Part shown: positions 1 through 64,000 of the stretch, one piece after another | Position numbering within the stretch: position 1 is the stretch's first letter | Layout of the letters: every line of letters begins with the position of its first letter | From: Candidatus Limnocylindria bacterium | GTDB lineage: Bacteria > Chloroflexota > Limnocylindria > P2-11E | Direction of reading: 5' to 3' | DNA length: 64,000 nt | Assembly: GCA_041496945.1 (NCBI GenBank) | Contig: JBGQFO010000003.1 | Location: 16,415 to 80,414 of the forward strand | Position numbers and translations under genes: made by a program | The notes under the pieces: model-generated | Database searches by the model: none | The model's input: the letters and a program-made list of their open reading frames with translations, nothing else | Told to the model about the DNA's origin: nothing

Positions 1-375
1 CTCTGCCGGGTGTACGTCTCGAAGACGATCGAGTGCGAGTACTGAGGCTCGCAACGCTCCCTCCGTGGGAGGGACCAGGGCCTCACCGAGGACGATTACG
101 CCGACCTGCTGCGCTTCGAGATTTCCGATCGCTACACGCCGCGGCAGAAGGCCGCCCTCCTCTACACGAGCATGCTGGTGTGGGATCCCGAGGGCGCGGA
201 CGAGGTGGTCTGGGCGAGGCTCCGGGAGCACTTCGGCGATGCCCAGATCGTCGAGCTCGGCTCGTTCATCGCCGTGACCTTCGGCCAGCAGCGGCTCATC
301 AAGACCTGGCACGTCGGACACAACGAGCTGCCCGGCGAGCCGGGCGCCGGCCTCAGTTCCGAGGCGTCGCGCTGA
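1..375 (+). CDS. Carboxymuconolactone decarboxylase (CMD)/AhpD-like protein, 5' partial, with in-frame TGA at 43-45 (candidate selenocysteine)
   Basis: Frame 1 is open from the window edge apart from one TGA. It reads LCRVYVSKTIECEY-TGA-GSQRSLRGRDQGLTEDDYADLL, which fits the CMD/AhpD core spacing C-x-x-C-(12 aa)-G-l-t-e-e with the TGA at the 2nd Cys. The last 67 aa are track ORF 172..375. Paralogous to the next gene. The stop TGA overlaps the next ATG (TGATG). Confidence 0.6.
43..85 (+). promoter_or_regulatory. Candidate bacterial SECIS stem-loop starting at the in-frame UGA
   Basis: Lower stem 43-48 TGAGGC pairs with 80-85 GCCTCA. Upper perfect 7-bp stem 58-64 TCCCTCC pairs with 68-74 GGAGGGA. 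Apical loop GTG at 65-67, about 20 nt after the UGA, with G in the first loop position. Confidence 0.45.
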
Positions 376-743
376 TGCTGCGCCTCCCCGGGCGTACCGG
401 CTCCGAGATCCGCGCGCTGCAGCCCGGGGCGCGCGACGCGTGGTCGGAGATCGAGGCGAAGGTGCTCCACGCGGGCGTCGCGGACCAGTCGCTGAAGGAG
501 CTGTGCTTCCGCTACCTGGCGAACGAGGTCAACGTCGACGCGTACGTCGGCCGCGAACGGCTCGCGCTCGACTGGACCTACGCGATCGCCTACGACTCGG
601 CCAAGGCCGACGACGGGCTCTGGTCACGGTTGCACGCGGCGTTCAGCGAGCCCGAGCTGGTGGATCTCGGCTGCGCGATCGGTTTCGAGCTCGGGCGGCA
701 GCACTGGCGCCGGAGCGTGGGGCTGCCGGGTCGCGGCGCCTGA
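375..743 (+). CDS. CMD/AhpD-like family protein (paralog lacking the CxxC motif)
   Basis: This is the C-terminal 122 aa of track ORF 33..743, starting at internal ATG 375 (MLRLPGRTGSEIRAL...). It aligns with the upstream gene (LKELCFRYLANEVNVDAY versus LCRVYVSKTIECEY-). The first part of ORF 33..743 is an out-of-frame run-on. Confidence 0.75.
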   Translation: MLRLPGRTGSEIRALQPGARDAWSEIEAKVLHAGVADQSLKELCFRYLANEVNVDAYVGRERLALDWTYAIAYDSAKADDGLWSRLHAAFSEPELVDLGCAIGFELGRQHWRRSVGLPGRGA

Positions 744-744
744 C

Positions 745-2430
745 CTAGTCGCGCACCGCGTCCGCGATCGCGTCGTTCGCCGCATGGTCCCAGGGCACCG
801 CCACGACCGCGGGCTCGTCGAGATCGAGCGCGCGCCGCAGTGTCGCCCCCAGCTCGCCCGCGCCGGAGACGGCGAAGCCCGCGAGGCCGAAGGCGCGCGC
901 CAGCTCCACGAAGTCAGGGTTGCCGAACGCGGTGCCGAACGTGCGCCCAAAGAGACGCCGCTCGTTGACCTCGATGACCCCAAGGCGCCCATCGACGAGC
1001 ACGACGACCACGATCGGCACCTTCAGGCGCTTCGCGGTCTCGAGCTCCTGCACGTTCATGAGGAACCCGCCGTCACCGGTGAACGCCACGACCTTGCGCT
1101 CCGGCCGCACGAGCTTCGCCGCGATCGCACCCGGAAGGGCGATGCCCATGGACGCGAGCCCGTTCGAGATGACCACGGTGTTCGGGCGCTCGGTCGCGAA
1201 GTACCGCGCCAGCCACACCTTGTGCGCGCCCACATCCGAGACGACGATGTCGTCGGGCGCGAGCGCATCGCGTACGGCTCGAACCACCGCGATCGGCTGG
1301 ATGGCGATGCCGCTGGAAGAAGGCCGCGAAAGGGTCTTGACGGGGACCGCGCGCGACGCGACCAGCGAGGTCAACGCCCGCAGCGACTCGTCGATCTCAC
1401 CCACGACTTCGGCGCTGGGGTGGTAGTGGCCGTCGAGCTCGGCCGCGGTGCTGTCGACGTGGATGACGACCTTGTCGCGCTTCGGGTTCCAGAGCACGGG
1501 CGGCCACTCCACGAGGTCGTAGCCGATGGCGATGACGAGGTCAGCCCGCTCGAGCTGCGGTACGTTCTCCAGCTCCGCACCCGGGCGCTGGAGACCGACG
1601 GGCCCGAGCGAAGATCGCCCGCGCGGATCGAGAACGCCCTTCGCCATGTACGTCCAGGTCGCTGGGATGTGGCTCCGCTCTACGAAGTCCCGAAGCGAGC
1701 TGACCGTCGGGTTTCCGACGGCGTCGCGCCGCGTGACCCCGTTCCCCGCGAGGATGAGCGGCGCCTTCGCGCTGTTGATCAGCTCCGCCGCCTTCGCGAG
1801 GACCTCATCCTGTGCCTTCGGATAGGACGTGCGGCGCACCTCGAGCGCTGGCGCGTCGGTCTTCTCGGATGCGACGTCCTCGGGGAGCTCGATGTGCGTC
1901 GCGCCGGGCTTCTCGATCCGCGCGATGCGGAACGCCTTGCGCACCACCTCGGGCACGGTGTTCGCGACCGTGATGCGCGTGCTCCACTTCGTGACGGGCG
2001 CGAACATGGCGACGACGTCGATGTACTGATGCGATTCGAGGTGCACGCGCTCGAGGCCCGCCTGTCCGGTGATCGCAACGAGCGGCGCGCGGTCCAGCTG
2101 AGCGTCGGCGACGCCGGTGAGCAGGTTCGTGGCGCCCGGCCCGAGCGTCGCGAGACAGACGCCCGGGAACGAGGAGAGGCGCCCGTAGACGTCGGCCATG
2201 AATGCGGCGGCCTGCTCATGGCGCGTCAGGACGAACTGGATCTGCTTGCTGTCGTCGAGCGCGGCGTTGAGCGCGAGCGTTTCCTCGCCGGGGATCCCAA
2301 AGACGTAGCGCACGCCCTCGTTCTCGAGACAGCGGACGAGAAGCTCGGCGGCGTTCACCTGGGGATACGACAATTGTGACGGAACGCGAGCCGAAGAAGA
2401 AGACTGTTCTTTGCGCTGCCCGCTCCGCAT
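745..2430 (-). CDS. Thiamine-diphosphate-dependent acetolactate synthase-like enzyme
   Basis: Track ORF 745..2538. N-terminus NAAELLVRCLENEGVRYVFGIPGEE plus the TPP-binding region GDGGFLMNVQELETA are typical of ALS/TPP enzymes. Start placed at internal ATG 2430, preceded by GGCGGAG. Confidence 0.9.
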   Translation of the reverse strand: MRSGQRKEQSSSSARVPSQLSYPQVNAAELLVRCLENEGVRYVFGIPGEETLALNAALDDSKQIQFVLTRHEQAAAFMADVYGRLSSFPGVCLATLGPGATNLLTGVADAQLDRAPLVAITGQAGLERVHLESHQYIDVVAMFAPVTKWSTRITVANTVPEVVRKAFRIARIEKPGATHIELPEDVASEKTDAPALEVRRTSYPKAQDEVLAKAAELINSAKAPLILAGNGVTRRDAVGNPTVSSLRDFVERSHIPATWTYMAKGVLDPRGRSSLGPVGLQRPGAELENVPQLERADLVIAIGYDLVEWPPVLWNPKRDKVVIHVDSTAAELDGHYHPSAEVVGEIDESLRALTSLVASRAVPVKTLSRPSSSGIAIQPIAVVRAVRDALAPDDIVVSDVGAHKVWLARYFATERPNTVVISNGLASMGIALPGAIAAKLVRPERKVVAFTGDGGFLMNVQELETAKRLKVPIVVVVLVDGRLGVIEVNERRLFGRTFGTAFGNPDFVELARAFGLAGFAVSGAGELGATLRRALDLDEPAVVAVPWDHAANDAIADAVRD

Positions 2431-2441
2431 GATGCTCCGCC

Positions 2442-3095
2442 TTGGAAGATGTCCGCGCGGCGCTCGCGCACGTCCTGTGGATCGGCGGCGGTCCCCAAGC
2501 TGGAAAGACGACGCTCTCGCGCCTCCTCGCCGGCACATGGGACCTCAAGATCTACAACCTCGACTCGCACCCCGTTCGCGATCACGAGCCTCGGCCGAGA
2601 CCAGCGGTGGCCGCGTTCCGGCGTCTGTCGATGGACGAGCGGTGGGCATTGCCAGATGCCGAGCATCTCCTCCACCGGTCGATCGCGATCTGGGAGGAGG
2701 ACTTCAGGCTCGTCCTCGACGACCTGCTGGCCCTTCCTCGAACACGCACGATCGTCGCCGAGGGTCCGGGCGCACTCCCGTGGTGCGTCGGACCGGTCAT
2801 CGGCTCGCCGCACCAGGCGCTGTTCCTCGTCCCGACAAGCGAGCGACGTGACGTCGTGGCGGCGCGGCGGTGGGGCAACGGTCAGGTCGAGCGCTTCCCC
2901 GGGATCGTCGACCGAGAGCGCGCGCTCGCGAACGTCCGTCAGCGCGACGTCCTCCTCGATGAGCGGATCCTCGCGTCATGTGCCGAGCTCGGTCTGCGCT
3001 GCGAGCAGGTCGATGGCTCACGCGATCTCGACGACAGCGTCGCGTTGCTGGAGGACCATTTCCGCCCTTACCTGCCCGCGACACCGAACGTCTAG
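2442..3095 (+). CDS. P-loop NTPase / kinase-like protein
   Basis: Walker A motif WIGGGPQAGKTTLSRLL near the N-terminus; 217 aa. Its start lies only 11 bp from the divergent ALS-like start. Confidence 0.7.
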   Translation: MEDVRAALAHVLWIGGGPQAGKTTLSRLLAGTWDLKIYNLDSHPVRDHEPRPRPAVAAFRRLSMDERWALPDAEHLLHRSIAIWEEDFRLVLDDLLALPRTRTIVAEGPGALPWCVGPVIGSPHQALFLVPTSERRDVVAARRWGNGQVERFPGIVDRERALANVRQRDVLLDERILASCAELGLRCEQVDGSRDLDDSVALLEDHFRPYLPATPNV

Positions 3096-3262
3096 CCGCT
3101 GGCCGAGATCGACGCCTCCGCGTTCACCGGCGCGAGGAAGACGCGAGGCATCTCGGTCCGCCGCACGAGGACCGCAAGCACGAGCAGGACCACGAGCAGC
3201 AACAGACCGAACGACATCGCGCGGCGACGGCGCCAGCGGCGGACGCGCCAGCCGGGCAGCAT
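3092..3262 (-). CDS. Possible small single-pass membrane protein (56 aa)
   Basis: Not in the ORF track (under 60 aa). ATG 3262 lies 2 nt after the aldehyde dehydrogenase stop. Translation MLPGWRVRRWRRRRAMSFGLLLLVVLLVLAVLVRRTEMPRVFLAPVNAEASISASG has an Arg-rich N-terminus followed by one hydrophobic helix. Third codon positions are GC-rich. Confidence 0.3.
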   Translation of the reverse strand: MLPGWRVRRWRRRRAMSFGLLLLVVLLVLAVLVRRTEMPRVFLAPVNAEASISASG

Positions 3263-3264
3263 CG

Positions 3265-4680
3265 CTACTCGGCCTGCGGCGTGGGCTTCTGCTCCTGCGC
3301 CGGACCGATCCAGATCGTCTTGATGTTGGTGAACTCGCGGATGCCGAACGAGGAAAGCTCGCGGCCGTAGCCGCTGTGCTTCGTGCCGCCGAAGGGCAGG
3401 CGCGGGTCCGACGCGACCATCCCGTTGACGAACACCTGACCAGAGTCGATGCGCCGCGCGAGCGCTTCCGCGCGCGCGACGTCACGCGTCCAGAGGCTCG
3501 CGCCCAGGCCGTATTCGGATGAGTTCGCGAGGGCCACGGCCTCTTCGGCGTCGCGCACGCTCACCAGCGCGGCGACCGGGCCGAAGGTCTCCTCCGCGAA
3601 GACGGGCATCTCCGGCGTCACATCCACGAGCACCGTTGGCGCATAGAACGCGCCGCGCTCGCCCCAGCGGGTTCCGCCGGCGGCCACGCGCGCGCCCATC
3701 CGCACCGACTCCTTCACCTGCCGCTCGAGGTTCTCACGCAGGTCCGCGCGCGCGAGCGGCCCGACCTGCGTCCGCGGGTCGAGCGGATCGCCGATGCGCA
3801 GCGCCTCGACGCCGACGACGAAACGACGCTCGAAGTCCGGCGCGATCTCGCGCGCGACGAGGAAGCGCTTCGCCGCGATGCAGGACTGGCCGGCGTTCTG
3901 ATTGCGCGCGCGCACGCCCGTCGTGGCGGCCGCGGCGACATCCGCGTCGCCGAGCACGATGTAGGGGTCGGAGCCACCGAGCTCGAGGACGCACTTCTTC
4001 AGCGCCCGCCCGGCGGCCTGCGCGATCTGCGCGCCCGTACTCGAGCTGCCGGTGAGCGTCACGGCGCGAATGCGTTCGTCGGCGATGACCGGCTCGATCG
4101 CACTTCCCGCGAGGAGCAGCGTCCGGAAGAGACCCTCGGGAAAGCCGGCATCGCGGATGGCCTCCTCGATCGCGAGGGCCGACTGCGGCACGTTCGAGGC
4201 GTGCTTCAGCACCGCGGCGTTGCCGGCCATGAGCGCGGGCGCGGCGAAGCGGATCACCTGCCAGAACGGGTAGTTCCAGGGCATGACCGCGAGCACGATG
4301 CCGAGCGGGTCGTACGCGACGTAGCTCTTCCGGGCGTTCGTCTTCACCTCTTCGTCGGCCAGGAAGCGCGCGGCGTTCTCGGCGTAGAACTCGCAGCTCC
4401 ACGCGCACTTCTCGATCTCGGCGCGCGCCTCGCCGATCGGCTTCCCCATCTCCAGGGTCATGAGTCTCGCGTAGCCTTCGGCGCGCTCGCGAAGGACCGA
4501 TGCCAGACGGCGCATCGGGACCGCGCGCTCCGTGAACGACCGCGCGCGCCAGAGCGAGAAGGCGGCCTGTGCTTGGTCGAGCGCCTCGTTGACCTGTCCC
4601 GCGGTGTGCGGCTCGAAGGTCCGCATGATCTCGCCGGTCGCGGGATTCAGGCTCGTGATCCGCGCCGCCTGGATGGTCAT
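3265..4680 (-). CDS. NAD(P)-dependent aldehyde dehydrogenase (succinate-semialdehyde dehydrogenase-like)
   Basis: 471 aa. ALDH hallmarks are present: LELGGSDP, FQNAGQSCIAAKR (catalytic Cys) and EETFGPV. Confidence 0.92.
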   Translation of the reverse strand: MTIQAARITSLNPATGEIMRTFEPHTAGQVNEALDQAQAAFSLWRARSFTERAVPMRRLASVLRERAEGYARLMTLEMGKPIGEARAEIEKCAWSCEFYAENAARFLADEEVKTNARKSYVAYDPLGIVLAVMPWNYPFWQVIRFAAPALMAGNAAVLKHASNVPQSALAIEEAIRDAGFPEGLFRTLLLAGSAIEPVIADERIRAVTLTGSSSTGAQIAQAAGRALKKCVLELGGSDPYIVLGDADVAAAATTGVRARNQNAGQSCIAAKRFLVAREIAPDFERRFVVGVEALRIGDPLDPRTQVGPLARADLRENLERQVKESVRMGARVAAGGTRWGERGAFYAPTVLVDVTPEMPVFAEETFGPVAALVSVRDAEEAVALANSSEYGLGASLWTRDVARAEALARRIDSGQVFVNGMVASDPRLPFGGTKHSGYGRELSSFGIREFTNIKTIWIGPAQEQKPTPQAE

Positions 4681-4697
4681 GACGCGCCTCCCTCTGG

Positions 4698-5351
4698 CTA
4701 CGTGTTCACGAAGGCGTTCACGGGCTTGAAGATGTGCACCTCGACGCCCGCCGCGGCCTTCTTGAACCGCGGGCCATCGGCCTCGACGCCGACGCCCGGG
4801 TAGAAGCCGTAATGCATCGGGACCGCCACCTTTGGCTTCATCGCCTTCACCAGCGCCGCTGCCTCGTCGACGGTCATGACGTAGCCGCCATCCCCGATCG
4901 GAACGAACGCGACGTCGGTCTTGATCTTCTCGAGCTCGGGAAGGTGGTCGGTGTCGCCCGCGTGGTAGTAGGTGTGTCCGCCGAGCCGCATGACGTAGCC
5001 GACCCAGTTGTTCTTCTGGGGATGCGCCTGCAGGCGCGCGGGGTCGGCGTTGTACGCCGGCACCGTCTCGAGCCTCACGCCGGCGGCGTCGATGCGCTCT
5101 CCCGGCCGCACGGCCTTCACGGTGCCGCTCAGCTCCCGCGCCACATCGGCGGGCGCCACGAACACGGTCTTCGCAACCGTGATCTTCTTCAGGTCGTCGC
5201 CCGAGTAATGGTCACCATGCGCGTGGGTGATGAGGACGAGATCCGCGGGCGGCAGGTCGCCCTTGAGGTTCCATGGATCGATGTACAGGATCAGCTTCTC
5301 GCCCTTCCAGCGGAACCCGGACTGCTGATACCACGTGAAGTTCTTGAGCAC
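4698..5351 (-). CDS. MBL-fold metallo-hydrolase
   Basis: 217 aa with the HxHxDH motif (ITHAHGDHY). Directly abuts the FAH-family gene. Confidence 0.85.
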   Translation of the reverse strand: MLKNFTWYQQSGFRWKGEKLILYIDPWNLKGDLPPADLVLITHAHGDHYSGDDLKKITVAKTVFVAPADVARELSGTVKAVRPGERIDAAGVRLETVPAYNADPARLQAHPQKNNWVGYVMRLGGHTYYHAGDTDHLPELEKIKTDVAFVPIGDGGYVMTVDEAAALVKAMKPKVAVPMHYGFYPGVGVEADGPRFKKAAAGVEVHIFKPVNAFVNT

Positions 5352-6251
5352 CTACGTCCTCCTTTGGATCGTGTTCCGTAGCACGCCGATGCCCTCGATC
5401 TCGACCTCGACCGTATCGCCGACCTTCATGAACTCGGGCGGCTTCCGAGCGAAACCGACGCCCTCTGGCGTTCCCGTGATGAGGATGTCGCCGGGCTCGA
5501 GCTCGATGCCGGCGGAGAATTCACGGACCAGACGCGGCAGCTTGAAGACCATGAACTTGGTGTTCGAATCTTGCTTCGTCTTCCCGTTGACGCGTGTCTG
5601 GATGCGTAGGGCGGTGGGGTCGAGCTCGTCCGCCGTGACGATCCATGGCCCGAGCGGCAGATGGCTGTCGAAGTTCTTTCCCTTGAACCATTGGCCACCG
5701 TGGCGGCGCTGCACATCGCGGACCGACACATCGTTCGCACAGGTGTAGCCGAAGATGTGGGTCATCGCGTCATCCTCGGCGATGTCGCGCCCACGGCGGC
5801 CGATCACGACCGCGAGCTCGACCTCCCAGTCGAGCTCCTTGGAATGGGGTGCCGGGAACCAGACCGGCGCATCCGGCCCGGTCACCGTCGCGGGGTTCTT
5901 CGAGAAGAGCGCCGGGAATTCTGGGATGTCCTGTTGACCGGGCGCACCGGCCGTGGCGCGGACGCGCGCTCCCTCCTGGAAGTGCTCTGAGTAGTTCCAC
6001 CCGACGCAGAACACGTTCCGCCGGGGCCGCGGGATCGGCGCGAGGAGCCGCACCGACGCGACCTTCGCCCCAGAGCCGACCCGGGTCGCGAGATCCCGCA
6101 GCCGCGCATGCAATGCGTCGCCCGCCTCGATCACGCCGAGCATGTCGAGCGGCGCCTCGGGGATGGCGTCGTTGATGGGGACGAGCGTGCCATCGTTCCC
6201 GATGATCGCCACGCGCGGACCGCGGCCCGCGTCGAACGTCGCGAGACGCAT
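5352..6251 (-). CDS. Fumarylacetoacetate hydrolase (FAH) family protein
   Basis: Track ORF 5352..6404. Homology starts at internal M (MRLATFDAGRGPRVAIIGNDG). The C-terminal region GDILITGTPEGVG is typical of FAH. ATG 6251 overlaps the upstream stop by 1 nt (TGATG). Confidence 0.88.
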   Translation of the reverse strand: MRLATFDAGRGPRVAIIGNDGTLVPINDAIPEAPLDMLGVIEAGDALHARLRDLATRVGSGAKVASVRLLAPIPRPRRNVFCVGWNYSEHFQEGARVRATAGAPGQQDIPEFPALFSKNPATVTGPDAPVWFPAPHSKELDWEVELAVVIGRRGRDIAEDDAMTHIFGYTCANDVSVRDVQRRHGGQWFKGKNFDSHLPLGPWIVTADELDPTALRIQTRVNGKTKQDSNTKFMVFKLPRLVREFSAGIELEPGDILITGTPEGVGFARKPPEFMKVGDTVEVEIEGIGVLRNTIQRRT

Positions 6252-6760
6252 CAGCCGACCTGGGGCGCGGGCTTCTCCACGGGCCAGCCCGCGTAGATCC
6301 GCCGGTAATAGAGGAGCGGCGTGCCTCCAAGCTCGGCACCGCCGTCGACGCTCCCGATGAAGATCCAGTGGTCGCCGCCCTCGAGCTCCTGGACGACCGA
6401 GCACTCCGCATAGGCGAGCGCGTGTTCATGAAGGATGGGCGCGCCCTTCGCCACGGATGAGGGCTGCCAGGGAACGCCAGCGAACTTGTCGTCCGACTTC
6501 GACGCGAACCTGGTGGCCACGTCCTCCGCCCCGACCTTGAGGAAGTTGAGCACGAACGATCGGGTGTGCTTCAGGGCGCGGAGCGTTCGCGAGGTCTTGT
6601 CGATCGAGACGAGCACCAGCGGTGGCTCGGTCGATAGGCCGACATACGACTGCGTGGTGAGGCCCCTTGGCTCGCCGCTCGGGTCGCGGGTGGTGACGAT
6701 CGTGATCCCCGTGGGGAACGAGCTGGACAGGTGTCGATAGAGGTCGCGATCGACCGGCAT
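6251..6760 (-). CDS. Flavin reductase (NAD(P)H:FMN oxidoreductase, RutF/HpaC-like)
   Basis: 169 aa. LSSSFPTGITIVTT...LVLVSIDKTSRT is typical of the flavin reductase domain. Confidence 0.88.
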   Translation of the reverse strand: MPVDRDLYRHLSSSFPTGITIVTTRDPSGEPRGLTTQSYVGLSTEPPLVLVSIDKTSRTLRALKHTRSFVLNFLKVGAEDVATRFASKSDDKFAGVPWQPSSVAKGAPILHEHALAYAECSVVQELEGGDHWIFIGSVDGGAELGGTPLLYYRRIYAGWPVEKPAPQVG

Positions 6761-6779
6761 GGAACTCGAAGTGTAGGTA

Positions 6780-6802
6780 CTCCGGACCGTTCCGGTCCGG
6801 AG
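6780..6802. promoter_or_regulatory. Perfect 9-bp inverted repeat CTCCGGACC-N5-GGTCCGGAG in a divergent promoter region
   Basis: Read directly from the sequence. It lies 20 nt upstream of the flavin reductase start (6760) and 84 nt upstream of the dsbA-like start (6886). It could be an operator or a 5'UTR hairpin. Confidence 0.3.
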
Positions 6803-6885
6803 TGTCCTGCAGCTGCGCCGCTGGCTACGCTGTAGTGACCTTCGGCACTTGCGAGCGTGCGGTGTGCCGTCAGTACCATCGATCG

Positions 6886-7632
6886 ATGCCCCGTTCGAAA
6901 CACCGCGCCCGCACGCGCCCGCAGCCCCGCCCCGACCACGGCCCGGCGGTCCAGCAGCGCGCGCGCCGTGGACGCTTCTCGCCGGCGCAGCTCGCCGGTG
7001 TATCCGTCCTCGCCGTCATCGGCGTGGTCGCGCTCATCGGGTTCGGCGTCGTCAGCGCGCAGGTGCCGGCGACCACGCTCCCCACGGCGACGGCGTCGAC
7101 GCCCGGGATCACCCAGAGCGGGCACGCGCGGGGCCAGGCGAGCGCGCCGGTGACGATCGAGGAATGGGCGGACTTCCAGTGCCCGGCCTGCGGTCAGTTC
7201 GCGCGGATCGTCGCGCCCACGCTGCTCTCGACATACGTGGCGAAGGGCCAGGTCGCGCTCGTGTTCCACCACATGGCCTTCCTCGGCCAGGAATCGAGCT
7301 GGGCGGCCGAGGCGGCTGAGTGCGCGGGCGAGCAGGGCAAGTTCTTCGAATACCACGACAAGCTCTTCAGCTCGCAGGCCGGCGAGAACCGCGGCGCTTT
7401 CTCTAAGGACAACCTCAAGCGCTTCGGCACCGACATCGGCCTCGCGCCATCGTTCGCCGCCTGCGTCGACTCGGGCAAGTATGCGCAGGCGGTCCGTGAC
7501 GACACGAAGCTCGGCGAGGGCCGCGGCGTGACCGCGACGCCGACGCTGTTCGTCAACGGGCGCAAGATCGAGGGCGTGCCCTCGTTCGACCAGCTGAAGG
7601 CGATCATCGATCCGCTGCTGGTCGGGCGATAG
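6886..7632 (+). CDS. DsbA-family thiol:disulfide oxidoreductase, membrane anchored
   Basis: Track ORF 6802..7632, with start placed at internal ATG 6886. N-terminal TM segment LAGVSVLAVIGVVALIGFGVV. Thioredoxin-fold CxxC motif WADFQCPACGQF. Confidence 0.85.
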   Translation: MPRSKHRARTRPQPRPDHGPAVQQRARRGRFSPAQLAGVSVLAVIGVVALIGFGVVSAQVPATTLPTATASTPGITQSGHARGQASAPVTIEEWADFQCPACGQFARIVAPTLLSTYVAKGQVALVFHHMAFLGQESSWAAEAAECAGEQGKFFEYHDKLFSSQAGENRGAFSKDNLKRFGTDIGLAPSFAACVDSGKYAQAVRDDTKLGEGRGVTATPTLFVNGRKIEGVPSFDQLKAIIDPLLVGR

Positions 7633-7634
7633 GC

Positions 7635-8051
7635 CTGACCGCGCGCCGCGTCGCCGCCGCCGTCGCGGCCATCGGCACCGCGGTCTCCGCCTATCTGACC
7701 TGGGTGCACTACTCCGGCTCGCTGGCGCTCTGCATCGGCGTCGGCGGCTGCGAGGCCGTGCAGACGAGCCGCTTCGCGATGCTCGGCGACATCCCGGTCG
7801 CGCTCATGGGCCTGGCTGGGTTCGCGCTCATCCTGCTCGTCGCGATCGCTCGACTGCGGTCCGATCGCCCGGAACTGGATCTCGCGCTCTTCGCGCTCTC
7901 GCTTGCCGCAACGCTCTACGTGACGTACCTGAGCTACGTCGAGGTGTTCGTGCTCGGCGCGATCTGCCCCTGGTGCGTGAGCGTCGCGATCTGCGCGGTC
8001 GCGGTCTTCAGCCTTGCCGCGCGCGAGGTCTTCCGCTCCGCGCCATCCTGA
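7635..8051 (+). CDS. Vitamin K epoxide reductase (VKOR) family protein
   Basis: Track ORF 7704..8051 contains the loop Cys pair CIGVGGC and the CPWC active site. The first TM helix (LTARRVAAAVAAIGTAVSAYLTW) is in frame upstream of the first canonical start, so the start is tentatively set at in-frame CTG 7635. Confidence 0.8.
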   Translation: MTARRVAAAVAAIGTAVSAYLTWVHYSGSLALCIGVGGCEAVQTSRFAMLGDIPVALMGLAGFALILLVAIARLRSDRPELDLALFALSLAATLYVTYLSYVEVFVLGAICPWCVSVAICAVAVFSLAAREVFRSAPS

Positions 8052-8925
8052 GCACGCGCCTCGCGCGCGCGACGATCGGCGCGTCGAGCATCTGGCCGTC
8101 GAGCGCGACCGCGCCAAGTCCGCGCGCGACCCCGTCGTCAGAGGCCTCGACGACGCGCGTCGCTCGCTCGATCTCCTCCGCGGTCGGCGAGAAGGCCTCG
8201 TTCACGACCGCGACCTGGTCCGGATGGATGCACTGACGGCCGGCGAAGCCGATCCGCCGACCGAGGAGCGCGTCGGCCCGCAGACCGGCCTCGTCCTTGA
8301 AGTCGGCCCAGATCCCGTCGAACGCGAGGATCCGCGCCGCCGCGGCGGCCACGACCACCGCGGATCGCGCGTAGAGCATCTCGGCCGCCGGACCCTCTCG
8401 CCGCAGCGGCAGGCCGAGATCCGCGGCGAGGTCCTCGGAGCCGAACATGAGGCCGACGAGCCTGGGAGCTCGGGCGATCTCCGCCGCGGCGATGAGGCCG
8501 GCCGCGCTCTCGATCGAGCCGATGACGCGGATCGATCGATCCGGGATCTTCGCGGCGCGTTCTCGCTCGAGAAGCATCTCGTCGACGAGCGCGAGCTCGT
8601 CGGCGCGCGCGACCTTCGGCACCACGATGCCGTCGAGGCCCGGGCGCACCACCGCGGCGAGATCGCCCTCCCCCTGGTCGCTCGCGCTGCGTCCGACGCG
8701 TACGAAGCGAAGGCACCCGCTCCGCGGTCGACCGAGCGCGGCCGCGATCACACGACGGCCGTTCTCCTTCTCTGCTGCGGGGACCCCGTCCTCGAGATCG
8801 AGCAGCACGACGTCGGGCGTCGTGGCGAGGCCGCCATCGAGCACGCGCGCGACCAGCGCCTCGCGGTGGCCGGGCGTGTAGAGGAGCGAGCGCATCGGGA
8901 CATCGATCTGCTCCGGGCCCTCCAT
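8008..8925 (-). CDS. citE: HpcH/HpaI aldolase / citrate lyase beta (CitE)-like acyl-CoA lyase
   Basis: Track ORF 8008..9171. Homology begins at MRSLLYTPGHREALVARVL...VVLLDLEDGV. ATG 8925 overlaps the ACAD stop by 1 nt. Confidence 0.85.
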   Translation of the reverse strand: MEGPEQIDVPMRSLLYTPGHREALVARVLDGGLATTPDVVLLDLEDGVPAAEKENGRRVIAAALGRPRSGCLRFVRVGRSASDQGEGDLAAVVRPGLDGIVVPKVARADELALVDEMLLERERAAKIPDRSIRVIGSIESAAGLIAAAEIARAPRLVGLMFGSEDLAADLGLPLRREGPAAEMLYARSAVVVAAAAARILAFDGIWADFKDEAGLRADALLGRRIGFAGRQCIHPDQVAVVNEAFSPTAEEIERATRVVEASDDGVARGLGAVALDGQMLDAPIVARARRVLRMARSGRPRARQG

Positions 8926-10091
8926 CAGTACGACCGCGGAAGACCGAGCACGTGCTCGGCGATGTACGCGAGCACGAGGTTGTTGTTCACCGGCGCCGTG
9001 AGGAAGAGCCGTGTCTCGCGGAACTTCCGCTCGACATCGAATTCCTTCGCGTAGGCGTAGCCGCCGTAGGTGTCCATCGCGGCGTTCCCCGCGGCCCACG
9101 CCGCCTGCGAGGCCAGCAGCTTCGCCATGTTCGCCTCGGCGCCGCAGGACTCGTCGTGATCGAAGAGCCATGCGGCCTTGTCGCGCACCAGACGCGCCGC
9201 CACGATCTGCGCGTGCGCCTGCGCGATCGGGAACTGCACGCCCTGATTCGCGCCGATCGGCCGGCCGAAGACGACGCGCTCGGAGCCGTAGCGCGCGGCG
9301 CGCTCGACGAACCAGCGTCCATCGCCGAGCGACTCCGAGGCGATGAGGATCCGCTCGGCGTTCCAGCTGTCGATGATGTGACGGAAGCCCTGTCCCTCGG
9401 TGCCGACCAGATCGCTCGCCCCAAGGTCGAGGCCGTCGATGAACAGCTCGGTGGTGTGGTGGTTGAGCATCGTCTCGATCGGACGGATCTTCACGGTGCC
9501 CGCCGCGATCGCGGACCGGAGATCGACGAGGAAGACCGACAGGCCGTGCGTCTTGTCGTCGAGCTCCTCGTAGGGCGTCGTCCGCGCGAGCAGCAGGAGG
9601 AGGTCGGACTGCAGCGTGCGTGAGATGAAGATCTTCTTGCCGTTCACGATGTAGCGGTCACCGACCCGGCGCGCGAAGGTGCGGATGCGCGTCGTCTCGG
9701 AGCCGGCCTCCGGCTCGGTGATGCCGAAGGCCTGGAGCCGGAGCTCGCCCCTGGCGAGACGCGGCAGGAAGCTCTTCTTCTGCGCCTCGCTGCCGTGACG
9801 CAGCAGCGTGCCCATCGTGTACATCTGCCCGTGCGCGCTCGCCGCGTTGCCGCCGGAGCCGTTGATCTCCTCGAGGATGACGGCGGCATCGGCGATCCCC
9901 AGCCCGGCGCCGCCGTATTCGGACGGGATGAGCGCCGCGAGCCAGCCGGCCTCGGTCAGCGCGCGGACGAACTCATCGGGATACGCGCTGCGCCGGTCGA
10001 GGTCGCGCCAGTACTCGTCGGGGTACCGCGCGCAGAGGTCGCGCACCGCGGCCCGGATCGCCTCCTGCTCGGGCGTCGCGCGGAAGTCCAT
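8925..10091 (-). CDS. Acyl-CoA dehydrogenase
   Basis: Track ORF 8925..10229, with start at internal ATG 10091 (MDFRATPEQEAIRAAVRDL). Sequences such as IPSEYGGAGLG and AFGITEPEAGSE are typical of ACADs. Confidence 0.9.
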   Translation of the reverse strand: MDFRATPEQEAIRAAVRDLCARYPDEYWRDLDRRSAYPDEFVRALTEAGWLAALIPSEYGGAGLGIADAAVILEEINGSGGNAASAHGQMYTMGTLLRHGSEAQKKSFLPRLARGELRLQAFGITEPEAGSETTRIRTFARRVGDRYIVNGKKIFISRTLQSDLLLLLARTTPYEELDDKTHGLSVFLVDLRSAIAAGTVKIRPIETMLNHHTTELFIDGLDLGASDLVGTEGQGFRHIIDSWNAERILIASESLGDGRWFVERAARYGSERVVFGRPIGANQGVQFPIAQAHAQIVAARLVRDKAAWLFDHDESCGAEANMAKLLASQAAWAAGNAAMDTYGGYAYAKEFDVERKFRETRLFLTAPVNNNLVLAYIAEHVLGLPRSY

Positions 10092-10096
10092 GGCCG

Positions 10097-10579
10097 CTAG
10101 ACGCGGGGCTCGGGGAAGGGCGCGCCCGAGATGGTGCCCCGCCTCGGCACCATGATCACCCGCGTCATCGCGAGCACCACGGTCCCGTCCTGCGTGATCC
10201 CGCGCTGCTTGAGCGTGACAATCCCCCACCCCGGTCGCGAGCGTGATGCGCGCGCCTCGACGACCTCGGTGTCGGCGTAGAGCGTGTCACCCTCGAACAA
10301 CGGGTTCGGCAGCGTGACGTCCTTGATCCCGAGCGCGACGCCCCGCTCGTTGGTGTCCGGCGTCATGAGACCGGTCACGACCGCGAGCGTGAGGAAGCTG
10401 TTCACGAGAGGCCGCTTCCACTCGGTCTGGGCAGCGTAGTGCGCGTTGAAATGGATCTGGTTGGTGTTGTGAGTGAGCAGCGTGAACTGCGTGTTATCGG
10501 CCTGGCTAATGGTGCGGCCGACGCGCGAGCGATACACATCGCCGACGTTGAAGTCTTCGAACGACCGTGGAGCGTTCAT
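10097..10579 (-). CDS. MaoC-like (R)-specific enoyl-CoA hydratase/dehydratase
   Basis: 160 aa hot-dog fold protein. FNVGDVY...ISQADNTQFTLLTHNTNQIHFN is typical of the MaoC dehydratase domain. Confidence 0.88.
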   Translation of the reverse strand: MNAPRSFEDFNVGDVYRSRVGRTISQADNTQFTLLTHNTNQIHFNAHYAAQTEWKRPLVNSFLTLAVVTGLMTPDTNERGVALGIKDVTLPNPLFEGDTLYADTEVVEARASRSRPGWGIVTLKQRGITQDGTVVLAMTRVIMVPRRGTISGAPFPEPRV

Positions 10580-10598
10580 CCTGGCGATACTGCCACGG

Positions 10599-10670
10599 CT
10601 CCGGCGGGAGGATTCGAACCTCCAACCAAGGGATTAACAGTCCCCTGCGCTACCGTTGCGCTACGCCGGA
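10599..10670 (-). tRNA. tRNA-Asn(GTT): tRNA-Asn (anticodon GTT)
   Basis: Folded by hand as a cloverleaf: TCCGGCG-TA-GCGC-AACGGTA-GCGC-A-GGGGA-CTGTTAA-TCCCT-TGGTT-GGAGG-TTCGAAT-CCTCC-CGCCGGA-G. CCA is not encoded. Confidence 0.9.
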
Positions 10671-10682
10671 ATGGAGACCTCA

Positions 10683-11780
10683 ATGGTAACCCGCGAAGAG
10701 GCCTCGCCGCAGGTCGCGACCGCGTACCGCGCGCTCTGGATCGCGGTCACGTTCGACCTTCTCGCGTTCGGCGTGGGCTTCAACTGGGATCGCAGCTGGC
10801 ACCAGACCCATCCGTTCGAGGACTTCTTCTCGCCGCCGCATCTCTTCATCTACACCATGCATTTCTTCGCGACGATGACCCTCGGGTACGTCGCGTTCAC
10901 GCCGTCGCTGCGCTCCCTCTTCGGTCCGGCTTTCCGACTCTTCCCGTTGCCCTTCCCCGTACCCGGGCCGATCGCGCTCGCGGGCGGCGGCTTCGTCGTC
11001 ACCGCGCTGGCCGGCGTGTTCGACGGCATCTGGCACACCGCCTTCGGCCTCGACGAGACCGGCTGGTCGTTCCCCCACTCGATGCTCGGCGCCGGGATCT
11101 TCGTCGCCTTCGTCGGCATCGCCGCATGCCGGTGGGCGCTCCGGGAGGTGCGCCCGATCGGGCTCGGAAGCGAGATCGTCTTCGGCTTCCTGCTCGTCGC
11201 CACCGCCGGCGAGCGCTTCACCGGGCCGCTTGGGACCAACCTCTCGCCGGCGTTCATCGGGTTCGTCTCGCGCATCCCGGTGCTCGCCGCCGAGCCGGCG
11301 TTCCAGCACACCGTGCGCATCGAGCTCGCCTACGACCTGGACCGCCTGAACCCGCTCTTCGTGCCGCTCCAGGCCCTCTCGGCGGGCATGGCGGTCGCGC
11401 TCCTGCGATCGTTCGTCTCGCGCACGGCCCTCTTCGTCGTCCTGACCGGGGTCGCGACCTGGCTCACGCGCTTCATCCCACTCCTGATACCGGGCATCGT
11501 CCTCGCCCTTCCGGGTCCGAGGCCGGCGAGCCGCACCCGGTACGCCATCGCCGGCGTCGCATTCGTCGTCGCCACGGCGGTCATCTGGCGCGGCACGCCG
11601 GCCGGCGCCCTGCTTGGCATCGCGCTGTTCCCGGTCGGCGCCTGGATCGGCGGGCTCATCTGGTCGGTCGTGGCGCGGCCGACGCGCGCGGGCGTGCTGG
11701 CCTTCGTGGCGCTCGCGGGCCTCGCGTACCCCGCGCTGACCGGCGCGGTCGACCTCGCCCTTCGCGCGCGGGTGCCGTAG
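10683..11780 (+). CDS. Polytopic integral membrane protein, function unknown
   Basis: Track ORF 10656..11780. ATG 10683 has GGAG 6 nt upstream and does not overlap the tRNA. About 10 hydrophobic segments. Contains W/H-rich motifs (WDRSWHQTHPFEDFF, GIWHTAFGLDETGWSFPHS). Confidence 0.7.
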   Translation: MVTREEASPQVATAYRALWIAVTFDLLAFGVGFNWDRSWHQTHPFEDFFSPPHLFIYTMHFFATMTLGYVAFTPSLRSLFGPAFRLFPLPFPVPGPIALAGGGFVVTALAGVFDGIWHTAFGLDETGWSFPHSMLGAGIFVAFVGIAACRWALREVRPIGLGSEIVFGFLLVATAGERFTGPLGTNLSPAFIGFVSRIPVLAAEPAFQHTVRIELAYDLDRLNPLFVPLQALSAGMAVALLRSFVSRTALFVVLTGVATWLTRFIPLLIPGIVLALPGPRPASRTRYAIAGVAFVVATAVIWRGTPAGALLGIALFPVGAWIGGLIWSVVARPTRAGVLAFVALAGLAYPALTGAVDLALRARVP

Positions 11781-11783
11781 CCG

Positions 11784-12263
11784 GTGCGGTGGGGCCCGTT
11801 CCTGCGCGGCCTACCCGCGACGCTGCGTGAGGAGCTGCCCGCGGCGCTCCGCGACTTCCGCTGGACCGCGTACAGCTTCCAGGCGAAGGCCTGGTATGGC
11901 AACGCCGATCTCCACTACGAGATCTGGGTCCGGAGCCGGCTTCACGTGGTCGAGCTCGGGCTCCACTTCGAGGCCGACGACCTCACCAATGCGCGCCTGC
12001 TCGCGGCGTTCACGGCACGGGCAAGAGTGGTGAAACGCGGCCTCGGAAAGCCCGCGCGGATCGAGGAATGGGACCGGGGCTGGGCGCGGGTGTGGGAGCC
12101 GATCTCGCTCGAGCTCACCGACAACGAGCTGGGCGAGCGCGTCGGGGCGAGGCTGTGCGACTACATGCGCGTGCTCGAGCCCATCCTGCGCGATGAGCTG
12201 CCCGCGGACGTGCCGTGGAAGATGGCGACCGCGAGGACTACTTCGTCCCGAGCGTCGCGATGA
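11784..12263 (+). CDS. Hypothetical protein
   Basis: 159 aa ORF with a GTG start 3 nt after the preceding stop. Third positions are GC-rich. No family recognised. Confidence 0.55.
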   Translation: MRWGPFLRGLPATLREELPAALRDFRWTAYSFQAKAWYGNADLHYEIWVRSRLHVVELGLHFEADDLTNARLLAAFTARARVVKRGLGKPARIEEWDRGWARVWEPISLELTDNELGERVGARLCDYMRVLEPILRDELPADVPWKMATARTTSSRASR

Positions 12264-12369
12264 GCACCACGATGAGGATGGTGACGGCGAAGACCGGGAG
12301 GGCGAGGAGCGCGTAGACGAGGTGCTCCTCGACGCGTGGCTTCTCTCCCGTGGGCTCGTGCTCGGTCAT
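12238..12369 (-). CDS. Possible small membrane protein (43 aa)
   Basis: Not in the ORF track. Translation MTEHEPTGEKPRVEEHLVYALLALPVFAVTILIVVLIATLGTK has one TM helix and GC-rich third positions. No clear Shine-Dalgarno sequence. Confidence 0.3.
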   Translation of the reverse strand: MTEHEPTGEKPRVEEHLVYALLALPVFAVTILIVVLIATLGTK

Positions 12370-12615
12370 CGCGCGCAACTCTAGCGAAGAAACCTCGCGG
12401 GCACCTGCGCGACTAGCGCCGCCGGGCCGCGTCCACCGCCTCGTTCGCGTTCTGGACCAAGCGCTGGGCGCCGCCGATCGCGCGCGGCACGTCGAAGCGC
12501 TGGTCGAAGTTACCGAGATTCTCCGCGGCCTCGAGCGCCTCCTCGAGCGCTGACTCCGCGAGACGCAAGGCCGACCCCAGCCGCTCGAGCTCGCCGGGGT
12601 CGACCTCGCCGCCTG

Positions 12616-14286
12616 CTATTCGAGGTAGTCCTTGAGCTTGCGGCTGCGCGAGGGGTGCCGCAGCTTGCGCAGCGCCTTCGCCTCGATCTGGCGGATGCGC
12701 TCGCGCGTGACGTTGAACTCGCGACCGACCTCCTCGAGGGTGCGCGTCCGCCCGTCCTCGAGACCGAACCGCAGCTGGAGGACGCGGCGCTCGCGGAGGG
12801 TGAGCCCCTCGAGCACGCTCTCCACCTGCTCTTTGAGCAGCTTGTGGCTCGCCGCATCGGAAGGCGCGAGCGCCTGGGTGTCGGGGATGAAGTCCCCGAG
12901 GTGGCTGTCCTCTTCCTCACCGATGGGCGTCTCGAGCGAGACCGGCTCCAGCGAGACCATGAGGATCTCGCGGACCTTGTCCGGCGTGACGAGCATCCGC
13001 TCGGCGATCTCCTCCGCGGTCGCCTCGCGGCCGAGCTCCTGGAGCAGACCGCGCGAGACGCGGATGAGCTTGTTGATCGTCTCGACCATGTGCACGGGGA
13101 TCCGGATGGTCCGCGCCTGGTCGGCGATGGCGCGGGTGATCGCCTGGCGGATCCACCACGTCGCGTACGTCGAGAACTTGTAGCCCTTGCGGTAGTCGAA
13201 CTTCTCGACGGCGCGGATGAGGCCGATGTTGCCCTCCTGGATGAGATCGAGGAAGGACATGCCACGGCCGATGTACTTCTTCGCGATCGACACGACCAGC
13301 CGGAGGTTCGCCTCGGTCAGGTTGTGCCGCGCGTCGTCACCCTTCTGGATGAGCTCGTCGGCCAGGCGGCGCAGCCCGCGCTGCTCGTCGGCGTCGGACA
13401 CGACCAGCTGGTCCAGGTGCTTGACCAGGATGTCGCGGACCTCCTGGCCGAGCATGACGAGCTCCCCCAGGCGCTCGGCGCCCTCGGCCGGACCGTGGAT
13501 CTTCGCGTACTGCGGCAGGATGCGGAAGGCCAGACGCTCGGCGTCGCGACGCGCGGCATCGATGAGGGCGACGGTCTCGTCGATGAGCACCTTCGCCTCG
13601 GTCGAGATCTCCTTGCTGTTCGCCTCCGCCTGGAGCGGGTCGCGCAGCTTGAGCAGCCGGTTGGAGACACGGCGAAGGTCCTTGCCGCCGATCTCGTCGT
13701 TGAGCGTGTGGCGCAGCGACTTCAGCGTGAAGCGCGTCGCCTCGTCGACGAACTCCTTGGGACGGCCGACGGCCATGCGCTTCTTCGTCTCGACCCCGAG
13801 CTCGTACAGGTGGATCGCCGAGAGCGCGGGCGACACGAGCGCCTGTTCCCCAAGCTCGATCGACTTCGCGAGGTTGACCTCTTCCTCGGCGGTGAGGAGC
13901 GGGACCTTGCCGATCTCCTTGAGGTACATGCGGACCGGGTCGTCGACGCTGATGAGGTCGCTGGCGAGGACCGCCGAGATGGCGTCCTCGCGCTGCATCT
14001 CCTCGGCCTCTTCCTCTTCCTCCTTGACCTGGGCCCAGTTCGGGCCACGCTCGGCCTCGAGGATCTCGACGTTGTTGTCGTCGAGCGCGAGGAGAAGCTC
14101 TTCGACCTCGCCCGGCTCGGCGTCGGGCATCGCGCGGACGATGTCCTCCTGGGTGACGTACCCCTGCTGCCGACCGCGCGCGAGGAGACGCTCGGCCTGC
14201 TCCTTGTGCTCCGGGTGGATTCCCGTGCGCTCCGGCGCGGCCGCGGCCTTGTCGTCCTTGTCCTTTGTCGCCTTCAGTGTCTTCAT
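12616..14286 (-). CDS. rpoD: RNA polymerase primary sigma factor (sigma-70 family, RpoD/SigA)
   Basis: 556 aa. Regions 2-4 are unmistakable: [53 protein letters not shown] and [22 protein letters not shown]. Confidence 0.97.
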
Positions 14287-16127
14287 TCGCTCTCTTTTCG
14301 TTCGCTGTCGCCGTGCAGCACCGTCCGCCGTTCGACCCGTGCCATGGCGAGCTCGAGCTCACCCCCCAGGCGCTCGACCTCGGCCGCCAGTGCGCTCGCG
14401 TCGCCGCCCGTCGCCTGCGCGAGCTGTGCCCGCGCCTCGCCCAGACGGTCCCGCAGGGTCTGCACCCGTAGGCGCCTCGCGGCGATCTCGATCACCTGCA
14501 CCGGGTCCGCCTCCTCGCCGAGCTCCGGCGCTATCGCGCCAAGTGCGGCTGCCGTGGCAGCCAAGTGAGCCGGCAGATCGGATGACGGACGCTGCCCCGA
14601 CTGCAGGAATTTCAAGAGCTCACGCAGCTCGGGGGTGACGAGGTCGGCGGCGATGAGGTCGGCGCGCGCGGTCTCCTCCGGGTATCGCGTCAATAGTGCC
14701 ATGACGTAACGCTCCTGAAGCGGCGTTTGTTTCATTTCCGGGCCATCTCCCGGCTCGGCTGCGGTGGTGGGCACCGCGGCCGGCGCGGCCCGGCCCACCG
14801 TTGGCAGGGCGGGAGCTGCCTCGACCCGCTGGCGGACGAGGGCCGGGTCGACGCCGGTGCTCCCGGCGACGGCCGAGATGTAGACGTCGCGCCGGACCGG
14901 GTCCGGCTCGGCGCGCAGCACCGGTGCGACCTCGTCGAGGAAGCGCAGGCGGCCCTCGGGCCGCTCGAGCTGGTGGCGCTCGCGGATCTGGTCGATGAGG
15001 AACTCGAGCAGGCTCTTCGCCCCGGCGATGAGCGAGCGGAGCTTCTCCGGATCGGAGCGGGCGAGGTCGTCAGGGTCCAGGCCCTCCGGCAGGACGGTGA
15101 CGTAGAGCGTCCCGTAGCCACGCGTGCCCACCTGGCCCGAGCCGGCTCGACCGCTGTGCCGCTGCAGGAGCGGGAGCAGGTCGTGCCCGCGCCGCTCCGC
15201 GGAACGCTGGCCGGCGGGATCGCCGTCGAAGGCCACGACGACGCGCTCGAGCTTCATGTCCTGGAGCACGAGGTACTGGTCCACGGTCAGGGCGGTGCCC
15301 ATCGATGCGACGACGTTGGCGATGCCCGCCTGATGTGCCGCGATCGCGTCGAAGTACCCCTCGACGATGACCGCCGTGCTCTCCCTGCGGATCTCCGCAC
15401 GGGCCGCGTCGAGCGCATAGAGCGTCGCGCTCTTGTTGAAGAGGGGTGTGTTCGGCGAGTTCACGTACTTCCCGGGCTGGTCGGCGCGCATCGCCCGCCC
15501 GCCGAAGGCGATGTTCCGGCCGCGGCCGTCGCGGATCGGCACCATGAGCCGGCCGCGGAACCAGTCGTACACGCCGCGGTCGCCGGCGCGCAGGACGCCG
15601 GCGATCTGACCCTCCTCCTCGGAGAAGCTCTTCTTCTTCAGATACGTGAGGAGCCCATCCCAGAGGTCGGGCGCGTAGCCCAGCCCGAAGCTGTCGATGG
15701 ACGCCTGGGTGATGCCGCGTTTCGCGAGATAGGCGGCGGCGACCTTGCCGTGGGTCGGCGATCGCAGCGCCTGCGTGAAGTAGAAGAGCGCCGTGTCCAT
15801 CAGGCTGCGGAGGCGGTCGTCGCGCTCCTGCGCTTCGGGCGAGCGCCGCGTCAGCTGGACGCCGGCGCGCTCGGCCAGGACTTTCAGCGCTTCCACCGGC
15901 TCGAGGTTCTCCATCTTCTCGAGCCACGTGAAGACGTCCCCGTGCTCGGAACATCCGAAGCAGTGATAGGTGCGCCTCTCCGGATCGACCTGGAACGAGG
16001 GCGTCTTCTCGACATGGAACGGGCAGAGGCCCTTGTAGACCTTGCCGGCGCGCTTGAGCGGCACGCGCTCACCGATGAGCGCGACGATGTCGATGCGCTC
16101 CTTGACGAGGTCGAAATCACCCGGCAT
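14283..16127 (-). CDS. dnaG: DNA primase
   Basis: 614 aa. CHC2 zinc finger [25 protein letters not shown] and a TOPRIM region ([11 protein letters not shown]). 4-nt overlap with the rpoD start. Confidence 0.97.
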
Positions 16128-16378
16128 CAGCGGTAAGCCTCACTACGATGTCTGACCGTCTCGATGATCACAGTTCTTGCTCGAGCGTCGAATCGGTAGA
16201 TGACACGGTAGACGCCGACCCGAAGTGAGCGCAGATGAGCGAGGCTTCCCTTGAGGGGCTTTCCTCGAAGTGGCTCGTCAGCAAGGCTGACGATCAGGTC
16301 GTCCACAGCGCTCCGGTATGTAGCAGCAAGCCGGCTCAGGTCGCGCTCCGCCTCGCGCGCGAGAAGGACGCGTGCCAG
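16127..16378 (-). CDS. relE: Type II toxin, RelE/ParE family
   Basis: Translated by hand: (L)ARVLLAREAERDLSRLAATYRSAVDDLIVSLADEPLRGKPLKGSLAHLRSLRVGVYRVIYRFDARARTVIIETVRHRSEAYR. The RelE-type C-terminus (YRVIY...V.HR...Y) is present. It is absent from the track because no ATG/GTG/TTG precedes the conserved N-terminus. The start is assumed to be CTG 16378, two codons after the antitoxin TAG. The stop TGA shares one base with the dnaG ATG. Confidence 0.8.
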   Translation of the reverse strand: MARVLLAREAERDLSRLAATYRSAVDDLIVSLADEPLRGKPLKGSLAHLRSLRVGVYRVIYRFDARARTVIIETVRHRSEAYR

Positions 16379-16381
16379 CGG

Positions 16382-16648
16382 CTAACGCCTCGGCCGGGCG
16401 CGGACCTCGGCCCAGCTTCGGACGCGGCCAGCCTTGATGTCGCGTTCAGCTCGGGCGATCGCGGCCATCGCCTTCTTGTCGGCCATGATCTCGAGGGTTT
16501 CCTGCCAGCTCTCGAACTCAGCGGCTGACATGACGACAGCTTCGGGCTTGCCCTGCTTCGTGATGACCACGTGTTCGTGCACCGAGGACACCTCATCGAT
16601 GATCCGCGACAGGTCCTTGCGGGCTTCCGTGAGCGGGAGCGTCTTCAT
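16382..16648 (-). CDS. yefM: Type II antitoxin, Phd/YefM family
   Basis: 88 aa. MKTLPLTEARKDLSRIIDEVSSVHEHVVITKQGKPEAVVMSAAEFESWQETLEI is a classic Phd/YefM N-terminal domain. Confidence 0.9.
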   Translation of the reverse strand: MKTLPLTEARKDLSRIIDEVSSVHEHVVITKQGKPEAVVMSAAEFESWQETLEIMADKKAMAAIARAERDIKAGRVRSWAEVRARPRR

Positions 16649-16656
16649 TGGCAGAG

Positions 16657-16674
16657 TGTACAGGATTCTGTACA
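16657..16674 (-). promoter_or_regulatory. Putative antitoxin operator: two TGTACA palindromes, 12 bp centre to centre
   Basis: TGTACA at 16657-16662 and at 16669-16674, separated by GGATTC, inside the 37-bp gap between the dgt stop and the yefM start. The proximal copy overlaps a TACACT -10-like hexamer 6 nt before the ATG. TGTACA cores with 12-bp spacing are the known YefM-type operator architecture. Confidence 0.55.
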
Positions 16675-16685
16675 GATCGGCGTTC

Positions 16686-17774
16686 TCAGAGCGTGCCCCA
16701 AGCCGACGGGATGAACAGGCTCGTGTACGTGTCGAGCGCGTACCGGTCGGTCATGCCAGCGATGTAGTCCGCCACCGCGCGCTTTGTCCCGTCGCGCTCC
16801 GCGATCTTCTGGTGCTCGGCAGGCATGCGGTCGGGATGCTCCTCGAAGTACTGGAGCAGCTCCCAGAGGACGCCCTGGGCCTTCTCGTCCTCGGTCTTTG
16901 CCGGGCCCGCGAGATACACGTTCTTGAACATGAACTGGCGCAGCGCGTTGCTGGCCTCGAGCACCTCGTCGCTCATCGTCACCCCCGGCTTGCCGTACGA
17001 CGTCGCGACGACGTCGTAGATCATCGTGTCGAGCCGCTCGGCGCGATCGCGGCCGAGCAGGATCCGGAGCTCGATCGGGATGTCCGCTTCGGTGATGATG
17101 CCCGCGCGCATCGCGTCGTCGATGTCGTGGTGCAAATAGGCGATCTTGTCGGCGTAGCGCACCACCCAGCCCTCGGGGGTCTCCGGCTCGCCCCAGGACG
17201 CGGTCTCCATGCCGCCGTCGGTCGGGGCGCTGTGCTTCAGGATCCCATCGAGCGTCTCGTGCGTGAGGTTCAGGCCCTTGCCGTTCTTCTCCAGCTTCTC
17301 GGCGATGCGCACGCTCTGCTCGTTGTGCCGGAAGCCGTCGGGGAGGAATTTCGCGAGCAGCTCCTCCCCCACGTGGCCGAAGGGCGTGTGCCCGATGTCG
17401 TGGCCGAGCGCCATCGCTTCCACCAGGTCTTCATTGAGACGCAGCGACCGCGCCATCGAGCGGCCGATCTGGCTCACCTCGAGGATGTGCGTGAGACGCG
17501 TGCGGTAGTGATCCCCGACCGGCGCGAGAAAGACCTGGGTCTTGTGCTTCGTGCGCCGGAAGGCCTTGCTGTGGACGATGCGATCGCGGTCGACGGCGAA
17601 GCTCGTCCGCGTCGGCGACGGCTCCTCCGGGCGCGCGCGCTTCGCGGTCGCGCTCTTCGTGGCGTGCGCCGCGAGATCCTTGGCCTCGAGCTCCTCGTTG
17701 TGCTCGCGGATGCGCAGCGATGCGACGCTCTTCGTCCGCGACAGGTTCGCCTCGCGCTCGGTCCCGGCCGCCAT
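16686..17774 (-). CDS. dgt: dGTP triphosphohydrolase-like HD-domain protein
   Basis: Track ORF 16686..18149, with start at internal ATG 17774. Contains FAVDRDRIVHSKAFRRTKHKTQVF...RLTHILEVSQI...LGHDIGHTPFGH. Confidence 0.9.
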   Translation of the reverse strand: MAAGTEREANLSRTKSVASLRIREHNEELEAKDLAAHATKSATAKRARPEEPSPTRTSFAVDRDRIVHSKAFRRTKHKTQVFLAPVGDHYRTRLTHILEVSQIGRSMARSLRLNEDLVEAMALGHDIGHTPFGHVGEELLAKFLPDGFRHNEQSVRIAEKLEKNGKGLNLTHETLDGILKHSAPTDGGMETASWGEPETPEGWVVRYADKIAYLHHDIDDAMRAGIITEADIPIELRILLGRDRAERLDTMIYDVVATSYGKPGVTMSDEVLEASNALRQFMFKNVYLAGPAKTEDEKAQGVLWELLQYFEEHPDRMPAEHQKIAERDGTKRAVADYIAGMTDRYALDTYTSLFIPSAWGTL

Positions 17775-17785
17775 CGACAACAAGC

Positions 17786-18448
17786 CTAAGGCGAGCGCGT
17801 CGGACCCGGTGAAGCGCCCAGGTGGCGCTCGAGGAACGCCCGCGTCCGGTCCCACGCCAGATCGCTCGCGGCCCTGTCGAACTCCGGTCGCGACGGCTCG
17901 TCGAACCAGTGCTTCGTCCCTGGGTAAAGCTCGACGCGCACGTCGTTCCCGGCCGCCCTCAGCTCCTTCTCGACCTGGCGCGCGAAGTTGATGTCCTCGA
18001 ACTCGTCGTGCTCCGCGTAGTGGGCCAGGACCGGCGTCGTGGGCGCGTCCGGCTCGTTCGGGCCGATGCCATAGAAGAGGGTGAGGGCACGCACCTTGTC
18101 GGGATGCGCGATGCCCATCTTCCACGCGTACCAGACCCCGAAGCTCCATGCGACGATGCCGACGCGGTCGACCTTCTGTCCCAGATCGAGCACGGCCTCC
18201 TCGACCATCTTCGTCAGCCCCGCCTCATTCTCGTGCTCGCTCTTGGTCAGCGCCTTCGCCTCATCGATCGTCGACGCGACGCGGCCGCCAAAGAGGTCGG
18301 GCGTCACGACCTCGTAGCCCTCCGCCCGCAGTCGCTCGGCGCGCGCGAGCACATCCGCGTTGAGACCCCACCAGGCGTGGAGCAGGATCAGTCCCGCGCG
18401 CTTCGCGGTGACCATCAGTTGTCCTGCTCCTGGTGACCTATCGGTCAC
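17786..18448 (-). CDS. Dienelactone hydrolase family protein
   Basis: 220 aa alpha/beta hydrolase (LILLHAWWGLN...GIVAWSFG...). GTG 18448 overlaps the ppdK end by 11 nt. ATG 18415 is an alternative start. Confidence 0.85.
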   Translation of the reverse strand: MTDRSPGAGQLMVTAKRAGLILLHAWWGLNADVLARAERLRAEGYEVVTPDLFGGRVASTIDEAKALTKSEHENEAGLTKMVEEAVLDLGQKVDRVGIVAWSFGVWYAWKMGIAHPDKVRALTLFYGIGPNEPDAPTTPVLAHYAEHDEFEDINFARQVEKELRAAGNDVRVELYPGTKHWFDEPSRPEFDRAASDLAWDRTRAFLERHLGASPGPTRSP

Positions 18449-21200
18449 GCTCTCCGCCGGCGAGCGCCGCCTGCGCCGCGGCGAGACGCGCGACCGGAAC
18501 GCGGTACGTCGACGGTGACACGTAGGTGAGGCCGAGCTCGTGACAGAGCGCGATCGACGAAGGATCGCCGCCGTGCTCGCCGCAGATGCCGATCTTCAGG
18601 TCTTTACGCGTCTTGCGGCCCTTCTCGATCGAGATGCGCATCATCGCGCCGACGCCGTCGCGGTCCAGGACCTGGAACGGGTCAGAGGGGATGATCTTCT
18701 TCTCGACGTACTGGGTGAGGAAGCTCTTCTGCGCATCGTCCCGACTGATGCCGAGGATCGTCTGGGTGAGGTCGTTCGTGCCGAACGAGAAGAACTCGGC
18801 CTTCGTCGCGATCTCGTCGGAGATGAGGCAGGCGCGCGGGATCTCGATCATCGTCCCGAACTTGTACGGCACCTTCTTACCGCGCTCCGTGAAGACGGTC
18901 TGCGCGACGGCGGTGACCTGCTCATAGAGGCGATCGAGCTCCCCCATCGTGCCGACGAGCGGCATCATGATCTCCGGCTTCGCCTTGACGCCCTTCTCGG
19001 AGACGTCGATGGCCGCGCCGAGGATGGCGCGTATCTGCATCTCGAGGATCTCGGGGTAGACGAGCAGCAGGCGGCAGCCGCGCAGCCCGAGCATCGGGTT
19101 GTCCTCGGTGATCTGCTCGAGCCGCTTCCAGATCTTCTCCTTGCGGGCGATCTCCGCGGGGTCCTTGCCGGTCGCCTTGTCCACGGCGATCTCGACGTCG
19201 AGGTCGTGGTACTCGCGGAGGAACTCGTGGAGGGGCGGGTCGATGAGGCGGATGACGACCGAGAGACCGTCCATCGCCGTGTACATCTCACGGAAGTCGC
19301 CCTGCTGGAACGGCAGGAGCTTGGCGAGCGCCTTCTTCCGGCCCTCGGTGTCGTCGGCCATGATCATGTCCTGCACGATCGGCAGCCGTTCGGCCTGCCG
19401 GAACATGTGCTCGGTGCGCGCCAGGCCGACGCCCTCGGCGCCGAGCTCGCGCGCGAGGCGGCACTCCTCCGGCGTATCGGCGTTCACCCACACGCCGAGG
19501 CGCCGGCGCTTGTCGGCCCATGAGAGGAGCTCGATGAGCTCCTTCTCCTCGCGAAAGTTCGGCTGGATCGTCGGCAGCTGGCCAGCGAAGACCTCGCCGC
19601 TGGTGCCGTCGATCGAGATCGAGTCGCCTTCCCTGATGACCCTGCCGGCGACGCGCATCTCGCGCTTTGCGAGATCGATGTCCAGCGCGCCGACGCCTGA
19701 GACGCACGGCAGCCCGAGGCCGCGCGCCACCACCGCGGCGTGCGAGGTCGATCCGCCGCGCGCGGTCAGGATGCCGGTCGCGGCGACCATGCCGTGGAAG
19801 TCGTCGGGGCTCGTCTCGGGGCGCACGAGCACGACGAGCTGCTTCGCTCCCTTCAGCTCGACCGCGCGGTCCGCGTCGAACACCGCGCGGCCGGTGGCCG
19901 CGCCGGGCGACGCGTTGAGGCCCTTCGCGAGGAAGCGTCCCTCCCTGCGCGCCTTCTCCACTTCCTTCTCGTCGAAGCGCGGGAGGAGCAGCTGCTCGAC
20001 CTGCATCGGGTCGACGCGGCCGATGGCCTCGTCCTTGGTGATGAGGCCCTCGCGCACCATGTCCGTCGCGATCTTCACCGCGGCGCGCGCCGTGCGCTTC
20101 GCGCTGCGCGTCTGGAGCATGAACAGCGTGCCGCGCTCGATCGTGAACTCGAGGTCCTGCGCGTCGCGGTAGTGCTTCTCGAGACGCTGCGCGATCTTCT
20201 CGAACTGCGCGTAGACCTTCGGCATCTCGGTCCGGAGCTGCGCGATCTTCGACGGTGTGCGGATGCCGGCGACGACGTCCTCGCCCTGGGCGTTCACGAG
20301 GTACTCGCCGTAGAGCTCCTTCGTGCCGGTGTTCGGGTCGCGCGTGAACGCGACGCCCGTCCCTGAGTCGTCCCCCATGTTCCCGAAGACCATGGTCACG
20401 ACGCTCACGGCGGTCCCGAGGTCGTGGCGGATCTTGAACTGATTGCGGTAGTCCACCGCCCGCTTCCCGAACCACGAGTTGAACACCGCCTCGATCGCGA
20501 GACGCAGCTGATCGCGGGGTTCGGTCGGAAATGGCTTGCGCGTCTCGCGCTGCACGATGGCCTTGTACTCGTCGACGAGACCTAGGAGCGCGTCGGGCCG
20601 CAGGTCGGCGTCGGTCTTCGCGCCGGTGGCCTTCTTTCTTGCCTCGAGCGCATGCTCGAACTTCTCACCGGCGATGCCGAGGACGATGCGCCCGAACATC
20701 GAGACGAAGCGCCGATACGCGTCCCAAGCGAAGCGGGGGTTCTGCGTGAGCTTCTCGAGGCCCGCGCGCGTCTCGTCGTTGAGGCCGAGGTTGAGGACGG
20801 TGTCCATCATCCCGGGCATCGACATCGCGGCACCCGAACGCACCGAGACGAGGAGCGGGTTCGACGCGTCGCCGAGCCGCTTGCCCGCCGCCTTCTCGAC
20901 CGCCGCGAGGGCCTTCTCCGCCTGATCCCAGAGACCCGGCGGCAGCTTCTTGTTCGCCGCGAAGTAGGCGTTGCAGGCCTCGGTGGTGATGGTGAAGCCG
21001 GGCGGGACAGGGAGTCGGGCGTTGGTCATCTCCGCCAGGCCAGCGCCCTTGCCACCGAGGAGCGCGCGCATGCCCGCGTTGCCTTCCGCCTTGCCGTTCA
21101 CGAAGAGGTAGACCCACTTCTTCCTCGCGCCCGATCTCGATCGAGCCGTAAAGCGGCGAGCGGCGGTCGCGGTCTTGCGGCGTGCGGGCATGGCGGGCAC
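18438..21200 (-). CDS. ppdK: Pyruvate, phosphate dikinase
   Basis: 920 aa. Contains KKWVYLF...LLGGKGAGLAEM, the phosphohistidine region GGSTSHAAVVARG, and the PEP-utilising C-terminal domain. About 27 basic residues precede the usual N-terminus. Confidence 0.96.
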   Translation of the reverse strand: MPAMPARRKTATAARRFTARSRSGARKKWVYLFVNGKAEGNAGMRALLGGKGAGLAEMTNARLPVPPGFTITTEACNAYFAANKKLPPGLWDQAEKALAAVEKAAGKRLGDASNPLLVSVRSGAAMSMPGMMDTVLNLGLNDETRAGLEKLTQNPRFAWDAYRRFVSMFGRIVLGIAGEKFEHALEARKKATGAKTDADLRPDALLGLVDEYKAIVQRETRKPFPTEPRDQLRLAIEAVFNSWFGKRAVDYRNQFKIRHDLGTAVSVVTMVFGNMGDDSGTGVAFTRDPNTGTKELYGEYLVNAQGEDVVAGIRTPSKIAQLRTEMPKVYAQFEKIAQRLEKHYRDAQDLEFTIERGTLFMLQTRSAKRTARAAVKIATDMVREGLITKDEAIGRVDPMQVEQLLLPRFDEKEVEKARREGRFLAKGLNASPGAATGRAVFDADRAVELKGAKQLVVLVRPETSPDDFHGMVAATGILTARGGSTSHAAVVARGLGLPCVSGVGALDIDLAKREMRVAGRVIREGDSISIDGTSGEVFAGQLPTIQPNFREEKELIELLSWADKRRRLGVWVNADTPEECRLARELGAEGVGLARTEHMFRQAERLPIVQDMIMADDTEGRKKALAKLLPFQQGDFREMYTAMDGLSVVIRLIDPPLHEFLREYHDLDVEIAVDKATGKDPAEIARKEKIWKRLEQITEDNPMLGLRGCRLLLVYPEILEMQIRAILGAAIDVSEKGVKAKPEIMMPLVGTMGELDRLYEQVTAVAQTVFTERGKKVPYKFGTMIEIPRACLISDEIATKAEFFSFGTNDLTQTILGISRDDAQKSFLTQYVEKKIIPSDPFQVLDRDGVGAMMRISIEKGRKTRKDLKIGICGEHGGDPSSIALCHELGLTYVSPSTYRVPVARLAAAQAALAGGERDR

Positions 21201-21244
21201 CTCCCCTTCGAAGATGGCAAGTTTGGCAGATAACGAGGTTCCGG

Positions 21245-21718
21245 TTACCGGGCGATGCGGACGGTCCCCACGATCAGCAGCCCGTCACGGCGTGACGCGA
21301 GACACGTGACCTGGCGATCGCCGACCGCCCACCGCTTTCGTATCGGGACGAAGTACGAAGTGTCGTAGGTGTCGTCGGTGGCGAAATCGCGTCCGGTGTA
21401 GGCGAAATACGCCGGTCCGCACTGATCCTTGACGAAGCGGTCGAAGTCCGCGTCGGTCGGGAACGCATCTGAGCTTCCGCTGATGTCGCCGACGAAGAAC
21501 ACCTCCGCGCCATGCGGCTCGCCGCACGGATGATGCCGAACGTCCCCGACGCTCGATCCATTCCCCACGTCGGTGGGGACATCGAAGCAATCGCCGATCC
21601 GGAGAGCACCGGAGCTGCCCGACATGAAGTCACGGAACACGGCGAAGATCAGCGCGAACAGGACGAGTCCGATCCAGATCCAATTCCGCTCGACGAATCT
21701 GACCAGGAACGCCGCCAC
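21245..21718 (-). CDS. Membrane-anchored hypothetical protein with Cys-containing extracytoplasmic domain (septum-formation-family-like)
   Basis: C-terminal 157 aa of track ORF 21245..22174. GTG 21718 is preceded by AGGAGCGAT. TM segment NWIWIGLVLFALIFAVF, followed by GDCF...HHPCGEPH...QCGP...VTCL. Confidence 0.6.
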   Translation of the reverse strand: MAAFLVRFVERNWIWIGLVLFALIFAVFRDFMSGSSGALRIGDCFDVPTDVGNGSSVGDVRHHPCGEPHGAEVFFVGDISGSSDAFPTDADFDRFVKDQCGPAYFAYTGRDFATDDTYDTSYFVPIRKRWAVGDRQVTCLASRRDGLLIVGTVRIAR

Positions 21719-21862
21719 ATCGCTCCTCTCAGCGCCTTTCCTTCGGCCACGAAGGTCCCGCCGATGCCGGCGACCGGCCGACAGGCTAGCCCAGCTGGGC
21801 AAGCCGGACGAGGCCCGGCACACCTCGGCTGGTGGAAGATTTCGCGGTAGAGTCGTGACTCC

Positions 21863-22255
21863 ATGTACGAGCGCCCGGGCTACCGCACCCTTCTCGGCCG
21901 CATCCGGAGCAACGTGCGGCTCTACCTGCGCAAGCAGCTGGAGATGCCGCGGCAGGAGATCGCCGAGATCGTTCGGGCCAACCTCGCGGCGGTCAAGTGG
22001 TTCGGCATCGCGCTCGCGTTCATCCTGGGCGCCCTCGTCGCGCTGACGGTCCTCGTCATCGCGCTCATCGCGATCCTCCTGCCGCTGTGGGCATCCGCGC
22101 TGATCGTGTTCCTGCTGTTCGTCGGGCTCGCGGCGCTGACGGGGTGGCGCGGCTACAAGCGCCTCGAGCTCCACGGACCGACCCGCACCATGAATTCATT
22201 TAAGGAGACGATGCGTTGGGCGAAAGCCCGTCTGCTCGGACGGACCGCGAGCTAG
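21863..22255 (+). CDS. Small 2-TM membrane protein (actinobacterial holin-X-like family)
   Basis: 130 aa with two long hydrophobic helices (WFGIALAFILGALVALTVLVIALIAILL, ALIVFLLFVGLAALTGW) flanked by charged termini. Confidence 0.7.
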   Translation: MYERPGYRTLLGRIRSNVRLYLRKQLEMPRQEIAEIVRANLAAVKWFGIALAFILGALVALTVLVIALIAILLPLWASALIVFLLFVGLAALTGWRGYKRLELHGPTRTMNSFKETMRWAKARLLGRTAS

Positions 22256-22710
22256 CCGAGCTCCGCACCGCGATCGACGCGGACCTGCGCGCGCTCGAGG
22301 AGCGTCTGCGCGAAGACGTCGATCCGCGCCGCCTCGCGAAACGCAATCCGCTCGCGGTGTTCGGGGCGCTCGCGTCGGTGGTAGCCATCGGGAGCGTCAC
22401 GACGGTGCGCTCGCTCGCGGACCGGACCCGCGTCCGCAGCGACAAGGACGTCGACGCGCTCATCGCGCGCCTGGGCGGACGGGTCGGCAAGCTTCGGGGA
22501 CCCGCGCGAAAGCGGTTCCGCAAGCAGTTGCGCGCGGAGATCGGCGAGGTCGGGCAGGGTCCGCGGGCGCAGCAGCTGATCTGGGAGTCGGCCGCGGCGG
22601 CGATCACCGCAGCCCTCACGCTCGTGGCGCGCCGTTTCGCGTCACGTCTTGTCGCCGATGAAGAGCTTCCCCGCGAGACGATCGACACGACCGCGCGGCC
22701 GTCGACCTAG
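22216..22710 (+). CDS. Hypothetical coiled-coil/TM protein (DUF3618-like)
   Basis: 164 aa. TTG start overlaps the upstream gene by 40 nt. N-terminus ELAELRTAIDADLRALEERLRED followed by one TM segment. This type is usually found next to holin-X-like genes. Confidence 0.6.
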   Translation: MGESPSARTDRELAELRTAIDADLRALEERLREDVDPRRLAKRNPLAVFGALASVVAIGSVTTVRSLADRTRVRSDKDVDALIARLGGRVGKLRGPARKRFRKQLRAEIGEVGQGPRAQQLIWESAAAAITAALTLVARRFASRLVADEELPRETIDTTARPST

Positions 22711-22758
22711 GGCCGAGGCCCACAGCGCGGAGCGCTCACCCGCGGACGGCGTGGATCT

Positions 22759-23391
22759 TCAGGCCAGCAGGAACCCCGCGAACATCACGGCGACGCCGAT
22801 GAGGTTCGTGTATTCGAGGATCCCGTTGCCGCCGATGAACGTGGCGGTGCCACCGGCCGCGACGATGAGAACGCCCGCGGCGATGATCACATTCGAGACC
22901 GCCCGCCGCCCGTTGTGGCGCCGGCGAAAGAAGACCCACGCCGACCAGAGCGCTCCGCCGATGAGCACGAGGCTCCCGACGCCGCTTCCGATCCCGGCGA
23001 GAACGCGCGGCAGCGGCGAGTCGTTGAAGCCCTTTCCCGTGCTCAGTGCCTCTGACATGTCCACGGGCGAGACCGCTACCGCGTAGAGCCCGAGCACGGA
23101 CAGCACCAGGGCCGCGATGACCGCCGCCCGTCCGAACCGCGGCGCGACGAGCAGCACCGTCCCGACCCCGAGCCAGGCGACGTTGAGAATGCCGCCGAGC
23201 AGGTAGAAGACCTTGTATCCGACGTCGGTCGGCTGGCCACTCTGCGCGATGCCTTCGGCGGCCGCCGCGACCGCGAACATCGCGAGCCCGACCGCCCACG
23301 CGAGCAGCGCCGCGCGCCGCGAGCGCGCGTAGCGCATGGCGACCGCGACGGCGAAGACAGCCGACAGCGCGGCCGTGAGGTACGGGAGCAT
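22759..23391 (-). CDS. Integral membrane protein, function unknown
   Basis: 210 aa, about 6 hydrophobic segments, GC-rich third positions. Confidence 0.7.
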   Translation of the reverse strand: MLPYLTAALSAVFAVAVAMRYARSRRAALLAWAVGLAMFAVAAAAEGIAQSGQPTDVGYKVFYLLGGILNVAWLGVGTVLLVAPRFGRAAVIAALVLSVLGLYAVAVSPVDMSEALSTGKGFNDSPLPRVLAGIGSGVGSLVLIGGALWSAWVFFRRRHNGRRAVSNVIIAAGVLIVAAGGTATFIGGNGILEYTNLIGVAVMFAGFLLA

Positions 23392-23401
23392 CGCTCGCAG
23401 C

Positions 23402-24202
23402 CTAGCGGGCGCGGAGTGCGAGCGCCGCGAGACCTAGGCAAAACACCCCATAGGCCAACAGGACTCCCGCGGACTCCGGTCCAGCGGTGAGCGACACGAA
23501 CGCCAGGGCGAGGATCGGATCGCGGAGTCCCCCACCCGCGATCGCCGCGGTAAGGTCGCGGCCCGTCACGCGCGCGGCGATCACTGACGACACGACACCG
23601 CTGACCAGGAGAGCGAGCGCCACCGCGACGGTGACCCCAGCGATCGCGGGAGCGGCGAGCGCCGCGACGACCAGCGCTGCCGCGGCGGCCGCGAGGCCGA
23701 TCCAGCGCAGCGGCTCGAGCAGCCGGTCGCGGACCGTGGGGAGCGCGTTGCCGAACATCGCCGGGAGCGCGTAGGCCTCGGTCGCGGTGAACAGCGACGC
23801 CGACGCGAGCGCGCCGCGACCGCCCACGAGCAGGAGCGAGACCAGCACCGTGCCGAGCACGAGCGCGCCGGCCAGGTCGGCTCGTCCGCGCATACCTCCG
23901 ACGATCCCCGGCCCGATGAACGGCGCCGGGGCAACGGCGAGCGCGAGCGCCCCCGCGGACACCCGGTCGTCGACGCGGCCGACCAGCGCGAGCGCGACCG
24001 CGCCGATGACCGCTGCCGGGACGACGATGAGCGCGAGGTTGCGGACGCGGAGAAGGCCACGGAGCGCGAGGAGCGGTGTGCGGGCGCCGTACGCCGCGAG
24101 GTACGCGACCGCGATGATGCCAAGAACGCTAGGCGCCGAGCTTCTCCCGGAGCGCCGGCACGAGGTCGGCGATGGCCACGCGAACTTGGGCCATCGAGTC
24201 AC
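23402..24202 (-). CDS. Integral membrane protein (transporter-like), start uncertain
   Basis: 266 aa and very hydrophobic. The only canonical start (ATG 24202) overlaps the glyQS 3' end by 74 nt. TM1 ([15 protein letters not shown]) begins right after the glyQS stop, with no canonical start codon there. Confidence 0.6.
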
Positions 24203-25502
24203 GTTCGCGGATCGTGACCTGCTTGTCCTCGAGCGACTCGAAGTCCACGGTCACGCAGAGCGGCGTGCCGATCTCATCCTGCCGGCGATAGCGGCGGCCG
24301 ATCGCCTGCGTCTCGTCGTACACCGTCATCAGCTGCAGGCGCAACGACGCGGCGACCTCGCGCGCGAGCGGCGTGAGCTTTTCGTTCTTCGAGAGCGGGA
24401 GCACGGCGACCTTGTACGGCGCGAGATCCGCCTTCAGCCGCAGGACGACGCGCACGCCCTCCTTGTCGGGCTCCTCGTCGTACGCCGCGCACAGCACGGC
24501 GTAGGTCGTGCGGTCCGCGCCGACCGCGGTCTCGACGACGTACGGGATGAAGCGCTCGTTGGTCGCGTCGTCGAAATAGCGGAGATCCTTGCCAGAGAAC
24601 TCGGCGTGCCGCCGGAGGTCGTAGTCGGTCCGGTTGTGGACGCCCTCCAGCTCCTTCCAACCGAACGGGAACTGGAACTCCCAGTCGATCGCCTTGGCCG
24701 CGTAGTGCGCGCGCTCGGTCTCCGCGTGCTCTCGCTGCCGAAGAAGCTCCGCGGGGATGCCGAGGTCCAGGAACCACCGGCCCCGGACCGCCAGCCACTC
24801 GTCGAAGTGGCGCGGGGCGGCCTCCGGCCGGCAGAAGTACTGCATCTCCATCTGCTCGAACTCGCGCGAACGGAAGATGAAGTTGCCGGGCGTGATCTCG
24901 TTGCGGAACGACTTGCCGATCTGCGCGATGCCGAAGGGCAGCTTCCGGCGCGTGGCCTGCTGGACGTTCTCGAAGTTCACGAAGATCCCCTGGGCCGTCT
25001 CAGGCCGGAGCCACGCGACCGACGCGGTCTCCTCGACCGGCCCGACGAACGTCTTGAACATGAGGTTGAACCGGCGTGGCGACGACAGCTTCTTCAACCC
25101 GCAGCTGGGACAGGCGACTGCCGTCAGGTCGGCCGTGCCCGCGCGCCAGGCTTCCATCAGCGCGTCGCCGCCGGCGAGCTCGTCGATGCGGAAGCGCTTC
25201 CGGCAGTTGCCGCACTCGACCAGCGGGTCGGTGAAGTTCTCGACGTGCCCGGAGGCCTCCCAGACCCGCGGGTGCATGAGGATCGCGGCGTCCAGGCCCA
25301 CGATGTCGTCGCGCAGCTGCACCATCGCGCGCCACCAGGCGCGCTTCACGTTGTTCTTCAGCTCGACGCCCAGCGGGCCGAAGTCCCAGGTCGCACCGGC
25401 GCCGCCGTAGATCTCGCTCGACGGGAAGACGAACCCGCGCCGCTTCGAAAGCGAGGAGATGGCTTGCTCGATCTCAGGCCTTCGGCCTGGAGACCCACTC
25501 AT
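24129..25502 (-). CDS. glyQS: Glycine--tRNA ligase (class II, homodimeric type)
   Basis: 457 aa. Contains [37 protein letters not shown] and [29 protein letters not shown]. Confidence 0.96.
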
Positions 25503-25535
25503 CGATTCGCTCCTCGCGGCACAGCCGCTCGTCGC

Positions 25536-26318
25536 TCAGCTGACAACTTGTGCCGGACGCGGTGGGAGCGCGCGGATCTCGTCGATGAGCCGCGCCGCGG
25601 TGATCTCGCGGTCGATGACGTGCTGCACGAAGATGCGCATGTGGCGCTCGAGCTCGGCCGCGAGCTCGACATCCACCCGGAGGCGCGAGGCGCTCGCGAA
25701 GTCGCTCACCAGCAGGTAGCGGAGTGACTTGAGAGCGCGCACCGAGAGGCTGAGCCCGGCCCCGCTCTTTCGCGAACAGGAGTCGCAGAGGGCGCCGCCC
25801 GCCGGAGCGCTCCACGCGTTCACCCGCTCCTCGAGGGTCTTGCGGCAGGAGACGCAGTCGCCGAGCTCGGGACGGAAGCCGGACCGGTCGAGCAGGTGGA
25901 GATCGAACCAGCGGCACACCAGCGCCGCGGGGTAGCCGGCGTCCAGGTGGCGGAGGGCCGTCTCGAGGAGATCGAACAGCGACGCCGTGGGGACGCGCTC
26001 GACGGTGAAGCGGTCGGTGAGCTCGGCGCAGTACCAGCCTGCGGCGATGCTGCCGAGGTCCTCGCGCAGCGTGGGATACAGCGCGCGCGCCTCGGCGCCG
26101 GTGAGCACGTCGAGCTCTCGTCCACGGGCGAGCTGGTAGGTGGCGTGCGTGAGCGGCTCCGCGTGCCCCGCCATCCGGCTCGTCGCGCGACGGATCCCCT
26201 TCGCGACAACGTGGATCTTCCCGAAGTGGCGGGTGAACAGCACGAGGATGCGGTCGGCCTCACCGAGATCGACCGTCCGAAGGACGATCGCTTCGGCGCG
26301 ATACGTGCGCGACGCCAT
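25536..26318 (-). CDS. recO: DNA repair protein RecO
   Basis: Track ORF 25536..26366, with start at internal ATG 26318. Contains YRAEAIVLRTVDLGEADRILVLFTRHFGKIHVVAKG and a C-terminal Cys cluster CVSC...CDSC. Confidence 0.9.
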   Translation of the reverse strand: MASRTYRAEAIVLRTVDLGEADRILVLFTRHFGKIHVVAKGIRRATSRMAGHAEPLTHATYQLARGRELDVLTGAEARALYPTLREDLGSIAAGWYCAELTDRFTVERVPTASLFDLLETALRHLDAGYPAALVCRWFDLHLLDRSGFRPELGDCVSCRKTLEERVNAWSAPAGGALCDSCSRKSGAGLSLSVRALKSLRYLLVSDFASASRLRVDVELAAELERHMRIFVQHVIDREITAARLIDEIRALPPRPAQVVS

Positions 26319-26350
26319 CGAAGGCCAATGGTACCGATTGGCGACGCGCA

Positions 26351-27436
26351 GTGAGCGTCGGCTCATATCATCGAAGGACGGTGGGCACGGGCACCTTCGA
26401 TACGCGGGTCGCGGCGATCGACGACGAGATCCGCTCGCTCCTCACGCAGGCCGAGCCGGCGCTGCAGCCCTTCTACGGGATGATGCAGTACCACCTCGGG
26501 CTCGACGCCGAGCGCCCGCGCGGCGGGAAACGGCTTCGCCCGCTCCTCTGCACGCTGGTCTTCGAGGCGCTCGGCGGCGACGCCGCCCGCGTGCTCCCGG
26601 TCGGGGCGGCGGTCGAGCTGCTGCACAACTTCACGCTCATCCACGACGACATCGAAGACCAGGACCCGCGGCGCCACCACCGTCCGACGGTGTGGTCGGT
26701 CTGGGGCGTCCCGCAGGCCATCAACGCCGGAGACGGCATGTACGCCATCTCGCGACTGGCCATGCAGCGCCTGCGCCAGCGTGGCTTCGCGGCGGAGCGC
26801 ATCCTCGACCTCTCCGCACTGCTCGATCAGACCTGCGTCCGCGTCTGCGAGGGCCAGTTCCTCGACATCAGCTTCGAGTCGCGGACCGACGTCACCGCGG
26901 AGCGCTACCGCGCGATGGCCGCGAAGAAGACCGGCGCGCTCTTCGCCGCGTCCGCCCAGGGTCCGGGCATCCTTGCCACCGACGAGCGGACGGTCCACGA
27001 CCAGCTCGCGCGCTTCGGAGCCGAGTTCGGCCAGGCATACCAGGCGTACGACGACGTGCAGGGGGTCTGGGCGACGAGCGAGCGCACCGGCAAGGTGGAG
27101 ATGAACGATCTGGTGAAGCGGAAGAAGTCGCTCCCGGTCGCGCTCGGATTCGAGCGCGCCTCACCAAAGGTGCGGGCACGGCTCGACGTCCTGTTCGCGC
27201 CGGCGGCGCCGCTCGCGGCGGAGAACGTGGAGCAGATCCGGACGATCCTCGAGGAGCTCGAGGTGCGCGCCGCGATCGACCGGGAGATCGGCGACCATCG
27301 CGACCGCGCCCTGGACGTGCTCCGACGCGTGCCGGGCGTCGCCGCGGGCGCCACGCTCGACGCGCTCGAGAGCCTGGTGCGCTCGGCGACGGGCGCGGCC
27401 GAGCCGGTCGCAGCCGCGGGGAGCACGACCGCCTAA
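26351..27436 (+). CDS. Polyprenyl (trans-isoprenyl) diphosphate synthase
   Basis: 361 aa. First Asp-rich motif LIHDDIEDQD and second Asp-rich motif AYQAYDDVQG. Confidence 0.9.
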   Translation: MSVGSYHRRTVGTGTFDTRVAAIDDEIRSLLTQAEPALQPFYGMMQYHLGLDAERPRGGKRLRPLLCTLVFEALGGDAARVLPVGAAVELLHNFTLIHDDIEDQDPRRHHRPTVWSVWGVPQAINAGDGMYAISRLAMQRLRQRGFAAERILDLSALLDQTCVRVCEGQFLDISFESRTDVTAERYRAMAAKKTGALFAASAQGPGILATDERTVHDQLARFGAEFGQAYQAYDDVQGVWATSERTGKVEMNDLVKRKKSLPVALGFERASPKVRARLDVLFAPAAPLAAENVEQIRTILEELEVRAAIDREIGDHRDRALDVLRRVPGVAAGATLDALESLVRSATGAAEPVAAAGSTTA

Positions 27437-27446
27437 CATCTCGGCC

Positions 27447-27938
27447 GTGGCGACCGCGCCGGGTGACCTCATCCTCGAGCCGAACGAGAAGGTGATCCTC
27501 GCCACGCGCCCGCTGTTCCTCTGGGAGCCGCTGGTCCTCCTCGACGTCCTGCTGATCGTCGGCGCGCTCTACTTCTCGGGCCAGACCAACGACGTCGCGG
27601 CGGGCGTGCTCCTCATCGGCGCGGTCCTGCTGATCCTCTGGCTGCTCGTCCGCTGGCTCCCGTGGAGCCGCCGGTGGTACGTGCTCACCGATCGCCGGGT
27701 CATCGCGAAGTGGGGCGTGCTCAACCGCAATCAGGCCGCGCTGCTCATCGAGCGCGTCCAGGACGCCAGCCTCACGCGCCCGTTCCCGCTCTCGATGATC
27801 CGCGATTACGGCGTCATCCACCTCGAGTCGGCCGGCGAGCACGCCGAGGAGCGCATGACCGGCGGCCTGGACGAGTTCGACATGACCGGCGCGACCGCCT
27901 TCTACCGCGCGCTCACCGAGGCGCAGACAAAGAGCTAG
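27447..27938 (+). CDS. Bacterial PH-domain (YdbS/DUF304-like) membrane protein
   Basis: 163 aa with two N-terminal TM helices, then WYVLTDRRVIAKWGVLNRNQAALLIERVQD...GVIHLESAG. Confidence 0.75.
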   Translation: MATAPGDLILEPNEKVILATRPLFLWEPLVLLDVLLIVGALYFSGQTNDVAAGVLLIGAVLLILWLLVRWLPWSRRWYVLTDRRVIAKWGVLNRNQAALLIERVQDASLTRPFPLSMIRDYGVIHLESAGEHAEERMTGGLDEFDMTGATAFYRALTEAQTKS

Positions 27939-27977
27939 CGCGGGCCGCGCGCCTACCCCTGTCTGCGGGGGGGGGTG

Positions 27978-29495
27978 TTACGGGCCGGTGACGAGGAACG
28001 CGAGGTGGAATGCGGGCAGGTTCTCCGCCGGGTGATCGTCGGCGTAGGTGAGCTGTGGCACGCGGAAGTTCAGTGGTCGGGTCTCGACGCCTTTGTAGAT
28101 CCCCGGGTACAGATCGATGTAATGCCAGCCCTGCGCACCTGAGACCCGAAAGACGACCTGCACGTTGCCGCCCGAGTTGAAGCCGCAAGCGTAGCCCGCG
28201 TACGAGTTGTCGTAGGTGAGGTTGTAGATGTTCGCGGTCTCCGTCCAGCCGACGCCGTTCAGCTGGATCGTGACCTCGGTGCCGGATGGCCCGCGATCGA
28301 TCTTCAGCGGCTGGATGGACGGCTGGATGATGAACGTCGTCTTCGCGATCACGGTGTCGCCGCGCTTGAGCGAGAGGACGTGCGACCCGCCGAGATCGTC
28401 GGGGACGGTGAACGGCATCGAGAGCTTCCCGTCGCGGTCGGTGTGCCCCTTCGCGATCGTGTCGGCCTTCGCCTCGAAGCCGGACCCGGACACGCGGTTG
28501 CCCACTGTCGTCGTCCACTCGAGGTCGAACTCGCCGCTTGGCGTGAGCCCCGATCCGTGAAGCGTGGTCTTCGCGCCCACGATGCCGGAAGGCGGGTCGA
28601 ACCAAATGCCGGTCGGGGCCGGGGCGGTCGCGAGCGTCGACAGGCCCTGGGCTGAGGCTGGGGCCGGAAGGACAGCCGGTCCGTCGGTGATGGTGAAGGG
28701 CAGGCGGAACATCGGACGCCCCGGCTCAGGCGATTGCTGCATGTTGAGGTACGGGAACGTGAAGTCGCCGTGCAGGACCGTCACGATGTGCGTGCCGAGC
28801 TCGCCGGTGGCGGGGATGACAGCCTTCGCGTAGCCCTTCGTCGTCACCGACGAGAGCCACCCGGTGAAGGAGTTGTCGTAGCTGGCGAGCCAGCTGTTCT
28901 CGAGCTGCCGCCAGCCGATGCCACGTGCCTCGATGGTGATCGGTGTCCCGAGCGGGCCGCTCTTGGGGCTGATCGTGACCTGGAGGTCGACGTCGAACCC
29001 CGCCTTGTTGCGGATGACGCTCGCGGTGTCGCGAACGAGGACGTCGTGCTGGAATCCGAAGTCGTTGTCGGGGACGATGAGCGTGGTCGCGAACGCGCCG
29101 GCGGCGTCCGTGGTGACGCGCTTCAGGATCTTCTCGGCCGGCTTGTATTCGCGGCCCTTGTACTCGGTCTGGTCCGCCGAGAGGACCCACTTGCCCGTGA
29201 CCGTCGTCCACACGAGGTCGTAGGGCGTCTGGGCCTTGAGGCCGCTCCCGCTCGCCGCCACGCTCGTGCCCCACGGGCCGTGGAGCGGCGAGAGTCCGAA
29301 CTTGCCCATGATCTCGAGCGGTGCCTCGCTCGCCGCCGGCGCCGGAGCCGTGGTGACCCCCGCGCTCGCTGCCTTCGTGGCCGCCGCGGCCCCGGTCGTC
29401 GCGACCGGGGCCAGGCGAGAGGCCTCCGAACACGCGCCGAGAACGAGGGCGATGGCGACGAGCGCGGCGATCGCCGGCCGACCGGCGGCACGCAT
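27978..29495 (-). CDS. Exported lipoprotein with duplicated two-domain (A-B-A-B) Ig/TIG-like architecture, function unknown
   Basis: 505 aa. Lipoprotein signal MRAAGRPAIAALVAIALVLGAC. Internal repeats: GPWGTSVAASGSGL..YDLVWTTV versus GIVGAKTTLHGSGL..FDLEWTTT, and GPLGTPITIEARGIGW....SYDNSFTGW versus GPSGTEVTIQLNGVGW....TYDNSYAGY. Last gene of the nrfCD-like operon. Confidence 0.8.
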   Translation of the reverse strand: MRAAGRPAIAALVAIALVLGACSEASRLAPVATTGAAAATKAASAGVTTAPAPAASEAPLEIMGKFGLSPLHGPWGTSVAASGSGLKAQTPYDLVWTTVTGKWVLSADQTEYKGREYKPAEKILKRVTTDAAGAFATTLIVPDNDFGFQHDVLVRDTASVIRNKAGFDVDLQVTISPKSGPLGTPITIEARGIGWRQLENSWLASYDNSFTGWLSSVTTKGYAKAVIPATGELGTHIVTVLHGDFTFPYLNMQQSPEPGRPMFRLPFTITDGPAVLPAPASAQGLSTLATAPAPTGIWFDPPSGIVGAKTTLHGSGLTPSGEFDLEWTTTVGNRVSGSGFEAKADTIAKGHTDRDGKLSMPFTVPDDLGGSHVLSLKRGDTVIAKTTFIIQPSIQPLKIDRGPSGTEVTIQLNGVGWTETANIYNLTYDNSYAGYACGFNSGGNVQVVFRVSGAQGWHYIDLYPGIYKGVETRPLNFRVPQLTYADDHPAENLPAFHLAFLVTGP

Positions 29496-29496
29496 G

Positions 29497-30060
29497 TCAG
29501 CGGGTCCCTACGGGGATGACCTGGAGCAGCGACGACGCGACGTTGAACTGATCGTAGGTGCCGGTCGTGCCCTCCAGGCTGATCGCCACGAGCTTGTACT
29601 TGAACGCGCCGGTCGGGTAGTCGGCCGGGATCTTGAACGAGGTGGTCCAGAAGTAGTCGTCGGTCTTTCCCTTCGGGTGCGGCCCGAACTTCAGGTCCTT
29701 CGTCGTGGCGTCGGGAAGCGTGATGACGACCGACTTCAGCTGCTTGTCGTCCATCGGCTTGCCGGTGGCGGTGCTGTAGACCTTCACGCGCCAGACGATC
29801 GGCTCACCCTGAGGAAAGCGGTTCTTCTGCACGCAGGAGAACGCGGCCTTCTCCTCATCGGTGATCCCGATCGAGCCACTGGTCGTGTCCGCGACGACGA
29901 TGAGCATGTTCGCAGCGGCGGGACCTTGCGGCGCGGCCGGCTGGGCCGCCGCCGCGCTGGTTGGCGCGGTTGACGCGACGGGTTCGGGCGGCGTACCGCC
30001 GCAGGAGACGACGAATCCGGCGACCATGACGAGGATGCCGATACGTGACCTGACCTTCAC
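29497..30060 (-). CDS. Exported lipoprotein, function unknown
   Basis: 187 aa. Signal and lipobox MKVRSRIGILVMVAGFVVSC, a Pro/Ala linker, then a beta-rich domain (WRVKVY...DDYFWTTSFKIPADYPTGAFKY). 1-nt gap to the next gene. Confidence 0.8.
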   Translation of the reverse strand: MKVRSRIGILVMVAGFVVSCGGTPPEPVASTAPTSAAAAQPAAPQGPAAANMLIVVADTTSGSIGITDEEKAAFSCVQKNRFPQGEPIVWRVKVYSTATGKPMDDKQLKSVVITLPDATTKDLKFGPHPKGKTDDYFWTTSFKIPADYPTGAFKYKLVAISLEGTTGTYDQFNVASSLLQVIPVGTR

Positions 30061-30069
30061 ATCTACCTC

Positions 30070-30780
30070 CTAGATTTCTCGAGCTCGCCCGGGGTAGGGA
30101 CTGCGGTGAACGCCGCGTGGGATGCGGTATGCGGTCCCGAAGACGACGAACGCGAAGAGCGCCCAGATCGAGAGGAGGACGAACGCGCCCACGGACGGCA
30201 CGCGCACGCTGAACGGATCGAGCGGCAGATCCTCGCGCGCGTAGGTCGTCGGGGCGACGCGGACGGCCTGGATCGTCGCCGTCGCTTGCGTCGCGGCGAG
30301 ACGGTCCCACTGGGTCGGCCGGGCGACGATGGTGTGCGCGCCGCCCTCGGCCGGCAGGTAGTCGATCGCCACGGTGCCGAAGCCGTCGGTCTTCGCGGCA
30401 CCGATCCACATCTCGCGCGGGCCGAGGAGCTCGACCACGTCGTAGAACGCGATCTCCGTGCCGACGAGCGCCTTGCCATCCTTGCCGACGAGCCGCGCCT
30501 CGAGGGCGTAGCCCCTGGCCTCCTTCGTCGCGGGTTGGACGGAGAGCGATGTGAGCGCGCGCGCCGCCGTCGGGGCGACACCCGAGACCTGCAGCGCGGG
30601 CGCGGCCCGCGCGCCGGACGACGACGACGCGGCCTGACCCTGCTGCGCCAGCCGGCCCGAGGCATCGAGCATCACCCGCGGACCGAACAGGCCGCTGACC
30701 GCCCGTGCCCCGCCGCCGAACAGCATGAACGCGGCGAGGAACGCGACGACGATGAGCGCGAGCCCGCGAGCTCTACTCAT
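30070..30780 (-). CDS. Bitopic membrane protein with N-terminal signal/anchor, Ig-like middle domain and C-terminal TM helix; function unknown
   Basis: Track ORF 30070..30855, with start at internal ATG 30780 (MSRARGLALIVVAFLAAFMLFGG) overlapping the nrfD-like stop by 8 nt. Middle region YALEARLVGKDGKALVGTEIAFYDV. C-terminal helix VGAFVLLSIWALFAFVVFGTAY. Contains no Cys. Confidence 0.7.
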   Translation of the reverse strand: MSRARGLALIVVAFLAAFMLFGGGARAVSGLFGPRVMLDASGRLAQQGQAASSSSGARAAPALQVSGVAPTAARALTSLSVQPATKEARGYALEARLVGKDGKALVGTEIAFYDVVELLGPREMWIGAAKTDGFGTVAIDYLPAEGGAHTIVARPTQWDRLAATQATATIQAVRVAPTTYAREDLPLDPFSVRVPSVGAFVLLSIWALFAFVVFGTAYRIPRGVHRSPYPGRAREI

Positions 30781-32128
30781 CTCCACCCCCGTACGCGACC
30801 GCGACGCCTGGCGCCCTCGCGCGTGCGCTGGTGACCGCGGGAGCGGCCACGACACCCTCGACCTCCTCGACCTCGTGGATGGACATCACCGGCACGAGCG
30901 CGAACAGGACCATGAGGCCGAGCGGGATCGCGGCGACCGCGGCCGCGGTGATCGTGAGCTCGACCCAGGTGGGTCGGTAGAGCGCGAGCGGCGAGACCGG
31001 CTCGGTGATCCCGGGGATGAGGATGATGAGGTAGCGCTTCAGCCACATCGCGGCGATCAGCAGCGCCGACGCGAACGAGGCCCTCGCGACCAGATACCGG
31101 CCGGGCAGAGCGACAAGCACGAGGGGTAACACGAGCCCGCCCAGCACGATCGCCCAGAACAGGGGCGCGTACGAGCCGATGAAGAGCGCGCGGAGGATGG
31201 CGCCCGTCTCGCCGGTCTGCGTGTACCCCTCGGTGAGGTACTCCGCGACCATGAAGTACAGATAGCCCGCGCCGAGCGCGAGGAGCAGATACGAGAGATA
31301 GCGGAAATGCGTGCGCGTGATGAACGGCTCGAGGTGATAGGCCTTTCGCGCCGCCGCAAGGACCAGGATCACCATCGCGACGCCGGACAGCATCGCCGCC
31401 ATCACGAAGAGGGGCCCGAAGATCGTGCTGTGCCAGCCCTCGCGCACGGTCATCGCGAAGAGCCACGCCAGGACGGAATGGACCGAGATCGCGAGCGGAA
31501 TGATGAGGACGGCCATGATCAGCGTGGCACGCAGCAGCCAGCGCTCCTGCTCGGGCGTGCCCTCCCAACGGAGCGCGAGCGCCGCGTAGAGCTTCCGGCG
31601 CAGCGCACGCGCCGGCAGCGTGTCGCGGAAGCGGCCGAGGTCCGGGATGAGCGGCAGTGCGAAGAAGATGAGCGTGCCCACGAGGTACGTGGTGATCGCG
31701 ATCCAGTCCCAGGTGATCGGCGAACCGACCTGCGCGTATAGGAAGAGGTTGAGCATGCGATCGGGCCGCCCGACGTCGATGAGCACCGAGATGGCGCCGA
31801 CGGCGAGCGTAACGACGGCCGTCGCCTCGGCGATCCGGGTGATCGGCGCGCGCCATTTCGCGCCGGTGAGCCGCAGGATCGCTGACGTGATCGCTCCGCC
31901 GTAGCTGATGCCGATGAAGAAGACGAAGTTCGCGATGTAAAGGCCCCAGAAGATCGTGTGGTTCACGCCGGTGACGCCATGACCGTTCGTGACCTGGTAG
32001 GCGTAGGCGTAGATCCCAGCGGCCACGACGAGGACGAGCAGCGTGGCGATGATCCACCAGAGCGGACCGGTCCGTCCGATGTTCGCGCTCGCGCGCTCGA
32101 GGTAGAGGCGGTGCGTACGCTCGTCCAT
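30773..32128 (-). CDS. NrfD/PsrC-family polytopic quinone-interacting membrane subunit
   Basis: 451 aa, about 10 TM segments. N-terminal region GPLWWIIATLLVLVVAAGIYAYAYQVTNGHGVTGVNHTIFWGLYIANFVFFIGISYGGA is typical of NrfD/ActC/DsrP-like proteins. The start abuts the nrfC-like stop with no gap. Confidence 0.9.
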   Translation of the reverse strand: MDERTHRLYLERASANIGRTGPLWWIIATLLVLVVAAGIYAYAYQVTNGHGVTGVNHTIFWGLYIANFVFFIGISYGGAITSAILRLTGAKWRAPITRIAEATAVVTLAVGAISVLIDVGRPDRMLNLFLYAQVGSPITWDWIAITTYLVGTLIFFALPLIPDLGRFRDTLPARALRRKLYAALALRWEGTPEQERWLLRATLIMAVLIIPLAISVHSVLAWLFAMTVREGWHSTIFGPLFVMAAMLSGVAMVILVLAAARKAYHLEPFITRTHFRYLSYLLLALGAGYLYFMVAEYLTEGYTQTGETGAILRALFIGSYAPLFWAIVLGGLVLPLVLVALPGRYLVARASFASALLIAAMWLKRYLIILIPGITEPVSPLALYRPTWVELTITAAAVAAIPLGLMVLFALVPVMSIHEVEEVEGVVAAPAVTSARARAPGVAVAYGGGDE

Positions 32129-32938
32129 CTAGAACCCCAGATCCTGGCCGTGGCCGGCGATGTAGTAGACGCGCGGCCCGGTGTGGAGCTCTTCCTTGTA
32201 CCGGAACGCGTCGTTGTCCTTCAGGAACTCGGAGAGCCGGACCGTCTCGCGGCCATTCGTCGCGATGTCGGAGATGAAGTCGCCGATGTAGAGCGCGTAC
32301 ATGTTGCAGCCTTCGACGCACGCGGGCAGCTTTCCCATCGCCGTGAAGTGGACGCAGAACATGCACTTCCCGACCGTGCCCTTCTGCTGCGGCACGGGGT
32401 ATTGCGGCGTGGGTCGCCCGAACGGATTGTCGAAGGCCGGCGGATCGGTGTCGTTGAAGTACCGCACCCCGTAGGGGCATGCCGCCATGCACATGCGGCA
32501 GCCGATGCAGCGATCCTGGTCCACGAGGTTCACGCCCTCGGGGTCTTTGAACGTCGCGCCGACCGGGCACACGCGGATGCAGGGAGCGTTCTCGCACTGC
32601 ATGCACGGCTGCGGCATGAAGAACTCCTGACCGCTCTTGGTCGTGCGCTTGTGGACCTTGATCCACTGGAAGCTCTTCGGGAGGTGGTGCGCCACCTGAC
32701 AGGCTTCGGTGCACTTCTCGCAGCCGTCGCAGCGGCGCATGTCAACGACCATCGCCCACTGGTGCTGCTTCGACGGTGGCGTCGCGGCTTCCGCCTCGAA
32801 GCGGATCGGGGCGAAGTTCGCGGCGGCGAGCGCGCCGGCTCCACCACCCAGCCCGCCGAGGAACTGCCGGCGAGAGATCCTGCCCACGTCCACGACTCCG
32901 TAGCGCGCGCTCTCAGCGCGTTCTTTGGTTGCGCGCAA
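32129..32938 (-). CDS. Tat-exported 4x[4Fe-4S] ferredoxin subunit (NrfC/PsrB/DmsB-like)
   Basis: 269 aa. Twin-arginine signal SRRQFLGGLGGGAGALAAANF. Four Cys clusters: CDGCEKCTEAC, CMQCENAPCIRVCP, CIGCRMCMAACP and CMFC...CVEGC. The start is TTG 32938, or GTG 32893/32887. Confidence 0.92.
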   Translation of the reverse strand: MRATKERAESARYGVVDVGRISRRQFLGGLGGGAGALAAANFAPIRFEAEAATPPSKQHQWAMVVDMRRCDGCEKCTEACQVAHHLPKSFQWIKVHKRTTKSGQEFFMPQPCMQCENAPCIRVCPVGATFKDPEGVNLVDQDRCIGCRMCMAACPYGVRYFNDTDPPAFDNPFGRPTPQYPVPQQKGTVGKCMFCVHFTAMGKLPACVEGCNMYALYIGDFISDIATNGRETVRLSEFLKDNDAFRYKEELHTGPRVYYIAGHGQDLGF

Positions 32939-33157
32939 GATGCGGTAAGAGCCGGCTTAGGGATAGTTGCGAATGGCATGAAGCGCGTAGGACGAAGGCG
33001 TCGTGTGGTGTCATGCCGATCCTGTTCTCGCTCAGCGGGCACTCAGCCAGAGGACGCCACCGGCGCCTACTCCATGAGAGTTCGCTCAGCAAAGGACCCT
33101 TTGGCCCTTTCGAGATGCGACCGTCGGCCCTTCGCGCAGGAGCCACGCGTCCTCACC

Positions 33158-33868
33158 ATGCGCACCGTGGAGCACGTCCAGGACGGCGGCGCTCGCGTAC
33201 TCGTGGTCGACGACGAACCGGGCATCGCGAGCCTCGTCCGCCGCGGCCTGCTCGGCGCCGGCTTCCGCGTGCGTGAGGAGCTCGATGGTGAGGGCGCGCT
33301 CCGCGCGCTCGAACGGTGGTCGCCCGACGTCGTCGTCCTCGACGTCATGATGCCGGGCCTCGACGGCCTCACGGTGTGCCGCCGGGCGCGCATGGCCGAT
33401 CCAGGGCTTGGGATCCTGATGCTGACGGCGAGAGACGCCACGATGGACGAGGTGATCGGCCTCGAGTCAGGCGCCGACGACTACCTCGCGAAGCCATTCA
33501 GCATCAGCGTGCTCGTCGCTCGGGTCCGCTCGCTGCTCCGCCGCCGCGAGCCAGGAGCCGGTGGGACCCTCGAGTACGAAGACCTACGCCTCGACACCTC
33601 CGCGCACGTGGCGCAGCGCGCCGGTCGGGAGATCCACCTGACCCTGACGGAATACCGCCTGCTGCATCAGTTCCTTCGCGCGCCCGAGGAGGTCCTGTCG
33701 AAGGCGGTCCTGATCAACCGCGTGTGGGGGCAGCAATTCGGCGGGAGCGACAACGTGCTCGAGGTGTACGTTCGCTACCTGCGCCAGAAGCTCGAGCCCG
33801 CAGGCGAGCCGCGCCTCATCCATACGCTGCGCGGTAGCGGTTACGTGCTGCGCCGCACGCCGCCGTAG
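33158..33868 (+). CDS. OmpR/PhoB-family response regulator
   Basis: C-terminal 236 aa of the spurious 636-aa track ORF 31958..33868. Start at ATG 33158. Receiver domain VLVVDDEPGI...DVVVLDVMMPGLDG...LTARD...KPF. Winged-helix domain LTLTEYRLLHQFL...VEVYVRYLRQKL...IHTLRGSGY. Confidence 0.93.
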   Translation: MRTVEHVQDGGARVLVVDDEPGIASLVRRGLLGAGFRVREELDGEGALRALERWSPDVVVLDVMMPGLDGLTVCRRARMADPGLGILMLTARDATMDEVIGLESGADDYLAKPFSISVLVARVRSLLRRREPGAGGTLEYEDLRLDTSAHVAQRAGREIHLTLTEYRLLHQFLRAPEEVLSKAVLINRVWGQQFGGSDNVLEVYVRYLRQKLEPAGEPRLIHTLRGSGYVLRRTPP

Positions 33869-33899
33869 CCAGGACGTCGACCTCTCCAGCGGCGCCGAT

Positions 33900-34307
33900 C
33901 TAGCGCAGGTTCTCCGGCAGAAATGGCTCAGGCAGAAGTTCCCTGAGACTCGTCGCCTTCCGCAGCCCGCCGGTCGTCGCGAGGATCACGCGCATGTCCG
34001 GCGAGAACTCCGCGAGCACCTGACGGCACGCGCCACACGGCGTGGGCAGCCGGTCGTCGTCGATGACGATCGCGATCGCGTCGAAGGTCGTGTCCCCGGC
34101 GTTCACCGCGGCGAACGCGGCGGTGCGCTCCGCGCACACCGTGAGCCCGTAGGACGCGTTCTCGACGTTCGCGCCGGCGTGCACCTTGTTCCGCTTCGTC
34201 CTGATCGCGGCGCCGACCTTGTACTTCGAGTACGGCGCGTGGGCCCGTTGACGCTGGAGCGACGCGACCTTGATGAGGTCCTCGTCGGCCGGGCCGAGCG
34301 CGGTCAT
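33900..34307 (-). CDS. cdd: Cytidine deaminase
   Basis: 135 aa. Zinc motifs CAERTA and PCGACRQVLAEF. Confidence 0.93.
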   Translation of the reverse strand: MTALGPADEDLIKVASLQRQRAHAPYSKYKVGAAIRTKRNKVHAGANVENASYGLTVCAERTAAFAAVNAGDTTFDAIAIVIDDDRLPTPCGACRQVLAEFSPDMRVILATTGGLRKATSLRELLPEPFLPENLR

Positions 34308-35626
34308 GCGAGCTCCGGATCGCGCGCGAGACGCGTGATGCGCACGCGGCGGATCCGCTTGCCCTCCACCGTCTCGACGGTGAACCGCACGCTGCCCGCC
34401 TCGACCGACTCGCCGGCGCGCGGGAAGCGACCGAGCTGGTTGGTGATGAAGCCGCCGAGCGTCGCGTAATCCTCCGAGGGCTCGACGTCGATGTCGAAGG
34501 TCTCGCGCACGTCCTCGAACGGCACGCGCGCGTCCATCACCGCCTCGTTCTCCGACACCGGCAGCACCAGCTCCTGCTCGACGTCGTACTCATCGCGGAT
34601 CTCGCCCACGATCTCCTCGACCAGATCCTCGAGGGTGACGATGCCGGCGGTGCCGCCGTACTCGTCCACGACCACCGCGATGTGGACCTTGTCGCGCTGC
34701 ATCTCGCGCAGGAGGTCGTCGGCCTTCTTCGTCTCGGGCACGAAATGCGCGGCCCGGAGGAAGCGCCGGAGCTCGATGTCGCGATCGCCGCGCGCGAGCC
34801 GCCGGAACAGGTCCTTCACGTAGAGGATGCCGATGATGTCGTCTGCGGACCCCTCGTACACCGGCAGCCGGGAGTGGCCGACATGCGTGATCTGCTCCAG
34901 CACCTCGCTCGCCGGCGTGTTCACGTCCAGGGCGACGATGTCCGTCCGCGGGATCATCACCTCGCGGACCTGCTTGTCACCGAGCTCGAAGATCGACGAG
35001 ATCATCTCGCGCTCCCTCGGCTCGAGGATGCCCTGGGCCTGGCCGGTCGCGACCAGGGCGCGGATCTCCTCCTCGGTGACCAGCGTGCCGGCCTGCGCGT
35101 TCCCGCCGAACGGCTTCACCAGGATCTGCGTGAGGGCGAACAGCGCGGTGACGAGCGGGCGCGTGATCCAGGTGATGATCTCGAGCGGCCACACCAGCAC
35201 GAGCAGGACGCCCTGGGCGTGGCGGGCGGCGATGGCGCGCGGGACGAACAGGCCGAGCAGCACCGCAAGGAGCGAGAGGACGGCCACGGTCACGATCACC
35301 GCTGGCACGTCGCTGAAGATCGTCGTCGTGTCGATGCCGAAGAAGAACGCGAGCAGCGCCGAGAGGCGTGGCGCGATGAACGCGGCCGCGATACCGGCGT
35401 AGGCGAAGACGATGAGGAACTCGCTCACCTGGATCGCCGCGAGGTAGTGAGCGCTGCGCCGGCCCATCGTCCCGGCGCGCCGGCCCCGCCGGCCACGCCT
35501 CGCGAGCTCCTCGATCACCTCGGGCCGGCGGACCGTATGCAGTGCGGCCTCGGTGGCGGAGAGCACCGCGAGCAGGACCACCAGGGCCAGCTCGCTGAGC
35601 AGGAGCGTCAGGGCGGTGGCGTCCAT
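34304..35626 (-). CDS. Hemolysin-family/CNNM protein (DUF21-CBS pair-CorC_HlyC)
   Basis: Track ORF 34304..36070, with start at internal ATG 35626 ([23 protein letters not shown]), which overlaps the glmU stop by 1 nt. CBS region [12 protein letters not shown], and a C-terminal transporter-associated domain. Confidence 0.9.
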
Positions 35627-36987
35627 CAGCCCTTCTTCTCGGGCTTCTTCCGCGTGCGCATGCGCGCGGGCATCCCGATCCCGATGTGGTCGTCGGGGAC
35701 GTCCTTCGTGACCACCGCGCCCGCGCCGGTGGCGGCGTTCTTCCCCACCCTCACCGGTGCGCGCAGCAGCGTGTCCGACCCGATGAACGCGTCGTCGCCG
35801 ATCTCGGTCCGGTGCTTGTTCACACCGTCGAAATTCAGCGTGATCGTGCCGGCGCCGATGTTCACGCGCTTCCCGACCGAGGCGTCGCCGATGTACGAGA
35901 AGTGGTGCATCTTCGTGCCCGCGCCGATTCGCGCCGCCTTCACCTCGCCGAAGTTCCCGAGCTCCACGCCACGCTCGAGGTAGGCCCCCGGGCGCAGGTG
36001 GCCGTAGGGGCCGATCCGCACGTCGTCCTCGAGCGTCGCACCCTCGAGCACCGAGGCTTCGACGCGGCACCGCTCGCCGACCGTGGTGTCGCGCAGGATC
36101 GCGTACGGGCCGATGCGCGTGCCGGTGCCGACCTTCGTCGCGCCCTCAAGGATCGAGCCGCGCTCGACGATCACGTCCGGCGCGAGGACGACGTCGGCGT
36201 CCACGAGCGATGACTCGGGGTCGTGGAAGGTGACGCCCGCGAGCATGTGACGCTCGCGGATGCGGCGCCGCAGGACGTCCTCCACCGCCGCCAGCTCGAC
36301 GCGCGTGTTCACGCCGCGGCCCTCGTCGACATCGTTCGTGCGATACGCGACCACCGGCTTGCCCTCGTTCACCGCAAGCGCGACAAGATCGGTGAGGAAG
36401 ACCTCGCCCGTCTCGTTCGGCCGAAGGCGCGTGATCGCGGTCCGCAGCCAGGCGACGTCGGCCGCGTACGCGCCGAGGTTGGACTCCTTCATCGCACGTT
36501 CGGCCTCGGTCGCCAGCCGCGCCTCGACGACCTTCGACACATTGCCCGTCGCATCGCGCACGACACGGCCATACGCGTTCTTGGTCCCGACCTCGCCGGC
36601 GAGGAGCGCGAGCACGGCGGTGCCGGACGCGCGCAATGCCTCGAGACGGCGGAGCGTCTCGGCGGAGACCAGCGGCGTGTCGCCATAGACGATGAAGGCG
36701 GCGCCATCCTTGTCCGTCACGGCATCGAGCGCGACACGCACCGCGTCGCCCGTGCCGCGCGGCGGGTCCTGCATCGCGACGCGTGCGCCGTCGGCCAGCA
36801 GCGAACGAGCGGACGCGCTCTCCGGCGACAGCACGACGATCGGGCGCGCGCCCACTTCGGCCAGGCTCGCCAGCACGTGCGCCAGCAGCGGTCGGCCGGC
36901 CAGGGTGTGCATCACCTTCGGGGTCCGGGATCGCATCCGCGTGCCCAACCCCGCCGCGAGCACGATGCCCAGCGGCGCAGTGCTCAT
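35626..36987 (-). CDS. glmU: Bifunctional UDP-N-acetylglucosamine diphosphorylase / glucosamine-1-phosphate N-acetyltransferase
   Basis: 453 aa. N-terminus LGIVLAAGLGTRMRSRTPKVMHTLAGRPLL, followed by C-terminal left-handed beta-helix hexapeptide repeats. Confidence 0.96.
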   Translation of the reverse strand: MSTAPLGIVLAAGLGTRMRSRTPKVMHTLAGRPLLAHVLASLAEVGARPIVVLSPESASARSLLADGARVAMQDPPRGTGDAVRVALDAVTDKDGAAFIVYGDTPLVSAETLRRLEALRASGTAVLALLAGEVGTKNAYGRVVRDATGNVSKVVEARLATEAERAMKESNLGAYAADVAWLRTAITRLRPNETGEVFLTDLVALAVNEGKPVVAYRTNDVDEGRGVNTRVELAAVEDVLRRRIRERHMLAGVTFHDPESSLVDADVVLAPDVIVERGSILEGATKVGTGTRIGPYAILRDTTVGERCRVEASVLEGATLEDDVRIGPYGHLRPGAYLERGVELGNFGEVKAARIGAGTKMHHFSYIGDASVGKRVNIGAGTITLNFDGVNKHRTEIGDDAFIGSDTLLRAPVRVGKNAATGAGAVVTKDVPDDHIGIGMPARMRTRKKPEKKG

Positions 36988-37009
36988 CGGAGGGCAGCTA
37001 CGGGGCGGG

Positions 37010-37080
37010 TTGGGGCGCCAGGATTCGAACCTGGGATCGGGGATCCAAAGTCCCCTGCCTTACCACTTGGCCACGCCCCA
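37010..37080 (-). tRNA. tRNA-Gln(TTG): tRNA-Gln (anticodon TTG)
   Basis: Folded by hand: TGGGGCG-TG-GCCAAGTGGTAAGGCA-GGGGA-CTTTGGA-TCCCC-GATC-CCAGG-TTCGAAT-CCTGG-CGCCCCA-A. The D-arm resembles that of E. coli tRNA-Gln. CCA is not encoded. Confidence 0.9.
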
Positions 37081-37090
37081 GAGGACACGG

Positions 37091-37981
37091 TCAAAAGGAT
37101 AGGTGCTTGCCCCGTTCGCCGGCCTCGCCGGTCGTGTCCGCCATGATCTGCGCGCGACCGCGCAGGCCCGCCCTCCGCAGGATCCGCGCGATCCGCAGCG
37201 CATCGCCACGATCGTCCGCGACCGCAAAGAGCGTCGGGCCGCTGCCCGTGAGCGAGAGCGCGATGCCACGCGCGGCCGCCGTGGCGCGCCACGCGGCGAT
37301 CGCCTCGCAGTGCCGCTCCGCCGCGGCGAGCAGATCGTTGTGCGCGTGCTCGCGCAGCGTCTGGGGCGTGACCGCGCCGGCGCGGAACGCGGTCGCGAGC
37401 GCCTCCACCTGATCGGCATGGCCCATTTCATGGGCGCGGACATCGCCGAAGACCTCCGCGGTGCGCAGGCGGACCGGCGGACGCAGCACGACGACATGCA
37501 CCGGCTCGCGCGGCCCGGGCAGCGGCGTCACGACCTCACCGCGACCAGAAACGAGCGCAACCGCGGCGCCCGCCGCGAAGAAGGGCACGTCCGATCCGAC
37601 GCGCGCGGCGATGGCGACCAGGTCCGCCTCGATCCCCCACAGCGCGGCGAGCCCGCGCAGCACCGCGGCCGCGTCGCTCGAGCCGCCGCCAAGACCCGCG
37701 GCGATCGGGATGCGCTTACGGATCCGCACGAACGCGTGCGCCTCGCGCCCCGCTGCGGACGCGAGCACGCGCACCGCGAGCCCCGCGAGATCCTCACCCG
37801 GGCCGACGTCCATCGTGTTGCGCACCACCAGCGCTCGGTACGGCGCGACGCGCACGTCGTCCGCGAGGTCGAGCGTCGCGAACACGCTGACCAGGTCGTG
37901 ATATCCATCGGACCGCTTCCCGGTGACGGCGAGGGCGAGGTTCAGCTTCGCGGGCGCCGCGATGGTGATGGACCTACCCAT
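37091..37981 (-). CDS. ispE: 4-diphosphocytidyl-2-C-methyl-D-erythritol kinase
   Basis: Track ORF 37091..38116, with start at internal ATG 37981 (MGRSITIAAPAKLNLALAVTGKRSDGYHDL). GHMP kinase motif IPIAAGLGGGSSDAAA. Confidence 0.9.
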   Translation of the reverse strand: MGRSITIAAPAKLNLALAVTGKRSDGYHDLVSVFATLDLADDVRVAPYRALVVRNTMDVGPGEDLAGLAVRVLASAAGREAHAFVRIRKRIPIAAGLGGGSSDAAAVLRGLAALWGIEADLVAIAARVGSDVPFFAAGAAVALVSGRGEVVTPLPGPREPVHVVVLRPPVRLRTAEVFGDVRAHEMGHADQVEALATAFRAGAVTPQTLREHAHNDLLAAAERHCEAIAAWRATAAARGIALSLTGSGPTLFAVADDRGDALRIARILRRAGLRGRAQIMADTTGEAGERGKHLSF

Positions 37982-38834
37982 GCGGGACGCCGACCTCGCG
38001 CGCGAGCGCGGTCCACTCCGCGAGGGCGAGCTCCTCGGGCCGACGCCGCGGATCGATCGACGCCGCGGCGAGCGCGCGTTCCGCGCGGTCGCGCTCGACG
38101 CCCGCCTCGTGACCAAGCGCGCTGCGGAGCTGCTTGCGCCGGTGACGGAAGACGTCGCTCACGAAACGGAGGAAGGCCCGTTGATCGAGCGGCGCGAACG
38201 CCGGCATCGCGCGCGTGCGGAGGACGACGACGGCCGACGAGACGCGCGGCGCGGGACGGAAGGCGCGCGGTGGCACGCGCCGGACGATGCGGCCCTCGGC
38301 GAACGACTGCACGAACACCGAGAGGAAGCCGCGCTCGCGTGGCGCCCGCTCGTTGCTCTCGGACGCGACCATGCGCCGCGCCACCTCCTCCTGCACCAGG
38401 ACGACGACGAGCGGTGGCCGGCGTGGGTCGGCGAGGAAGCGCTCGAGGAGCGGCGTGGTGATCTGGTATGGCAGGTTCGCGACGATGCGTGTGGGCGGTC
38501 GCTCGCCGAGGGTGAAGAGGTCGACGTCGAGGGCGTCGGCCCGCACGATCTGGACGTTCGACCGCTGGCCCAACGTGTCGCGCAGGACGGCGACCATGCG
38601 CTCGTCGACCTCCACCGTCGTGACGAAACGCGCGCGATCGGCGAGCGCGGCGGTGAGGACGCCGGGGCCCGGGCCGATCTCGAGGACGTCGTCCGTGGCA
38701 CTGAGCTCGGCCGCGTCGACGATCGCCGCGAGGACGCCGCGGTCGACGAGGAAGCGCTGACCGAGGCGCGTCGCCGCGCGGACGCCGTGACGGCGGAGGA
38801 CGCCGGCGAGCTCGCGCGGATCGGCGAGGTCCAT
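37974..38834 (-). CDS. rsmA: 16S rRNA (adenine1518/1519-N6)-dimethyltransferase
   Basis: 286 aa. Contains LGQRFLVD...VLEIGPGPGVLT...IVANLPYQITTP. Confidence 0.93.
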   Translation of the reverse strand: MDLADPRELAGVLRRHGVRAATRLGQRFLVDRGVLAAIVDAAELSATDDVLEIGPGPGVLTAALADRARFVTTVEVDERMVAVLRDTLGQRSNVQIVRADALDVDLFTLGERPPTRIVANLPYQITTPLLERFLADPRRPPLVVVLVQEEVARRMVASESNERAPRERGFLSVFVQSFAEGRIVRRVPPRAFRPAPRVSSAVVVLRTRAMPAFAPLDQRAFLRFVSDVFRHRRKQLRSALGHEAGVERDRAERALAAASIDPRRRPEELALAEWTALAREVGVPHG

Positions 38835-38864
38835 GTCGCGAAGCCTAGTCGGCGCGGTCGCGCG

Positions 38865-39767
38865 CTATTTACACACCCACTGCCGGGCCTGCTGATTCGC
38901 GAACATGTACGCGGCGACGTTCGCGTTGGCGACCGGGTCGAACACGCTCGCGCCGCCGTAGCCCGCGCGCACGCTGTTCGCGGCCCAGGTGCCCGGCTTG
39001 AACTGGAACAGCCCCGAGGTGCTCGAGGACGCGTTGTAGGCGGAGGGGTTGTACCGGCTCTCGCACCACGCCACACGCAGGAGCTGATCGGCGTCGGCGT
39101 TCCATTCCGCGGCCGCCGAGCGGATGATCGCTTCGATCTCCGAGGGGACGGGCGGCGGGCGCGTGCCGACGTGCCGTACCTCGGCCACCGGCGCCGCCAC
39201 CTCCGCGCTCGACACAAGGAGTCGCTCGACCTCGGCCCCGTCGATGGAGCGGACCAGGTAGGTGTTGAGCGACAGGCCCGGGATGCCCGCGGTGACCACG
39301 AACGTGCGTCCGGCGATGAGCGCCGGGTCGGCGACCGTCGTCACGGGGAAGGCGGTCGCCTCGGCCACCGCGGTCTCGGACTCGGACACGCGCTGCACGC
39401 GGATGACGTCGCCGGGCACGATCGTGCCGTCCGGGCGGGCGGCGATCACGCGGTCCAGCGTGCCCAGGCGCACGCCGGCCAGGTCGAGGGCCTCCGCGAC
39501 CGAGGCGCCCCGGGGCGCCCGGACGCTCACCGCGGCGGCACCGTCCACGACGGTCAGGGGCACGCCCAGGCCGAGGACCAGCGTCCGGCCGGAGGGGCCG
39601 TCGCGCGTCCAGGGGACCGTGGCGCTCCCGGCCGCGCGGCTCCCGGCGACCAGGCCGCGCCCAAGAGTCTCGGCCCGCGACGCGCCGTCGGGGGCGGCGG
39701 AGGAAGCGCCGCCGGCGCTCGCGACCGACGCCAGCTGCAGGCATCCGCCGAGCACGACGAAGGTCAC
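38865..39767 (-). CDS. RpfB-like secreted cell-wall lytic transglycosylase (DUF348/G5-like region plus C-terminal transglycosylase domain)
   Basis: 300 aa. C-terminus WCESRYNPSAYNASSSTSGLFQFKPGTWAAN. Its position next to rsmA-ispE mirrors the mycobacterial rpfB-ksgA-ispE order. The N-terminus is uncertain (see finding). Confidence 0.8.
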   Translation of the reverse strand: MTFVVLGGCLQLASVASAGGASSAAPDGASRAETLGRGLVAGSRAAGSATVPWTRDGPSGRTLVLGLGVPLTVVDGAAAVSVRAPRGASVAEALDLAGVRLGTLDRVIAARPDGTIVPGDVIRVQRVSESETAVAEATAFPVTTVADPALIAGRTFVVTAGIPGLSLNTYLVRSIDGAEVERLLVSSAEVAAPVAEVRHVGTRPPPVPSEIEAIIRSAAAEWNADADQLLRVAWCESRYNPSAYNASSSTSGLFQFKPGTWAANSVRAGYGGASVFDPVANANVAAYMFANQQARQWVCK

Positions 39768-39948
39768 AAGGGCGAGCAGCGGGAGCCGAAGCGCATGGGC
39801 GACAGGGGATCCCTGCAGGTCCGTACCTCCATGTCCCTCGATTCGCGAGCGGGCAGGAAGCAGCCCTGGGTCTAAAAGAGGGGAACGCCTTCGATGCTAG
39901 AGGACCGGACCGGGTCCGTCGACGCTTTGAGCCCCGAACGTCGTCCGC

Positions 39949-40869
39949 TTATCGGTCAGGCGGCGTCCACCCCAGCGTTTTCAGGTGTTCTCGGGCCGCC
40001 GGGGCGATGTCGTCCCGCCCCAGGGCCGCGTCCAGGAACGCCGTCACGTACCCGAGCTTGTCCCCGGTGTCGTAGCGGTGGCCCTGCAGCTCGACCGCCC
40101 AGACCGGCGCGCCTTCGCGCGCGAGCTCGGCGATGGCGTCGGTGAGCCAGATCTCGCCGTCCTTGCCGGGCTTCAGCTTCGCCAGGACGTCGAAGATCTC
40201 CGGCTCGAGGACGTAGCCGTGCACCGCGGCGAGGTCGCTCGGAGCGTTCTCGGGGTCGGGCTTCTCGACCACGGCGATGACCCGGGTGGTGTCGTCGTCG
40301 ACCTTGGTGCCCGACACGATCCCGTAGCGACGGACGTCCTGCTTCGGTACCCGGACGCAGCCGACCACGCTGCCGCCGCCGAGGCGCTCCCTGGCCTTGA
40401 TGAGCTGGCCGACGGCGGGTTCGCGCGCCAGCATGAGGTCGTCGCCCCAGAGCATCGCGAAGGGCTCGGTCCCCACCAGCTCCCTGGCCATCAGCACGGC
40501 GTGGCCGTTGCCTTTCGGCTCGGCCTGCACCACCGACCGGACCTGGGCCAGCCGCTCGGGGCGGTGCAGGAGCTCGAGCTCGTGCGTCCGGAGGTCCCGC
40601 TTGAGCCGAGCCTCGATCGTCGGGTTGGGGCGGAAGTAGCTCTCGATCGACTCTTTGCCCGGGCCGACCACGATGACCACCCGCTCGACGCCGGAGGCGG
40701 CCAGCTCGGAGACCACGAGCTCGATGACCGCCGTGTCGACGATCGGGAGGAGCTCCTTCGGCACGGTGCGCGTGATCGGGAGGAACCGCGTGCCCAGACC
40801 CGCGGCCGGGACGACGCCGTACCGCACCGGCTTGATCTGCGCCGCGTCCGCGTCGTGCGTGTGGGTCAA
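39949..40869 (-). CDS. galU: UTP--glucose-1-phosphate uridylyltransferase
   Basis: 306 aa. Contains YGVVPAAGLGTRFLPITRTVPKELLPIVD. Confidence 0.93.
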   Translation of the reverse strand: MTHTHDADAAQIKPVRYGVVPAAGLGTRFLPITRTVPKELLPIVDTAVIELVVSELAASGVERVVIVVGPGKESIESYFRPNPTIEARLKRDLRTHELELLHRPERLAQVRSVVQAEPKGNGHAVLMARELVGTEPFAMLWGDDLMLAREPAVGQLIKARERLGGGSVVGCVRVPKQDVRRYGIVSGTKVDDDTTRVIAVVEKPDPENAPSDLAAVHGYVLEPEIFDVLAKLKPGKDGEIWLTDAIAELAREGAPVWAVELQGHRYDTGDKLGYVTAFLDAALGRDDIAPAAREHLKTLGWTPPDR

Positions 40870-42830
40870 CGCTTCTCCACCACGACCTCGAACGGCACGG
40901 GCTGGGTCGTGCGGACCGCGAGCCCGGTCACGGCGAGCAGCGGCGGGCGACGGTCACCCGTGGTGTCCACGTCGAGCTGCACGGTGCCGCCGTCGACGAG
41001 CTTGCGCACGACGGTCGCGCCGCGGTCGGTGAAGCGCAGAAGCTGCACGACGTACCGCTGCGCCACGAAGTTCGTCGAGCGGACGAACCCGTCCGCCTGC
41101 CATGCGCCGGCCGCAGTCTCGGCGTCGTCGCTGAAGACGCCCGGGATCTCGATGTCGTCGAGCGCCATGCCGTGCAGGGACAGCGCGCCGTCGGTCACGT
41201 ACTCGAAGCGCAGCTGGATCTGCTTCCCCGCGTAGGCCGAGAGGTCGGCCACCTGGCGGATCCAGACCGGCTTGTCGCCGCCCGAGGTGCCGGTGTACCC
41301 ATTCCCGAGGTTCTGGCCGTTCGGGTCGTCGGTCGTGGTCGCCGATGTCGGCAGCGTCTTCCAGTGCGCGCCGCCGTCGGTCGAGACGGCCACGTAGCCG
41401 TAGTCGTAGTCCTTCTCGATCTCGAACCAGCTCCAGAACGAGAGCGTCGTCTGCGCGGCCTTGCCCAGATCGACCGTGCGCGTGAGACGGCTGTCCAATC
41501 CGTCGGCCCGATCGGACCACCACAGCGCCGCCCCCGAGTGCGGATCGGTCGGCAGCAGCTTCGTCTGGACGCCGCCGCTGAACTTCACGCTCATCGCCGC
41601 GCGTGGGAGCTCGACGTACCGGGCCGCGTACTCGTGCACGGTCGACGCGAGCTTGCCGCCCGACGTGACCCGATCCTGCGAGGCCGCGGTCGCGGGATTG
41701 CGCGCGACGAGGCCGCTCGGATACGCGGTCGCGGGATCGACGGATTGCGAGCCGATGAAAGCGTTCGCGGCGACGAAGTCCGCGTAGAGGTCGTCGAGCC
41801 CCTTCTGCCCGCGAGAGCGCAACACCGCGTCCATGTCCGCGGGTGTATCGATCCCGTGGTCGATGAACGCGTTGATGAGCGCATCGCCACCCGCCTGTTG
41901 CCGGAGGAACTCGAGGAACAGATACGCCTGCCCGTAGTAGGCCTGCGACTGCTCGAGGTCCGGCCAATCGTTCAGCTGCGTGTCCGGAAGCTGCAGGAAC
42001 GTCTGGGCATGGCCGACGCTGAAGCCGTTGGCCGCCTCGCACAGCTGCGCGTGTCCCTCGTTGAACCACACCGCTGATCGCTTCTGACGGCCGTACTCGA
42101 TCATGTGGCAGAACTCGTGCGCCACGATCGAGTTGAGGTACGTGGTACCGGCGCGCGCCGCGAGGGAGTTCACATAGACCATCTCGCGCTCGGCGCTGTA
42201 CTCATTCACCCACAGCGGAAGCTCGTCCGATGACGAGAAGTAGCCCGCGGCCGCGCCGGGGATGCGTGCGACGAGGACGTTGATGCGCGGGTCGCTGTCG
42301 ATGCCCGGCGACCACTCGGAGCCATACAGCCTGCGATCGGTCGGGTAGACGTTGGACTCGAAGAAGCTCGCGTTCTGGCGGAGCGCGGTCACGTCGACGG
42401 TGACGTCGTCTTGGACCCACCACTTGGCGTGGTCCGTCACGATCCGCAGCGTCGCCGTGATCTTCAGGTTCTTCTTCGCCGCGAAGTCGTAGGTCCAGAA
42501 CGGCTGCGACAGGCCGATGTCGTCGGCCGGCGGCGTCGACCGGACCGGCAGGAGCGCCGTGGCCGGCTGGCCGTCGCGGCCACGCATACGGCGGGTGAGG
42601 TCGAAGATGTCGGCGAGCGGCAGCGGGTTGGCGAGGAGCGCCTGGCTCATATCCGGCAGCGCCGGCGCGCGCGAGCCGCTCGGCAGGACCGTGGCCGCGG
42701 GAGACGCGGAGAGCTCGGGCGACGGCGACGCCGTGACCGGCGGTGGCGTGCAGGCGGCCGCGATGACGAGCGCGACGGCGAGCCCCGCCAGGTGGCGCGC
42801 GAGGGCGGAGCGAAGCGGCGTGGTGATCAT
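40866..42830 (-). CDS. Secreted (lipo)protein zinc metalloprotease, HExxH type
   Basis: 654 aa. Signal LAGLAVALVIAAAC. Zinc site IVAHEFCHMIEYG...NEGHAQ. C-terminal beta-sandwich-like domain (YGYVAVSTDGGAHWKTL...IQLRFEYVTDG) resembles M6/InhA-type proteases. 4-nt overlaps with alr and galU. Confidence 0.8.
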   Translation of the reverse strand: MITTPLRSALARHLAGLAVALVIAAACTPPPVTASPSPELSASPAATVLPSGSRAPALPDMSQALLANPLPLADIFDLTRRMRGRDGQPATALLPVRSTPPADDIGLSQPFWTYDFAAKKNLKITATLRIVTDHAKWWVQDDVTVDVTALRQNASFFESNVYPTDRRLYGSEWSPGIDSDPRINVLVARIPGAAAGYFSSSDELPLWVNEYSAEREMVYVNSLAARAGTTYLNSIVAHEFCHMIEYGRQKRSAVWFNEGHAQLCEAANGFSVGHAQTFLQLPDTQLNDWPDLEQSQAYYGQAYLFLEFLRQQAGGDALINAFIDHGIDTPADMDAVLRSRGQKGLDDLYADFVAANAFIGSQSVDPATAYPSGLVARNPATAASQDRVTSGGKLASTVHEYAARYVELPRAAMSVKFSGGVQTKLLPTDPHSGAALWWSDRADGLDSRLTRTVDLGKAAQTTLSFWSWFEIEKDYDYGYVAVSTDGGAHWKTLPTSATTTDDPNGQNLGNGYTGTSGGDKPVWIRQVADLSAYAGKQIQLRFEYVTDGALSLHGMALDDIEIPGVFSDDAETAAGAWQADGFVRSTNFVAQRYVVQLLRFTDRGATVVRKLVDGGTVQLDVDTTGDRRPPLLAVTGLAVRTTQPVPFEVVVEKR

Positions 42831-43999
42831 CTCCTCATGTACCCGTCGACCATAGTGCGCTGGGCCACGACGCGGCCGCCGCGGTGATAGCGGCGCGGCA
42901 CCCGGCGGCGGATGCCCGTCACGATCTCGTAGTTGATCGTGGACGCGGCGCCGGCGAGGTCCTCGGCGCTCTGGCGGACCGAGCCCTGTTCGCCGATGAG
43001 CACGACCTCGTCTCCCTCCACCACCTCCGGCACCTCCGTGACGTCGAGCATGACGAGGTCCATGCAGATCCGTCCGGCGAATGGGATCGCCCGGCCGTGC
43101 ACGAGCACGCGACCGCGCTTCCGCAGCGACCGCGGAAGACCGTCGCCATACCCCACCGGGACCGTCGCGATCCGCCCATCCCGCGGCAGCCGGTACTCAT
43201 GGCCGTACGACACGCCGGTGCCGGCCTTCGCCGCCGCGACGCGCAGCACCCGCGATCGCCATTGCAGCGCCGGACGGAGCGTGAGCGAGGCGGCGAGGTG
43301 ACTCGCGGCGGGCAGTCCGTAGAGCGCGAGCCCCGGTCGGATCGCGGTGCACCCCGGGATCGCGCCGAAGACGGCGACGCCGGCGCTCGCCGCGGCATGC
43401 ACCCAGCGCGGTGGCTCGCTCAGCGCGCGCAGCACCTCGGCGAACCGCGCGAGCTGCGCGCGATCGTTCGTGACGTCGGGCTCGTCCGCGGTCGCGAGGT
43501 GCGTGAAGAGACCGTCGACCTCCAGGTGCCGCAATTCGCGCACGGCCTTCAGGCGAGCCACGGCTTCGGCGAACGGCGCGCCGAGCCGCGTCAGCCCGGT
43601 GTCGACCTTGAAGTGGACGGCCGCACGCCGACCGAGCGCCGCGGCGACGTCGTCCACGAGGCGCGCCTGTTCGACGCTCCAGACCACCAGAGCGCAGTCC
43701 GCCGCGACCGCGGCCTCGGCCTCGGCCCGATCGCTCGCCCCGAGCAGCACGAGGGCCGGGGCGCGGACCCCGACCGCGCGGATCGAGAGCGCCTCTTCGA
43801 CCGTGACCACTGCGAGCATCGCCGCGCCGGCCTCGGCCAACGTCTCGGAGACCGCCTCGACCCCGTGGCCGTACGCGTCCGCCTTCACGACCGCGATGAC
43901 CTCGGCCTTCGCGCGCTCGCGCACCGCGGCGTAGTTCGCGGCGATCGCGTCGAGATCGACGTCGACGATCGTGCTGCGGAGGGGCGTGGGCATGCTCAT
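42827..43999 (-). CDS. alr: Alanine racemase
   Basis: C-terminal 390 aa of track ORF 42827..45223, with start at ATG 43999 (an ATGA overlap with the nnr stop). PLP site VIAVVKADAYGHG. Confidence 0.95.
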   Translation of the reverse strand: MSMPTPLRSTIVDVDLDAIAANYAAVRERAKAEVIAVVKADAYGHGVEAVSETLAEAGAAMLAVVTVEEALSIRAVGVRAPALVLLGASDRAEAEAAVAADCALVVWSVEQARLVDDVAAALGRRAAVHFKVDTGLTRLGAPFAEAVARLKAVRELRHLEVDGLFTHLATADEPDVTNDRAQLARFAEVLRALSEPPRWVHAAASAGVAVFGAIPGCTAIRPGLALYGLPAASHLAASLTLRPALQWRSRVLRVAAAKAGTGVSYGHEYRLPRDGRIATVPVGYGDGLPRSLRKRGRVLVHGRAIPFAGRICMDLVMLDVTEVPEVVEGDEVVLIGEQGSVRQSAEDLAGAASTINYEIVTGIRRRVPRRYHRGGRVVAQRTMVDGYMRR

Positions 44000-44889
44000 G
44001 GACCGCGCCCTCTCTTCGCCGCGCGTGCACTCGGGGGCTGACCGGCGAGGATCTCGCGCAGCGCGCGCGGCAACGCGTCGACGATGTCCGTCGCGAGAGC
44101 GCCCGACTCCCCGATCTCCGCCGCCAGCAGCGCGCCGGCGCGGCCGTGCACCCACACCGCCGCGGCGGCGGCCGCGAGCGGCGCAAGACCGCGCGCGGCG
44201 AAGGCGGCGACCGCGCCGCCGAGGGCGTCGCCCGATCCACCCACGCCGAGCGTCGGGTTCGGCGCGTCGTGGACGTAGGTCTTCTTCCCGTCGGTCACGA
44301 TGGTCACCGGTCCCTTGAGGACGAGCGTCACTCCCCACTGCGCCGCGTAGCGCTCGGCGAACGCGACACGCGCGGCGCCCGTCGGCACCACCCGTCCGGC
44401 AAGCCGCGCGGCCTCGCCATCGTGCGGCGTGAGGATGGTGTGCGGCGGCAGGACCGACGGCCAGTCCTCCGTGCGCGCGAGCGCGTTGAGGCCGTCGGCA
44501 TCGATCACCGTCGTCGTGCCCTTCGCGTTGCGCACGACCGCCACGACGAAGTCGTCGGTTCCCGCGGCGTGCGCCAGGCCCGGACCGATGAGCAGCGCGC
44601 GGATCTTGTCGGCGATGAGCGGCGTGAGCTGCGCCGCCGCGCCCGTGGCCACGACACCGGGCTGCGCCTCGGCCAGCGGGAAGAAGGTGATGTTCGGATC
44701 CTGGCCCGCGATCATCTCGACGACCGACCGTGCCGCCGCGACGGTCACCACGCCGGCCCCGCAGCGCGCGGCGGCGCGCGACGCGAGCAGCATGGCACCC
44801 GGGTAGCGGTGCGACCCCCCGACGATGAGGACCCGCCCGCGGGTCTCCTTTCCCGCGTCCGCGGGAAGTGGACGGACCGCGGCGCGCAC
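43996..44889 (-). CDS. nnrD: ADP-dependent NAD(P)H-hydrate dehydratase (YjeF C-terminal family)
   Basis: Part of track ORF 43996..45189. Contains GKETRGRVLIVGGSHRYPGAMLLASRAAARCGAGVV and GGSGDALGG. The first canonical start is GTG 44889. In-frame CTG 44922 (a CTGA overlap with the acpS stop) would give a full-length N-terminus. Confidence 0.85.
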   Translation of the reverse strand: MRAAVRPLPADAGKETRGRVLIVGGSHRYPGAMLLASRAAARCGAGVVTVAAARSVVEMIAGQDPNITFFPLAEAQPGVVATGAAAQLTPLIADKIRALLIGPGLAHAAGTDDFVVAVVRNAKGTTTVIDADGLNALARTEDWPSVLPPHTILTPHDGEAARLAGRVVPTGAARVAFAERYAAQWGVTLVLKGPVTIVTDGKKTYVHDAPNPTLGVGGSGDALGGAVAAFAARGLAPLAAAAAAVWVHGRAGALLAAEIGESGALATDIVDALPRALREILAGQPPSARAAKRGRGP

Positions 44890-44918
44890 GACGCCGGCGT
44901 CCAGCGCGTGGTGTGTGG

Positions 44919-45298
44919 TCAGCGCAGACCCACCGCGACCGCGACCGCGAGGTCCTTGATGTGCGAGATGGAGACCGACACCGGCGAGCGCAGCCCCAGG
45001 GCCCTGGCGCGCTGTTCGGCGCGGCCGTGCAGGGTGACCGTCGGCTGGCCCATCGGCGTGCGGCGGATCTCGATCTCGCGCCAGCCGACGCCGCGCACCC
45101 CGAGCCCGAGCACCTTCGAGACCGCCTCCTTCGCCGCCCAGCGGCCCGCGAGGTGCAGGACGTTGCGGCGGCAGTAGCGCTGCTCCCACTCCGTATACAC
45201 GCGCCCGAGGAATCTGGCGTCATGCCGCTCCAGCACGCCCTTTATCCGGGCGGTCTCGATGATGTCGATCCCGACTTCGCTCGGCGGGCCGGAGCCGA

Positions 45299-45302
<4 letters not shown>
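44919..45302 (-). CDS. acpS: Holo-[acyl-carrier-protein] synthase
   Basis: 127 aa. Contains VGIDIIETARI...WAAKEAVSKVLG...ISHIKDLAVAV. 4-nt overlap with the glmS stop. Confidence 0.9.
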
Positions 45303-47142
<1,840 letters not shown>

Positions 47143-47143
<1 letters not shown>

Positions 47144-48471
47144 CAGGCCAGCTCCCGCGTCGCGATCTCTTCAAGCCTTCGCGCGGTGGTCGATGCCACT
47201 GTTTCATCACGCGCCTCGACCATGATGCGGAGCACCGGCTCGGTGCCCGACGGCCGCACCAGGATCCGACCCGTCGAGCCGAGCTGCGCCTGCGCCTCGC
47301 GCACCGCGTCGGTGAGCGCGGCGCTCGACTCCCACTCGCCTCGCCGCGCGGCGTGCACGTTTCGTGTGACCTGCGGCCACGGGATGAGGTCCGCGGCGAG
47401 CCTGTCCAGCGGCTGTCCCTCGGCGTGGATGAGCGACAGCACCTCGAGGGCGGTGAAGATCCCGTCGCCGGTGGTGTGGTACTCGCGGAAGATGACGTGC
47501 CCGGAGGGCTCGCCCCCGAACTGCGCGCCGGTGCGCACCATCTCCTCCCACACGTTGCGGTCGCCCACCTTCGTGCGGCGCAGCTCGATGCCCGAGGCGG
47601 CGAGCTGCGCCTCGAGCGCGCCGTTGGACATGACCGTCCCGACGACGACCTTCGGCTTGAGCCTGTCGTGCCGCGCGAAGTGCCGCGCGGCGAGCGCGAG
47701 GACGACGTCGCCATCGTGCACGCGGCCACGCGCGTCGACCGTGATCACACGGTCGCCGTCGCCGTCGAAGGCGAAGCCGATGTCGGCCTTGCGGTCGACC
47801 ACCGCGCGCGCGAGCGCCTCGGGCGCGGTCGCGCCGCAGCCCGCGTTGATGTTCTCGCCGTCCGGCGTGTCGAACAGGGTCAGCACCTCGGCGCCCGCTC
47901 GCGCGAACACCGACGGCGCCACGCGGTAGGTCGAGCCGTTCGCGCAGTCGAGCACCACGCGCACGCCGCTGAGCGGCGGCGCGATGGTCCCCAGGAAGTC
48001 CTCGTACTCCTTCACCAGCCCGCGCGAGTCGCCGACCAGTCCGATGCCGCCCTCGGTCGGGCGCGGGAGCCGGTCCTCGCCGACCATCTCGGCCTCGATC
48101 CGCTCCTCGACCGCGTCCGCCAGCTTCAGGCCCTGATGATCGAAGAACTTGATGCCGTTGTCCGGCGCCGGGTTGTGCGAGGCGCTGATCACCGCCCCCG
48201 CCACGAAGTCCTTGGTCCGCGCGAGGTAGGCCAGGCCGGGCGTGGGGACGTGGCCGACCAGACGCACGTCGATGCCCACCGAGCAGAGCCCGGCGGCCAG
48301 GGCGCCCTCGAGCATCCGGCCGCTGCGCCGCGTGTCGCGGCCGATCACCACCGCGTGGCCACGGCCACCGAGCACGTGACCGGCGGCACGCCCGAGCCGC
48401 AGGGCGAGCTCGGGGGTGAGCTCGAGGTTGGCGATGCCGCGCACGCCATCGGTACCGAACAGGCGGCTCAT
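47143..48471 (-). CDS. glmM: Phosphoglucosamine mutase
   Basis: 442 aa. Contains MSRLFGTDGVRGIAN and the phosphoserine loop VISASHNP. The stop overlaps the glmS ATG by 1 nt. Confidence 0.97.
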
Positions 48472-48496
48472 GACCGGATCTCGCGGCGTTCGTTGG

Positions 48497-49756
48497 TCAT
48501 TTGTTTCTAATGGTGAGCGTCACCCGTGCCGGCTGCACGCTCTGCACCGTGATGCCCCCAGGCAGGCGGACGGCCACGACGGGGCTGTAGACGCCCGGAC
48601 CGAGACCGTTCGCGTCCACCGTGGCGATGACCTGATCGACGGTCATCGCCACGAGCGCGGGTGCCGGGCCGGCGACCGTGATGGTCGCGGTCCCGGCGTC
48701 CGTCTCCGCCACGAGCCCGCTCCCGAGGTTCTGGATCTGCACCGCGATGAGGAAGGGGCGCGTGCCGGAGAGCGGCACGACATTCACGGTCACGGTCACG
48801 TCGGTCTGCTTCAGGAGCGACACACCGTCGGGGAGGGCGAGCGCGATGTTGAACGTCTTCGGCGCGCTCAGCCCGGTGAGGTCGATCGGCGCGGTGTCCA
48901 CGCGCTCGACTTTCGCGAGGACGCTCTGATCGCCCTTGAGCGTCACGACGACCGGATCGGTCGTGACCTCCGACACCCAGTAGCCGCTCGCGACCGTCCC
49001 GTGCAGCGACCACAGCACCGGCACGGTGCGCGTGGTCGCGGTGGGAAGGAGCGGCACGCTCACCACCACGACGCCGGGCTCCACCTGCAGACCGTCGATG
49101 GGCAGGCCGGTCGCGTCGACCGGGATCGCGGGCGCGCTCTGGGTGAGATCGGTCGTCACGTCGCCAAAGCGGACCGTGGCGAACACCGCGGCGATCTGAA
49201 CGACGAGGCTGTCCGGCCCGACGACGCGGACCTCCTTCGGCGAGACGCTCGTCTGCGCGGCCTGCGATCCCTTTGGCGGCTCGTTCGCGAACTTCGTCTG
49301 CACCGCGAGCGTGCGCGAGGTGATGCGCTCGAGGCGCACCGAGACGGTCGGCGGCGTGACGTCGACGACCTTGACCGCGTCGGTCGACACGGTGACCACG
49401 ACCTTCGCGTCGTGCGGCTCGGGGCTGCCGGCGTCGACGCCCGCGAGATCGAGAGTCGCATGGAGATCGGCGAGCGCCATGCGATCGACGACGCCCTCGG
49501 GGCCACGAAGGCTCACACCCACGTCGCCGAGCGGGCCGCGGAGCACGAACCCCGCGGGGATGTCGGGTCGCTCGACGGGCACGCGTCCGTCGAACTGCAC
49601 GACGAGCTCGCGTGGCGCCGCGTTCTGCGCGTTGGCGACGGCGAACACCACCGCGATGACGACCGCCGCAGCCTTCAGTGGGAAGTCGTGGGTCACGATG
49701 CGGCGGAGGTCGATGCGTCGGGGCCAGGCGGGCCGCAGCGCGTCGCTCGCGCGCAC
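48497..49756 (-). CDS. cdaR: YbbR-domain protein (CdaR, regulator of diadenylate cyclase CdaA)
   Basis: 419 aa. One N-terminal TM segment, then repeated beta-rich YbbR-like modules. Its position between cdaA and glmM is the conserved cdaA-cdaR-glmM order. Confidence 0.85.
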   Translation of the reverse strand: MRASDALRPAWPRRIDLRRIVTHDFPLKAAAVVIAVVFAVANAQNAAPRELVVQFDGRVPVERPDIPAGFVLRGPLGDVGVSLRGPEGVVDRMALADLHATLDLAGVDAGSPEPHDAKVVVTVSTDAVKVVDVTPPTVSVRLERITSRTLAVQTKFANEPPKGSQAAQTSVSPKEVRVVGPDSLVVQIAAVFATVRFGDVTTDLTQSAPAIPVDATGLPIDGLQVEPGVVVVSVPLLPTATTRTVPVLWSLHGTVASGYWVSEVTTDPVVVTLKGDQSVLAKVERVDTAPIDLTGLSAPKTFNIALALPDGVSLLKQTDVTVTVNVVPLSGTRPFLIAVQIQNLGSGLVAETDAGTATITVAGPAPALVAMTVDQVIATVDANGLGPGVYSPVVAVRLPGGITVQSVQPARVTLTIRNK

Positions 49757-49758
49757 GG

Positions 49759-50586
49759 TCAGGACGCTTTCGTGCGGAACGGCAGTGGCTGGATCCGGCT
49801 CCGGAGGAGCGACGCGAGGACGCGACGAAGCCGCTCCTCATCGAGGCCCCCGATCATCCGGCCATTGGAGGCGACCGAGATGCCCTGCGTCTCCTCCGAG
49901 ACCACCACGACGACCGCGTCGGTCTGGGAGCTGATGGAGAGGGCCGCGCGGTGGCGCATCCCGTACCGGTGCTGCCGATCCTGGGTGTCCTCGAGCGGCA
50001 GGAGACAGGCCGCCGCCAGGATCTGGCCGCCCCGGACGATGACCGCCCCGTCATGGAGCGGGGAGCGGGTCATGAAGATCGAGGCCAGCAGCTCGGCGGT
50101 GAGGCGTCCGTTCACCGGGACGCCGGTCTCGCTGTAGTCCTGGAGCCCGGTCGAGCGCTCCACGACGATGAGCGCGCCGTGATGCGCCTCCGCGATGAGG
50201 AGCGCCGAGCGCACGAGCTCATCGACGATGTGGTCGACCTGCTCCTCAGGCAGCGGCGCGAGCAGACGGTTCAGCGGGCCGAGCTGTCCGAGCTGGCCGA
50301 GGACGCGACGCAGCTCCGGCTGGAAGACGACGGCCATGGCGATGAGGCCGAAGGCGAACAGCGCCTGCAGCACGAACTTCGTGAGCTCGAGATGCGCGAG
50401 CACCGCGAGGCCGTACACCGCGACGAGGACGAGGATGCCGAGGAGGAGCTGCACCGCACGCGTGCCGCGGATGAGGACGAGCACGTAGTAGACGAACACC
50501 GCGACAAGAAGGATGTCGAGGAGGTTGTTCCACCCGCAGCACTGCCCGCGGAAGAGCTGGTTGAGCTGATCGTTTACCCAGCCCAC
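49759..50586 (-). CDS. cdaA: Diadenylate cyclase CdaA (membrane-bound DAC domain)
   Basis: 275 aa. Three N-terminal TM helices. DAC motifs PLHDGAVIVRGGQI and HRYGMRHRAALSISSQTDAVVVVVSEETQGISV. Confidence 0.92.
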   Translation of the reverse strand: MGWVNDQLNQLFRGQCCGWNNLLDILLVAVFVYYVLVLIRGTRAVQLLLGILVLVAVYGLAVLAHLELTKFVLQALFAFGLIAMAVVFQPELRRVLGQLGQLGPLNRLLAPLPEEQVDHIVDELVRSALLIAEAHHGALIVVERSTGLQDYSETGVPVNGRLTAELLASIFMTRSPLHDGAVIVRGGQILAAACLLPLEDTQDRQHRYGMRHRAALSISSQTDAVVVVVSEETQGISVASNGRMIGGLDEERLRRVLASLLRSRIQPLPFRTKAS

Positions 50587-51629
50587 TAGAAGGCCTGTGC
50601 CAGCAGCTCGACCTCCGCGGCGAGCTCGGGGCGGCCGTCGAGACGAAGCGCCTGGACGAGCAGCTGCACCTTCGCCTTCGCGACGTCGCGCTTGCCGAGG
50701 CTGCGCGCCACGTCCACCAGAAGGCGCTGCGCGTCGTGCACCGCGATACCCGAGGCGATGAGCTGTAGGAGAAGATCGGAGGCGGCGTCCATGCGCCCGT
50801 CGGCGATGTACCGCTTCGCCGCCTCGAGCGCGGCCCCACCGCCACGCGGGTCGCCCTTCGCGAGGTAACGCGCCGCGGTCGCCTCGACCGCCTGCGCGTC
50901 GGCGCCCGCCGCGATCGGCTCGCCGTCAGCGGCATCCGGGCCCGCGGCCGCGGCCCAGGCATCGCCGCCGCCCGACGCGGATGCGCTCCATTTGCCGCCA
51001 CCGCTCGGCGCGGGTGATTCCCACGACGCGGGCGGCGCGTTCCACGTCGTCCCCTCGGCCGGCGTCGGCGCGGAGCCGACGAACGCGGTGCGCATGAGCG
51101 CGTCGCGATCGGCGGACGATTCCTTCGGCTTCGGGATCGCGGCACCCGCGCTGTGCGCGATCTCGACGAGCTCGGCATTGCCGGGAAGGCGATCGAGCGC
51201 GAACGAGGCCTCGAGCCTCGCGCGGTCGGTGTCCTTCGCCTCGAGCGCGGCCTTGATGTAGCGGACGTACTCGTGCGCCGCATCGTCCGTCTCGCCCGAG
51301 AGCGCGAGCGCTGCCGCGAGACGGCGGTGCGCGGTGAGATCGTGTGGATCGAACGTGGTCGCCTCGTGGTAGAGCGCGATCGCGGAAGCGCGCTGGCCCG
51401 CCTTCGCGAGGGCCGCACCGCCATCGAGAAGCACGCGGAGCGCCGCGGGGCGATCCTCCTGCTCGACGAGCACCTTGGCGAGGCCGCGATAGCCGCCCTC
51501 CGACGCGGGGAAGTGCTGCATCAGATAACGGAACTGCTCCTCGGCCTGGCGCAGCCTCCCGCCCTGCAGGCTCTTCAGGCCCGAGGCGAGGGCGACCTTG
51601 TAGTTGAAGTCAGCGGAGCGGCTTGCCAA
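50586..51629 (-). CDS. TPR-like repeat protein, function unknown
   Basis: 347 aa. Helical-repeat N-terminal and C-terminal parts flank a Gly/Ala/Ser/Trp-rich low-complexity linker. The stop overlaps the cdaA ATG by 1 nt. Confidence 0.7.
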   Translation of the reverse strand: MASRSADFNYKVALASGLKSLQGGRLRQAEEQFRYLMQHFPASEGGYRGLAKVLVEQEDRPAALRVLLDGGAALAKAGQRASAIALYHEATTFDPHDLTAHRRLAAALALSGETDDAAHEYVRYIKAALEAKDTDRARLEASFALDRLPGNAELVEIAHSAGAAIPKPKESSADRDALMRTAFVGSAPTPAEGTTWNAPPASWESPAPSGGGKWSASASGGGDAWAAAAGPDAADGEPIAAGADAQAVEATAARYLAKGDPRGGGAALEAAKRYIADGRMDAASDLLLQLIASGIAVHDAQRLLVDVARSLGKRDVAKAKVQLLVQALRLDGRPELAAEVELLAQAF

Positions 51630-51650
51630 CGCACACAGTGTGCGCCTCTG

Positions 51651-52046
51651 CTACCGCTTCGTGAACTGCGGCGCCTTGCGCGCGCGCTTCAGGCCCGGCT
51701 TCTTCCGCTCCTTGGCGCGCGGGTCGCGCGTGAGGAGTCCGGCCTGGCGGAGCGCCTTGGTGTTGTCCTTGTCGACCTGCAGGAGCGCGCGGGCGATGCC
51801 GTGCGCGATCGCTCCGACCTGCCCGGTCACGCCGCCGCCCTGGACCTTGATCATCGCGTTGAACTTGCGAACGGTGTTGGTGACGCCGAATGGGGCGGTG
51901 GCGCGCTCCACGAGACCGCCACGGCCGAAGTACTCATCGAGCGGCTTGCCGTTCACCACGACAGCGCCCTCGCCGGGAACGAGGCGGACGCGAGCGATCG
52001 CCGTCTTCCGCCGGCCGGTGCCCTGGAAATATGCGGCGTTCTTCAT
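51651..52046 (-). CDS. rpsI: 30S ribosomal protein S9
   Basis: 131 aa. Contains [12 protein letters not shown] and ends [18 protein letters not shown]. Confidence 0.97.
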
Positions 52047-52495
52047 CGCGTCGCCTCCTTCAGCGGTTGCGGCTTCTGCGCCGCGTGCGGGTGCTGCGCA
52101 CCGGCGTAGATGAACAGCTTCCGCATCATCTGATCGCCGAGGCGGTTCTGCGGCAGCATGCCGCGCACCGCGCGGCGGATGACCTCCTCAGGACGCCGCG
52201 CGAGCAGCGCCTCGAGGTTCTCGGCGCGGAAGCCACCCGGGTAACCCGAGTGGCGGACGTACATCTTGTCCTTGAGCTTCTTGCCGGTGACCTTGAACTT
52301 CGCCGCGTTGACGACGATGACCGGATCGCCAGTGTCGAGGCTCGGCGTGAAGGTCACCTTGTGCTTGCCGCGCAGGAGTACGGCGATCCCCGTCGCGAGG
52401 CGGCCGAGCGTGGCGCCCTCGGCGTCCACGACCCGCCAGTCGCGCCGGACCTCGCTGATCTTCGCCGAGTACGTCTTCGCGGTCGTCTTCGTCAT
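52043..52495 (-). CDS. rplM: 50S ribosomal protein L13
   Basis: Track ORF 52043..52570, with start at internal ATG 52495. Contains [17 protein letters not shown]...LLRGKHK. Confidence 0.95.
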
Positions 52496-52511
52496 TGTCT
52501 GCGCTCGCTCC

Positions 52512-53267
52512 TCATTCGTCCGCCTGATCTCTCTCGCCTTCGCTCTCGCGTGGCTCGCGTGCTCCGTCATAGCTGACCCTGATCAAACACAGCCCCTGTG
52601 CCGGTGCGCTCGGACCCGCCTGCGTACGGTCGCCGGAATCGAGGATCTCCACGAAGCGGTCCACCGAGGTCTTGCCTCGGCCGACCCAGAGGAGCGTCCC
52701 CACGATCCCGCGGACCATACCCCGGAGGAACGCGTCGGCCTCGATCTCGAAGCGGAGGACGCTGCCCTCCTCGCTCCAGACCGCGCGCCGCACGGTACGC
52801 CCGCCCGATACGCCCGCCGCGAACGCGGCGAAGTCGTGGCGACCCACCAGGCGCGCGCTCGCGTCGCGCATCGCCGCTCGATCGAGCGTCACCGAGAGCC
52901 ACTGCTCCCGCCGCCGTTCGAGCGGATCGCGCGTCGCCGCGTTCCGGATCCGATATTCATATGTCCGTCCCGTCGCCGAGAACCGCGCGTGGAACGTCTC
53001 CCCCGCCGGCTCCAGACCCGAGACCGCGATGTCCTCGGGGAGAAGGGCGTTGACCCCTCTCTCCATCGTGCTCCCGTCCAGCGTGCTCGCCGTCCGGAAG
53101 TCGATCACCTGTCCTGTCGCGTGGACCCCGGCATCGGTGCGGCCCGCACCGGTGATGCGCACCGGCTCGCCGCAGATCTCCGCGAGCACACGCTCGATCT
53201 CCCCCTGCACCGTTGGCGCGTTCGGCTGGACTTGGAACCCCGCGTACTCGGTCCCGTCATAGGCCAC
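52512..53267 (-). CDS. truA: tRNA pseudouridine(38-40) synthase
   Basis: C-terminal part of track ORF 52512..53960, with GTG start at 53267. Contains [14 protein letters not shown]...[15 protein letters not shown]. Confidence 0.88.
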
Positions 53268-53296
53268 GCGCGCCTTCCAGTGCCGTGCCTCGCCCG

Positions 53297-53848
53297 CTAG
53301 TCCTCCTTCGAAGCCGACGGCTTGGCCGTCGTCTTCTTCCGGGTCGCGGTCGAAGCCTTCTTTGGTGCCGCCTTGCTCGCCGCCTTCGCCTTCGCCGGCT
53401 CTTCCGTGGCCTTCTCGCCACTTCCGCGGCGGAGCGACAGGCGACGGCGGCGTGGCTTCTCCTCGGCTGCGGCGGCCGCGGCGGTCTCGTCGACGCCCGG
53501 CATGAGCTCGAGGAGCATGAGCGGCGAGTTGTCGCCCACGCGGCGCGCCAGGCGCGTCATACGCAGGTAGCCCGACGTCCGGTCGGGGTAGCGCTTCGCG
53601 AGGTCGGTGAAGACCTTGTCCACGATCGGTGTCTCGGGCAGCCACGCCGCGGCGCGACGTCGCGCCTCGAGGGAGCCGTCCTTGCCGAGGTTGATCATGC
53701 GGTCGACGAAACCGCGGATCTCCTTGGCTTTCGCCTCGGTCGTCTTCACGCGCTCGTAGCGCAGCACCGACAGCGTCAAGTTGCGGAGCAGCGAACGACG
53801 GAGGTCGCTCTTGCGCCCGAACTTGCGCTGATGGATCTGATGCGGCAT
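53297..53848 (-). CDS. rplQ: 50S ribosomal protein L17 (with Lys/Ala-rich C-terminal tail)
   Basis: 183 aa. Starts MPHQIHQRKFGRKSDLRRSLLRNL. The tail after about residue 120 is AAAAAAEEKPRRRR...AKAKAASKAAPKKA. Confidence 0.96.
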   Translation of the reverse strand: MPHQIHQRKFGRKSDLRRSLLRNLTLSVLRYERVKTTEAKAKEIRGFVDRMINLGKDGSLEARRRAAAWLPETPIVDKVFTDLAKRYPDRTSGYLRMTRLARRVGDNSPLMLLELMPGVDETAAAAAAEEKPRRRRLSLRRGSGEKATEEPAKAKAASKAAPKKASTATRKKTTAKPSASKED

Positions 53849-54864
53849 TAGCCCTCGTCAGTCCCGGCGGGCTCTTCGTCGCCCTCGGTCGTCTCGACTG
53901 CGGCCTCGTCCTCGGCGGTCTCGTCACGCGCGGGCATCTCGATGAGGCCGCGCGCCGCAAGGCGCTCCTTGATCTCGTCGAGCGACTTCTTGCCGAAGTT
54001 GCGCATGCGCAGCAGCTCCTCGTCGGGGGTCTGGAGGAGCTGACCGACCTTCGTGATGCCGTGGCGCTTCAGCGAGTTGAACGCGCGCTGCGGCAGGTCG
54101 AGGTCCTCGATCGGCATGTCGGCGATCTGCGACGGCAGGCTCGAGCCGTTCGTGCGCTCGGGCTGCGCGATCGCGGCCTGCGAACGCGTGAGACCGGCGA
54201 ACAGCGAGAACTGCTGCACGAGGATGTTCGAACCCTGCGCGACCGCCTCATCCGGCGTCGTCGTGCCGTCCGTCCAGACCTCGAGGATCAGCCGGTCGTA
54301 GTTCGTGACCTGACCGACACGAGTGCTCTCGACGGAGAAGTTGACCTTGCGCACCGGGCTGAAGAGCGCGTCGATCGGGATGACCCCGATCGGCAGGCCC
54401 TCACGCCGCTCGGCGGAGTGGAAGCCGCGGCCCTTCTCGACCGTGAGCTCCATCCAGAGCGATGACTCGGGCTCGAGCGTCGCGATCTCCGCCTCCGGGT
54501 TGACGAGCTCGATCTCAGAGGTGGTGGCGATGTCCGCCGCCGTTGCGACGCCGGGGCCGTCCTTCTCGAGCGTGAGCGTCACCGGCTCGTTCGCGAACGA
54601 GCGGAGCCGCACGTTCTTCAGGTTGAGGACGATCTCGACGACGTCCTCCTTCACGCCGGGGATGGTCGAGAACTCGTGCGCGACGCCGCGCACGCGGGCC
54701 GACGTGATGGCCGCGCCCTCGAGCGAGGACAGCAGCACGCGACGGATGGAATTGCCGAGCGTCGTGCCGTAGCCCGGCGGCAGCGGCTCGCACGCGAACT
54801 TCGCGTAGCGATCGTCGCCCTCGATCCGCTCGATCTTTGGGTACTCGAGTTCCACGAGTGTCAT
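53848..54864 (-). CDS. rpoA: DNA-directed RNA polymerase subunit alpha
   Basis: 338 aa. Contains GTTLGNSIRRVLLSSLEGAA and the C-terminal domain LDLPQRAFNSLKRHGITKVGQL. Confidence 0.97.
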   Translation of the reverse strand: MTLVELEYPKIERIEGDDRYAKFACEPLPPGYGTTLGNSIRRVLLSSLEGAAITSARVRGVAHEFSTIPGVKEDVVEIVLNLKNVRLRSFANEPVTLTLEKDGPGVATAADIATTSEIELVNPEAEIATLEPESSLWMELTVEKGRGFHSAERREGLPIGVIPIDALFSPVRKVNFSVESTRVGQVTNYDRLILEVWTDGTTTPDEAVAQGSNILVQQFSLFAGLTRSQAAIAQPERTNGSSLPSQIADMPIEDLDLPQRAFNSLKRHGITKVGQLLQTPDEELLRMRNFGKKSLDEIKERLAARGLIEMPARDETAEDEAAVETTEGDEEPAGTDEG

Positions 54865-54883
54865 TGGGGTTCCTTCCTGCCGA

Positions 54884-55507
54884 CTAGCGTGAGTAATGCT
54901 CGACGACGAGCTGCGTGTTGATCTGCGCCTCGATCTGGTCGCGCGTCGGCAGCGCGAGGACGCGCGCGGTGAATGCCTCAGGATCGGTCTCGAGCCAGGC
55001 CGGCCGCGTCTGGGTCTTCGCCCAGTTCACAGCCTCCTTGAAGTAGTTCGAGCCGCGGCTCGACTCCCGCACCGAGAGCGTGTCGCCGGCCTTGACCTCG
55101 TAGCTCGGCGTCTTTGTGGGCTTGCCGTTCACCACGATGTGTCCGTGCGAGACGAGCTGGCGCGCCTGCGAGCGCGACTTCGCGAAGCCGGCGCGGTAGA
55201 TGGTGTTGTCGAGACGGCGCTCGAGGTTCTGGAGAAGCGTCTCGCCCGTGGCGCCCTTCACCTCGGCGGCGGCCTCGAACGTGTTCTGCATCTGCTTCTC
55301 GAGGACGCCGTAGATCCGACGCATCTTCTGCTTCTCGCGAAGCTGGAGTGCGAAGTCGGAGACCTTGCGCCGGCGCTGCTGGTGCATGCCGGGTGGCGAG
55401 CTGCGCTTCTCGAACGTGCACTTTGTGACGCACTTCTCGCCCTTGAGGAAGAGCTTCATGCCCTCGCGGCGGCACAGGCGGCAGACCGGACCGGTGTAGC
55501 GCGCCAC
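54884..55507 (-). CDS. rpsD: 30S ribosomal protein S4
   Basis: 207 aa. Starts MARYTGPVCRLCRREGMKLFLKGEKC. Confidence 0.97.
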   Translation of the reverse strand: MARYTGPVCRLCRREGMKLFLKGEKCVTKCTFEKRSSPPGMHQQRRRKVSDFALQLREKQKMRRIYGVLEKQMQNTFEAAAEVKGATGETLLQNLERRLDNTIYRAGFAKSRSQARQLVSHGHIVVNGKPTKTPSYEVKAGDTLSVRESSRGSNYFKEAVNWAKTQTRPAWLETDPEAFTARVLALPTRDQIEAQINTQLVVEHYSR

Positions 55508-55945
55508 TTAGACCCTCCGCCGCTTGGGAGGCCGGCAGCCGTTGTGCGGGATGGGCGTGACGTCGGTGATCGCGGTGACCGCGAGGCCGGTGGCCTCGAG
55601 CGCGCGGATCGCGGCCTCGCGGCCCGCACCCGGCCCGCGCACGAAGACCTCGAGGGTCTTCATACCCGCGTCCATGGCCTTGCGCGCCGCGTTCTCGGCG
55701 GCGACCTGCGCGGCGTAGGGCGTGCTCTTGCGCGAGCCCTTCCAACCGGCGGCGCCGGCCGACGACCACGCGATCACGTTCCCAGCCGGGTCGGAGATCG
55801 AGACGATGGTGTTGTTGAAGGAGGCTTTCACGTGTGCGGTGCCACGCGGCACGACCCGGCGCTCGCGCTTCTTGCGCGGCGCGACGGGCTTGCCCTCGGC
55901 GTCCTTGTCCTGTCCTGCGGCCTGCTCGGCTGGCTTGTCTGGCAC
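55508..55945 (-). CDS. rpsK: 30S ribosomal protein S11
   Basis: 145 aa. Contains [15 protein letters not shown] and ends [16 protein letters not shown]. Has a short N-terminal extension. Confidence 0.97.
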
Positions 55946-55959
55946 CTGCTGTCCTTCTC

Positions 55960-56343
55960 CTACGTCTTCGAGACCGACTTCTTCTTGCCGGCCACGGTCT
56001 TGCGCGGACCCTTCCGCGTGCGTGCGTTCGTGCGCGTGCGCTGCCCGCGCACGGGGAGACCCTTGCGGTGGCGGAGGCCGCGGTAGCTGCCGATCTCCTG
56101 GAGCCGCTTGATGTTCATCGCGACCTCGCGCCGCAGGTCACCCTCGACGGTGAAGCCGCGGTCGATGATCTCGCGGATCTTCGCCACCTGTGGCTCGGTG
56201 AGATCGCGGACGCGGACCGCCCCGTCGACGCGCGCCTGCTCGAGGACCTCGCGCGCGGTCGTCGGACCGATCCCGAAGATGTAGCGGAGCGAAACGTCGA
56301 CGCGCTTCTCGCGCGGGATGTCGACGCCGGCGATGCGCGCCAT
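55960..56343 (-). CDS. rpsM: 30S ribosomal protein S13
   Basis: 127 aa. Starts [15 protein letters not shown] and contains [24 protein letters not shown]. Confidence 0.97.
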
Positions 56344-56456
56344 CAGCCCTGCCTCTGCTTGTGCTTCGGCTCAGAGCAGATGACCAGGATCACCCGCTCG
56401 CGGCGGATGATCTTGCACTTATCGCATCTCTTCTTCACCGAGGCCTGCACTTTCAC
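56343..56456 (-). CDS. rpmJ: 50S ribosomal protein L36 (zinc-binding form)
   Basis: Not in the track (37 aa). Translated by hand from GTG 56456: [37 protein letters not shown]. The stop overlaps the rpsM ATG by 1 nt. Confidence 0.93.
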
Positions 56457-56535
56457 TTCGGGATCGCCCTCGTCACTTTCGACAAAATCCCCTTCGCCAC
56501 AAACTCGCTGTGCATCACGTTCTTGACTTCAATGG

Positions 56536-56772
56536 CTAGTAACGGACCCTTCGCGTTATGCGACCCCTCTTGAGGTCGTACGGACTGAGCTCGACCAACA
56601 CCTTGTCGCCCGGGACGACCCGGATGAAGTTCATCCGCATCTTCCCTGAGATATGCGCCAGCACCGAGTGACCGTTCTGGAGCTCGACCTTGAACATGGC
56701 GTTGGGGAGAGCCTCGGCGACGGTGCCCTCCACCTCGATCACGTCCTTCTTCGACGGCTTGCTACTCGCCAA
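56536..56772 (-). CDS. infA: Translation initiation factor IF-1
   Basis: Track ORF 56536..56805. Contains [48 protein letters not shown] 56772 has GGAG 5 nt upstream and gives a canonical length. ATG 56805 is the alternative start. Confidence 0.93.
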
Positions 56773-56822
56773 AAACGCTCCAGACACAGCGGACTCCGCG
56801 GCCACCGCGCACGGGAACCAAA

Positions 56823-56851
56823 ATTGTACCGAAAGCGTGCGCCTGCGTCCA
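56823..56851 (-). promoter_or_regulatory. Candidate sigma-70 promoter upstream of infA
   Basis: On the minus strand: TGGACG (56851-56846), 17 nt spacer, TACAAT (56828-56823). It sits in an unusually AT-rich patch of the map-infA gap. Confidence 0.4.
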
Positions 56852-56892
56852 CGTTTTGCTCATGCGGCGGCCGCTGAGGCCGGCAATCCCGG

Positions 56893-57678
56893 TCATGCGG
56901 CCACCGCTGCCGAACCCTCAGGGGCGGTCAGGACGATGGGGCCTTTGGCCGTGCACCACAGGGAATGCTCGAAATGGGCCGAGAGACTGCCGTCGGCGGT
57001 CACCACCGTCCAGCGGTCCTCGAGCGTCCGGGTCTGGGGGCCGCCGATGTTCACCATCGGCTCGATCGCGATGCAGAGGCCCTCCTCGATCTTCCGGCCG
57101 CGGTCCGCGACCCCGTAGTTGGGGACCTGCGGCTCCTCGTGCATCGCCCGGCCGATGCCGTGCCCGACGTAGTTCCGGACCACGCTGTAGCCCTGGCCCT
57201 CGACCCACTCCTGCACCGCCGCCCCGACGTCGCCGAGGCGCTTCCCCACCTGCGCCGTGGCGATCGCGCGCCGGAGGGCCTCCTCGGTCACCGCGATGAG
57301 CTTGGTCGCCTCGGGGGCGACCTTCCCGACCGGCACAGTGATCGCGGCGTCGGCGTGCCAGCCGTCGACGACCGCGCCGGCGTCGATGCTGAGGATCTCG
57401 CCCTCCTTGAGGCGGCGCTTCCCGGGGATCCCGTGGACGACCTGCTCGTTCACGCTCGTGCAGATCACGCCCGGGAACGGCGGGAGCACCGGGACGCCGT
57501 AACCCTTGAAGTTCGACGTCGCGCCGTGGCGCTTCAGGATCTCGGCCGCGATGCGATCAAGCTCGGCGGTGGTGACGCCCGGCTGGACCGCTCCGCGGCA
57601 CGCCGCGAGCATCTCGGCGACGATGCGCCCGGCCTCGCGCATCTTCGCGGTCTCCTCGGGTGTCTTGAGGGTGACCAT
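56893..57678 (-). CDS. map: Type I methionine aminopeptidase
   Basis: 261 aa. Contains ICTSVNEQVVHGIP...DAGAVVDGWHAD...GHGIGRAMHEEP. Confidence 0.96.
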   Translation of the reverse strand: MVTLKTPEETAKMREAGRIVAEMLAACRGAVQPGVTTAELDRIAAEILKRHGATSNFKGYGVPVLPPFPGVICTSVNEQVVHGIPGKRRLKEGEILSIDAGAVVDGWHADAAITVPVGKVAPEATKLIAVTEEALRRAIATAQVGKRLGDVGAAVQEWVEGQGYSVVRNYVGHGIGRAMHEEPQVPNYGVADRGRKIEEGLCIAIEPMVNIGGPQTRTLEDRWTVVTADGSLSAHFEHSLWCTAKGPIVLTAPEGSAAVAA

Positions 57679-58250
57679 CAGGCTTCCGCCGCCGCGCGCA
57701 CGCGCGAGCCGATCTCGTCGACGCTGCCGACGCCATCGACCGGACGCACGATGCCCTTCTTCCGGTAGTGCTCGACGACCGGGCGTGTCTGTTGCTCGTA
57801 TACGTCGAGCCGCTTGCCGATGACCTCGGGCGTGTCGTCGCTGCGTCCCTGATCCTTCGCGCGCTTGCCGAGCCGCGCGAAGAGCTCCTCGCGCGGGACG
57901 TCGATGAGCACCACGCCGTCGACGCGCCGCCCGAATTCGCGCAGGAGCGCGTCGAGCGCGTCGGCCTGCGCGACCGTGCGCGGGAAGCCGTCGAAGACGA
58001 TGCGCGTCGTGGCGGAGATCTCGCGCAGGCGCTGACGCACCATGTCCACGGTCACCGCGTCGGGCACGTACTCACCCTTGTCGATGTAGCGCTTCGCGGT
58101 CTGGCCGAGCTCGGTGCCGCGGCGGATGTGCTCGCGGAACAGCTCACCGGTCGAGAGCTGGACCCAGGCATGCTCGCGGACGAGGGTCTGCGCCTGCGTG
58201 CCCTTCCCCGAGCCTGGCGGACCCATGAAGACGAGATCGCCTCGACCCAC
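57678..58250 (-). CDS. adk: Adenylate kinase
   Basis: 190 aa. P-loop GPPGSGKGTQA, and contains FDGFPRTVAQA. Short-lid form with no zinc Cys motif. Confidence 0.96.
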   Translation of the reverse strand: MGRGDLVFMGPPGSGKGTQAQTLVREHAWVQLSTGELFREHIRRGTELGQTAKRYIDKGEYVPDAVTVDMVRQRLREISATTRIVFDGFPRTVAQADALDALLREFGRRVDGVVLIDVPREELFARLGKRAKDQGRSDDTPEVIGKRLDVYEQQTRPVVEHYRKKGIVRPVDGVGSVDEIGSRVRAAAEA

Positions 58251-59534
58251 CTAACGGATGAACCCCTCATAGGAGCGCTGGAGCAGCTGGGCCTCGAGCT
58301 GCTTCATCGTCTCGACCACGACGCCGACGACGATGAGGATGCTCGTGCCGCCGAGGCGCAGCGTCTGCACGCCGGTGATGTCACCGATGAGCGTCGGCAT
58401 GACCGCGACGATCCCGAGGAACAGCGCGCCGGCGATGGTGATGCGCGTCACGACGCGCTGGAGGAACTCCGCCGTCGGGCGACCCGGCCGGATGCCGGGG
58501 ATGAACCCGCCGTACCGCTTGATGTTCTCCGCCACGTCGTTCGGGATGAAGGTGAACGCCGTGTAGAAGAAGGTGAAGACCACCACCAGCAGGAAGTACA
58601 GGCTGTTGTAGAAGAGCGGATTCTGGAAGGCGCCCACGATCGCCAGCGAGGTGTTCTTCAGCCAGTCGGTGTCGGAGTTCGTGAAGTACTGCGCCACCTG
58701 GGAAGGCAGCAGCAGGATCGAGATCGCGAAGATGATCGGGATCACGCCGGCGCTGTTCACGCGGAGCGGGATGAAGGTGCTGCCACCGGAGTACATCCTT
58801 GTGCCGCGCACGCGCTTCGCGTACTGCACCGGGATCCGGCGCTGGCCCTCCTGGATGAAGATGATCGCGCCGATGACGAAGATGGCGATGACCGTGATCG
58901 CCGCGAGCGCGAAGAAGTTCGATTGGACCTCGAGGGTCTGCGACACCGTCGTCGGCAGCCGGCCCACGATGCCCGCGAAGATGATGAACGAGATTCCGTT
59001 GCCGATGCCCCGCTCGCTGATGAGCTCGCCGAGCCACATGAGGATGAGCGTGCCGGCGGTGAGCGACGCGAGGATCGTGATCGTCAGCGCGAGATCCGAC
59101 GGGCCGAAGTTCGGCAGGACGCCCGAGCGCTGCATGAAGACCGCGACCCCGATGCCCTGAAGGAGCGCCAGCGGCACGGTCAGCACGCGGGTGTACTGGT
59201 TGATCTTGTTGCGCCCGTACTCGCCCTCCTTCGAGAGGTTCTCGAGCGCGGGGATGGTCTGGTTGAGGAGGGTCATGATGATCGAGGCGTTGATGTAGGG
59301 GTTCACGCCGAGCGCGACCACCGAGAGGCGCGCGAGGCCGCCACCCGAGAAGAGGTCGAGTAGGTTCAGCAGCTGGCTTCCGGCCAGCACGTTCTGCAGC
59401 TGGGCCTGGTCGACACCGGGGAGCGGGACGTGCGCCAGGAACCGGAACACGACCAGCATCCCGAGGGTGAAAAGGATCTTGTTGCGCAGGTCGGGCGTGC
59501 GGAACGCCTCGAGCAGCGCGGAGAACATCCCCAC
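58251..59534 (-). CDS. secY: Preprotein translocase subunit SecY
   Basis: 427 aa, 10 TM segments. Contains LGVNPYINASII and GGFIPGIRPGRPT. Confidence 0.97.
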   Translation of the reverse strand: MGMFSALLEAFRTPDLRNKILFTLGMLVVFRFLAHVPLPGVDQAQLQNVLAGSQLLNLLDLFSGGGLARLSVVALGVNPYINASIIMTLLNQTIPALENLSKEGEYGRNKINQYTRVLTVPLALLQGIGVAVFMQRSGVLPNFGPSDLALTITILASLTAGTLILMWLGELISERGIGNGISFIIFAGIVGRLPTTVSQTLEVQSNFFALAAITVIAIFVIGAIIFIQEGQRRIPVQYAKRVRGTRMYSGGSTFIPLRVNSAGVIPIIFAISILLLPSQVAQYFTNSDTDWLKNTSLAIVGAFQNPLFYNSLYFLLVVVFTFFYTAFTFIPNDVAENIKRYGGFIPGIRPGRPTAEFLQRVVTRITIAGALFLGIVAVMPTLIGDITGVQTLRLGGTSILIVVGVVVETMKQLEAQLLQRSYEGFIR

Positions 59535-59540
59535 TTCGAT

Positions 59541-59984
59541 CTATCCGATCAGCACGATGGAGCCGCCGGCGGCCTCGATCTTCTGGCGCGCGGCCGCCGA
59601 CGCGGCGTGGGCGTGCACCTCGAACTTGCCGCCCACCTCGCCGTTCGAGAGGATCTTGATCTTCGCGTCGGCATTGATGAGACCCTTCGCGGCGAGCGTC
59701 GCGGGCGTGACCTTGCCATCGACCGCGGCGGCCTTGAGGCGATCCACGTTCACGGCGACGAACGCTTTGCGGAAACGGTTCTTGAAGCCGCGCATCTTCG
59801 GGATGCGCATGTGGATCGGCGTCTGCCCACCCTCGAACCAGCCCGGCAGCCCGGGGCCGGTGCGCGCGAGCTGACCCTTCGTCCCGCGACCCGCGGTCTT
59901 TCCCTGGCCGGAGCTGATGCCGCGGCCGAGACGGCGGACCGCTTTGCGAGCGCCGTAGGGCGCATGCATCTGGTGCTGCCTCAA
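59541..59984 (-). CDS. rplO: 50S ribosomal protein L15
   Basis: Part of track ORF 59541..60269. Contains GARKAVRRLGRGISSGQGKTAGRGTKGQ. TTG 59984 (a TTGA overlap with the rpmD stop) gives a canonical N-terminus. ATG 59969 is the alternative start. Confidence 0.94.
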   Translation of the reverse strand: MRQHQMHAPYGARKAVRRLGRGISSGQGKTAGRGTKGQLARTGPGLPGWFEGGQTPIHMRIPKMRGFKNRFRKAFVAVNVDRLKAAAVDGKVTPATLAAKGLINADAKIKILSNGEVGGKFEVHAHAASAAARQKIEAAGGSIVLIG

Positions 59985-60214
59985 CTGACCTTCTCCTTGA
60001 TCGCGATGGTCGGGTCCTTCACTGGCGGCGCTTTGGCGGGCTCCTCGATGCGGACGAGATGCGCGACCCTCCGCAGCTGACCGCGCAGGGTCGCACTGTC
60101 CTCGCGCTCCACGACGTTGCCCGGGCGCCGCAGGCCGAGCGACTCGAGCGTCTGCTGCGCGGCGTGCTTCTCGCCGATCGCGCTCTTGTGCTGCCGGATG
60201 ATGAGCTTGCTCAC
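59981..60214 (-). CDS. rpmD: 50S ribosomal protein L30
   Basis: 77 aa. Contains [26 protein letters not shown]. Confidence 0.95.
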
Positions 60215-60738
60215 GTGCTCGCCAGCGCTTCCGCGGGCTCGGCCTTCTTCTTGCCGACCTGGATGCCACGCATCTCGCTGATCTGCTCCGCGGAGCGCAG
60301 CGAGCGCAGCGCGGCCATCGTCGCCCAGACGACGTTCACCGGGTTCGTGCTGCCGAGCGACTTCGAGAGGATGTCGCTGATCCCGGCCGACTCGACGACC
60401 GCGCGGACGGAGCCGCCGGCGATGACGCCGGTGCCCTTCGACGCCGGCCGCAGGAGGACCTTCGCCGCGCCGAAATCGGCGGTCACCGGGTGCGGGATGG
60501 TCCGGTCGACGAGCGGCACGCGGATGATGTGCTTCTTCGCGTCCTCGATTCCCTTCTTGATGGCATCGGGCACCTCATCGGCCTTCCCCAGGCCCGCGCC
60601 GACATGACCGCGCCCGTCGCCGACCACGACGATGGCCGAGAAGCTGAAGCGACGGCCACCCTTCACGACCTTCGACACGCGGTTGATCTGCACGACCCGC
60701 TCGGTGATCTCGAGACGATTCGCATCGATACGTGGCAT
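60211..60738 (-). CDS. rpsE: 30S ribosomal protein S5
   Basis: 175 aa. Contains [30 protein letters not shown]. Confidence 0.97.
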
Positions 60739-61094
60739 CAGACCTTGACCCCCGCGGCGCGGACGCCTTCCGCCAGCGCCTTCACTCGTCCGTGGTAGCG
60801 ATACCCGCCGCGATCGAAGACGACCTCGTTGATGCCGGCCTTCTTCGCCCGCTCGCCGAGCGTCGCGCCCACGGCCTTCGCGCGCTCGGACTTCTTGCTC
60901 TTGCTGTCCTTTGTATCCAGGCTCGATGCGGCCGCCAGCGTCCGGCCAGCGTCGTCATCGATGAGCTGCCCGTAGATCTGGGCCAGGGAGCGGTAGACGG
61001 CCAGGCGCGGACGCGCCGCGGTGCCGCGCACTTTCTCGCGCACGCGCGCGTGGCGGCGGACGCGGCCGATCTCGCGACTCTTTCCCGTGGTCAT
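60738..61094 (-). CDS. rplR: 50S ribosomal protein L18
   Basis: 118 aa. Contains [20 protein letters not shown] and [18 protein letters not shown]. Confidence 0.97.
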
Positions 61095-61107
61095 GGTGTC
61101 TTCTCCC

Positions 61108-61659
61108 CTACGCCTTCGCGCCGACCTTGCCAGCCTTGCCGGCCTTCTTCCGCAGGATCTCTCCGGCGTACTTGATGCCCTTGTGCTTGTACGGGTCGGG
61201 CACGCGCAGACCCTTGATCTTCGCAGCCATCTCCCCGACCGCCTGCTTGTCGATGCCCGACACGCGCAGCTTCTGCGGCGTCTCGGCGACGAAGGTGATG
61301 CCCTGCGGCGGATCGATCTCGATCGGATGGCTGAAGCCGAGCGAGAGCTGCAGCTTCTTGCCCTGGATGATCGCGCGGAAGCCGGTGCCCGAGATCTCGA
61401 GATCGCGGGCGTAGCCGGCCGTGACGCCGATGACCATGTTCGCGATGAGCGCGCGCGTCAGCCCGTGCAGGGCGCGCGTCGCTTTCTCGTCGTCCTTGCG
61501 GGCGACCTCGATCGTCCCGTCCACGCGCTTCAGGCTCACGTTCGGGTGGAACGTCTGGACGAGCTCGCCCTTGGGGCCCTTCACCCGGAGGGTGTGGTCC
61601 TCGATCGCCACGTCCACGCCCTGCGGGATCTTCACCGGCAGCCGACCGATCCGACTCAT
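61108..61659 (-). CDS. rplF: 50S ribosomal protein L6
   Basis: 183 aa. Starts [17 protein letters not shown] and contains [11 protein letters not shown]. Confidence 0.97.
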
Positions 61660-61691
61660 CTCTTATCTACCAAACCTGTTCTGCATGTCTG

Positions 61692-62204
61692 TCACCAGAT
61701 ATAGGCGAGGACTTCCCCGCCCAATCCTTTGCGCTCGGCCTGGCGGCCGGTCATGAGACCGGACGAGGTCGAGACGATCGCGATGCCGAGCCCGCCGAGG
61801 ACGCGTGGCATCTCGGTCTTGCGCGCGTAGACGCGCAGACCGGGCTTGCTGATGCGGCGCAGGCCGGACACGGCCGGGACCTTGCCGCCGATGTACTTCA
61901 TCTTCAGCACGAGCTCGCGGGCCGAGGGCTGCTCGAACGCGGAGATGAAGCCCTCGCTCTTGAGGATCTTCGCGATCTCGACCTTCGTCCGCGACGTGGG
62001 CATGGTCACGCTCTCGTGGCGGGCGCCCGCGGCGTTGCGCACGCGCGTGAGCATGTCGCCGACCGGATCGTTCGGCACGCCGATGACGCGCGGGCGCGGC
62101 TTGCGCGTCGACGGGACGCGCTTGGGCGCGACGCGCTCGGTGCGCTCACCCTCAGCGGGTGCCGGGGTCGGGATCGGGGTCGTGCTCGTCGTCTCTTCCG
62201 TCAT
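61692..62204 (-). CDS. rpsH: 30S ribosomal protein S8 (possible 42-aa N-terminal extension)
   Basis: 170-aa track ORF. The canonical S8 core starts at GTG 62078 ([16 protein letters not shown]). ATG 62204 has GAGGA upstream and lies 7 nt after the S14 stop. Confidence 0.93.
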
Positions 62205-62211
62205 CTCGTCC

Positions 62212-62397
62212 TCACCAGCTCGACTTTGTCACGCCGGGCAGCTCGCCCATGAGCGCGCGCTCGCGGAAGCAGATCCGGCACAGGCCGAACTTCCGCATGT
62301 AGCCGCGCGGACGTCCGCATACCTGGCAGCGGTGGTACCCCTGCACCTTGAACTTCGGCGTGCGCTGCGACTTCAGGATCAGGCTCTTCTTCGCCAT
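62212..62397 (-). CDS. rpsN: 30S ribosomal protein S14, type Z (zinc-binding)
   Basis: 61 aa. Contains [23 protein letters not shown]. Confidence 0.96.
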
Positions 62398-62961
62398 CTA
62401 GCTCCCCTGCGCCTTCTGCTGGAACGGCATGCCGAGGCTCTTCAGCAGAGCGCGCGCCTCTTCATCCGTCTTCGCGGTCGTGACGATGGTGATCTCCATG
62501 CCACGCAGTCGATCGATCTTGTCGTACTCGATCTCCGGGAACACGAGCTGCTCCTTGAGGCCGAGCGAGAAGTTGCCGCGCCCATCGAACGAGCGGTCCG
62601 GCAGGCCCTGGAAGTCGCGGATGCGCGGGAGCGCCACGGTCACGAGCTTCTCGTAGAAGTGCCACATGCGCTCGCCGCGGAGCGTGACCTTGATGCCGAT
62701 GGGCATCCCGATGCGCAGCTTGAAGTTCGAGATCGCCTTGCGCGACTTCGTGATGATCGGGCGCTGGCCGGTGATGAGCGCGATGTCGTTCGCCGCGGCG
62801 TCCATCGCCTTCCCGTTGCCGATGGACTCGCCCATGCCGATGTTCACGACGATCTTCTCCAGGCGCGGGATGCGCATGACGTTGTCGTATGAGAACTGCT
62901 TGCGCAGCTCCTCGCGGACGGCGGTGTCGTAATGCTGCTTCATCGCGCTCGCGATCGGCAT
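62398..62961 (-). CDS. rplE: 50S ribosomal protein L5
   Basis: Track ORF 62398..63072, with start at internal ATG 62961, which overlaps the rplX stop by 1 nt. Contains [15 protein letters not shown]. Confidence 0.96.
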
Positions 62962-63299
62962 CAGGGCTTCTCCTCCACAACGATCGCCTCGCCGCAGCGC
63001 TTGCAGAGCCGCTCCTTGCTGTCCTCGTCGATCCGGCGAGCGACACGCGTGGGCTTCCCGCAGTGCGGGCACACGACCATGACCTTGCCCAGTGACATCG
63101 GCATGGGCTGGTCGATGATCCCGCCCTTGTTGTTCTTCGAGGGGTTCGGCTTCGTGTGGCGCTTCGCCACGTTCACCCCGGCCACGACCACGCTCATGTC
63201 GGCCCGCCGCACCTCTTGGACGCGCCCGCGCTTGCCGCGGTCCTTGCCGGCGATGACCTGGACCTCGTCGCCCTTGCGGATCTTCAGATTGATGGACAT
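62961..63299 (-). CDS. rplX: 50S ribosomal protein L24 (with CxxC...CxxC zinc-ribbon variant C-terminus)
   Basis: 112 aa. Contains [22 protein letters not shown]. The C-terminal part carries [10 protein letters not shown]...CKRCGEAI. Confidence 0.96.
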
Positions 63300-63668
63300 C
63301 TAGAGGACCTCCGGGGCCAGCGACACGATCTTCATGAAGCCCTTGTCACGCAGCTCTCGTGCCACCGGCCCGAAGATGCGCGTGCCGCGCGGCTGGTTCT
63401 GCGGGTTCAGCAGCACGGCCGCGTTGTCGTCGAAACGGATGAGCGAGCCGTCGCTGCGCTGGTATTCCTTCGTCTGGCGGACGACCACCGCGCGCACGAC
63501 CTCGCCCTTCTTCGCGCCCGAGTTCGGGATGGCGTTCTTCACCGTCGCGATGAACACGTCGCCGATCCCCGCGGGGCTGCCCGTGGACGTGCCAAGCACG
63601 CGGATCACGGAGAGCTCGCGCGCTCCGCTGTTGTCCGCCACCCGGACCCGCGTGTACGGCCGGATCAC
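63300..63668 (-). CDS. rplN: 50S ribosomal protein L14
   Basis: 122 aa. Starts [18 protein letters not shown]. Confidence 0.97.
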
Positions 63669-64000
63669 TTCTCGGCCTCCTCGCCTTCGTCGGCCTTCGC
63701 CCCGACCGAGAGGAGCTCGGAGACGCCCTCGGCCTGCTCGAGCTGCTTCTCGATGTCCTCGGGGCGCGGGGCGGCGGCGCCGGCCTCGCCGGTGCGCGAC
63801 AGGACCTCGACCACCAGCCAGCGCTTCGTCGCGCTGTACGGGCGGCTCTCCTGGATGCGCACGAGGTCACCCTCGCGCACGTCGCCGGCCTCGTCGTGAG
63901 CGGCGAAGCCCTTCCGCAGATTGATCACCTTCTTGTACAGCGGGTGCTTGCGCATGCGGCCGACGGTGACGATGACGGTCTTCGGCTGCTTCGCCGAGAT
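63665..64000 (-). CDS. rpsQ: 30S ribosomal protein S17, 5' partial (runs off the window), with acidic C-terminal extension
   Basis: The frame is open to position 64000 ([25 protein letters not shown]...). The core is followed by about 40 extra residues rich in E/A ([12 protein letters not shown]...ADEGEEAEK). Confidence 0.93.

Follow-up and report, generated by a model that had tools for sequence, protein, structure and literature searches.

A conserved in-frame UGA and a covarying coding-region hairpin point to a CxxU selenoprotein of the CMD/AhpD fold in Limnocylindria

In 2005, Zhang, Fomenko and Gladyshev reported AhpD-like (COG2128) and CMD domain-containing (Pfam02627) selenoproteins of the Sargasso Sea that bear a CxxU motif (PMC1088965). 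A 2026 review again covers AhpD/CMD selenoproteins, together with several NCBIfam models for selenoproteins of AhpD type (PMC13188914). An earlier note on the DNA studied here had stated that CMD/AhpD-like selenoproteins are known from bacterial surveys, and both sources bear this out; since such CxxU proteins have been catalogued since 2005, the gene described below introduces no new principle. It lies at the left edge of a 64,000-nucleotide stretch of DNA, the window, which corresponds to G000:C3:16415-80414, G000 being the window's own genome. Limnocylindria, the class to which this genome belongs, are abundant, uncultured Chloroflexota of soil and freshwater. Like the Sargasso Sea/GOS CxxU selenoproteins, the predicted product combines a small CMD/AhpD fold with Sec in the second position of CxxC, a SECIS element directly behind the UGA and widespread Cys homologues. 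The Sargasso Sea/GOS proteins are marine, whereas the Limnocylindria form comes from soil Chloroflexota and is always followed by a motif-less paralogue.

We propose, with a probability of roughly 93%, that the gene encodes a 189-codon CMD/AhpD thiol/selenol oxidoreductase in which the UGA at 43-45 specifies selenocysteine through SelB and a hairpin at 58-74. The UGA is conserved, homologues carry Cys in its place, selection acts at the protein level downstream of it, and conservation and covariation are both seen in the hairpin. Each refuting condition set out in the note was checked and none overturned the reading; of its proposed SECIS, the lower stem alone lacks support.

Frame 1 of the window (plus strand) is open from position 1 to 375, the in-frame TGA at 43-45 being the sole stop before the TGA at 373-375, exactly as the earlier note had read it. 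Translation across the TGA at 43-45 gives TIECEY-U-GSQRSLRGRDQGLTEDDYADLL. The note also held that the window edge cuts the gene, and DNA upstream in the contig does extend the frame, to a GTG start 195 nt before the window (G000:C3:16220, position 1306 of locus L001). The full gene thus has 189 codons, and its 3' two thirds (1-375, plus strand) supply codons 66-189 plus the stop. The N-termini of orthologues and homologues coincide with this GTG, beginning M/V-ARISYV or MPRISYV. Read as selenocysteine, the TGA at 43-45 (plus strand), conserved in orthologues and replaced by Cys in homologues, would be residue 80 of a 189-residue product with the redox motif C77-E-Y-U80; the TGC at 34-36 (plus strand) encodes Cys77, the first residue of C-x-x-U, which is invariant among 22 aligned homologues.

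Recovery of the upstream sequence, as the note had advised, yields a full-length CMD protein: the read-through translation scores 36.4 bits against Pfam CMD (PF02627; cut-off 23), and the window fragment alone just 19.5 bits. An AlphaFold (AF2) model of the full protein (pLDDT 76, pTM 0.78) has the all-helical AhpD fold and places CxxU at the start of helix 78-82. The top Foldseek matches in the PDB are all AhpD/CMD proteins (probability 1.00, TM up to 0.83), the best being Pseudomonas aeruginosa AhpD 7xw1, PA0269 and Atu0492. PA0269 (PDB 7xw1, 2ijc, 2o4d) is the closest solved structure, with an E-value of 7e-10, a TM of 0.83 on the target and a CxYC motif in the same place as CEYU. It shares 28% identity with the Limnocylindria protein, has Cys rather than Sec, and is shorter (~145 aa), lacking the N-terminal 45 residues. 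The claim that the motif and the residues behind it match the CMD/AhpD core in exact spacing stands in part: HMMER aligns PA0269 here without gaps and so with equal spacing, while U and the Gly of G-L-T-E are separated by 11 residues, not 12.

The active site departs from that of canonical AhpD. In the Mycobacterium tuberculosis type of AhpD, CxxC is followed by a His at +4, forming the CxxCxxxH proton relay. PA0269 likewise has a His four residues after its second Cys (CAYCVNMH), whereas the Limnocylindria family has the motif C77-E-Y-U80-G-S-Q-R84, and Q83-R84-S85 is invariant in the 22 homologues. Throughout that alignment of 22, the catalytic His of CxxCxxxH is absent and Arg84 occupies its place. 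Membership of canonical AhpD was considered and rejected on this ground, and with Arg84 in place of the His an AhpD-type mechanism is only an analogy.

TIGR01926 (peroxidase-related enzyme), the model given for 'AhpD-like protein' selenoproteins (PMC13188914), is matched at 29.9 bits against a cut-off of 81.8, and searches of the read-through protein against NF041047 and NF041238 gave no match at E <= 0.1. The best NCBIfam match is NF053654, 'GroundWater_YciW', a YciW-related (seleno)protein family that likewise contains Sec and Cys forms. The architecture is shared almost from end to end, with residues 12-159 aligned to positions 13-160 of the 179 in the model. At 47.8 bits the gene falls far short of the equivalog cut-off of 310 and is therefore not a member. 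With none of the specific NCBIfam cut-offs reached, the Limnocylindria protein is, as judged from profile scores, a separate subfamily within CMD.

Related genomes were searched with the read-through protein, and orthologues of 75-89% identity were recovered. All 44 orthologous loci carry the same single TGA codon, in the context IEC[EDNHS]Y*GSQRS, and 3 distant metagenome genes have this TGA as well. Within the genus, an orthologue was found in 10 of 24 other species, and 11 genus orthologues have the TGA; across the family, TGA orthologues occur in 34 genomes of 5 genera. They also occur on 12 GenBank MAG contigs titled Candidatus Limnocylindria or Chloroflexota, and on one labelled Solirubrobacteraceae. 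This last, a 148-kb contig (L061, CAWJNZ010000010.1) of a MAG assigned to that Actinomycetota family, bears a Sec form of 63% identity with the hairpin at the same position, which points to horizontal transfer or to a problem of binning or labelling.

Full-length homologues of ~190 aa and 51-71% identity have Cys opposite the TGA. Among the best 120 database homologues the residue at this site is Cys in 115 and 'W' in 5, in agreement with the proposal that the TGA stands at the second redox Cys; for the 4 of the 5 'W' entries with DNA on record, the codon is TGA in every case. Public gene calls for four JGI metagenome contigs (L084, L087, L088 and L089) give the Sec-UGA as Trp. Such short contigs were apparently called with a code in which TGA means Trp, so that a false W has entered the active site of database proteins. 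Long ORFs in G000 end in TGA more often than in any other stop (691 of 1344), which rules out a genome-wide reassignment (code 4 or 25), and the decoding of this UGA is site-specific recoding, not a changed code. Congeners hold further, distant CMD-like frames at 24-27% identity with one in-frame TGA each (G003:C17:215-568, G018:C186:1196-1579, G002:C8:38363-38728 and G025:C5:20513-20929; none was seen in G000), and these may be additional CxxU selenoprotein paralogues.

Selection on the coding sequence is uniform along the frame. The dN/dS ratio is 0.177 upstream of the TGA, 0.165 over the 126-nt stretch from the TGA to the ATG at 172 (codons +13 to +42), and 0.153 beyond that ATG (codons +43 to +88). 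Values so alike on both sides of the TGA indicate that the whole frame is translated as one protein. Whether orthologues terminate at the TGA had been named as a check; none does, as 44 of 44 keep the TGA together with purifying selection downstream. Synonymous change behaves differently: within each of two hairpin registers, dS is 0.24-0.29 in codons +1 to +11 and 0.58-0.84 elsewhere, a 2.5-3 fold reduction.

The SECIS core is a 17-nt hairpin at 58-74 (plus strand) that begins 12 nt after the UGA, with arms UCCCUCC (58-64) and GGAGGGA (68-74) forming a perfect 7-bp stem around a GUG loop (65-67); the coordinates originally given for this upper stem and loop were exact. For bacterial SECIS elements the published constraints are a loop of 3-5 nt whose first or second position is G, a stem of 6-8 bp, 19-20 nt from UGA to loop and an MFE limit of -7.5 kcal/mol (PMC13188914). 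With its GUG loop, 7-bp stem, 19 nt from UGA to loop and -25.3 kcal/mol, the hairpin lies within all four constraints, and the SECIS-like geometry proposed for the upper stem and loop is upheld. It resembles the bacterial SECIS model (PMC13188914, Fig. 2) in having G and then G or U in the loop and 19-20 nt between UGA and loop. It differs in the very small triloop of most variants and in the lack of a conserved lower stem, and only one of the two registers has a bulged U. An Rfam E-value scan of the gene region returned no relevant match, and no Rfam model fits the hairpin.

Taken as a single sequence, the hairpin does not clearly exceed chance. Folding of the 48 nt from the UGA in G000 gives -25.3 kcal/mol, with a z of -2.9 against shuffles, but for this one sequence, in a gene of 70% GC, synonymous recodings with genome codon usage are just as stable by MFE, and 10-22% of them have a perfect stem of 6 bp or more at the same place. 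We therefore dropped thermodynamic stability as evidence. The significance of the hairpin comes from conservation and covariation across orthologues, and for the SECIS assignment we rely on these together with rare codons and suppression of dS.

A perfect stem of 6-8 bp spans +12/14 to +29/30 after the UGA in all 44 TGA loci, in nine sequence variants, and a stem stands at the same place in the 3 distant TGA metagenome genes (53-58% identity) in 3 further variants. It is absent at that place in the 3 Cys-form genes examined. In the closest Cys-form homologue (L082/L083, 71% identity), the 5' arm CUCUCC is kept and the 3' arm is degraded (CGCGAG) over nucleotides +13 to +30 after the TGC, which looks like a SECIS decayed after a switch from Sec to Cys. 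Within the genus, G011 has UCUCUUC-GUG-GAAGAGA and the rest UCCCUCC-GUG-GGAGGGA, a difference of two C-G to U-A double changes that are synonymous and bring in rare codons (TCT 2.8%, CTT 5.4%, GGA 8.6%, AGA 1.4%); rare codons used in the stem include these TCT, GGA and AGA codons and also AGG (4%). Other genera (group B) use a second register, CUCUCCG-GGG-CGGAGAG, which again has 7 bp and a triloop and is shifted by one nucleotide, the peptide changing with it from RGRD to RGGE. The three distant metagenome genes, L087-L089, read CUGUCCA-GGG-UGGACAG, with C-G replaced by G-C at one pair and G-C by A-U at the closing pair.

For the pair counts, sequences of the second register were aligned without gaps, since a covariance model built from the genus alignment misaligned that register, for want of the needed shift, and was not used here. 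Over 23 distinct sequences, 97.5% of cells pair, compared with 40-64% after the partner is offset by 1-3 columns; the covariation score, with double changes at two pairs, was reached by 0 of 500 shuffles. Few compensatory events underlie these counts, and much of the sequence set consists of close relatives. Conservation of the hairpin in orthologues carrying the TGA had been named as a check, and the hairpin is indeed kept there through compensatory changes. The lower stem fared less well. A stem of 43-48 with 80-85 had been described, and it is present in the sequence, where the MFE fold extends it to 43-50 with 78-85 (43-85, plus strand; fold of G000 only). As a conserved element it was rejected: several orthologues disrupt it, the other group's consensus fold does not contain it, and it is probably not functional.

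One competing explanation takes the TGA as a true stop that leaves a 79-residue N-terminal fragment and possibly also a second product, of 67 residues, begun at the ATG at 172, or supposes low near-cognate read-through as Trp or Cys. We regard it as very improbable. A downstream ORF with an ATG does exist (172-375, 67 residues), and neither selB nor tRNA-Sec was found in the G000 assembly. Against this, the 126 nt between the TGA and that ATG evolve at a dN/dS of 0.165, as do its other parts; each homologue is one polypeptide of ~190 aa that has Cys at the site; a hairpin with compensatory changes goes with the TGA and is lacking from Cys forms; and selD of G000 also requires UGA decoding.

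The Sec machinery, for which a genome search had been urged, gives a divided picture in G000 and a clear one in its relatives. G000 is a MAG of 2.2 Mb and 70% GC, 80% complete and in 185 contigs. It contains selD (337 bits; G000:C37:5616-6542, minus strand, outside the window), itself a selenoprotein gene with an in-frame TGA at the Cys17-equivalent position (LCAG*GAKLGP); a GC-rich hairpin lies behind this TGA, starting at +13 after the UGA. Searches of the 80%-complete assembly for selA (TIGR00474, PF03841), selB (TIGR00475), the SelB wing domain (PF09107) and tRNA-Sec (RF01852, ARAGORN) found none of them, and tRNA-Cys, Ile, Phe and Trp are likewise missing from it. In the genus, selA was matched in 25 of 25 other genomes searched. 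Counting G000, selA and selB are above their cut-offs in 23 of 26 genomes and tRNA-Sec in 19 of 26, and ARAGORN reports tRNA-SeC(tca), anticodon UCA, in the three loci checked. The search thus succeeded for selD in G000 and for the other three genes in congeners, and it came up empty for those three in G000 itself; the lineage uses Sec, and we tentatively read the absences in G000 as assembly incompleteness.

The same absences would be expected if G000 had lost its Sec-insertion genes and the gene were a recently stranded relic that still works in congeners. This we likewise consider very improbable: selA, selB, the SelB wing domain and tRNA-Sec are all missing, yet so are four ordinary tRNAs from an assembly that is 80% complete and in 185 contigs, selD retains its in-frame UGA, and gene and hairpin show no damage and share 87-89% identity with their counterparts in congeners equipped with the machinery. 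That the TGA is a pseudogene lesion or assembly error is more remote still, for although a single substitution separates TGA from the Cys codons TGC and TGT, mutation or miscalling would have to recur in 44 independently assembled loci of at least 5 genera and on 3 metagenome contigs, where the only other stop or frameshift is an extra TAG in one draft genome.

If the selenoprotein reading is right, the UGA at 43-45 would be decoded as selenocysteine during translation, with SelB carrying Sec-tRNA(Sec) presumably binding the 17-nt G-rich-loop hairpin (58-74) inside the coding sequence. By analogy with AhpD-fold CxxC proteins, Sec80 would act as the attacking nucleophile in place of the second Cys of AhpD CxxC, and Cys77 as the resolving residue that forms a selenenylsulfide. 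The substrate could be a peroxiredoxin-type partner, or another oxidised thiol or a peroxide. The enzyme may also join the product of the next gene downstream, a motif-less CMD paralogue, in a hetero-oligomer.

This paralogue is a 122-codon gene at 375-743 (plus strand) that joins the selenoprotein gene by a TGATG stop/start overlap (stop 373-375, ATG 375-377). The distal part of the selenoprotein had been described as paralogous to the next gene, and the two products indeed align at 25% identity (E 3e-13), with a gap exactly over the motif: the partner lacks the ~30-residue segment that holds the CxxC/U motif and the SECIS. Scanning the partner gene (375-743) against Pfam gave no match. A counterpart small gene, at 60% identity, also stands behind Cys-form homologues, so the selenoprotein and its motif-less paralogue make up an old two-gene module in which the conserved partner may be a non-catalytic subunit. 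A hetero-oligomer of the selenoprotein and the 122-aa partner would be a reasonable hypothesis. Upstream, a gene for an LVIVD-repeat beta-propeller protein (L001 47-1328, plus strand) ends 173 nt before window base 1; its stop lies 20 nt inside the start of the selenoprotein gene, so the two may be co-transcribed. A TPP enzyme gene on the opposite strand (748-2439) has no obvious link to the selenoprotein gene.

A more ambitious reading, which we hold only tentatively and think rather unlikely as a whole, is that of an unnamed CMD subfamily, C-x-Y-[U/C]-G-x-Q-R-S without the catalytic His, built as an obligate two-gene module, perhaps a heteromeric seleno-oxidoreductase with a non-AhpC substrate, in which the SECIS dictates protein evolution. 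The heteromeric part draws on the obligate pairing with the motif-less paralogue. The effect of the SECIS on the protein would be seen where Leu/Val and Glu/Gln keep one pair and where the stretch behind QRS is frozen in Sec forms alone. Ten residues long, this stretch is near-fixed in TGA forms and highly variable, deletions included, in Cys forms. At nucleotides +16 and +28 after the UGA, L087-L089 differ from L054 and others by the coupled changes Leu to Val (CUC to GUC) and Glu to Gln (GAG to CAG), through which a C-G pair becomes G-C and pairing is kept; this coupling is protein covariation driven by RNA pairing.

For annotation, the gene is a case to correct, as gene callers split it at the UGA or, in four JGI metagenome calls, turn the UGA into Trp. 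For the biology of the lineage, the analysis adds a family-wide selenoprotein to Limnocylindria and demonstrates the use of Sec in this group. The 47 TGA forms, set beside close Cys forms, provide a natural example of a coding-region SECIS that constrains both codon choice and amino-acid sequence.

Follow-up and report, generated by a model that had tools for sequence, protein, structure and literature searches.

A probable long-resident YefM-RelE toxin-antitoxin cassette at the dgt-dnaG junction of Candidatus Limnocylindria

Why should a toxin-antitoxin (TA) pair lie directly upstream of the genes for primase and a sigma-70 factor, one base deep in the first of them? In the window, that is, the whole stretch of 64,000 nucleotides analysed here, the minus strand carries in this order dgt, a 37-bp spacer, yefM, relE, dnaG, and rpoD (Table 1). 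We consider it probable, from comparison of sequences, that the pair is a functional, autoregulated type II YefM/Phd-RelE cassette that has long been resident at the dgt-dnaG junction. The purpose of chromosomal type II TA systems is disputed. One fixed slot between essential genes that occurs in four states in close relatives (empty, TA allele type I, TA allele type II, or other cargo) offers a natural comparison.

The locus and its gene products

Table 1. Features around the dgt-dnaG junction (positions in the window)
Feature	Position	Strand	Remarks
dgt-like HD-domain triphosphohydrolase gene	16686..17762	-	Pfam HD and HD_assoc; upstream flank of the junction
dgt-yefM spacer, 37 bp, putative TA promoter/operator	16649..16685	-	TGTACA-N6-TGTACA
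Paired TGTACA palindromes, predicted YefM-type operator	16657..16674	-	12 bp centre to centre
Candidate -10 hexamer TACACT	16655..16660	-	Overlaps proximal palindrome; ends 6 nt before yefM ATG
yefM/phd antitoxin gene, 88 aa	16382..16648	-	ATG start; TAG stop 16382-16384
relE toxin gene, 83 aa from CTG	16127..16378	-	TGA stop 16127-16129
relE CTG initiation codon (predicted)	16376..16378	-	One codon past yefM TAG, same frame
GAGG Shine-Dalgarno sequence for dnaG	16138..16141	-	Within relE Glu-Ala codons, 10 nt before dnaG ATG
dnaG primase gene	14283..16127	-	Pfam Zn_ribbon_DnaG, DNAG_N, Toprim, DnaB_bind
rpoD-type sigma-70 gene, regions 1.1-4	12616..14286	-	Overlaps dnaG by 4 nt (ATGA)

Pfam searches and inspection of the sequence bear out the identities and coordinates that the first-pass annotation had given to dgt, yefM, relE, dnaG, and rpoD, and both overlaps it had claimed are as described: the relE TGA (16127-16129) and the dnaG ATG (16125-16127) have one base in common, and the ATGA at 14283-14286 belongs to dnaG and rpoD alike. 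Its placement of the host in Actinomycetota was mistaken, as the genome is from Chloroflexota, class Ca. Limnocylindria. The rpoD product, full-length with regions 1.1-4, is presumably the primary sigma factor. Where an MMS-type operon has rpsU upstream of dnaG, dgt and the TA cassette precede it here; dnaG and rpoD are adjacent, as they are in all relatives examined.

The yefM product matches PhdYeFM_antitox (PF02604; 77.5 bits against a cut-off of 29.8, E 6.5e-22) and TIGR01552 (55.4 bits, cut-off 20.8), and the order of yefM followed by relE is the antitoxin-first arrangement of the Phd/YefM family. Against the NCBIfam YefM equivalog NF008499 it scores 29.3 bits with a cut-off of 121, and its partner is RelE-like. 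That partner covers positions 1-89 of the 89 in profile PF05016 (48.8 bits, cut-off 23, E 1.1e-12); its 24 bits against TIGR02385 (RelE_StbE) fall under the cut-off of 27.9. The best sequence match in the PDB is Mycobacterium tuberculosis RelG/RelE. The AF2 model (pLDDT 93.7) has the small alpha/beta RelE fold, and its top Foldseek matches are M. tuberculosis RelE1/RelE2, Thermus thermophilus RelE, and E. coli RelE (TM 0.78-0.88; 0.85-0.88 for the two mycobacterial proteins).

Among 20 orthologues R58, R76-H77-R78, and Y82 are invariant. These conserved C-terminal residues align with the HR...YR of M. tuberculosis RelG/RelE, and we take them to be the equivalents of R61, R81, and Y87 of E. coli RelE. 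Compared with orthologues, dN/dS is 0.10-0.43 for relE (0.10-0.19 within the CTG clade described below) and 0.07-0.37 for yefM, so both genes evolve under purifying selection. Fold and catalytic residues of the modelled toxin are intact, and its predicted activity is that of a RelE-type ribosome-dependent mRNA endonuclease. A ParE-type gyrase poison was also considered and is disfavoured, since RelE structures rank first and ParE structures lower, and the invariant C-terminal residues are of RelE type. The sequence prerequisites of a type II TA system are present: an operator, and antitoxin C-terminus and toxin types that co-evolve.

Occupancy and alleles of the dgt-dnaG slot

Is the cassette a newcomer? 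The AT-richer composition and the rare codons on which the first-pass annotation had remarked are real. Module GC is 0.624 against 0.694 +/- 0.030 in 559-bp windows (1.1st percentile), relE has a GC3 of 0.64 where five genes nearby reach 0.87-0.94, and the codons AGA, AGT, ACT, CAT, CTT, and GCT account for 22 of 171 in the module versus 25 of 2668 in the neighbouring genes (odds ratio 15.6, p 1.5e-15). The recent horizontal insertion that had been read from this composition did not survive comparison. In a census of the host family, a soil Chloroflexota family of Ca. Limnocylindria, 12 of 92 genomes, from four of nine genera, carried the cassette at this junction, always as dgt-yefM-relE-dnaG-rpoD, and the same cassette is present in at least eight further metagenome contigs. 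In all of these loci, from family genomes and metagenome contigs alike, relE GC3 is low, so the composition is no mark of recent acquisition; with the same site in four genera, low GC is better seen as a standing property of relE. In a toxin gene, low GC and an excess of rare codons can thus be stable, and possibly selected, rather than a sign of recent transfer. The cassette appears to have held this exact spot long-term in one Ca. Limnocylindria family.

Comparison of the junction among relatives, as the first-pass annotation had suggested, shows that the cassette is variably present and is not confined to this genome. Within the genus the order ppdK-(dlh)-dgt-variable slot-dnaG-rpoD is conserved. 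Most relatives are without the cassette, their junctions being empty or holding other genes, and the slot is empty in G013, the nearest neighbour of the present genome on the host tree. Because some empty junctions are no more than a spacer of 33-48 bp that has a Shine-Dalgarno sequence of its own, the cassette is evidently dispensable for dnaG-rpoD expression. These spacers are unrelated to the cassette and the empty junctions held no TA remnants; gain and loss therefore cannot be polarised from scars. Decay does occur, as the orthologous copy in G002 has lost its operator and yefM start codon. Outside the class, the nearest homologues are in Solirubrobacterales, Actinomycetota, and outgroup homologues are only 35-48% identical.

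The TA tree has two supported clades, here called allele types I and II, and within each of them follows the deep host split. On the host tree the type labels need seven changes, no better than shuffled labels, and the confinement of allele type II to one host clade is rejected by an AU test (p 4e-60) on a group defined only after inspection of the trees. Between G000 and L132, dnaG is 92-97% identical (dS 0.32), whereas identity in 60-nt windows is only 60-85% for relE and yefM (overall 65% and 74%, respectively; dS ~1.9). The jump in divergence falls at position 16128/16129, the boundary of relE and dnaG, and its sharpness shows allele exchange by recombination. The horizontal component is the replacement of alleles among relatives through homologous recombination. 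Purely vertical descent accompanied by losses was rejected, since the types conflict with the host tree and TA dS is about six times that of the adjoining dnaG.

Start codon, operator, and the junction with dnaG

How is a toxin gene that lacks a conventional start codon translated? No ATG, GTG, or TTG is available to start full-length relE, and CTG (16376-16378) takes that position, as the first-pass annotation had noted. On retest this codon was found in 11 of 11 loci of allele type I, while other conserved Leu columns use three to five different codons each. Elsewhere the toxin start position is GTG in eight loci of allele type II and ATG in one locus, and 33 of 36 outgroup homologues have GTG, ATG, or TTG there. 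In E. coli, CUG initiation reaches ~1-2% of AUG (bioRxiv 10.1101/063800). The predicted CTG start position is therefore invariant in one of two deep allele types, and this is comparative evidence that bacteria can maintain a near-cognate CTG as the start codon of a gene under translational coupling.

TGTACA-N6-TGTACA occurs once in the window and in none of 100 shuffles. Immediately past the dgt stop, 17 of 18 related loci carry this paired motif, so the operator proposed in the earlier reading holds on retest; its geometry, with TGTACA cores 12 bp apart, is that of the E. coli yefM-yoeB operator (PMC1802561). Across 17 loci TACA[ACG]T is kept 6-10 nt before the antitoxin start, and no Shine-Dalgarno sequence precedes that start in any of them. 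We infer that the yefM mRNA is leaderless or near-leaderless, with a candidate -10 element at TACACT. No conserved -35 element is visible in the aligned spacers of related loci, and a consensus sigma-70 scan, uninformative for a Chloroflexota promoter, called none at the locus and missed TACACT.

The first-pass annotation had also described the module as physically chained to dnaG-rpoD. This stands, as relE and dnaG leave no space for a terminator and the tight junction recurs: in each of 20 related loci relE and dnaG overlap by 1 nt or 11 nt or, once, are separated by 3 nt. A scan found no terminator-like site on the coding strand, the only such hairpin being on the non-coding strand. Related loci also have GAGG 9-10 nt before the dnaG start. 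Coupling of the cassette to dnaG-rpoD is thus both physical and conserved; it could, as the first-pass annotation had suggested, tie the capacity for replication and transcription to TA state. Co-directional genes upstream of the cassette can also supply read-through transcripts into dnaG. Shuffled sequence folds more strongly than the RNA at the relE-dnaG junction (z +2.0), and with its Shine-Dalgarno region predicted to be unstructured, dnaG could be translated independently of relE. An RNA structure that hides the dnaG ribosome-binding site, and so makes dnaG translation depend on that of relE, was discarded on the same folding result.

Explanations for the cassette and known systems

The functional, resident cassette that we favour would work as follows. 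YefM, with RelE as co-repressor, would bind the paired TGTACA boxes overlapping the -10 element, where a leaderless yefM-relE-dnaG-rpoD transcript would begin. Ribosomes that terminate on yefM would start again at the weak CTG, 3 nt further on, making very little RelE, and rare codons would further slow relE translation, so that toxin is kept below antitoxin. Translation of dnaG would rely both on the GAGG within relE and on coupling, and the cassette would thereby add a TA-controlled input to primase and sigma-factor expression on top of dgt read-through. Addiction would maintain the cassette, while homologous recombination would spread or replace it with the conserved essential flanks as homology arms.

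Could the pair instead have been domesticated? The YefM-RelE promoter would then drive dnaG-rpoD conditionally and to a significant degree, the supply of primase and primary sigma factor would be tuned by the turnover of antitoxin under stress, and the CTG-limited toxin would serve mainly as co-repressor. The tight junction in 20/20 loci, the placement of the dnaG Shine-Dalgarno sequence within conserved toxin codons, and retention of the site across genus-level divergence are consistent with this, and mazEF, upstream of and co-transcribed with the sigB operon, is a precedent (PMC5308263). With the cassette in only 12/92 family genomes, close relatives that lack it or have unrelated cargo at the site, and two deep alleles shuffled by recombination, which is not expected of a host-beneficial regulator, we find domestication unlikely. 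We hold it distinctly unlikely that the two alleles form a balanced, long-lived dimorphism of mutually non-neutralising types in which the leaderless promoter conditionally drives primase and primary sigma factor and CTG termination-reinitiation holds RelE at the level of a co-repressor. Were that true, the TA pair would be part of core gene expression and not a passenger.

A silent or decaying remnant is very unlikely. Here a change from GTG to CTG would have ended toxin translation, leaving antitoxin and operator as relics and the coupling to dnaG as incidental; the missing canonical start codon, the poor initiation at CUG, the 5' decay of the G002 copy, and the frequent loss among relatives all fit. 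Yet CTG is retained in every type-I locus despite saturated synonymous sites while other Leu codons drift, dN/dS stays at 0.10-0.19 in the CTG clade, the catalytic residues are invariant, and the operator and yefM ATG are intact in the present genome. Recent insertion of a foreign TA module, the reading of the first-pass annotation, is contradicted as stated and seems extremely improbable: its low GC and rare codons, its out-of-class homologues in Solirubrobacterales, Actinomycetota, and the empty site of G013 are outweighed by the same cassette, operator, and junction architecture in four genera and many metagenome contigs, a TA tree that tracks the deep host split within each allele type, uniformly low relE GC3, and the distance of the outgroup homologues. 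Where the slot holds a TA pair, the ribosome-binding site of dnaG lies within the toxin gene, which also overlaps the dnaG start codon, and this makes the feeding of essential genes by a TA promoter directly testable.

A literature search turned up nothing relevant on TA pairs within dnaG-rpoD operons or on toxins that start at CTG. How does the locus compare with known systems? In E. coli rpsU-dnaG-rpoD, dnaG and rpoD are likewise adjacent and co-directional, with primase behind elements that would keep its expression low; here the upstream partner is dgt plus a variable slot, and dnaG and rpoD overlap by 4 nt. The best matches of the toxin in sequence and structure are M. tuberculosis RelBE2 (Rv2865-Rv2866, RelF/RelG) and RelBE1 (Rv1247c-Rv1246c), with profile E-values of 2.7e-14 and 5.9e-13, respectively, TM of 0.85-0.88, and 35-42% identity. 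Both are small two-gene, antitoxin-first modules like the present pair. They are free-standing loci, not known to be fused to dnaG-rpoD, and we know of no CTG start or fixed-site allele dimorphism in either.

E. coli YefM-YoeB has an antitoxin of the same Phd/YefM family, and its L/S operator, in which two TGTACA cores overlap the promoter (PMC1802561), resembles the operator predicted here. It differs in that the present toxin is RelE-like, not YoeB, and the present promoter is apparently leaderless. In Staphylococcus and Listeria the mazEF pair is reported to stand immediately before the sigB operon and to share a transcript with it (PMC5308263), and so resembles the present type II TA pair just upstream of a sigma-factor operon, where co-transcription is predicted. 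There the pair is of the MazEF family, the sigma factor is an alternative one, and no overlap of toxin and downstream gene is reported; here the downstream genes encode primase and an RpoD-type sigma factor, and the toxin gene overlaps the start of dnaG.

Architecture of the cassette and its junction with dnaG

All genes from ppdK through rpoD in the window lie on the minus strand and read in a single direction, with a yefM-relE toxin-antitoxin (TA) cassette filling the slot between dgt and dnaG. The assembly that carries them is a MAG, 80% complete and 2.2 Mb in size.

Features of the ppdK-rpoD region in the window
Feature	Position	Strand	Details
ppdK	18438-21200	minus	
dienelactone-hydrolase-like gene (dlh)	17786-18448	minus	
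dgt	16686-17762	minus	Pfam HD and HD_assoc
dgt-yefM spacer		minus	37 bp
TGTACA-N6-TGTACA	16657-16674		within the spacer
yefM	16382-16648	minus	88 aa, ATG start; Pfam PhdYeFM_antitox, E 6.5e-22; TIGR01552
relE	16127-16378	minus	PF05016, E 1.1e-12
dnaG	14283-16127	minus	
sigma-70 gene (rpoD)	12616-14286	minus	regions 1.1 to 4

The relE TGA (16127-16129) and the dnaG ATG (16125-16127) have an A in common, and dnaG and rpoD share an ATGA, just as the first-pass annotation had placed them. It had also described the module as physically chained to dnaG-rpoD, and the related loci bear this out. In 20 of 20 loci relE ends on or adjoining the dnaG start: the two genes overlap by 1 nt (TGATG or TAGTG), overlap by 11 nt with three residues added to the toxin, or stand 3 nt apart (G003, a congeneric genome). 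Conserved toxin Glu-Ala codons place a GAGG 9-10 nt upstream of the dnaG start codon. Relatives with other cargo in the slot have 69-78 bp from the upstream gene to dnaG. No terminator-like site was found on the coding strand, and the tight junction leaves no space for it. Judged from this layout, the physical coupling of the cassette to dnaG-rpoD is real and conserved. The junction RNA has less structure than shuffled controls (z +2.0), which probably lets dnaG initiate from its own Shine-Dalgarno as well; read-through from dgt is likely, given that the genes upstream run the same way at short spacing.

What kind of toxin does the cassette encode? Its best solved sequence relatives are M. tuberculosis Rv2866 (RelG) and RelE. 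An AlphaFold model from 20 orthologues (pLDDT 93.7) has Mtb RelE1 and RelE2 as its top structural matches (TM 0.85-0.88), followed by T. thermophilus, E. coli and archaeal RelE, with ParE structures ranked lower. In alignment, R58, R76-H77-R78 and Y82, all invariant in the 20 orthologues, fall on the catalytic C-terminal segment of RelE proteins. Sequence and model together identify the predicted toxin as RelE. Outside the class, the toxin's nearest homologues share 35-48% identity with it and come mostly from Solirubrobacterales and other Actinomycetota. In two Solirubrobacterales MAG loci (L109, L119; ~1090-1816, 2723-3249) a sigma-70 family gene lies ~0.9 kb upstream of a homologous yefM-relE, which may be coincidence. 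The genome of the window holds at least one further RelE-family paralogue unlinked to dnaG (G000:C19:7762-8013, L002; 44% identity), and weaker matches on C171 and C2.

The dgt-dnaG slot and the age of the cassette

Is the cassette a recent arrival? The first-pass annotation thought so from its composition, taking the host group to be Actinomycetota; Ca. Limnocylindria is in fact a class of Chloroflexota. The distinct composition itself is real. GC over the 559-bp module region is 0.624 versus 0.694 +/- 0.030 for same-size windows over the 64 kb (1.1st percentile), GC3 is 0.64 in relE and 0.84 in yefM versus 0.87-0.94 in five adjoining genes, and the six codons singled out as unusual account for 22/171 in the module versus 25/2668 in the neighbours (odds ratio 15.6, p 1.5e-15).

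The order ppdK-(dlh)-dgt-slot-dnaG-rpoD is conserved in the genus (26 genomes), and the content of the slot varies. It holds yefM-relE in the genome of the window (G000), G002 and G003; a MEDS-HisKA-HATPase-REC hybrid kinase gene in ten genomes; genes for an MBL-fold hydrolase and a large membrane protein in G021 and G005; and ABC transporter genes in the sister family (G025, G026). In G013, G015, G017 and G024 it is empty, a 33-48 bp spacer with its own Shine-Dalgarno and no TA remnant. By these gene orders the dgt/dnaG junction is a hotspot for cargo. Individual loci with non-TA cargo there include L068:1983-3917, L056, L061, L074:3212-3964, L069 and L070. As a separate observation, dnaG of G005 (L074:4214-5266) and G019 (L073, equivalent stretch) has an in-frame insert of ~350 aa after residue 59 of the zinc-ribbon domain; its Hint and LAGLIDADG matches mark it as an intein in the primase, absent from dnaG of the window.

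The three TA-bearing genomes do not form a clade on a Dgt+DnaG+RpoD+PpdK tree, and dgt-yefM-relE-dnaG-rpoD turned up in many further Limnocylindria loci when GTDB genomes and JGI metagenomes were scanned for the pattern. In a census of the family, 12 of 92 genomes had a strong toxin match; they span 4 of 9 genera, and all 12 show this same context. Identity of cassette loci to the window descends to 75% (Dgt) and 50-57% (DnaG), so that the most distant are almost as far as the sister family (67-74% and 50-52%). The cassette is thus old at this site. Because the arrangement is old and relE GC3 (0.69-0.85) falls below that of flanking genes (0.83-0.98) in nearly all related cassette loci, low GC and rare codons are a standing feature of relE and no sign of recent arrival. 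The annotation had held that the same module at the same site in all relatives, with native composition, would speak against acquisition. Most of this holds, since relatives do have the same module at the same site; the case is incomplete because nowhere is the composition native, and the cassette is missing from most relatives. Most family genomes have none, and the G002 copy lacks the operator and the yefM start codon. The cassette is therefore dispensable and open to loss, evidence against a regulatory role that the host could not do without.

Toxin start codon and putative operator

Full-length relE in the window has no ATG, GTG or TTG start. Its frame opens one codon past the yefM TAG, and the first-pass annotation took the CTG at 16376-16378 as the start. 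Of 36 outgroup homologues, 33 have GTG, ATG or TTG at the aligned codon, often with the stop-N3-start layout seen here; among dnaG-linked loci the codon is CTG in 11, GTG in 8 and ATG in 1. Within those 11 the start column never departs from CTG (11/11), whereas codon choice varies at seven other conserved leucine columns (3-5 codons in each, CTG at ~30%). On the strength of the outgroup start codons aligned there, the GTG and ATG of other linked loci and this invariance, comparison of homologues shows CTG 16376-16378 to be the true relE start. Within the CTG clade the toxin has a dN/dS of 0.10-0.19, with dS saturated, which suggests that RelE protein is still made.

CUG initiation in E. coli is ~1-2% of AUG (bioRxiv 10.1101/063800). 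The yefM stop lies 3-6 nt upstream of the relE start in some alleles, and the codons overlap, CTGCCTAG, in others. Ribosomes ending at the yefM stop may re-initiate weakly at the CTG; together with rare codons, this would keep toxin well below antitoxin. A second gene in the window (7629-7706) is reported from the initial reading to have as its only possible start a CTG 3 nt past the upstream stop. Two such genes hint that CTG re-initiation may be wider in this lineage.

Paired TGTACA cores 12 bp apart form the experimentally defined E. coli YefM-YoeB operator and recur upstream of many yefM genes (PMC1802561). The pair in the dgt-yefM spacer, already recognized at first pass, is the sole such site in the window (0 in 100 shuffles) and recurs a few bases downstream of the dgt stop in 17 of 18 related loci. 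In each locus the proximal box runs into a -10-like TACA[A/C/G]T ending 6-10 nt before the antitoxin start codon. The related loci compared have no Shine-Dalgarno sequence before that codon and no conserved -35 element upstream of yefM, and a generic promoter scan of the cassette region gave no match. This layout is consistent with a leaderless or nearly leaderless yefM transcript from a promoter that the repressor would occlude. In G002 (L076/L031) there is no paired TGTACA upstream of yefM, and the antitoxin start codon, ATG or GTG elsewhere, is replaced by GCG; both ORFs remain intact despite these losses. Either this copy is at an early stage of decay or the assembly is wrong here.

Allele exchange and relation to known systems

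The YefM+RelE tree separates type I (all CTG; support 96/94) from type II (all GTG; support 96/92). Placed on a Dgt+DnaG+RpoD tree of the same loci, type labels require 7 changes, no better than shuffled labels (mean 7.3), and well-supported sister hosts differ in type (L075/L183; L130/L140; L078 versus L108/L184). A single type II host clade fails an AU test (p 4e-60), though that group was chosen once the trees were known. Because the deep split within each type matches the deep host split, both types seem older than it, and exchange seems to have been mainly between nearer relatives. In the clearest case, contig L132, dnaG is 92-97% identical to the window at the nucleotide level (dS 0.32); identity falls to 60-75% exactly at 16128/16129 and stays low through relE (dS ~1.9), with 62-85% in the available part of yefM (dS ~1.9). 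This pattern marks L132 as an allele replacement by homologous recombination, with its breakpoint at the relE/dnaG gene boundary. The proposed horizontal acquisition therefore survives as movement of alleles among relatives at a fixed site, as at L132, but not as fresh insertion.

The literature searched, whose coverage is incomplete, yielded neither a TA pair within a dnaG-rpoD operon nor a toxin with a conserved CTG start. The toxin is of the same kind as M. tuberculosis RelE/RelG, the antitoxin belongs to the Phd/YefM family and the operator is likewise YefM-type, while mazEF upstream of sigB is a precedent for a TA pair feeding a sigma-factor operon (PMC5308263). The cassette, found in uncultured organisms, is thus a known type of system in a new arrangement: it sits at a fixed position among clustered essential genes across a bacterial family, its toxin gene overlaps the start of the primase gene and carries the primase ribosome-binding site, the toxin start codon is a maintained near-cognate, and two ancient alleles are shuffled by recombination.

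Follow-up and report, generated by a model that had tools for sequence, protein, structure and literature searches.

A conserved NrfCD-type gene cluster of Limnocylindria without a known catalytic partner beside it, and its widespread lipoprotein pair

Introduction

What does a quinone-linked NrfCD module serve when no recognisable catalytic subunit is encoded with it? The question is raised by five minus-strand genes, here called A to E, of a Candidatus Limnocylindria bacterium, which lie in a 64 kb stretch of DNA (the window, meaning the whole stretch analysed). A first-pass annotation, made from the sequence alone, had described an orphan ferredoxin and membrane anchor in one operon with three exported proteins, and had left two possibilities: an unknown extracytoplasmic partner, or a new redox complex built around Ig/TIG-fold lipoproteins. 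In this study, we compared the five products with known families and structures, and surveyed related loci, almost all of them from MAGs. On balance, and by a modest margin, we favour the view that the five genes encode one membrane complex, connecting the quinone pool to a new terminal redox module formed by D and E.

Results

All five reading frames are present and packed as originally described. Gene A (32129..32938) abuts B (30773..32128), B overlaps C (30070..30780) by 8 nt, given a C start at 30780, and gaps of 9 nt and 1 nt separate C from D (29497..30060) and D from E (27978..29495). On the same minus strand, 25 nt past the E stop, lies a terminator-like hairpin with a GC-rich stem and a T-run (27937..27953), which rests on a consensus match only. 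Across the operon we found no motif for haem, molybdopterin or copper, and CxxCH is missing from C, D and E as well as from every plausible gene of the window. The claim that no such partner is present holds for the operon and, as regards haem, for the window.

The order A-B-C-D-E is identical in 15 genome loci, with protein identities of 31-74%. In L056, A, B, D and E were detected and C fell under the search threshold, and homologous proteins led to five further A-E loci (L081, L083, L084, L087 and L091). The set occurs in at least 21 Chloroflexota loci, mostly of Limnocylindria, and one MAG holds two full copies (L003 and L005). Chance cannot account for such recurrence. Related genomes thus conserve the set as one unit: order is kept, and the flanks vary between the five-gene loci with called genes.

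Gene A encodes a Tat-exported NrfC/DsrO-like ferredoxin of 269 aa. It carries an SRRQFL Tat motif and 16 Cys, with CxxCxxCxxxC-type motifs at positions 70, 112, 144 and 192, and matches Pfam Fer4_11 (4e-18) and TAT_signal. The Tat signal peptide and the four motifs supplying Cys to [4Fe-4S]/[3Fe-4S] clusters qualify A as an NrfC/PsrB-type four-cluster ferredoxin, as the first-pass annotation had proposed in calling it a Tat-signal protein with four [4Fe-4S] clusters. Its nearest solved structures are ArrB (6cz7_B, 5e-35), PsrB (2vpw_B) and the FeS domain of ActB. The best NCBIfam match is DsrO (NF045797) at 190.8 bits, under the curated equivalog cut-off of 200 bits; with DsrM, DsrK and DsrJ also missing, A is ruled out as a DsrO equivalog.

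The product of B (451 aa) belongs to the NrfD family: it matches PF03916 at 2e-33 (116.8 bits against a gathering cut-off of 25.8), is polytopic, with about 9-10 hydrophobic segments, and has no Cys to bind a cofactor. The earlier description of B as a 10-TM NrfD/PsrC-like subunit held for NrfD; PsrC gave no match at E<=1e-3 in a search of solved structures. The closest structures are ActC chains of alternative complex III (ACIII), namely 6f0k_C (2e-51), 6btm_C, 6lod_C and 8k9e_C, and the best NCBIfam match is DsrP (115 bits; equivalog cut-off 350). We describe B as a quinol/quinone subunit of the ActC/DsrP-like 10-TM type.

A list of functional ActC residues (PMC8076601, Table 2) places His139, Ser164, Asp169 and Asp253 at the quinone site and includes Arg395 as the gate of an ion pathway. 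The equivalents of S103, R114, R119, E122, S164, D169, Y176, H247, E326 and the gate R395 show no variation across the 121 B homologues, and that of D191 is kept in 120 of the 121. Most N-side pathway residues are preserved in B. Among the four quinone-site residues, two (Ser164 and Asp169) are invariant; B carries Asp in place of His139, Leu in place of Asp253 and, outside this site, Lys in place of Glu394.

The third protein, C (236 aa), had been described as bitopic with an Ig-like ectodomain. The Ig-like part held: Big_3_5 matches 15 of 17 family members and Big_1 matches 14. Because a hydrophobic helix lies at both ends of the exported bacterial Ig-like domain, C has two TM helices and is not strictly bitopic. 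Six protein clusters (667-693 aa), all of a single sub-clade, have C fused onto the C-terminus of B, and these fusion proteins show that C, an accessory subunit, belongs physically to the membrane module. The C family has no conserved Cys or His.

Genes D and E encode lipoproteins. The cysteine counts given by the first-pass annotation held (0, 2 and 2 in C, D and E, without CxxCH), and one Cys of each pair is indeed the lipobox Cys. D (187 aa; lipobox VVSC) is a single beta-sandwich domain whose other Cys, C76, is shared by all of the 92 sequences compared, next to high conservation of W138 (96%), R91 (95%) and H128 (91%). Its AF2 model is all-beta (pLDDT 77), Foldseek returned only generic E-set matches, and MG2 matches weakly in 7 of 30 relatives. 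The family comprises 626 clusters at 50% identity. E (505 aa; lipobox LGAC) has four tandem beta-sandwich domains, IPT/TIG or macroglobulin-like, and its AF2 model is likewise all-beta (pLDDT 82, pTM 0.78). H150, H236, C437, H458 and H488, plus Asp and Tyr residues, are invariant across 90 sequences of 38-100% identity. TIG matches weakly in 23 of 30 relatives. All 1903 clusters of E homologues are unnamed or 'hypothetical'. We infer that E is the large and D the small subunit of a D-E pair, without an assembly model of the two.

No Pfam or NCBIfam family of known subunits was found for C, D or E; D and E matched no family of either collection above threshold. Profile searches with these three proteins against all PDB chain sequences, the four ACIII structures included, returned nothing significant. 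With this result for C, and with a single NrfD gene present, ActD and ActF subunits are not recognised in the cluster, and no homology of the downstream proteins to ACIII- or Nos-type subunits emerged from Pfam, NCBIfam, PDB profiles or Foldseek. All three proteins belong to the beta-sandwich superfamilies (IPT/TIG, macroglobulin, bacterial Ig-like), with MG, Ig and E-set domains as the Foldseek matches, and this defines fold class only, not function. No cofactor motif was identified in C, D or E. The signal peptides of D and E are of lipoprotein type, without a conserved twin-arginine consensus.

The pair formed by D and E reaches well beyond the five-gene set. It occurs without NrfCD in several phyla, bears no label beyond "hypothetical" in Alphaproteobacteria, Burkholderiales, Chloroflexia and one cultured Deinococcus, and is kept together in 32 of 35 loci lacking NrfCD. 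The conserved core is D-E, an independent and widespread module, and the first-pass view of the five genes as the unit needs to be corrected to this extent. Immediately upstream of D, seven loci of Alphaproteobacteria encode a tetrahaem quinol dehydrogenase of the NapC/NirT family (four CxxCH; PF03264, 2.5e-65), and this is the commonest co-directional neighbour family of D-E. These loci are interrelated (NapC identity 66-100%) and may reflect one evolutionary event. In two protein clusters, P0290 and P0312, D is fused to a cytochrome domain of c type (2 of 148 representative proteins examined, from the 626 clusters); P0290 lies on 15 contigs, and the gene after it encodes an E homologue (38% identity). 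Moreover, an exact TTGA-N6-TCAA box precedes 11 of the 51 operons of D-E or NapC-D-E type from Proteobacteria, as against 4 of 373 control gene starts, an enrichment of FNR/FixK-type boxes of about 20-fold. The NapC/NirT link, the cytochrome c fusion and these boxes lend support to the earlier idea of a new redox complex around Ig/TIG-fold lipoproteins, and none of the refuting conditions that we examined was fulfilled.

Discussion

The results of our study place the cluster among quinone-linked NrfCD systems without assigning it to a described one. ACIII (ActABCDEF), a quinol:cytochrome c/auracyanin oxidoreductase, is among the closest known systems: B is nearest to ActC and keeps the gate and most N-side residues of its ion pathway, A matches the FeS part of ActB, and the cluster is likewise found in Chloroflexota, with extra small TM and lipoprotein subunits. 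In Chloroflexota, ACIII feeds a membrane-anchored copper protein. However, A consists of the FeS part alone and lacks the molybdopterin-like ActB1 domain, and there is a single NrfD gene without a second one (ActF). The cluster was rejected as an ACIII because the pentahaem ActA and the monohaem ActE are absent, with no CxxCH in C, D, E or the window.

A and B find their best NCBIfam matches in DsrO and DsrP of DsrMKJOP, the sulfite-reduction electron-transfer complex, but both scores lie under the cut-offs, and neither the cluster nor the window encodes DsrM, DsrK or the trihaem DsrJ. With the NrfCD/PsrBC modules of CISM type (Psr, Ttr, Arr, Nrf, Dms) the cluster shares the Tat-exported four-cluster ferredoxin and the NrfD anchor; unlike in those systems, no molybdopterin or NrfA-type subunit adjoins A-B in any of the loci, and B is of the 10-TM ActC type. 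A CISM molybdoenzyme (Psr/Ttr/Arr/Dms) was rejected, as no Mo-bisPGD subunit lies in the operon or, in related loci covered by called genes or tblastn maps, beside the cluster. NapC/NirT-dependent reductases (Nap, NirS, Tor, Dor) share a logic with the D-E systems, in which a membrane quinol dehydrogenase serves a periplasmic terminal enzyme, either soluble or anchored, under FNR/FixK-type control. NosGH is an NrfCD-like pair that feeds a copper enzyme (NosGH-NosZ). Nevertheless, NapA, NirS, TorA and NosZ are unrelated to D-E in sequence and fold, since D-E has no family match and is plain beta-sandwich.

It could be argued that NrfCD, with or without C, serves an unlinked multihaem cytochrome, molybdoenzyme or copper protein, and that D and E are accessory, scaffold or envelope proteins that do no more than share its operon. 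All characterised NrfD complexes listed in PMC8076601 contain a catalytic subunit with haem, molybdenum or nickel-iron, a recognisable cofactor motif is lacking in D and E, and only 64 kb of the genome, free of CxxCH genes, was inspected. For the rest of the genome, a haem or molybdenum partner unlinked to the cluster is not excluded, which also weighs against our own reading. On the other hand, no catalytic partner of these kinds lies beside the cluster in the approximately 21 loci inspected (called genes or tblastn maps). Moreover, D-E joins three unrelated electron partners (NrfCD, NapC and a fused cytochrome c), which fits a passive scaffold poorly, and the Cys of D and of E are strictly invariant. 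We consider this alternative unlikely.

A second alternative is that D-E has no redox role and is a Cys/His hydrolase or transpeptidase, an adhesin of thioester/isopeptide type or a cell-envelope protease trap resembling macroglobulin, so that the link with electron-transfer genes would be incidental or regulatory. In its favour, the top-ranking fold matches of E come from the macroglobulin-domain arrays found in complement and in bacterial alpha-2-macroglobulin, D shows the weak MG2 match, a Cys/His/Asp set could make a catalytic triad, and most D-E pairs stand alone. Yet Foldseek on E returned solely such MG-domain arrays at low TM-scores (0.12-0.19 to macroglobulins), and the thioester CxEQ motif is absent, C437 standing in the context YACGFN. 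Operon coupling to NrfCD in at least 21 loci, the D-cytochrome c fusion, NapC adjacency and FNR box enrichment all favour redox, and a non-redox role appears very unlikely.

In the reading that we prefer, the complex would face the outside of the cytoplasmic membrane. B would bind quinol, keeping residues of the proposed ion pathway, and A would dock onto B as an electron wire through its four [4Fe-4S] clusters. C is predicted to be structural, its two helices packing on B and its Ig-like domain probably helping to hold the lipoproteins. D and E would be the lipid-anchored terminal module, encoded by an independently mobile gene pair, and electrons would most likely run from quinol through B and the FeS chain of A to a D-E site and on to an unidentified small acceptor. 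D and E would each contribute their invariant Cys to this site, and E would add four to five invariant His. It is possible that these residues form a metal site; this is inferred, with no cofactor motif identified and spatial proximity not modelled. The putative metal centre would be loaded outside the cell, with copper as a first guess, and electron flow would go in the reductive direction, like that of a terminal reductase working at low oxygen. Other bacteria pair D-E with cytochromes and here it stands with a haem-free Fe-S module, which points to a new respiratory-type enzyme. Gene content, order, conservation, fusions, alternative electron-input partners and FNR-type boxes are shown; the assembly of D-E on A, the electron direction, the metal centre and the substrate are inferred only.

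Several observations count against this reading. C, D and E have only generic beta-sandwich structure matches besides lacking a cofactor motif, most D-E pairs of Proteobacteria lack an electron-donor gene beside them, the seven related NapC loci perhaps amount to one event, and the cytochrome fusion was seen in only two representatives. In addition, His139 and Asp253 of the ActC quinone site are replaced in B. A bolder reading, towards which we remain slightly sceptical, is that D-E founds a new class of extracytoplasmic oxidoreductase, built solely of beta-sandwich domains around an intersubunit Cys/His (probably copper) site of a kind not described before and acting as a low-oxygen terminal reductase for an unidentified acceptor, joined in evolution to three electron inputs. 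If true, Chloroflexota would supply electrons through a possibly ion-pumping, haem-free NrfCD and Alphaproteobacteria through NapC/NirT, with cytochrome c, fused or soluble, taking this part elsewhere.

A last alternative is that D-E is a metal-handling module, an extracytoplasmic copper (or iron) reductase or chaperone and not a respiratory enzyme, in which NrfCD, NapC or cytochrome c would hold a bound metal in its reduced state so that it can be taken up, delivered or detoxified. The invariant Cys and His of the Sec-type exported beta-sandwich proteins D and E would suit this role, and copper proteins of the CopC, PCuAC and YcnI type share their fold class. An OmpR-type two-component system lies by the cluster in seven of 20 loci, its kinase closest to the heavy-metal sensor kinase subfamily, a PCYCGC-domain protein is encoded downstream of the cluster in L081, and lone D-E pairs stand in proteobacterial housekeeping contexts. 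Against it, motifs rich in Met or His are missing from D and E, and neither C437 nor C76 has a His beside it. A cupredoxin or known copper protein was rejected for want of a Pfam or NCBIfam match, and no cupredoxin was among the top Foldseek matches. Neighbour surveys found no conserved metal transporter near D-E, all NCBIfam matches of kinase and regulator are under the family cut-offs, and the FNR/FixK boxes with a dedicated NapC point to low-oxygen respiration and not to metal stress. We regard metal handling as unlikely, and retain a quinone-linked terminal redox module as the preferred reading.

Regarding the flanks, both neighbours named by the first-pass annotation are present. The polyprenyl synthase (26351-27436) is not kept beside the cluster across related loci, so its adjacency is coincidental. 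On the A side, the divergent intergenic region (32939..33157), presumed to hold the promoter, was scanned without a sigma-70 consensus match or an FNR-type box. It leads to the divergently transcribed OmpR/PhoB-type response regulator (33158..33868, plus strand; Response_reg and Trans_reg_C), a possible regulator of the operon. Only about a third of related loci (seven of 20) have a homologue so placed and oriented beside the cluster, and in six of those seven a histidine kinase is present as well.

Gene content and setting of the operon

The first-pass annotation had described five closely packed ORFs on the minus strand, and this description held, as all five are located exactly as claimed. 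We refer to them as A to E in the order of transcription. A (32129-32938, minus) is a Tat-exported NrfC-type ferredoxin of 269 aa, with 16 Cys in four iron-sulfur cluster motifs, an SRRQFL twin-arginine motif, and matches to Fer4_11 and TAT_signal. B (30773-32128, minus) is an NrfD membrane subunit of 451 aa (Pfam NrfD, 2e-33), with 0 Cys and 9-10 hydrophobic segments; A and B constitute the quinone-linked NrfCD module. C (30070-30780, minus) has 0 Cys and carries a bacterial Ig-like domain between N- and C-terminal hydrophobic helices. The lipoproteins D (29497-30060, minus) and E (27978-29495, minus) each contain the lipobox and one other Cys. The A/B, B/C, C/D, and D/E junctions measure 0, -8, +9, and +1 nt, and a terminator-like hairpin follows E. 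CxxCH motifs are absent from every plausible gene of the whole 64 kb window.

The flanks of the operon are housekeeping genes, coding for GlyRS, RecO, a polyprenyl synthase, a bPH_2 membrane protein, an OmpR-type regulator, cytidine deaminase, a CNNM/CorC transporter, and GlmU, and the taxon labels on the E homologues are Chloroflexota or Candidatus Limnocylindria. Between approximately 51600 and 64000 (minus), short genes that look highly expressed are densely arrayed and resemble a ribosomal-protein, SecY, adenylate kinase, and Map operon. Hence, the redox cluster lies in a core chromosomal region and not on an island. An 88-aa small ORF among the housekeeping genes (16382-16648, minus) resembles a Phd/YefM-type antitoxin at its N-terminus (MKTLPLTEARKDLSRIIDEV...). 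The polyprenyl diphosphate synthase gene (26351-27436), which the first-pass annotation had mentioned as a flanking gene, was rejected as a functional neighbor because it is found near no related cluster; its adjacency to the operon is likely coincidental.

Conservation of the five-gene cluster

A profile of E searched against a one-genome-per-species collection returned 195 matching stretches, and 80 loci were fetched (L-numbers hereafter). Using tblastn with the five window proteins, we found A-B-C-D-E, with the order kept, in 15 complete loci. In L056, A, B, D, and E were detected and C fell below threshold, and three truncated contigs contained the cluster in part. Identities to the window proteins ranged from 51-74% for A, 43-66% for B, 31-45% for C, and 32-54% for D to 49-61% for E. 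The same cluster was found in five more loci via individual homologues, within unrelated surroundings.

Some genomes contain two diverged copies of either the whole five-gene cluster (L003 and L005, two full copies in the single MAG JAJYLV01) or the D-E pair (L032 and L033, both from one MAG). Such copies might reflect paralogous specialization.

In one Chloroflexota sub-clade, B and C are fused and the genes form a four-gene A-BC-D-E operon. The fusion is represented by six 90%-identity protein clusters (P0342, encoded at L091 8001-10079, and P0337, P0339, P0340, P0343, and P0344), comprising NrfD proteins of 667-693 aa in which C makes up the C-terminal 230 residues, and it is also found in L003. 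Given that both termini of ActC-type NrfD proteins are cytoplasmic (PMC8076601), this fusion indicates that C begins with a genuine transmembrane helix, exposes its Ig domain on the outside, and physically belongs to the membrane module. Conserved Cys or His residues are lacking in C, and for this reason we take this protein as structural.

The NrfCD module

Among solved structures, B is closest to ActC from four alternative complex III (ACIII) entries (2e-51 to 2e-38), and PsrC was not detected. We took the R. marinus ActC residues given in PMC8076601, mapped them to B by alignment, and counted their invariance over 121 B homologues. The equivalents of Ser103, Arg114, Arg119, Glu122, Ser164, Asp169, Tyr176, His247, Glu326, and the gate Arg395 are invariant, and that of Asp191 is kept in 120 of the 121 sequences. 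Replacements affect His139 (an invariant Asp in B), Asp253 (a near-invariant Leu), and Glu394 (an invariant Lys). On this pattern of conservation and replacement, inferred from sequence alone, B is likely to function as an ActC/DsrP-type subunit whose quinone pocket is somewhat modified. For A, the closest matches are ArrB, PsrB, and the ActB FeS domain. Among NCBIfam models, its top match is DsrO, slightly below the cut-off, and the DsrP match of B is far below. Public annotations name these NrfD proteins "polysulfide reductase NrfD", "molybdoenzyme membrane anchor", or "HybB-like", and the gene context justifies none of these names.

According to a review of the family, the NrfD-type respiratory complexes catalogued so far all terminate in a subunit with haem, molybdenum, or nickel-iron (PMC8076601). 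In contrast, the cluster described here has no such subunit and ends in D-E. Its NrfCD half is closest to ActB2/ActC of ACIII and to DsrOP. Membership in ACIII failed, as the cluster contains no ActA, ActE, ActB1, or ActF, and the NrfCD half also failed the membership tests for DsrMKJOP, Qrc, and molybdoenzymes. The D-E half belongs to no described family. We found no description of this cluster in the NrfD review (PMC8076601), in PMC10732223, or in the literature searched. Modular NrfD-based complexes are a known kind of system, and the terminal D-E module could prove to be categorically new.

Distribution of the D-E pair and its links to electron transfer

In the absence of NrfCD, D is the sole conserved neighbor of E, in 32 of the 35 loci with enough upstream sequence. 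The D-E pair is the real core of the system. Loci of this kind are labelled Alphaproteobacteria (Beijerinckiaceae, Stellaceae, Xanthobacteraceae, and Bauldia), Burkholderiales, and Chloroflexia; these labels derive from MAGs and may include binning errors. A stand-alone pair is also present on plasmid p_2 of the cultured Deinococcus sp. D7000 (CP058536.1; L092 8341-10323), where QLG13024.1 and QLG13023.1 are both annotated as "hypothetical". The same annotation is found everywhere for D-E, which is abundant in soil and freshwater bacteria, the D family comprising 626 clusters at 50% identity and the E family approximately 1,900 clusters at 90% identity. Within the D family (P0179, P0182, P0183, and P0184), some proteins of 324-407 aa have two tandem D domains, and others bear N-terminal extensions of about 150 aa that match no Pfam family.

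In seven alphaproteobacterial loci, a gene for a NapC/NirT tetrahaem quinol dehydrogenase (PF03264, 2.5e-65; four CxxCH) lies immediately upstream of D on the same strand, with an apparent gap of up to about 100 nt. This is the commonest family among 87 co-directional neighbors, and one NapC-D-E locus contains a further cytochrome c. NapC/NirT is unrelated to NrfCD and serves the same purpose of linking a periplasmic redox partner with the quinol pool. Moreover, D carries a C-terminal class I cytochrome c domain with one CxxCH in two representative proteins, P0290 (PF00034, 4.7e-13; L088 803-1657) and P0312. P0290 is present on 15 contigs of sequencing-run assemblies, and the gene after it codes for an E homologue (3e-91; L088 1689-3077).

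Regulation

Of 51 proteobacterial D-E or NapC-D-E operons, 11 have an exact FNR/FixK-type palindrome, TTGA-N6-TCAA, in the 350 nt that precede them. For other gene starts of these loci, used as controls, the figure is 4 of 373 (binomial P ~7e-12; approximately 20-fold enrichment); the density of the box is 0.57 per kb versus a background of 0.024 per kb. Two locus pairs are near-duplicates, which lowers the independent count to about 9. The box precedes NapC in L013, L018, L023, L025, and L036, that is, in five of the seven NapC loci, and precedes D in L031, L032/L033, L075, and L085/L086. Searches upstream of the Chloroflexota clusters and in the window turned up no FNR/FixK-type box, and Fur, Irr, RirA, and CueR-like boxes are not enriched upstream of D-E.

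In 7 of 20 Chloroflexota loci, an OmpR-type two-component pair is encoded divergently to A, the window having the regulator alone, and a PAS-HisKA_3/LuxR pair precedes a Chloroflexia D-E-only locus. In L081, the region before the cluster (1391-6129) codes for a tandem-USP protein, a GAF-HisKA_3 kinase, and two LuxR-type response regulators. These neighbors would be compatible with environmental or redox control and are not diagnostic of it. A role of the response regulator and kinase as copper sensors was discarded as not diagnostic, since matches to heavy-metal families are below cut-off. The regulator arrangement upstream of the L081 cluster, which is of the Limnocylindria type, resembles DosS/DosR, and a PCYCGC-domain protein is encoded after this cluster (12744-12944).

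Conserved residues and possible function of D-E

The simplest account is that D-E would be a redox-active extracytoplasmic module; no cofactor or substrate has been identified. The Chloroflexota operon may then code for an entire quinol:acceptor oxidoreductase with five subunits, amounting to an ACIII relative without haem or molybdenum, in which the FeS chain of A would pass electrons to D-E. An unlinked catalytic partner elsewhere in the genome, with D-E as mere accessories, remains possible and is not excluded, as of this genome only the window was examined.

AlphaFold models, confident for the folded parts of E (pLDDT 82, pTM 0.78) and of D (pLDDT 77), predict both proteins to be purely beta, E as four tandem sandwich domains with an internal (1-2)(3-4) repeat and D as one sandwich. 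Foldseek retrieved only macroglobulin or Ig arrays for E, with low TM-scores, and only generic E-set domains for D; cupredoxin, SOR, DOMON, and NEAT folds were not among the top lists. Pfam and NCBIfam hold no family for C, D, or E, bulk scans of their family members gave generic Ig, TIG, and MG signals only, and PDB sequence-profile searches with the three families returned nothing significant. Alignment of D or C to E with hhalign revealed weak fold-level similarity only. D-E could conceivably be a non-redox Cys/His enzyme or a macroglobulin-like envelope protein.

Sequence conservation in D and E is striking. C76 of D is found in all 92 sequences compared (the protein from the window and 91 representatives), in which R91, W138, and H128 are >90% conserved. 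In E, H150, H236, C437, H458, and H488, together with D207, D429, D461, D487, Y249, Y435, and Y463, are >=97% conserved across 90 sequences down to 38% identity. The invariant Cys of each subunit and the four to five His of E suggest a metal site, possibly shared by D and E. D and E have lipoprotein signal peptides in Chloroflexota and plain ones in Proteobacteria, without a conserved Tat consensus, so any cofactor is probably acquired outside the cytoplasm. For a metal site filled extracellularly, copper is the natural candidate. A putative flavinylation motif in D was rejected by eye, as the DTTSGS stretch is not conserved and proteobacterial D has EGDMVRG. A metal-handling reductase or chaperone is another possible reading of D-E.

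If D-E is a redox module, the NapC linkage and the FNR-type boxes favor a reductive direction and a low-oxygen role, and conservation of the ion-pathway residues of B leaves room for the complex to conserve energy. Direction, low-oxygen role, metal site, and copper are all tentative inferences, with cofactor and substrate unidentified. The finding itself is solid, widespread, and testable, and the chemistry is not identified. Should D-E be a terminal oxidoreductase, an unrecognized respiratory or detoxifying activity would be present in Limnocylindria, Beijerinckiaceae, Xanthobacteraceae, Burkholderiales, and Deinococcus, one that is currently missed by metagenome-based metabolic reconstructions, and the pair may reveal a new metal site. 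The question is directly testable because a cultured carrier and simple two-gene versions exist, the pair of Deinococcus sp. D7000 being a possible experimental entry point.

Several neighboring genes may hint at sulfur, selenium, or oxyanion chemistry, as inferred from gene neighborhood only. A UbiE-like methyltransferase gene precedes NapC in four NapC-D-E loci (L013, L018, L023, and L040). A homocysteine S-methyltransferase gene follows E in L013 and L018, with a homologue about 5 kb further downstream in L023 and none in L040; in L013, these flanking methyltransferase genes lie at 7750-8541 and 11674-13029. Near other D-E pairs, genes for chromate transporters, NMT1, and TauE turn up repeatedly.
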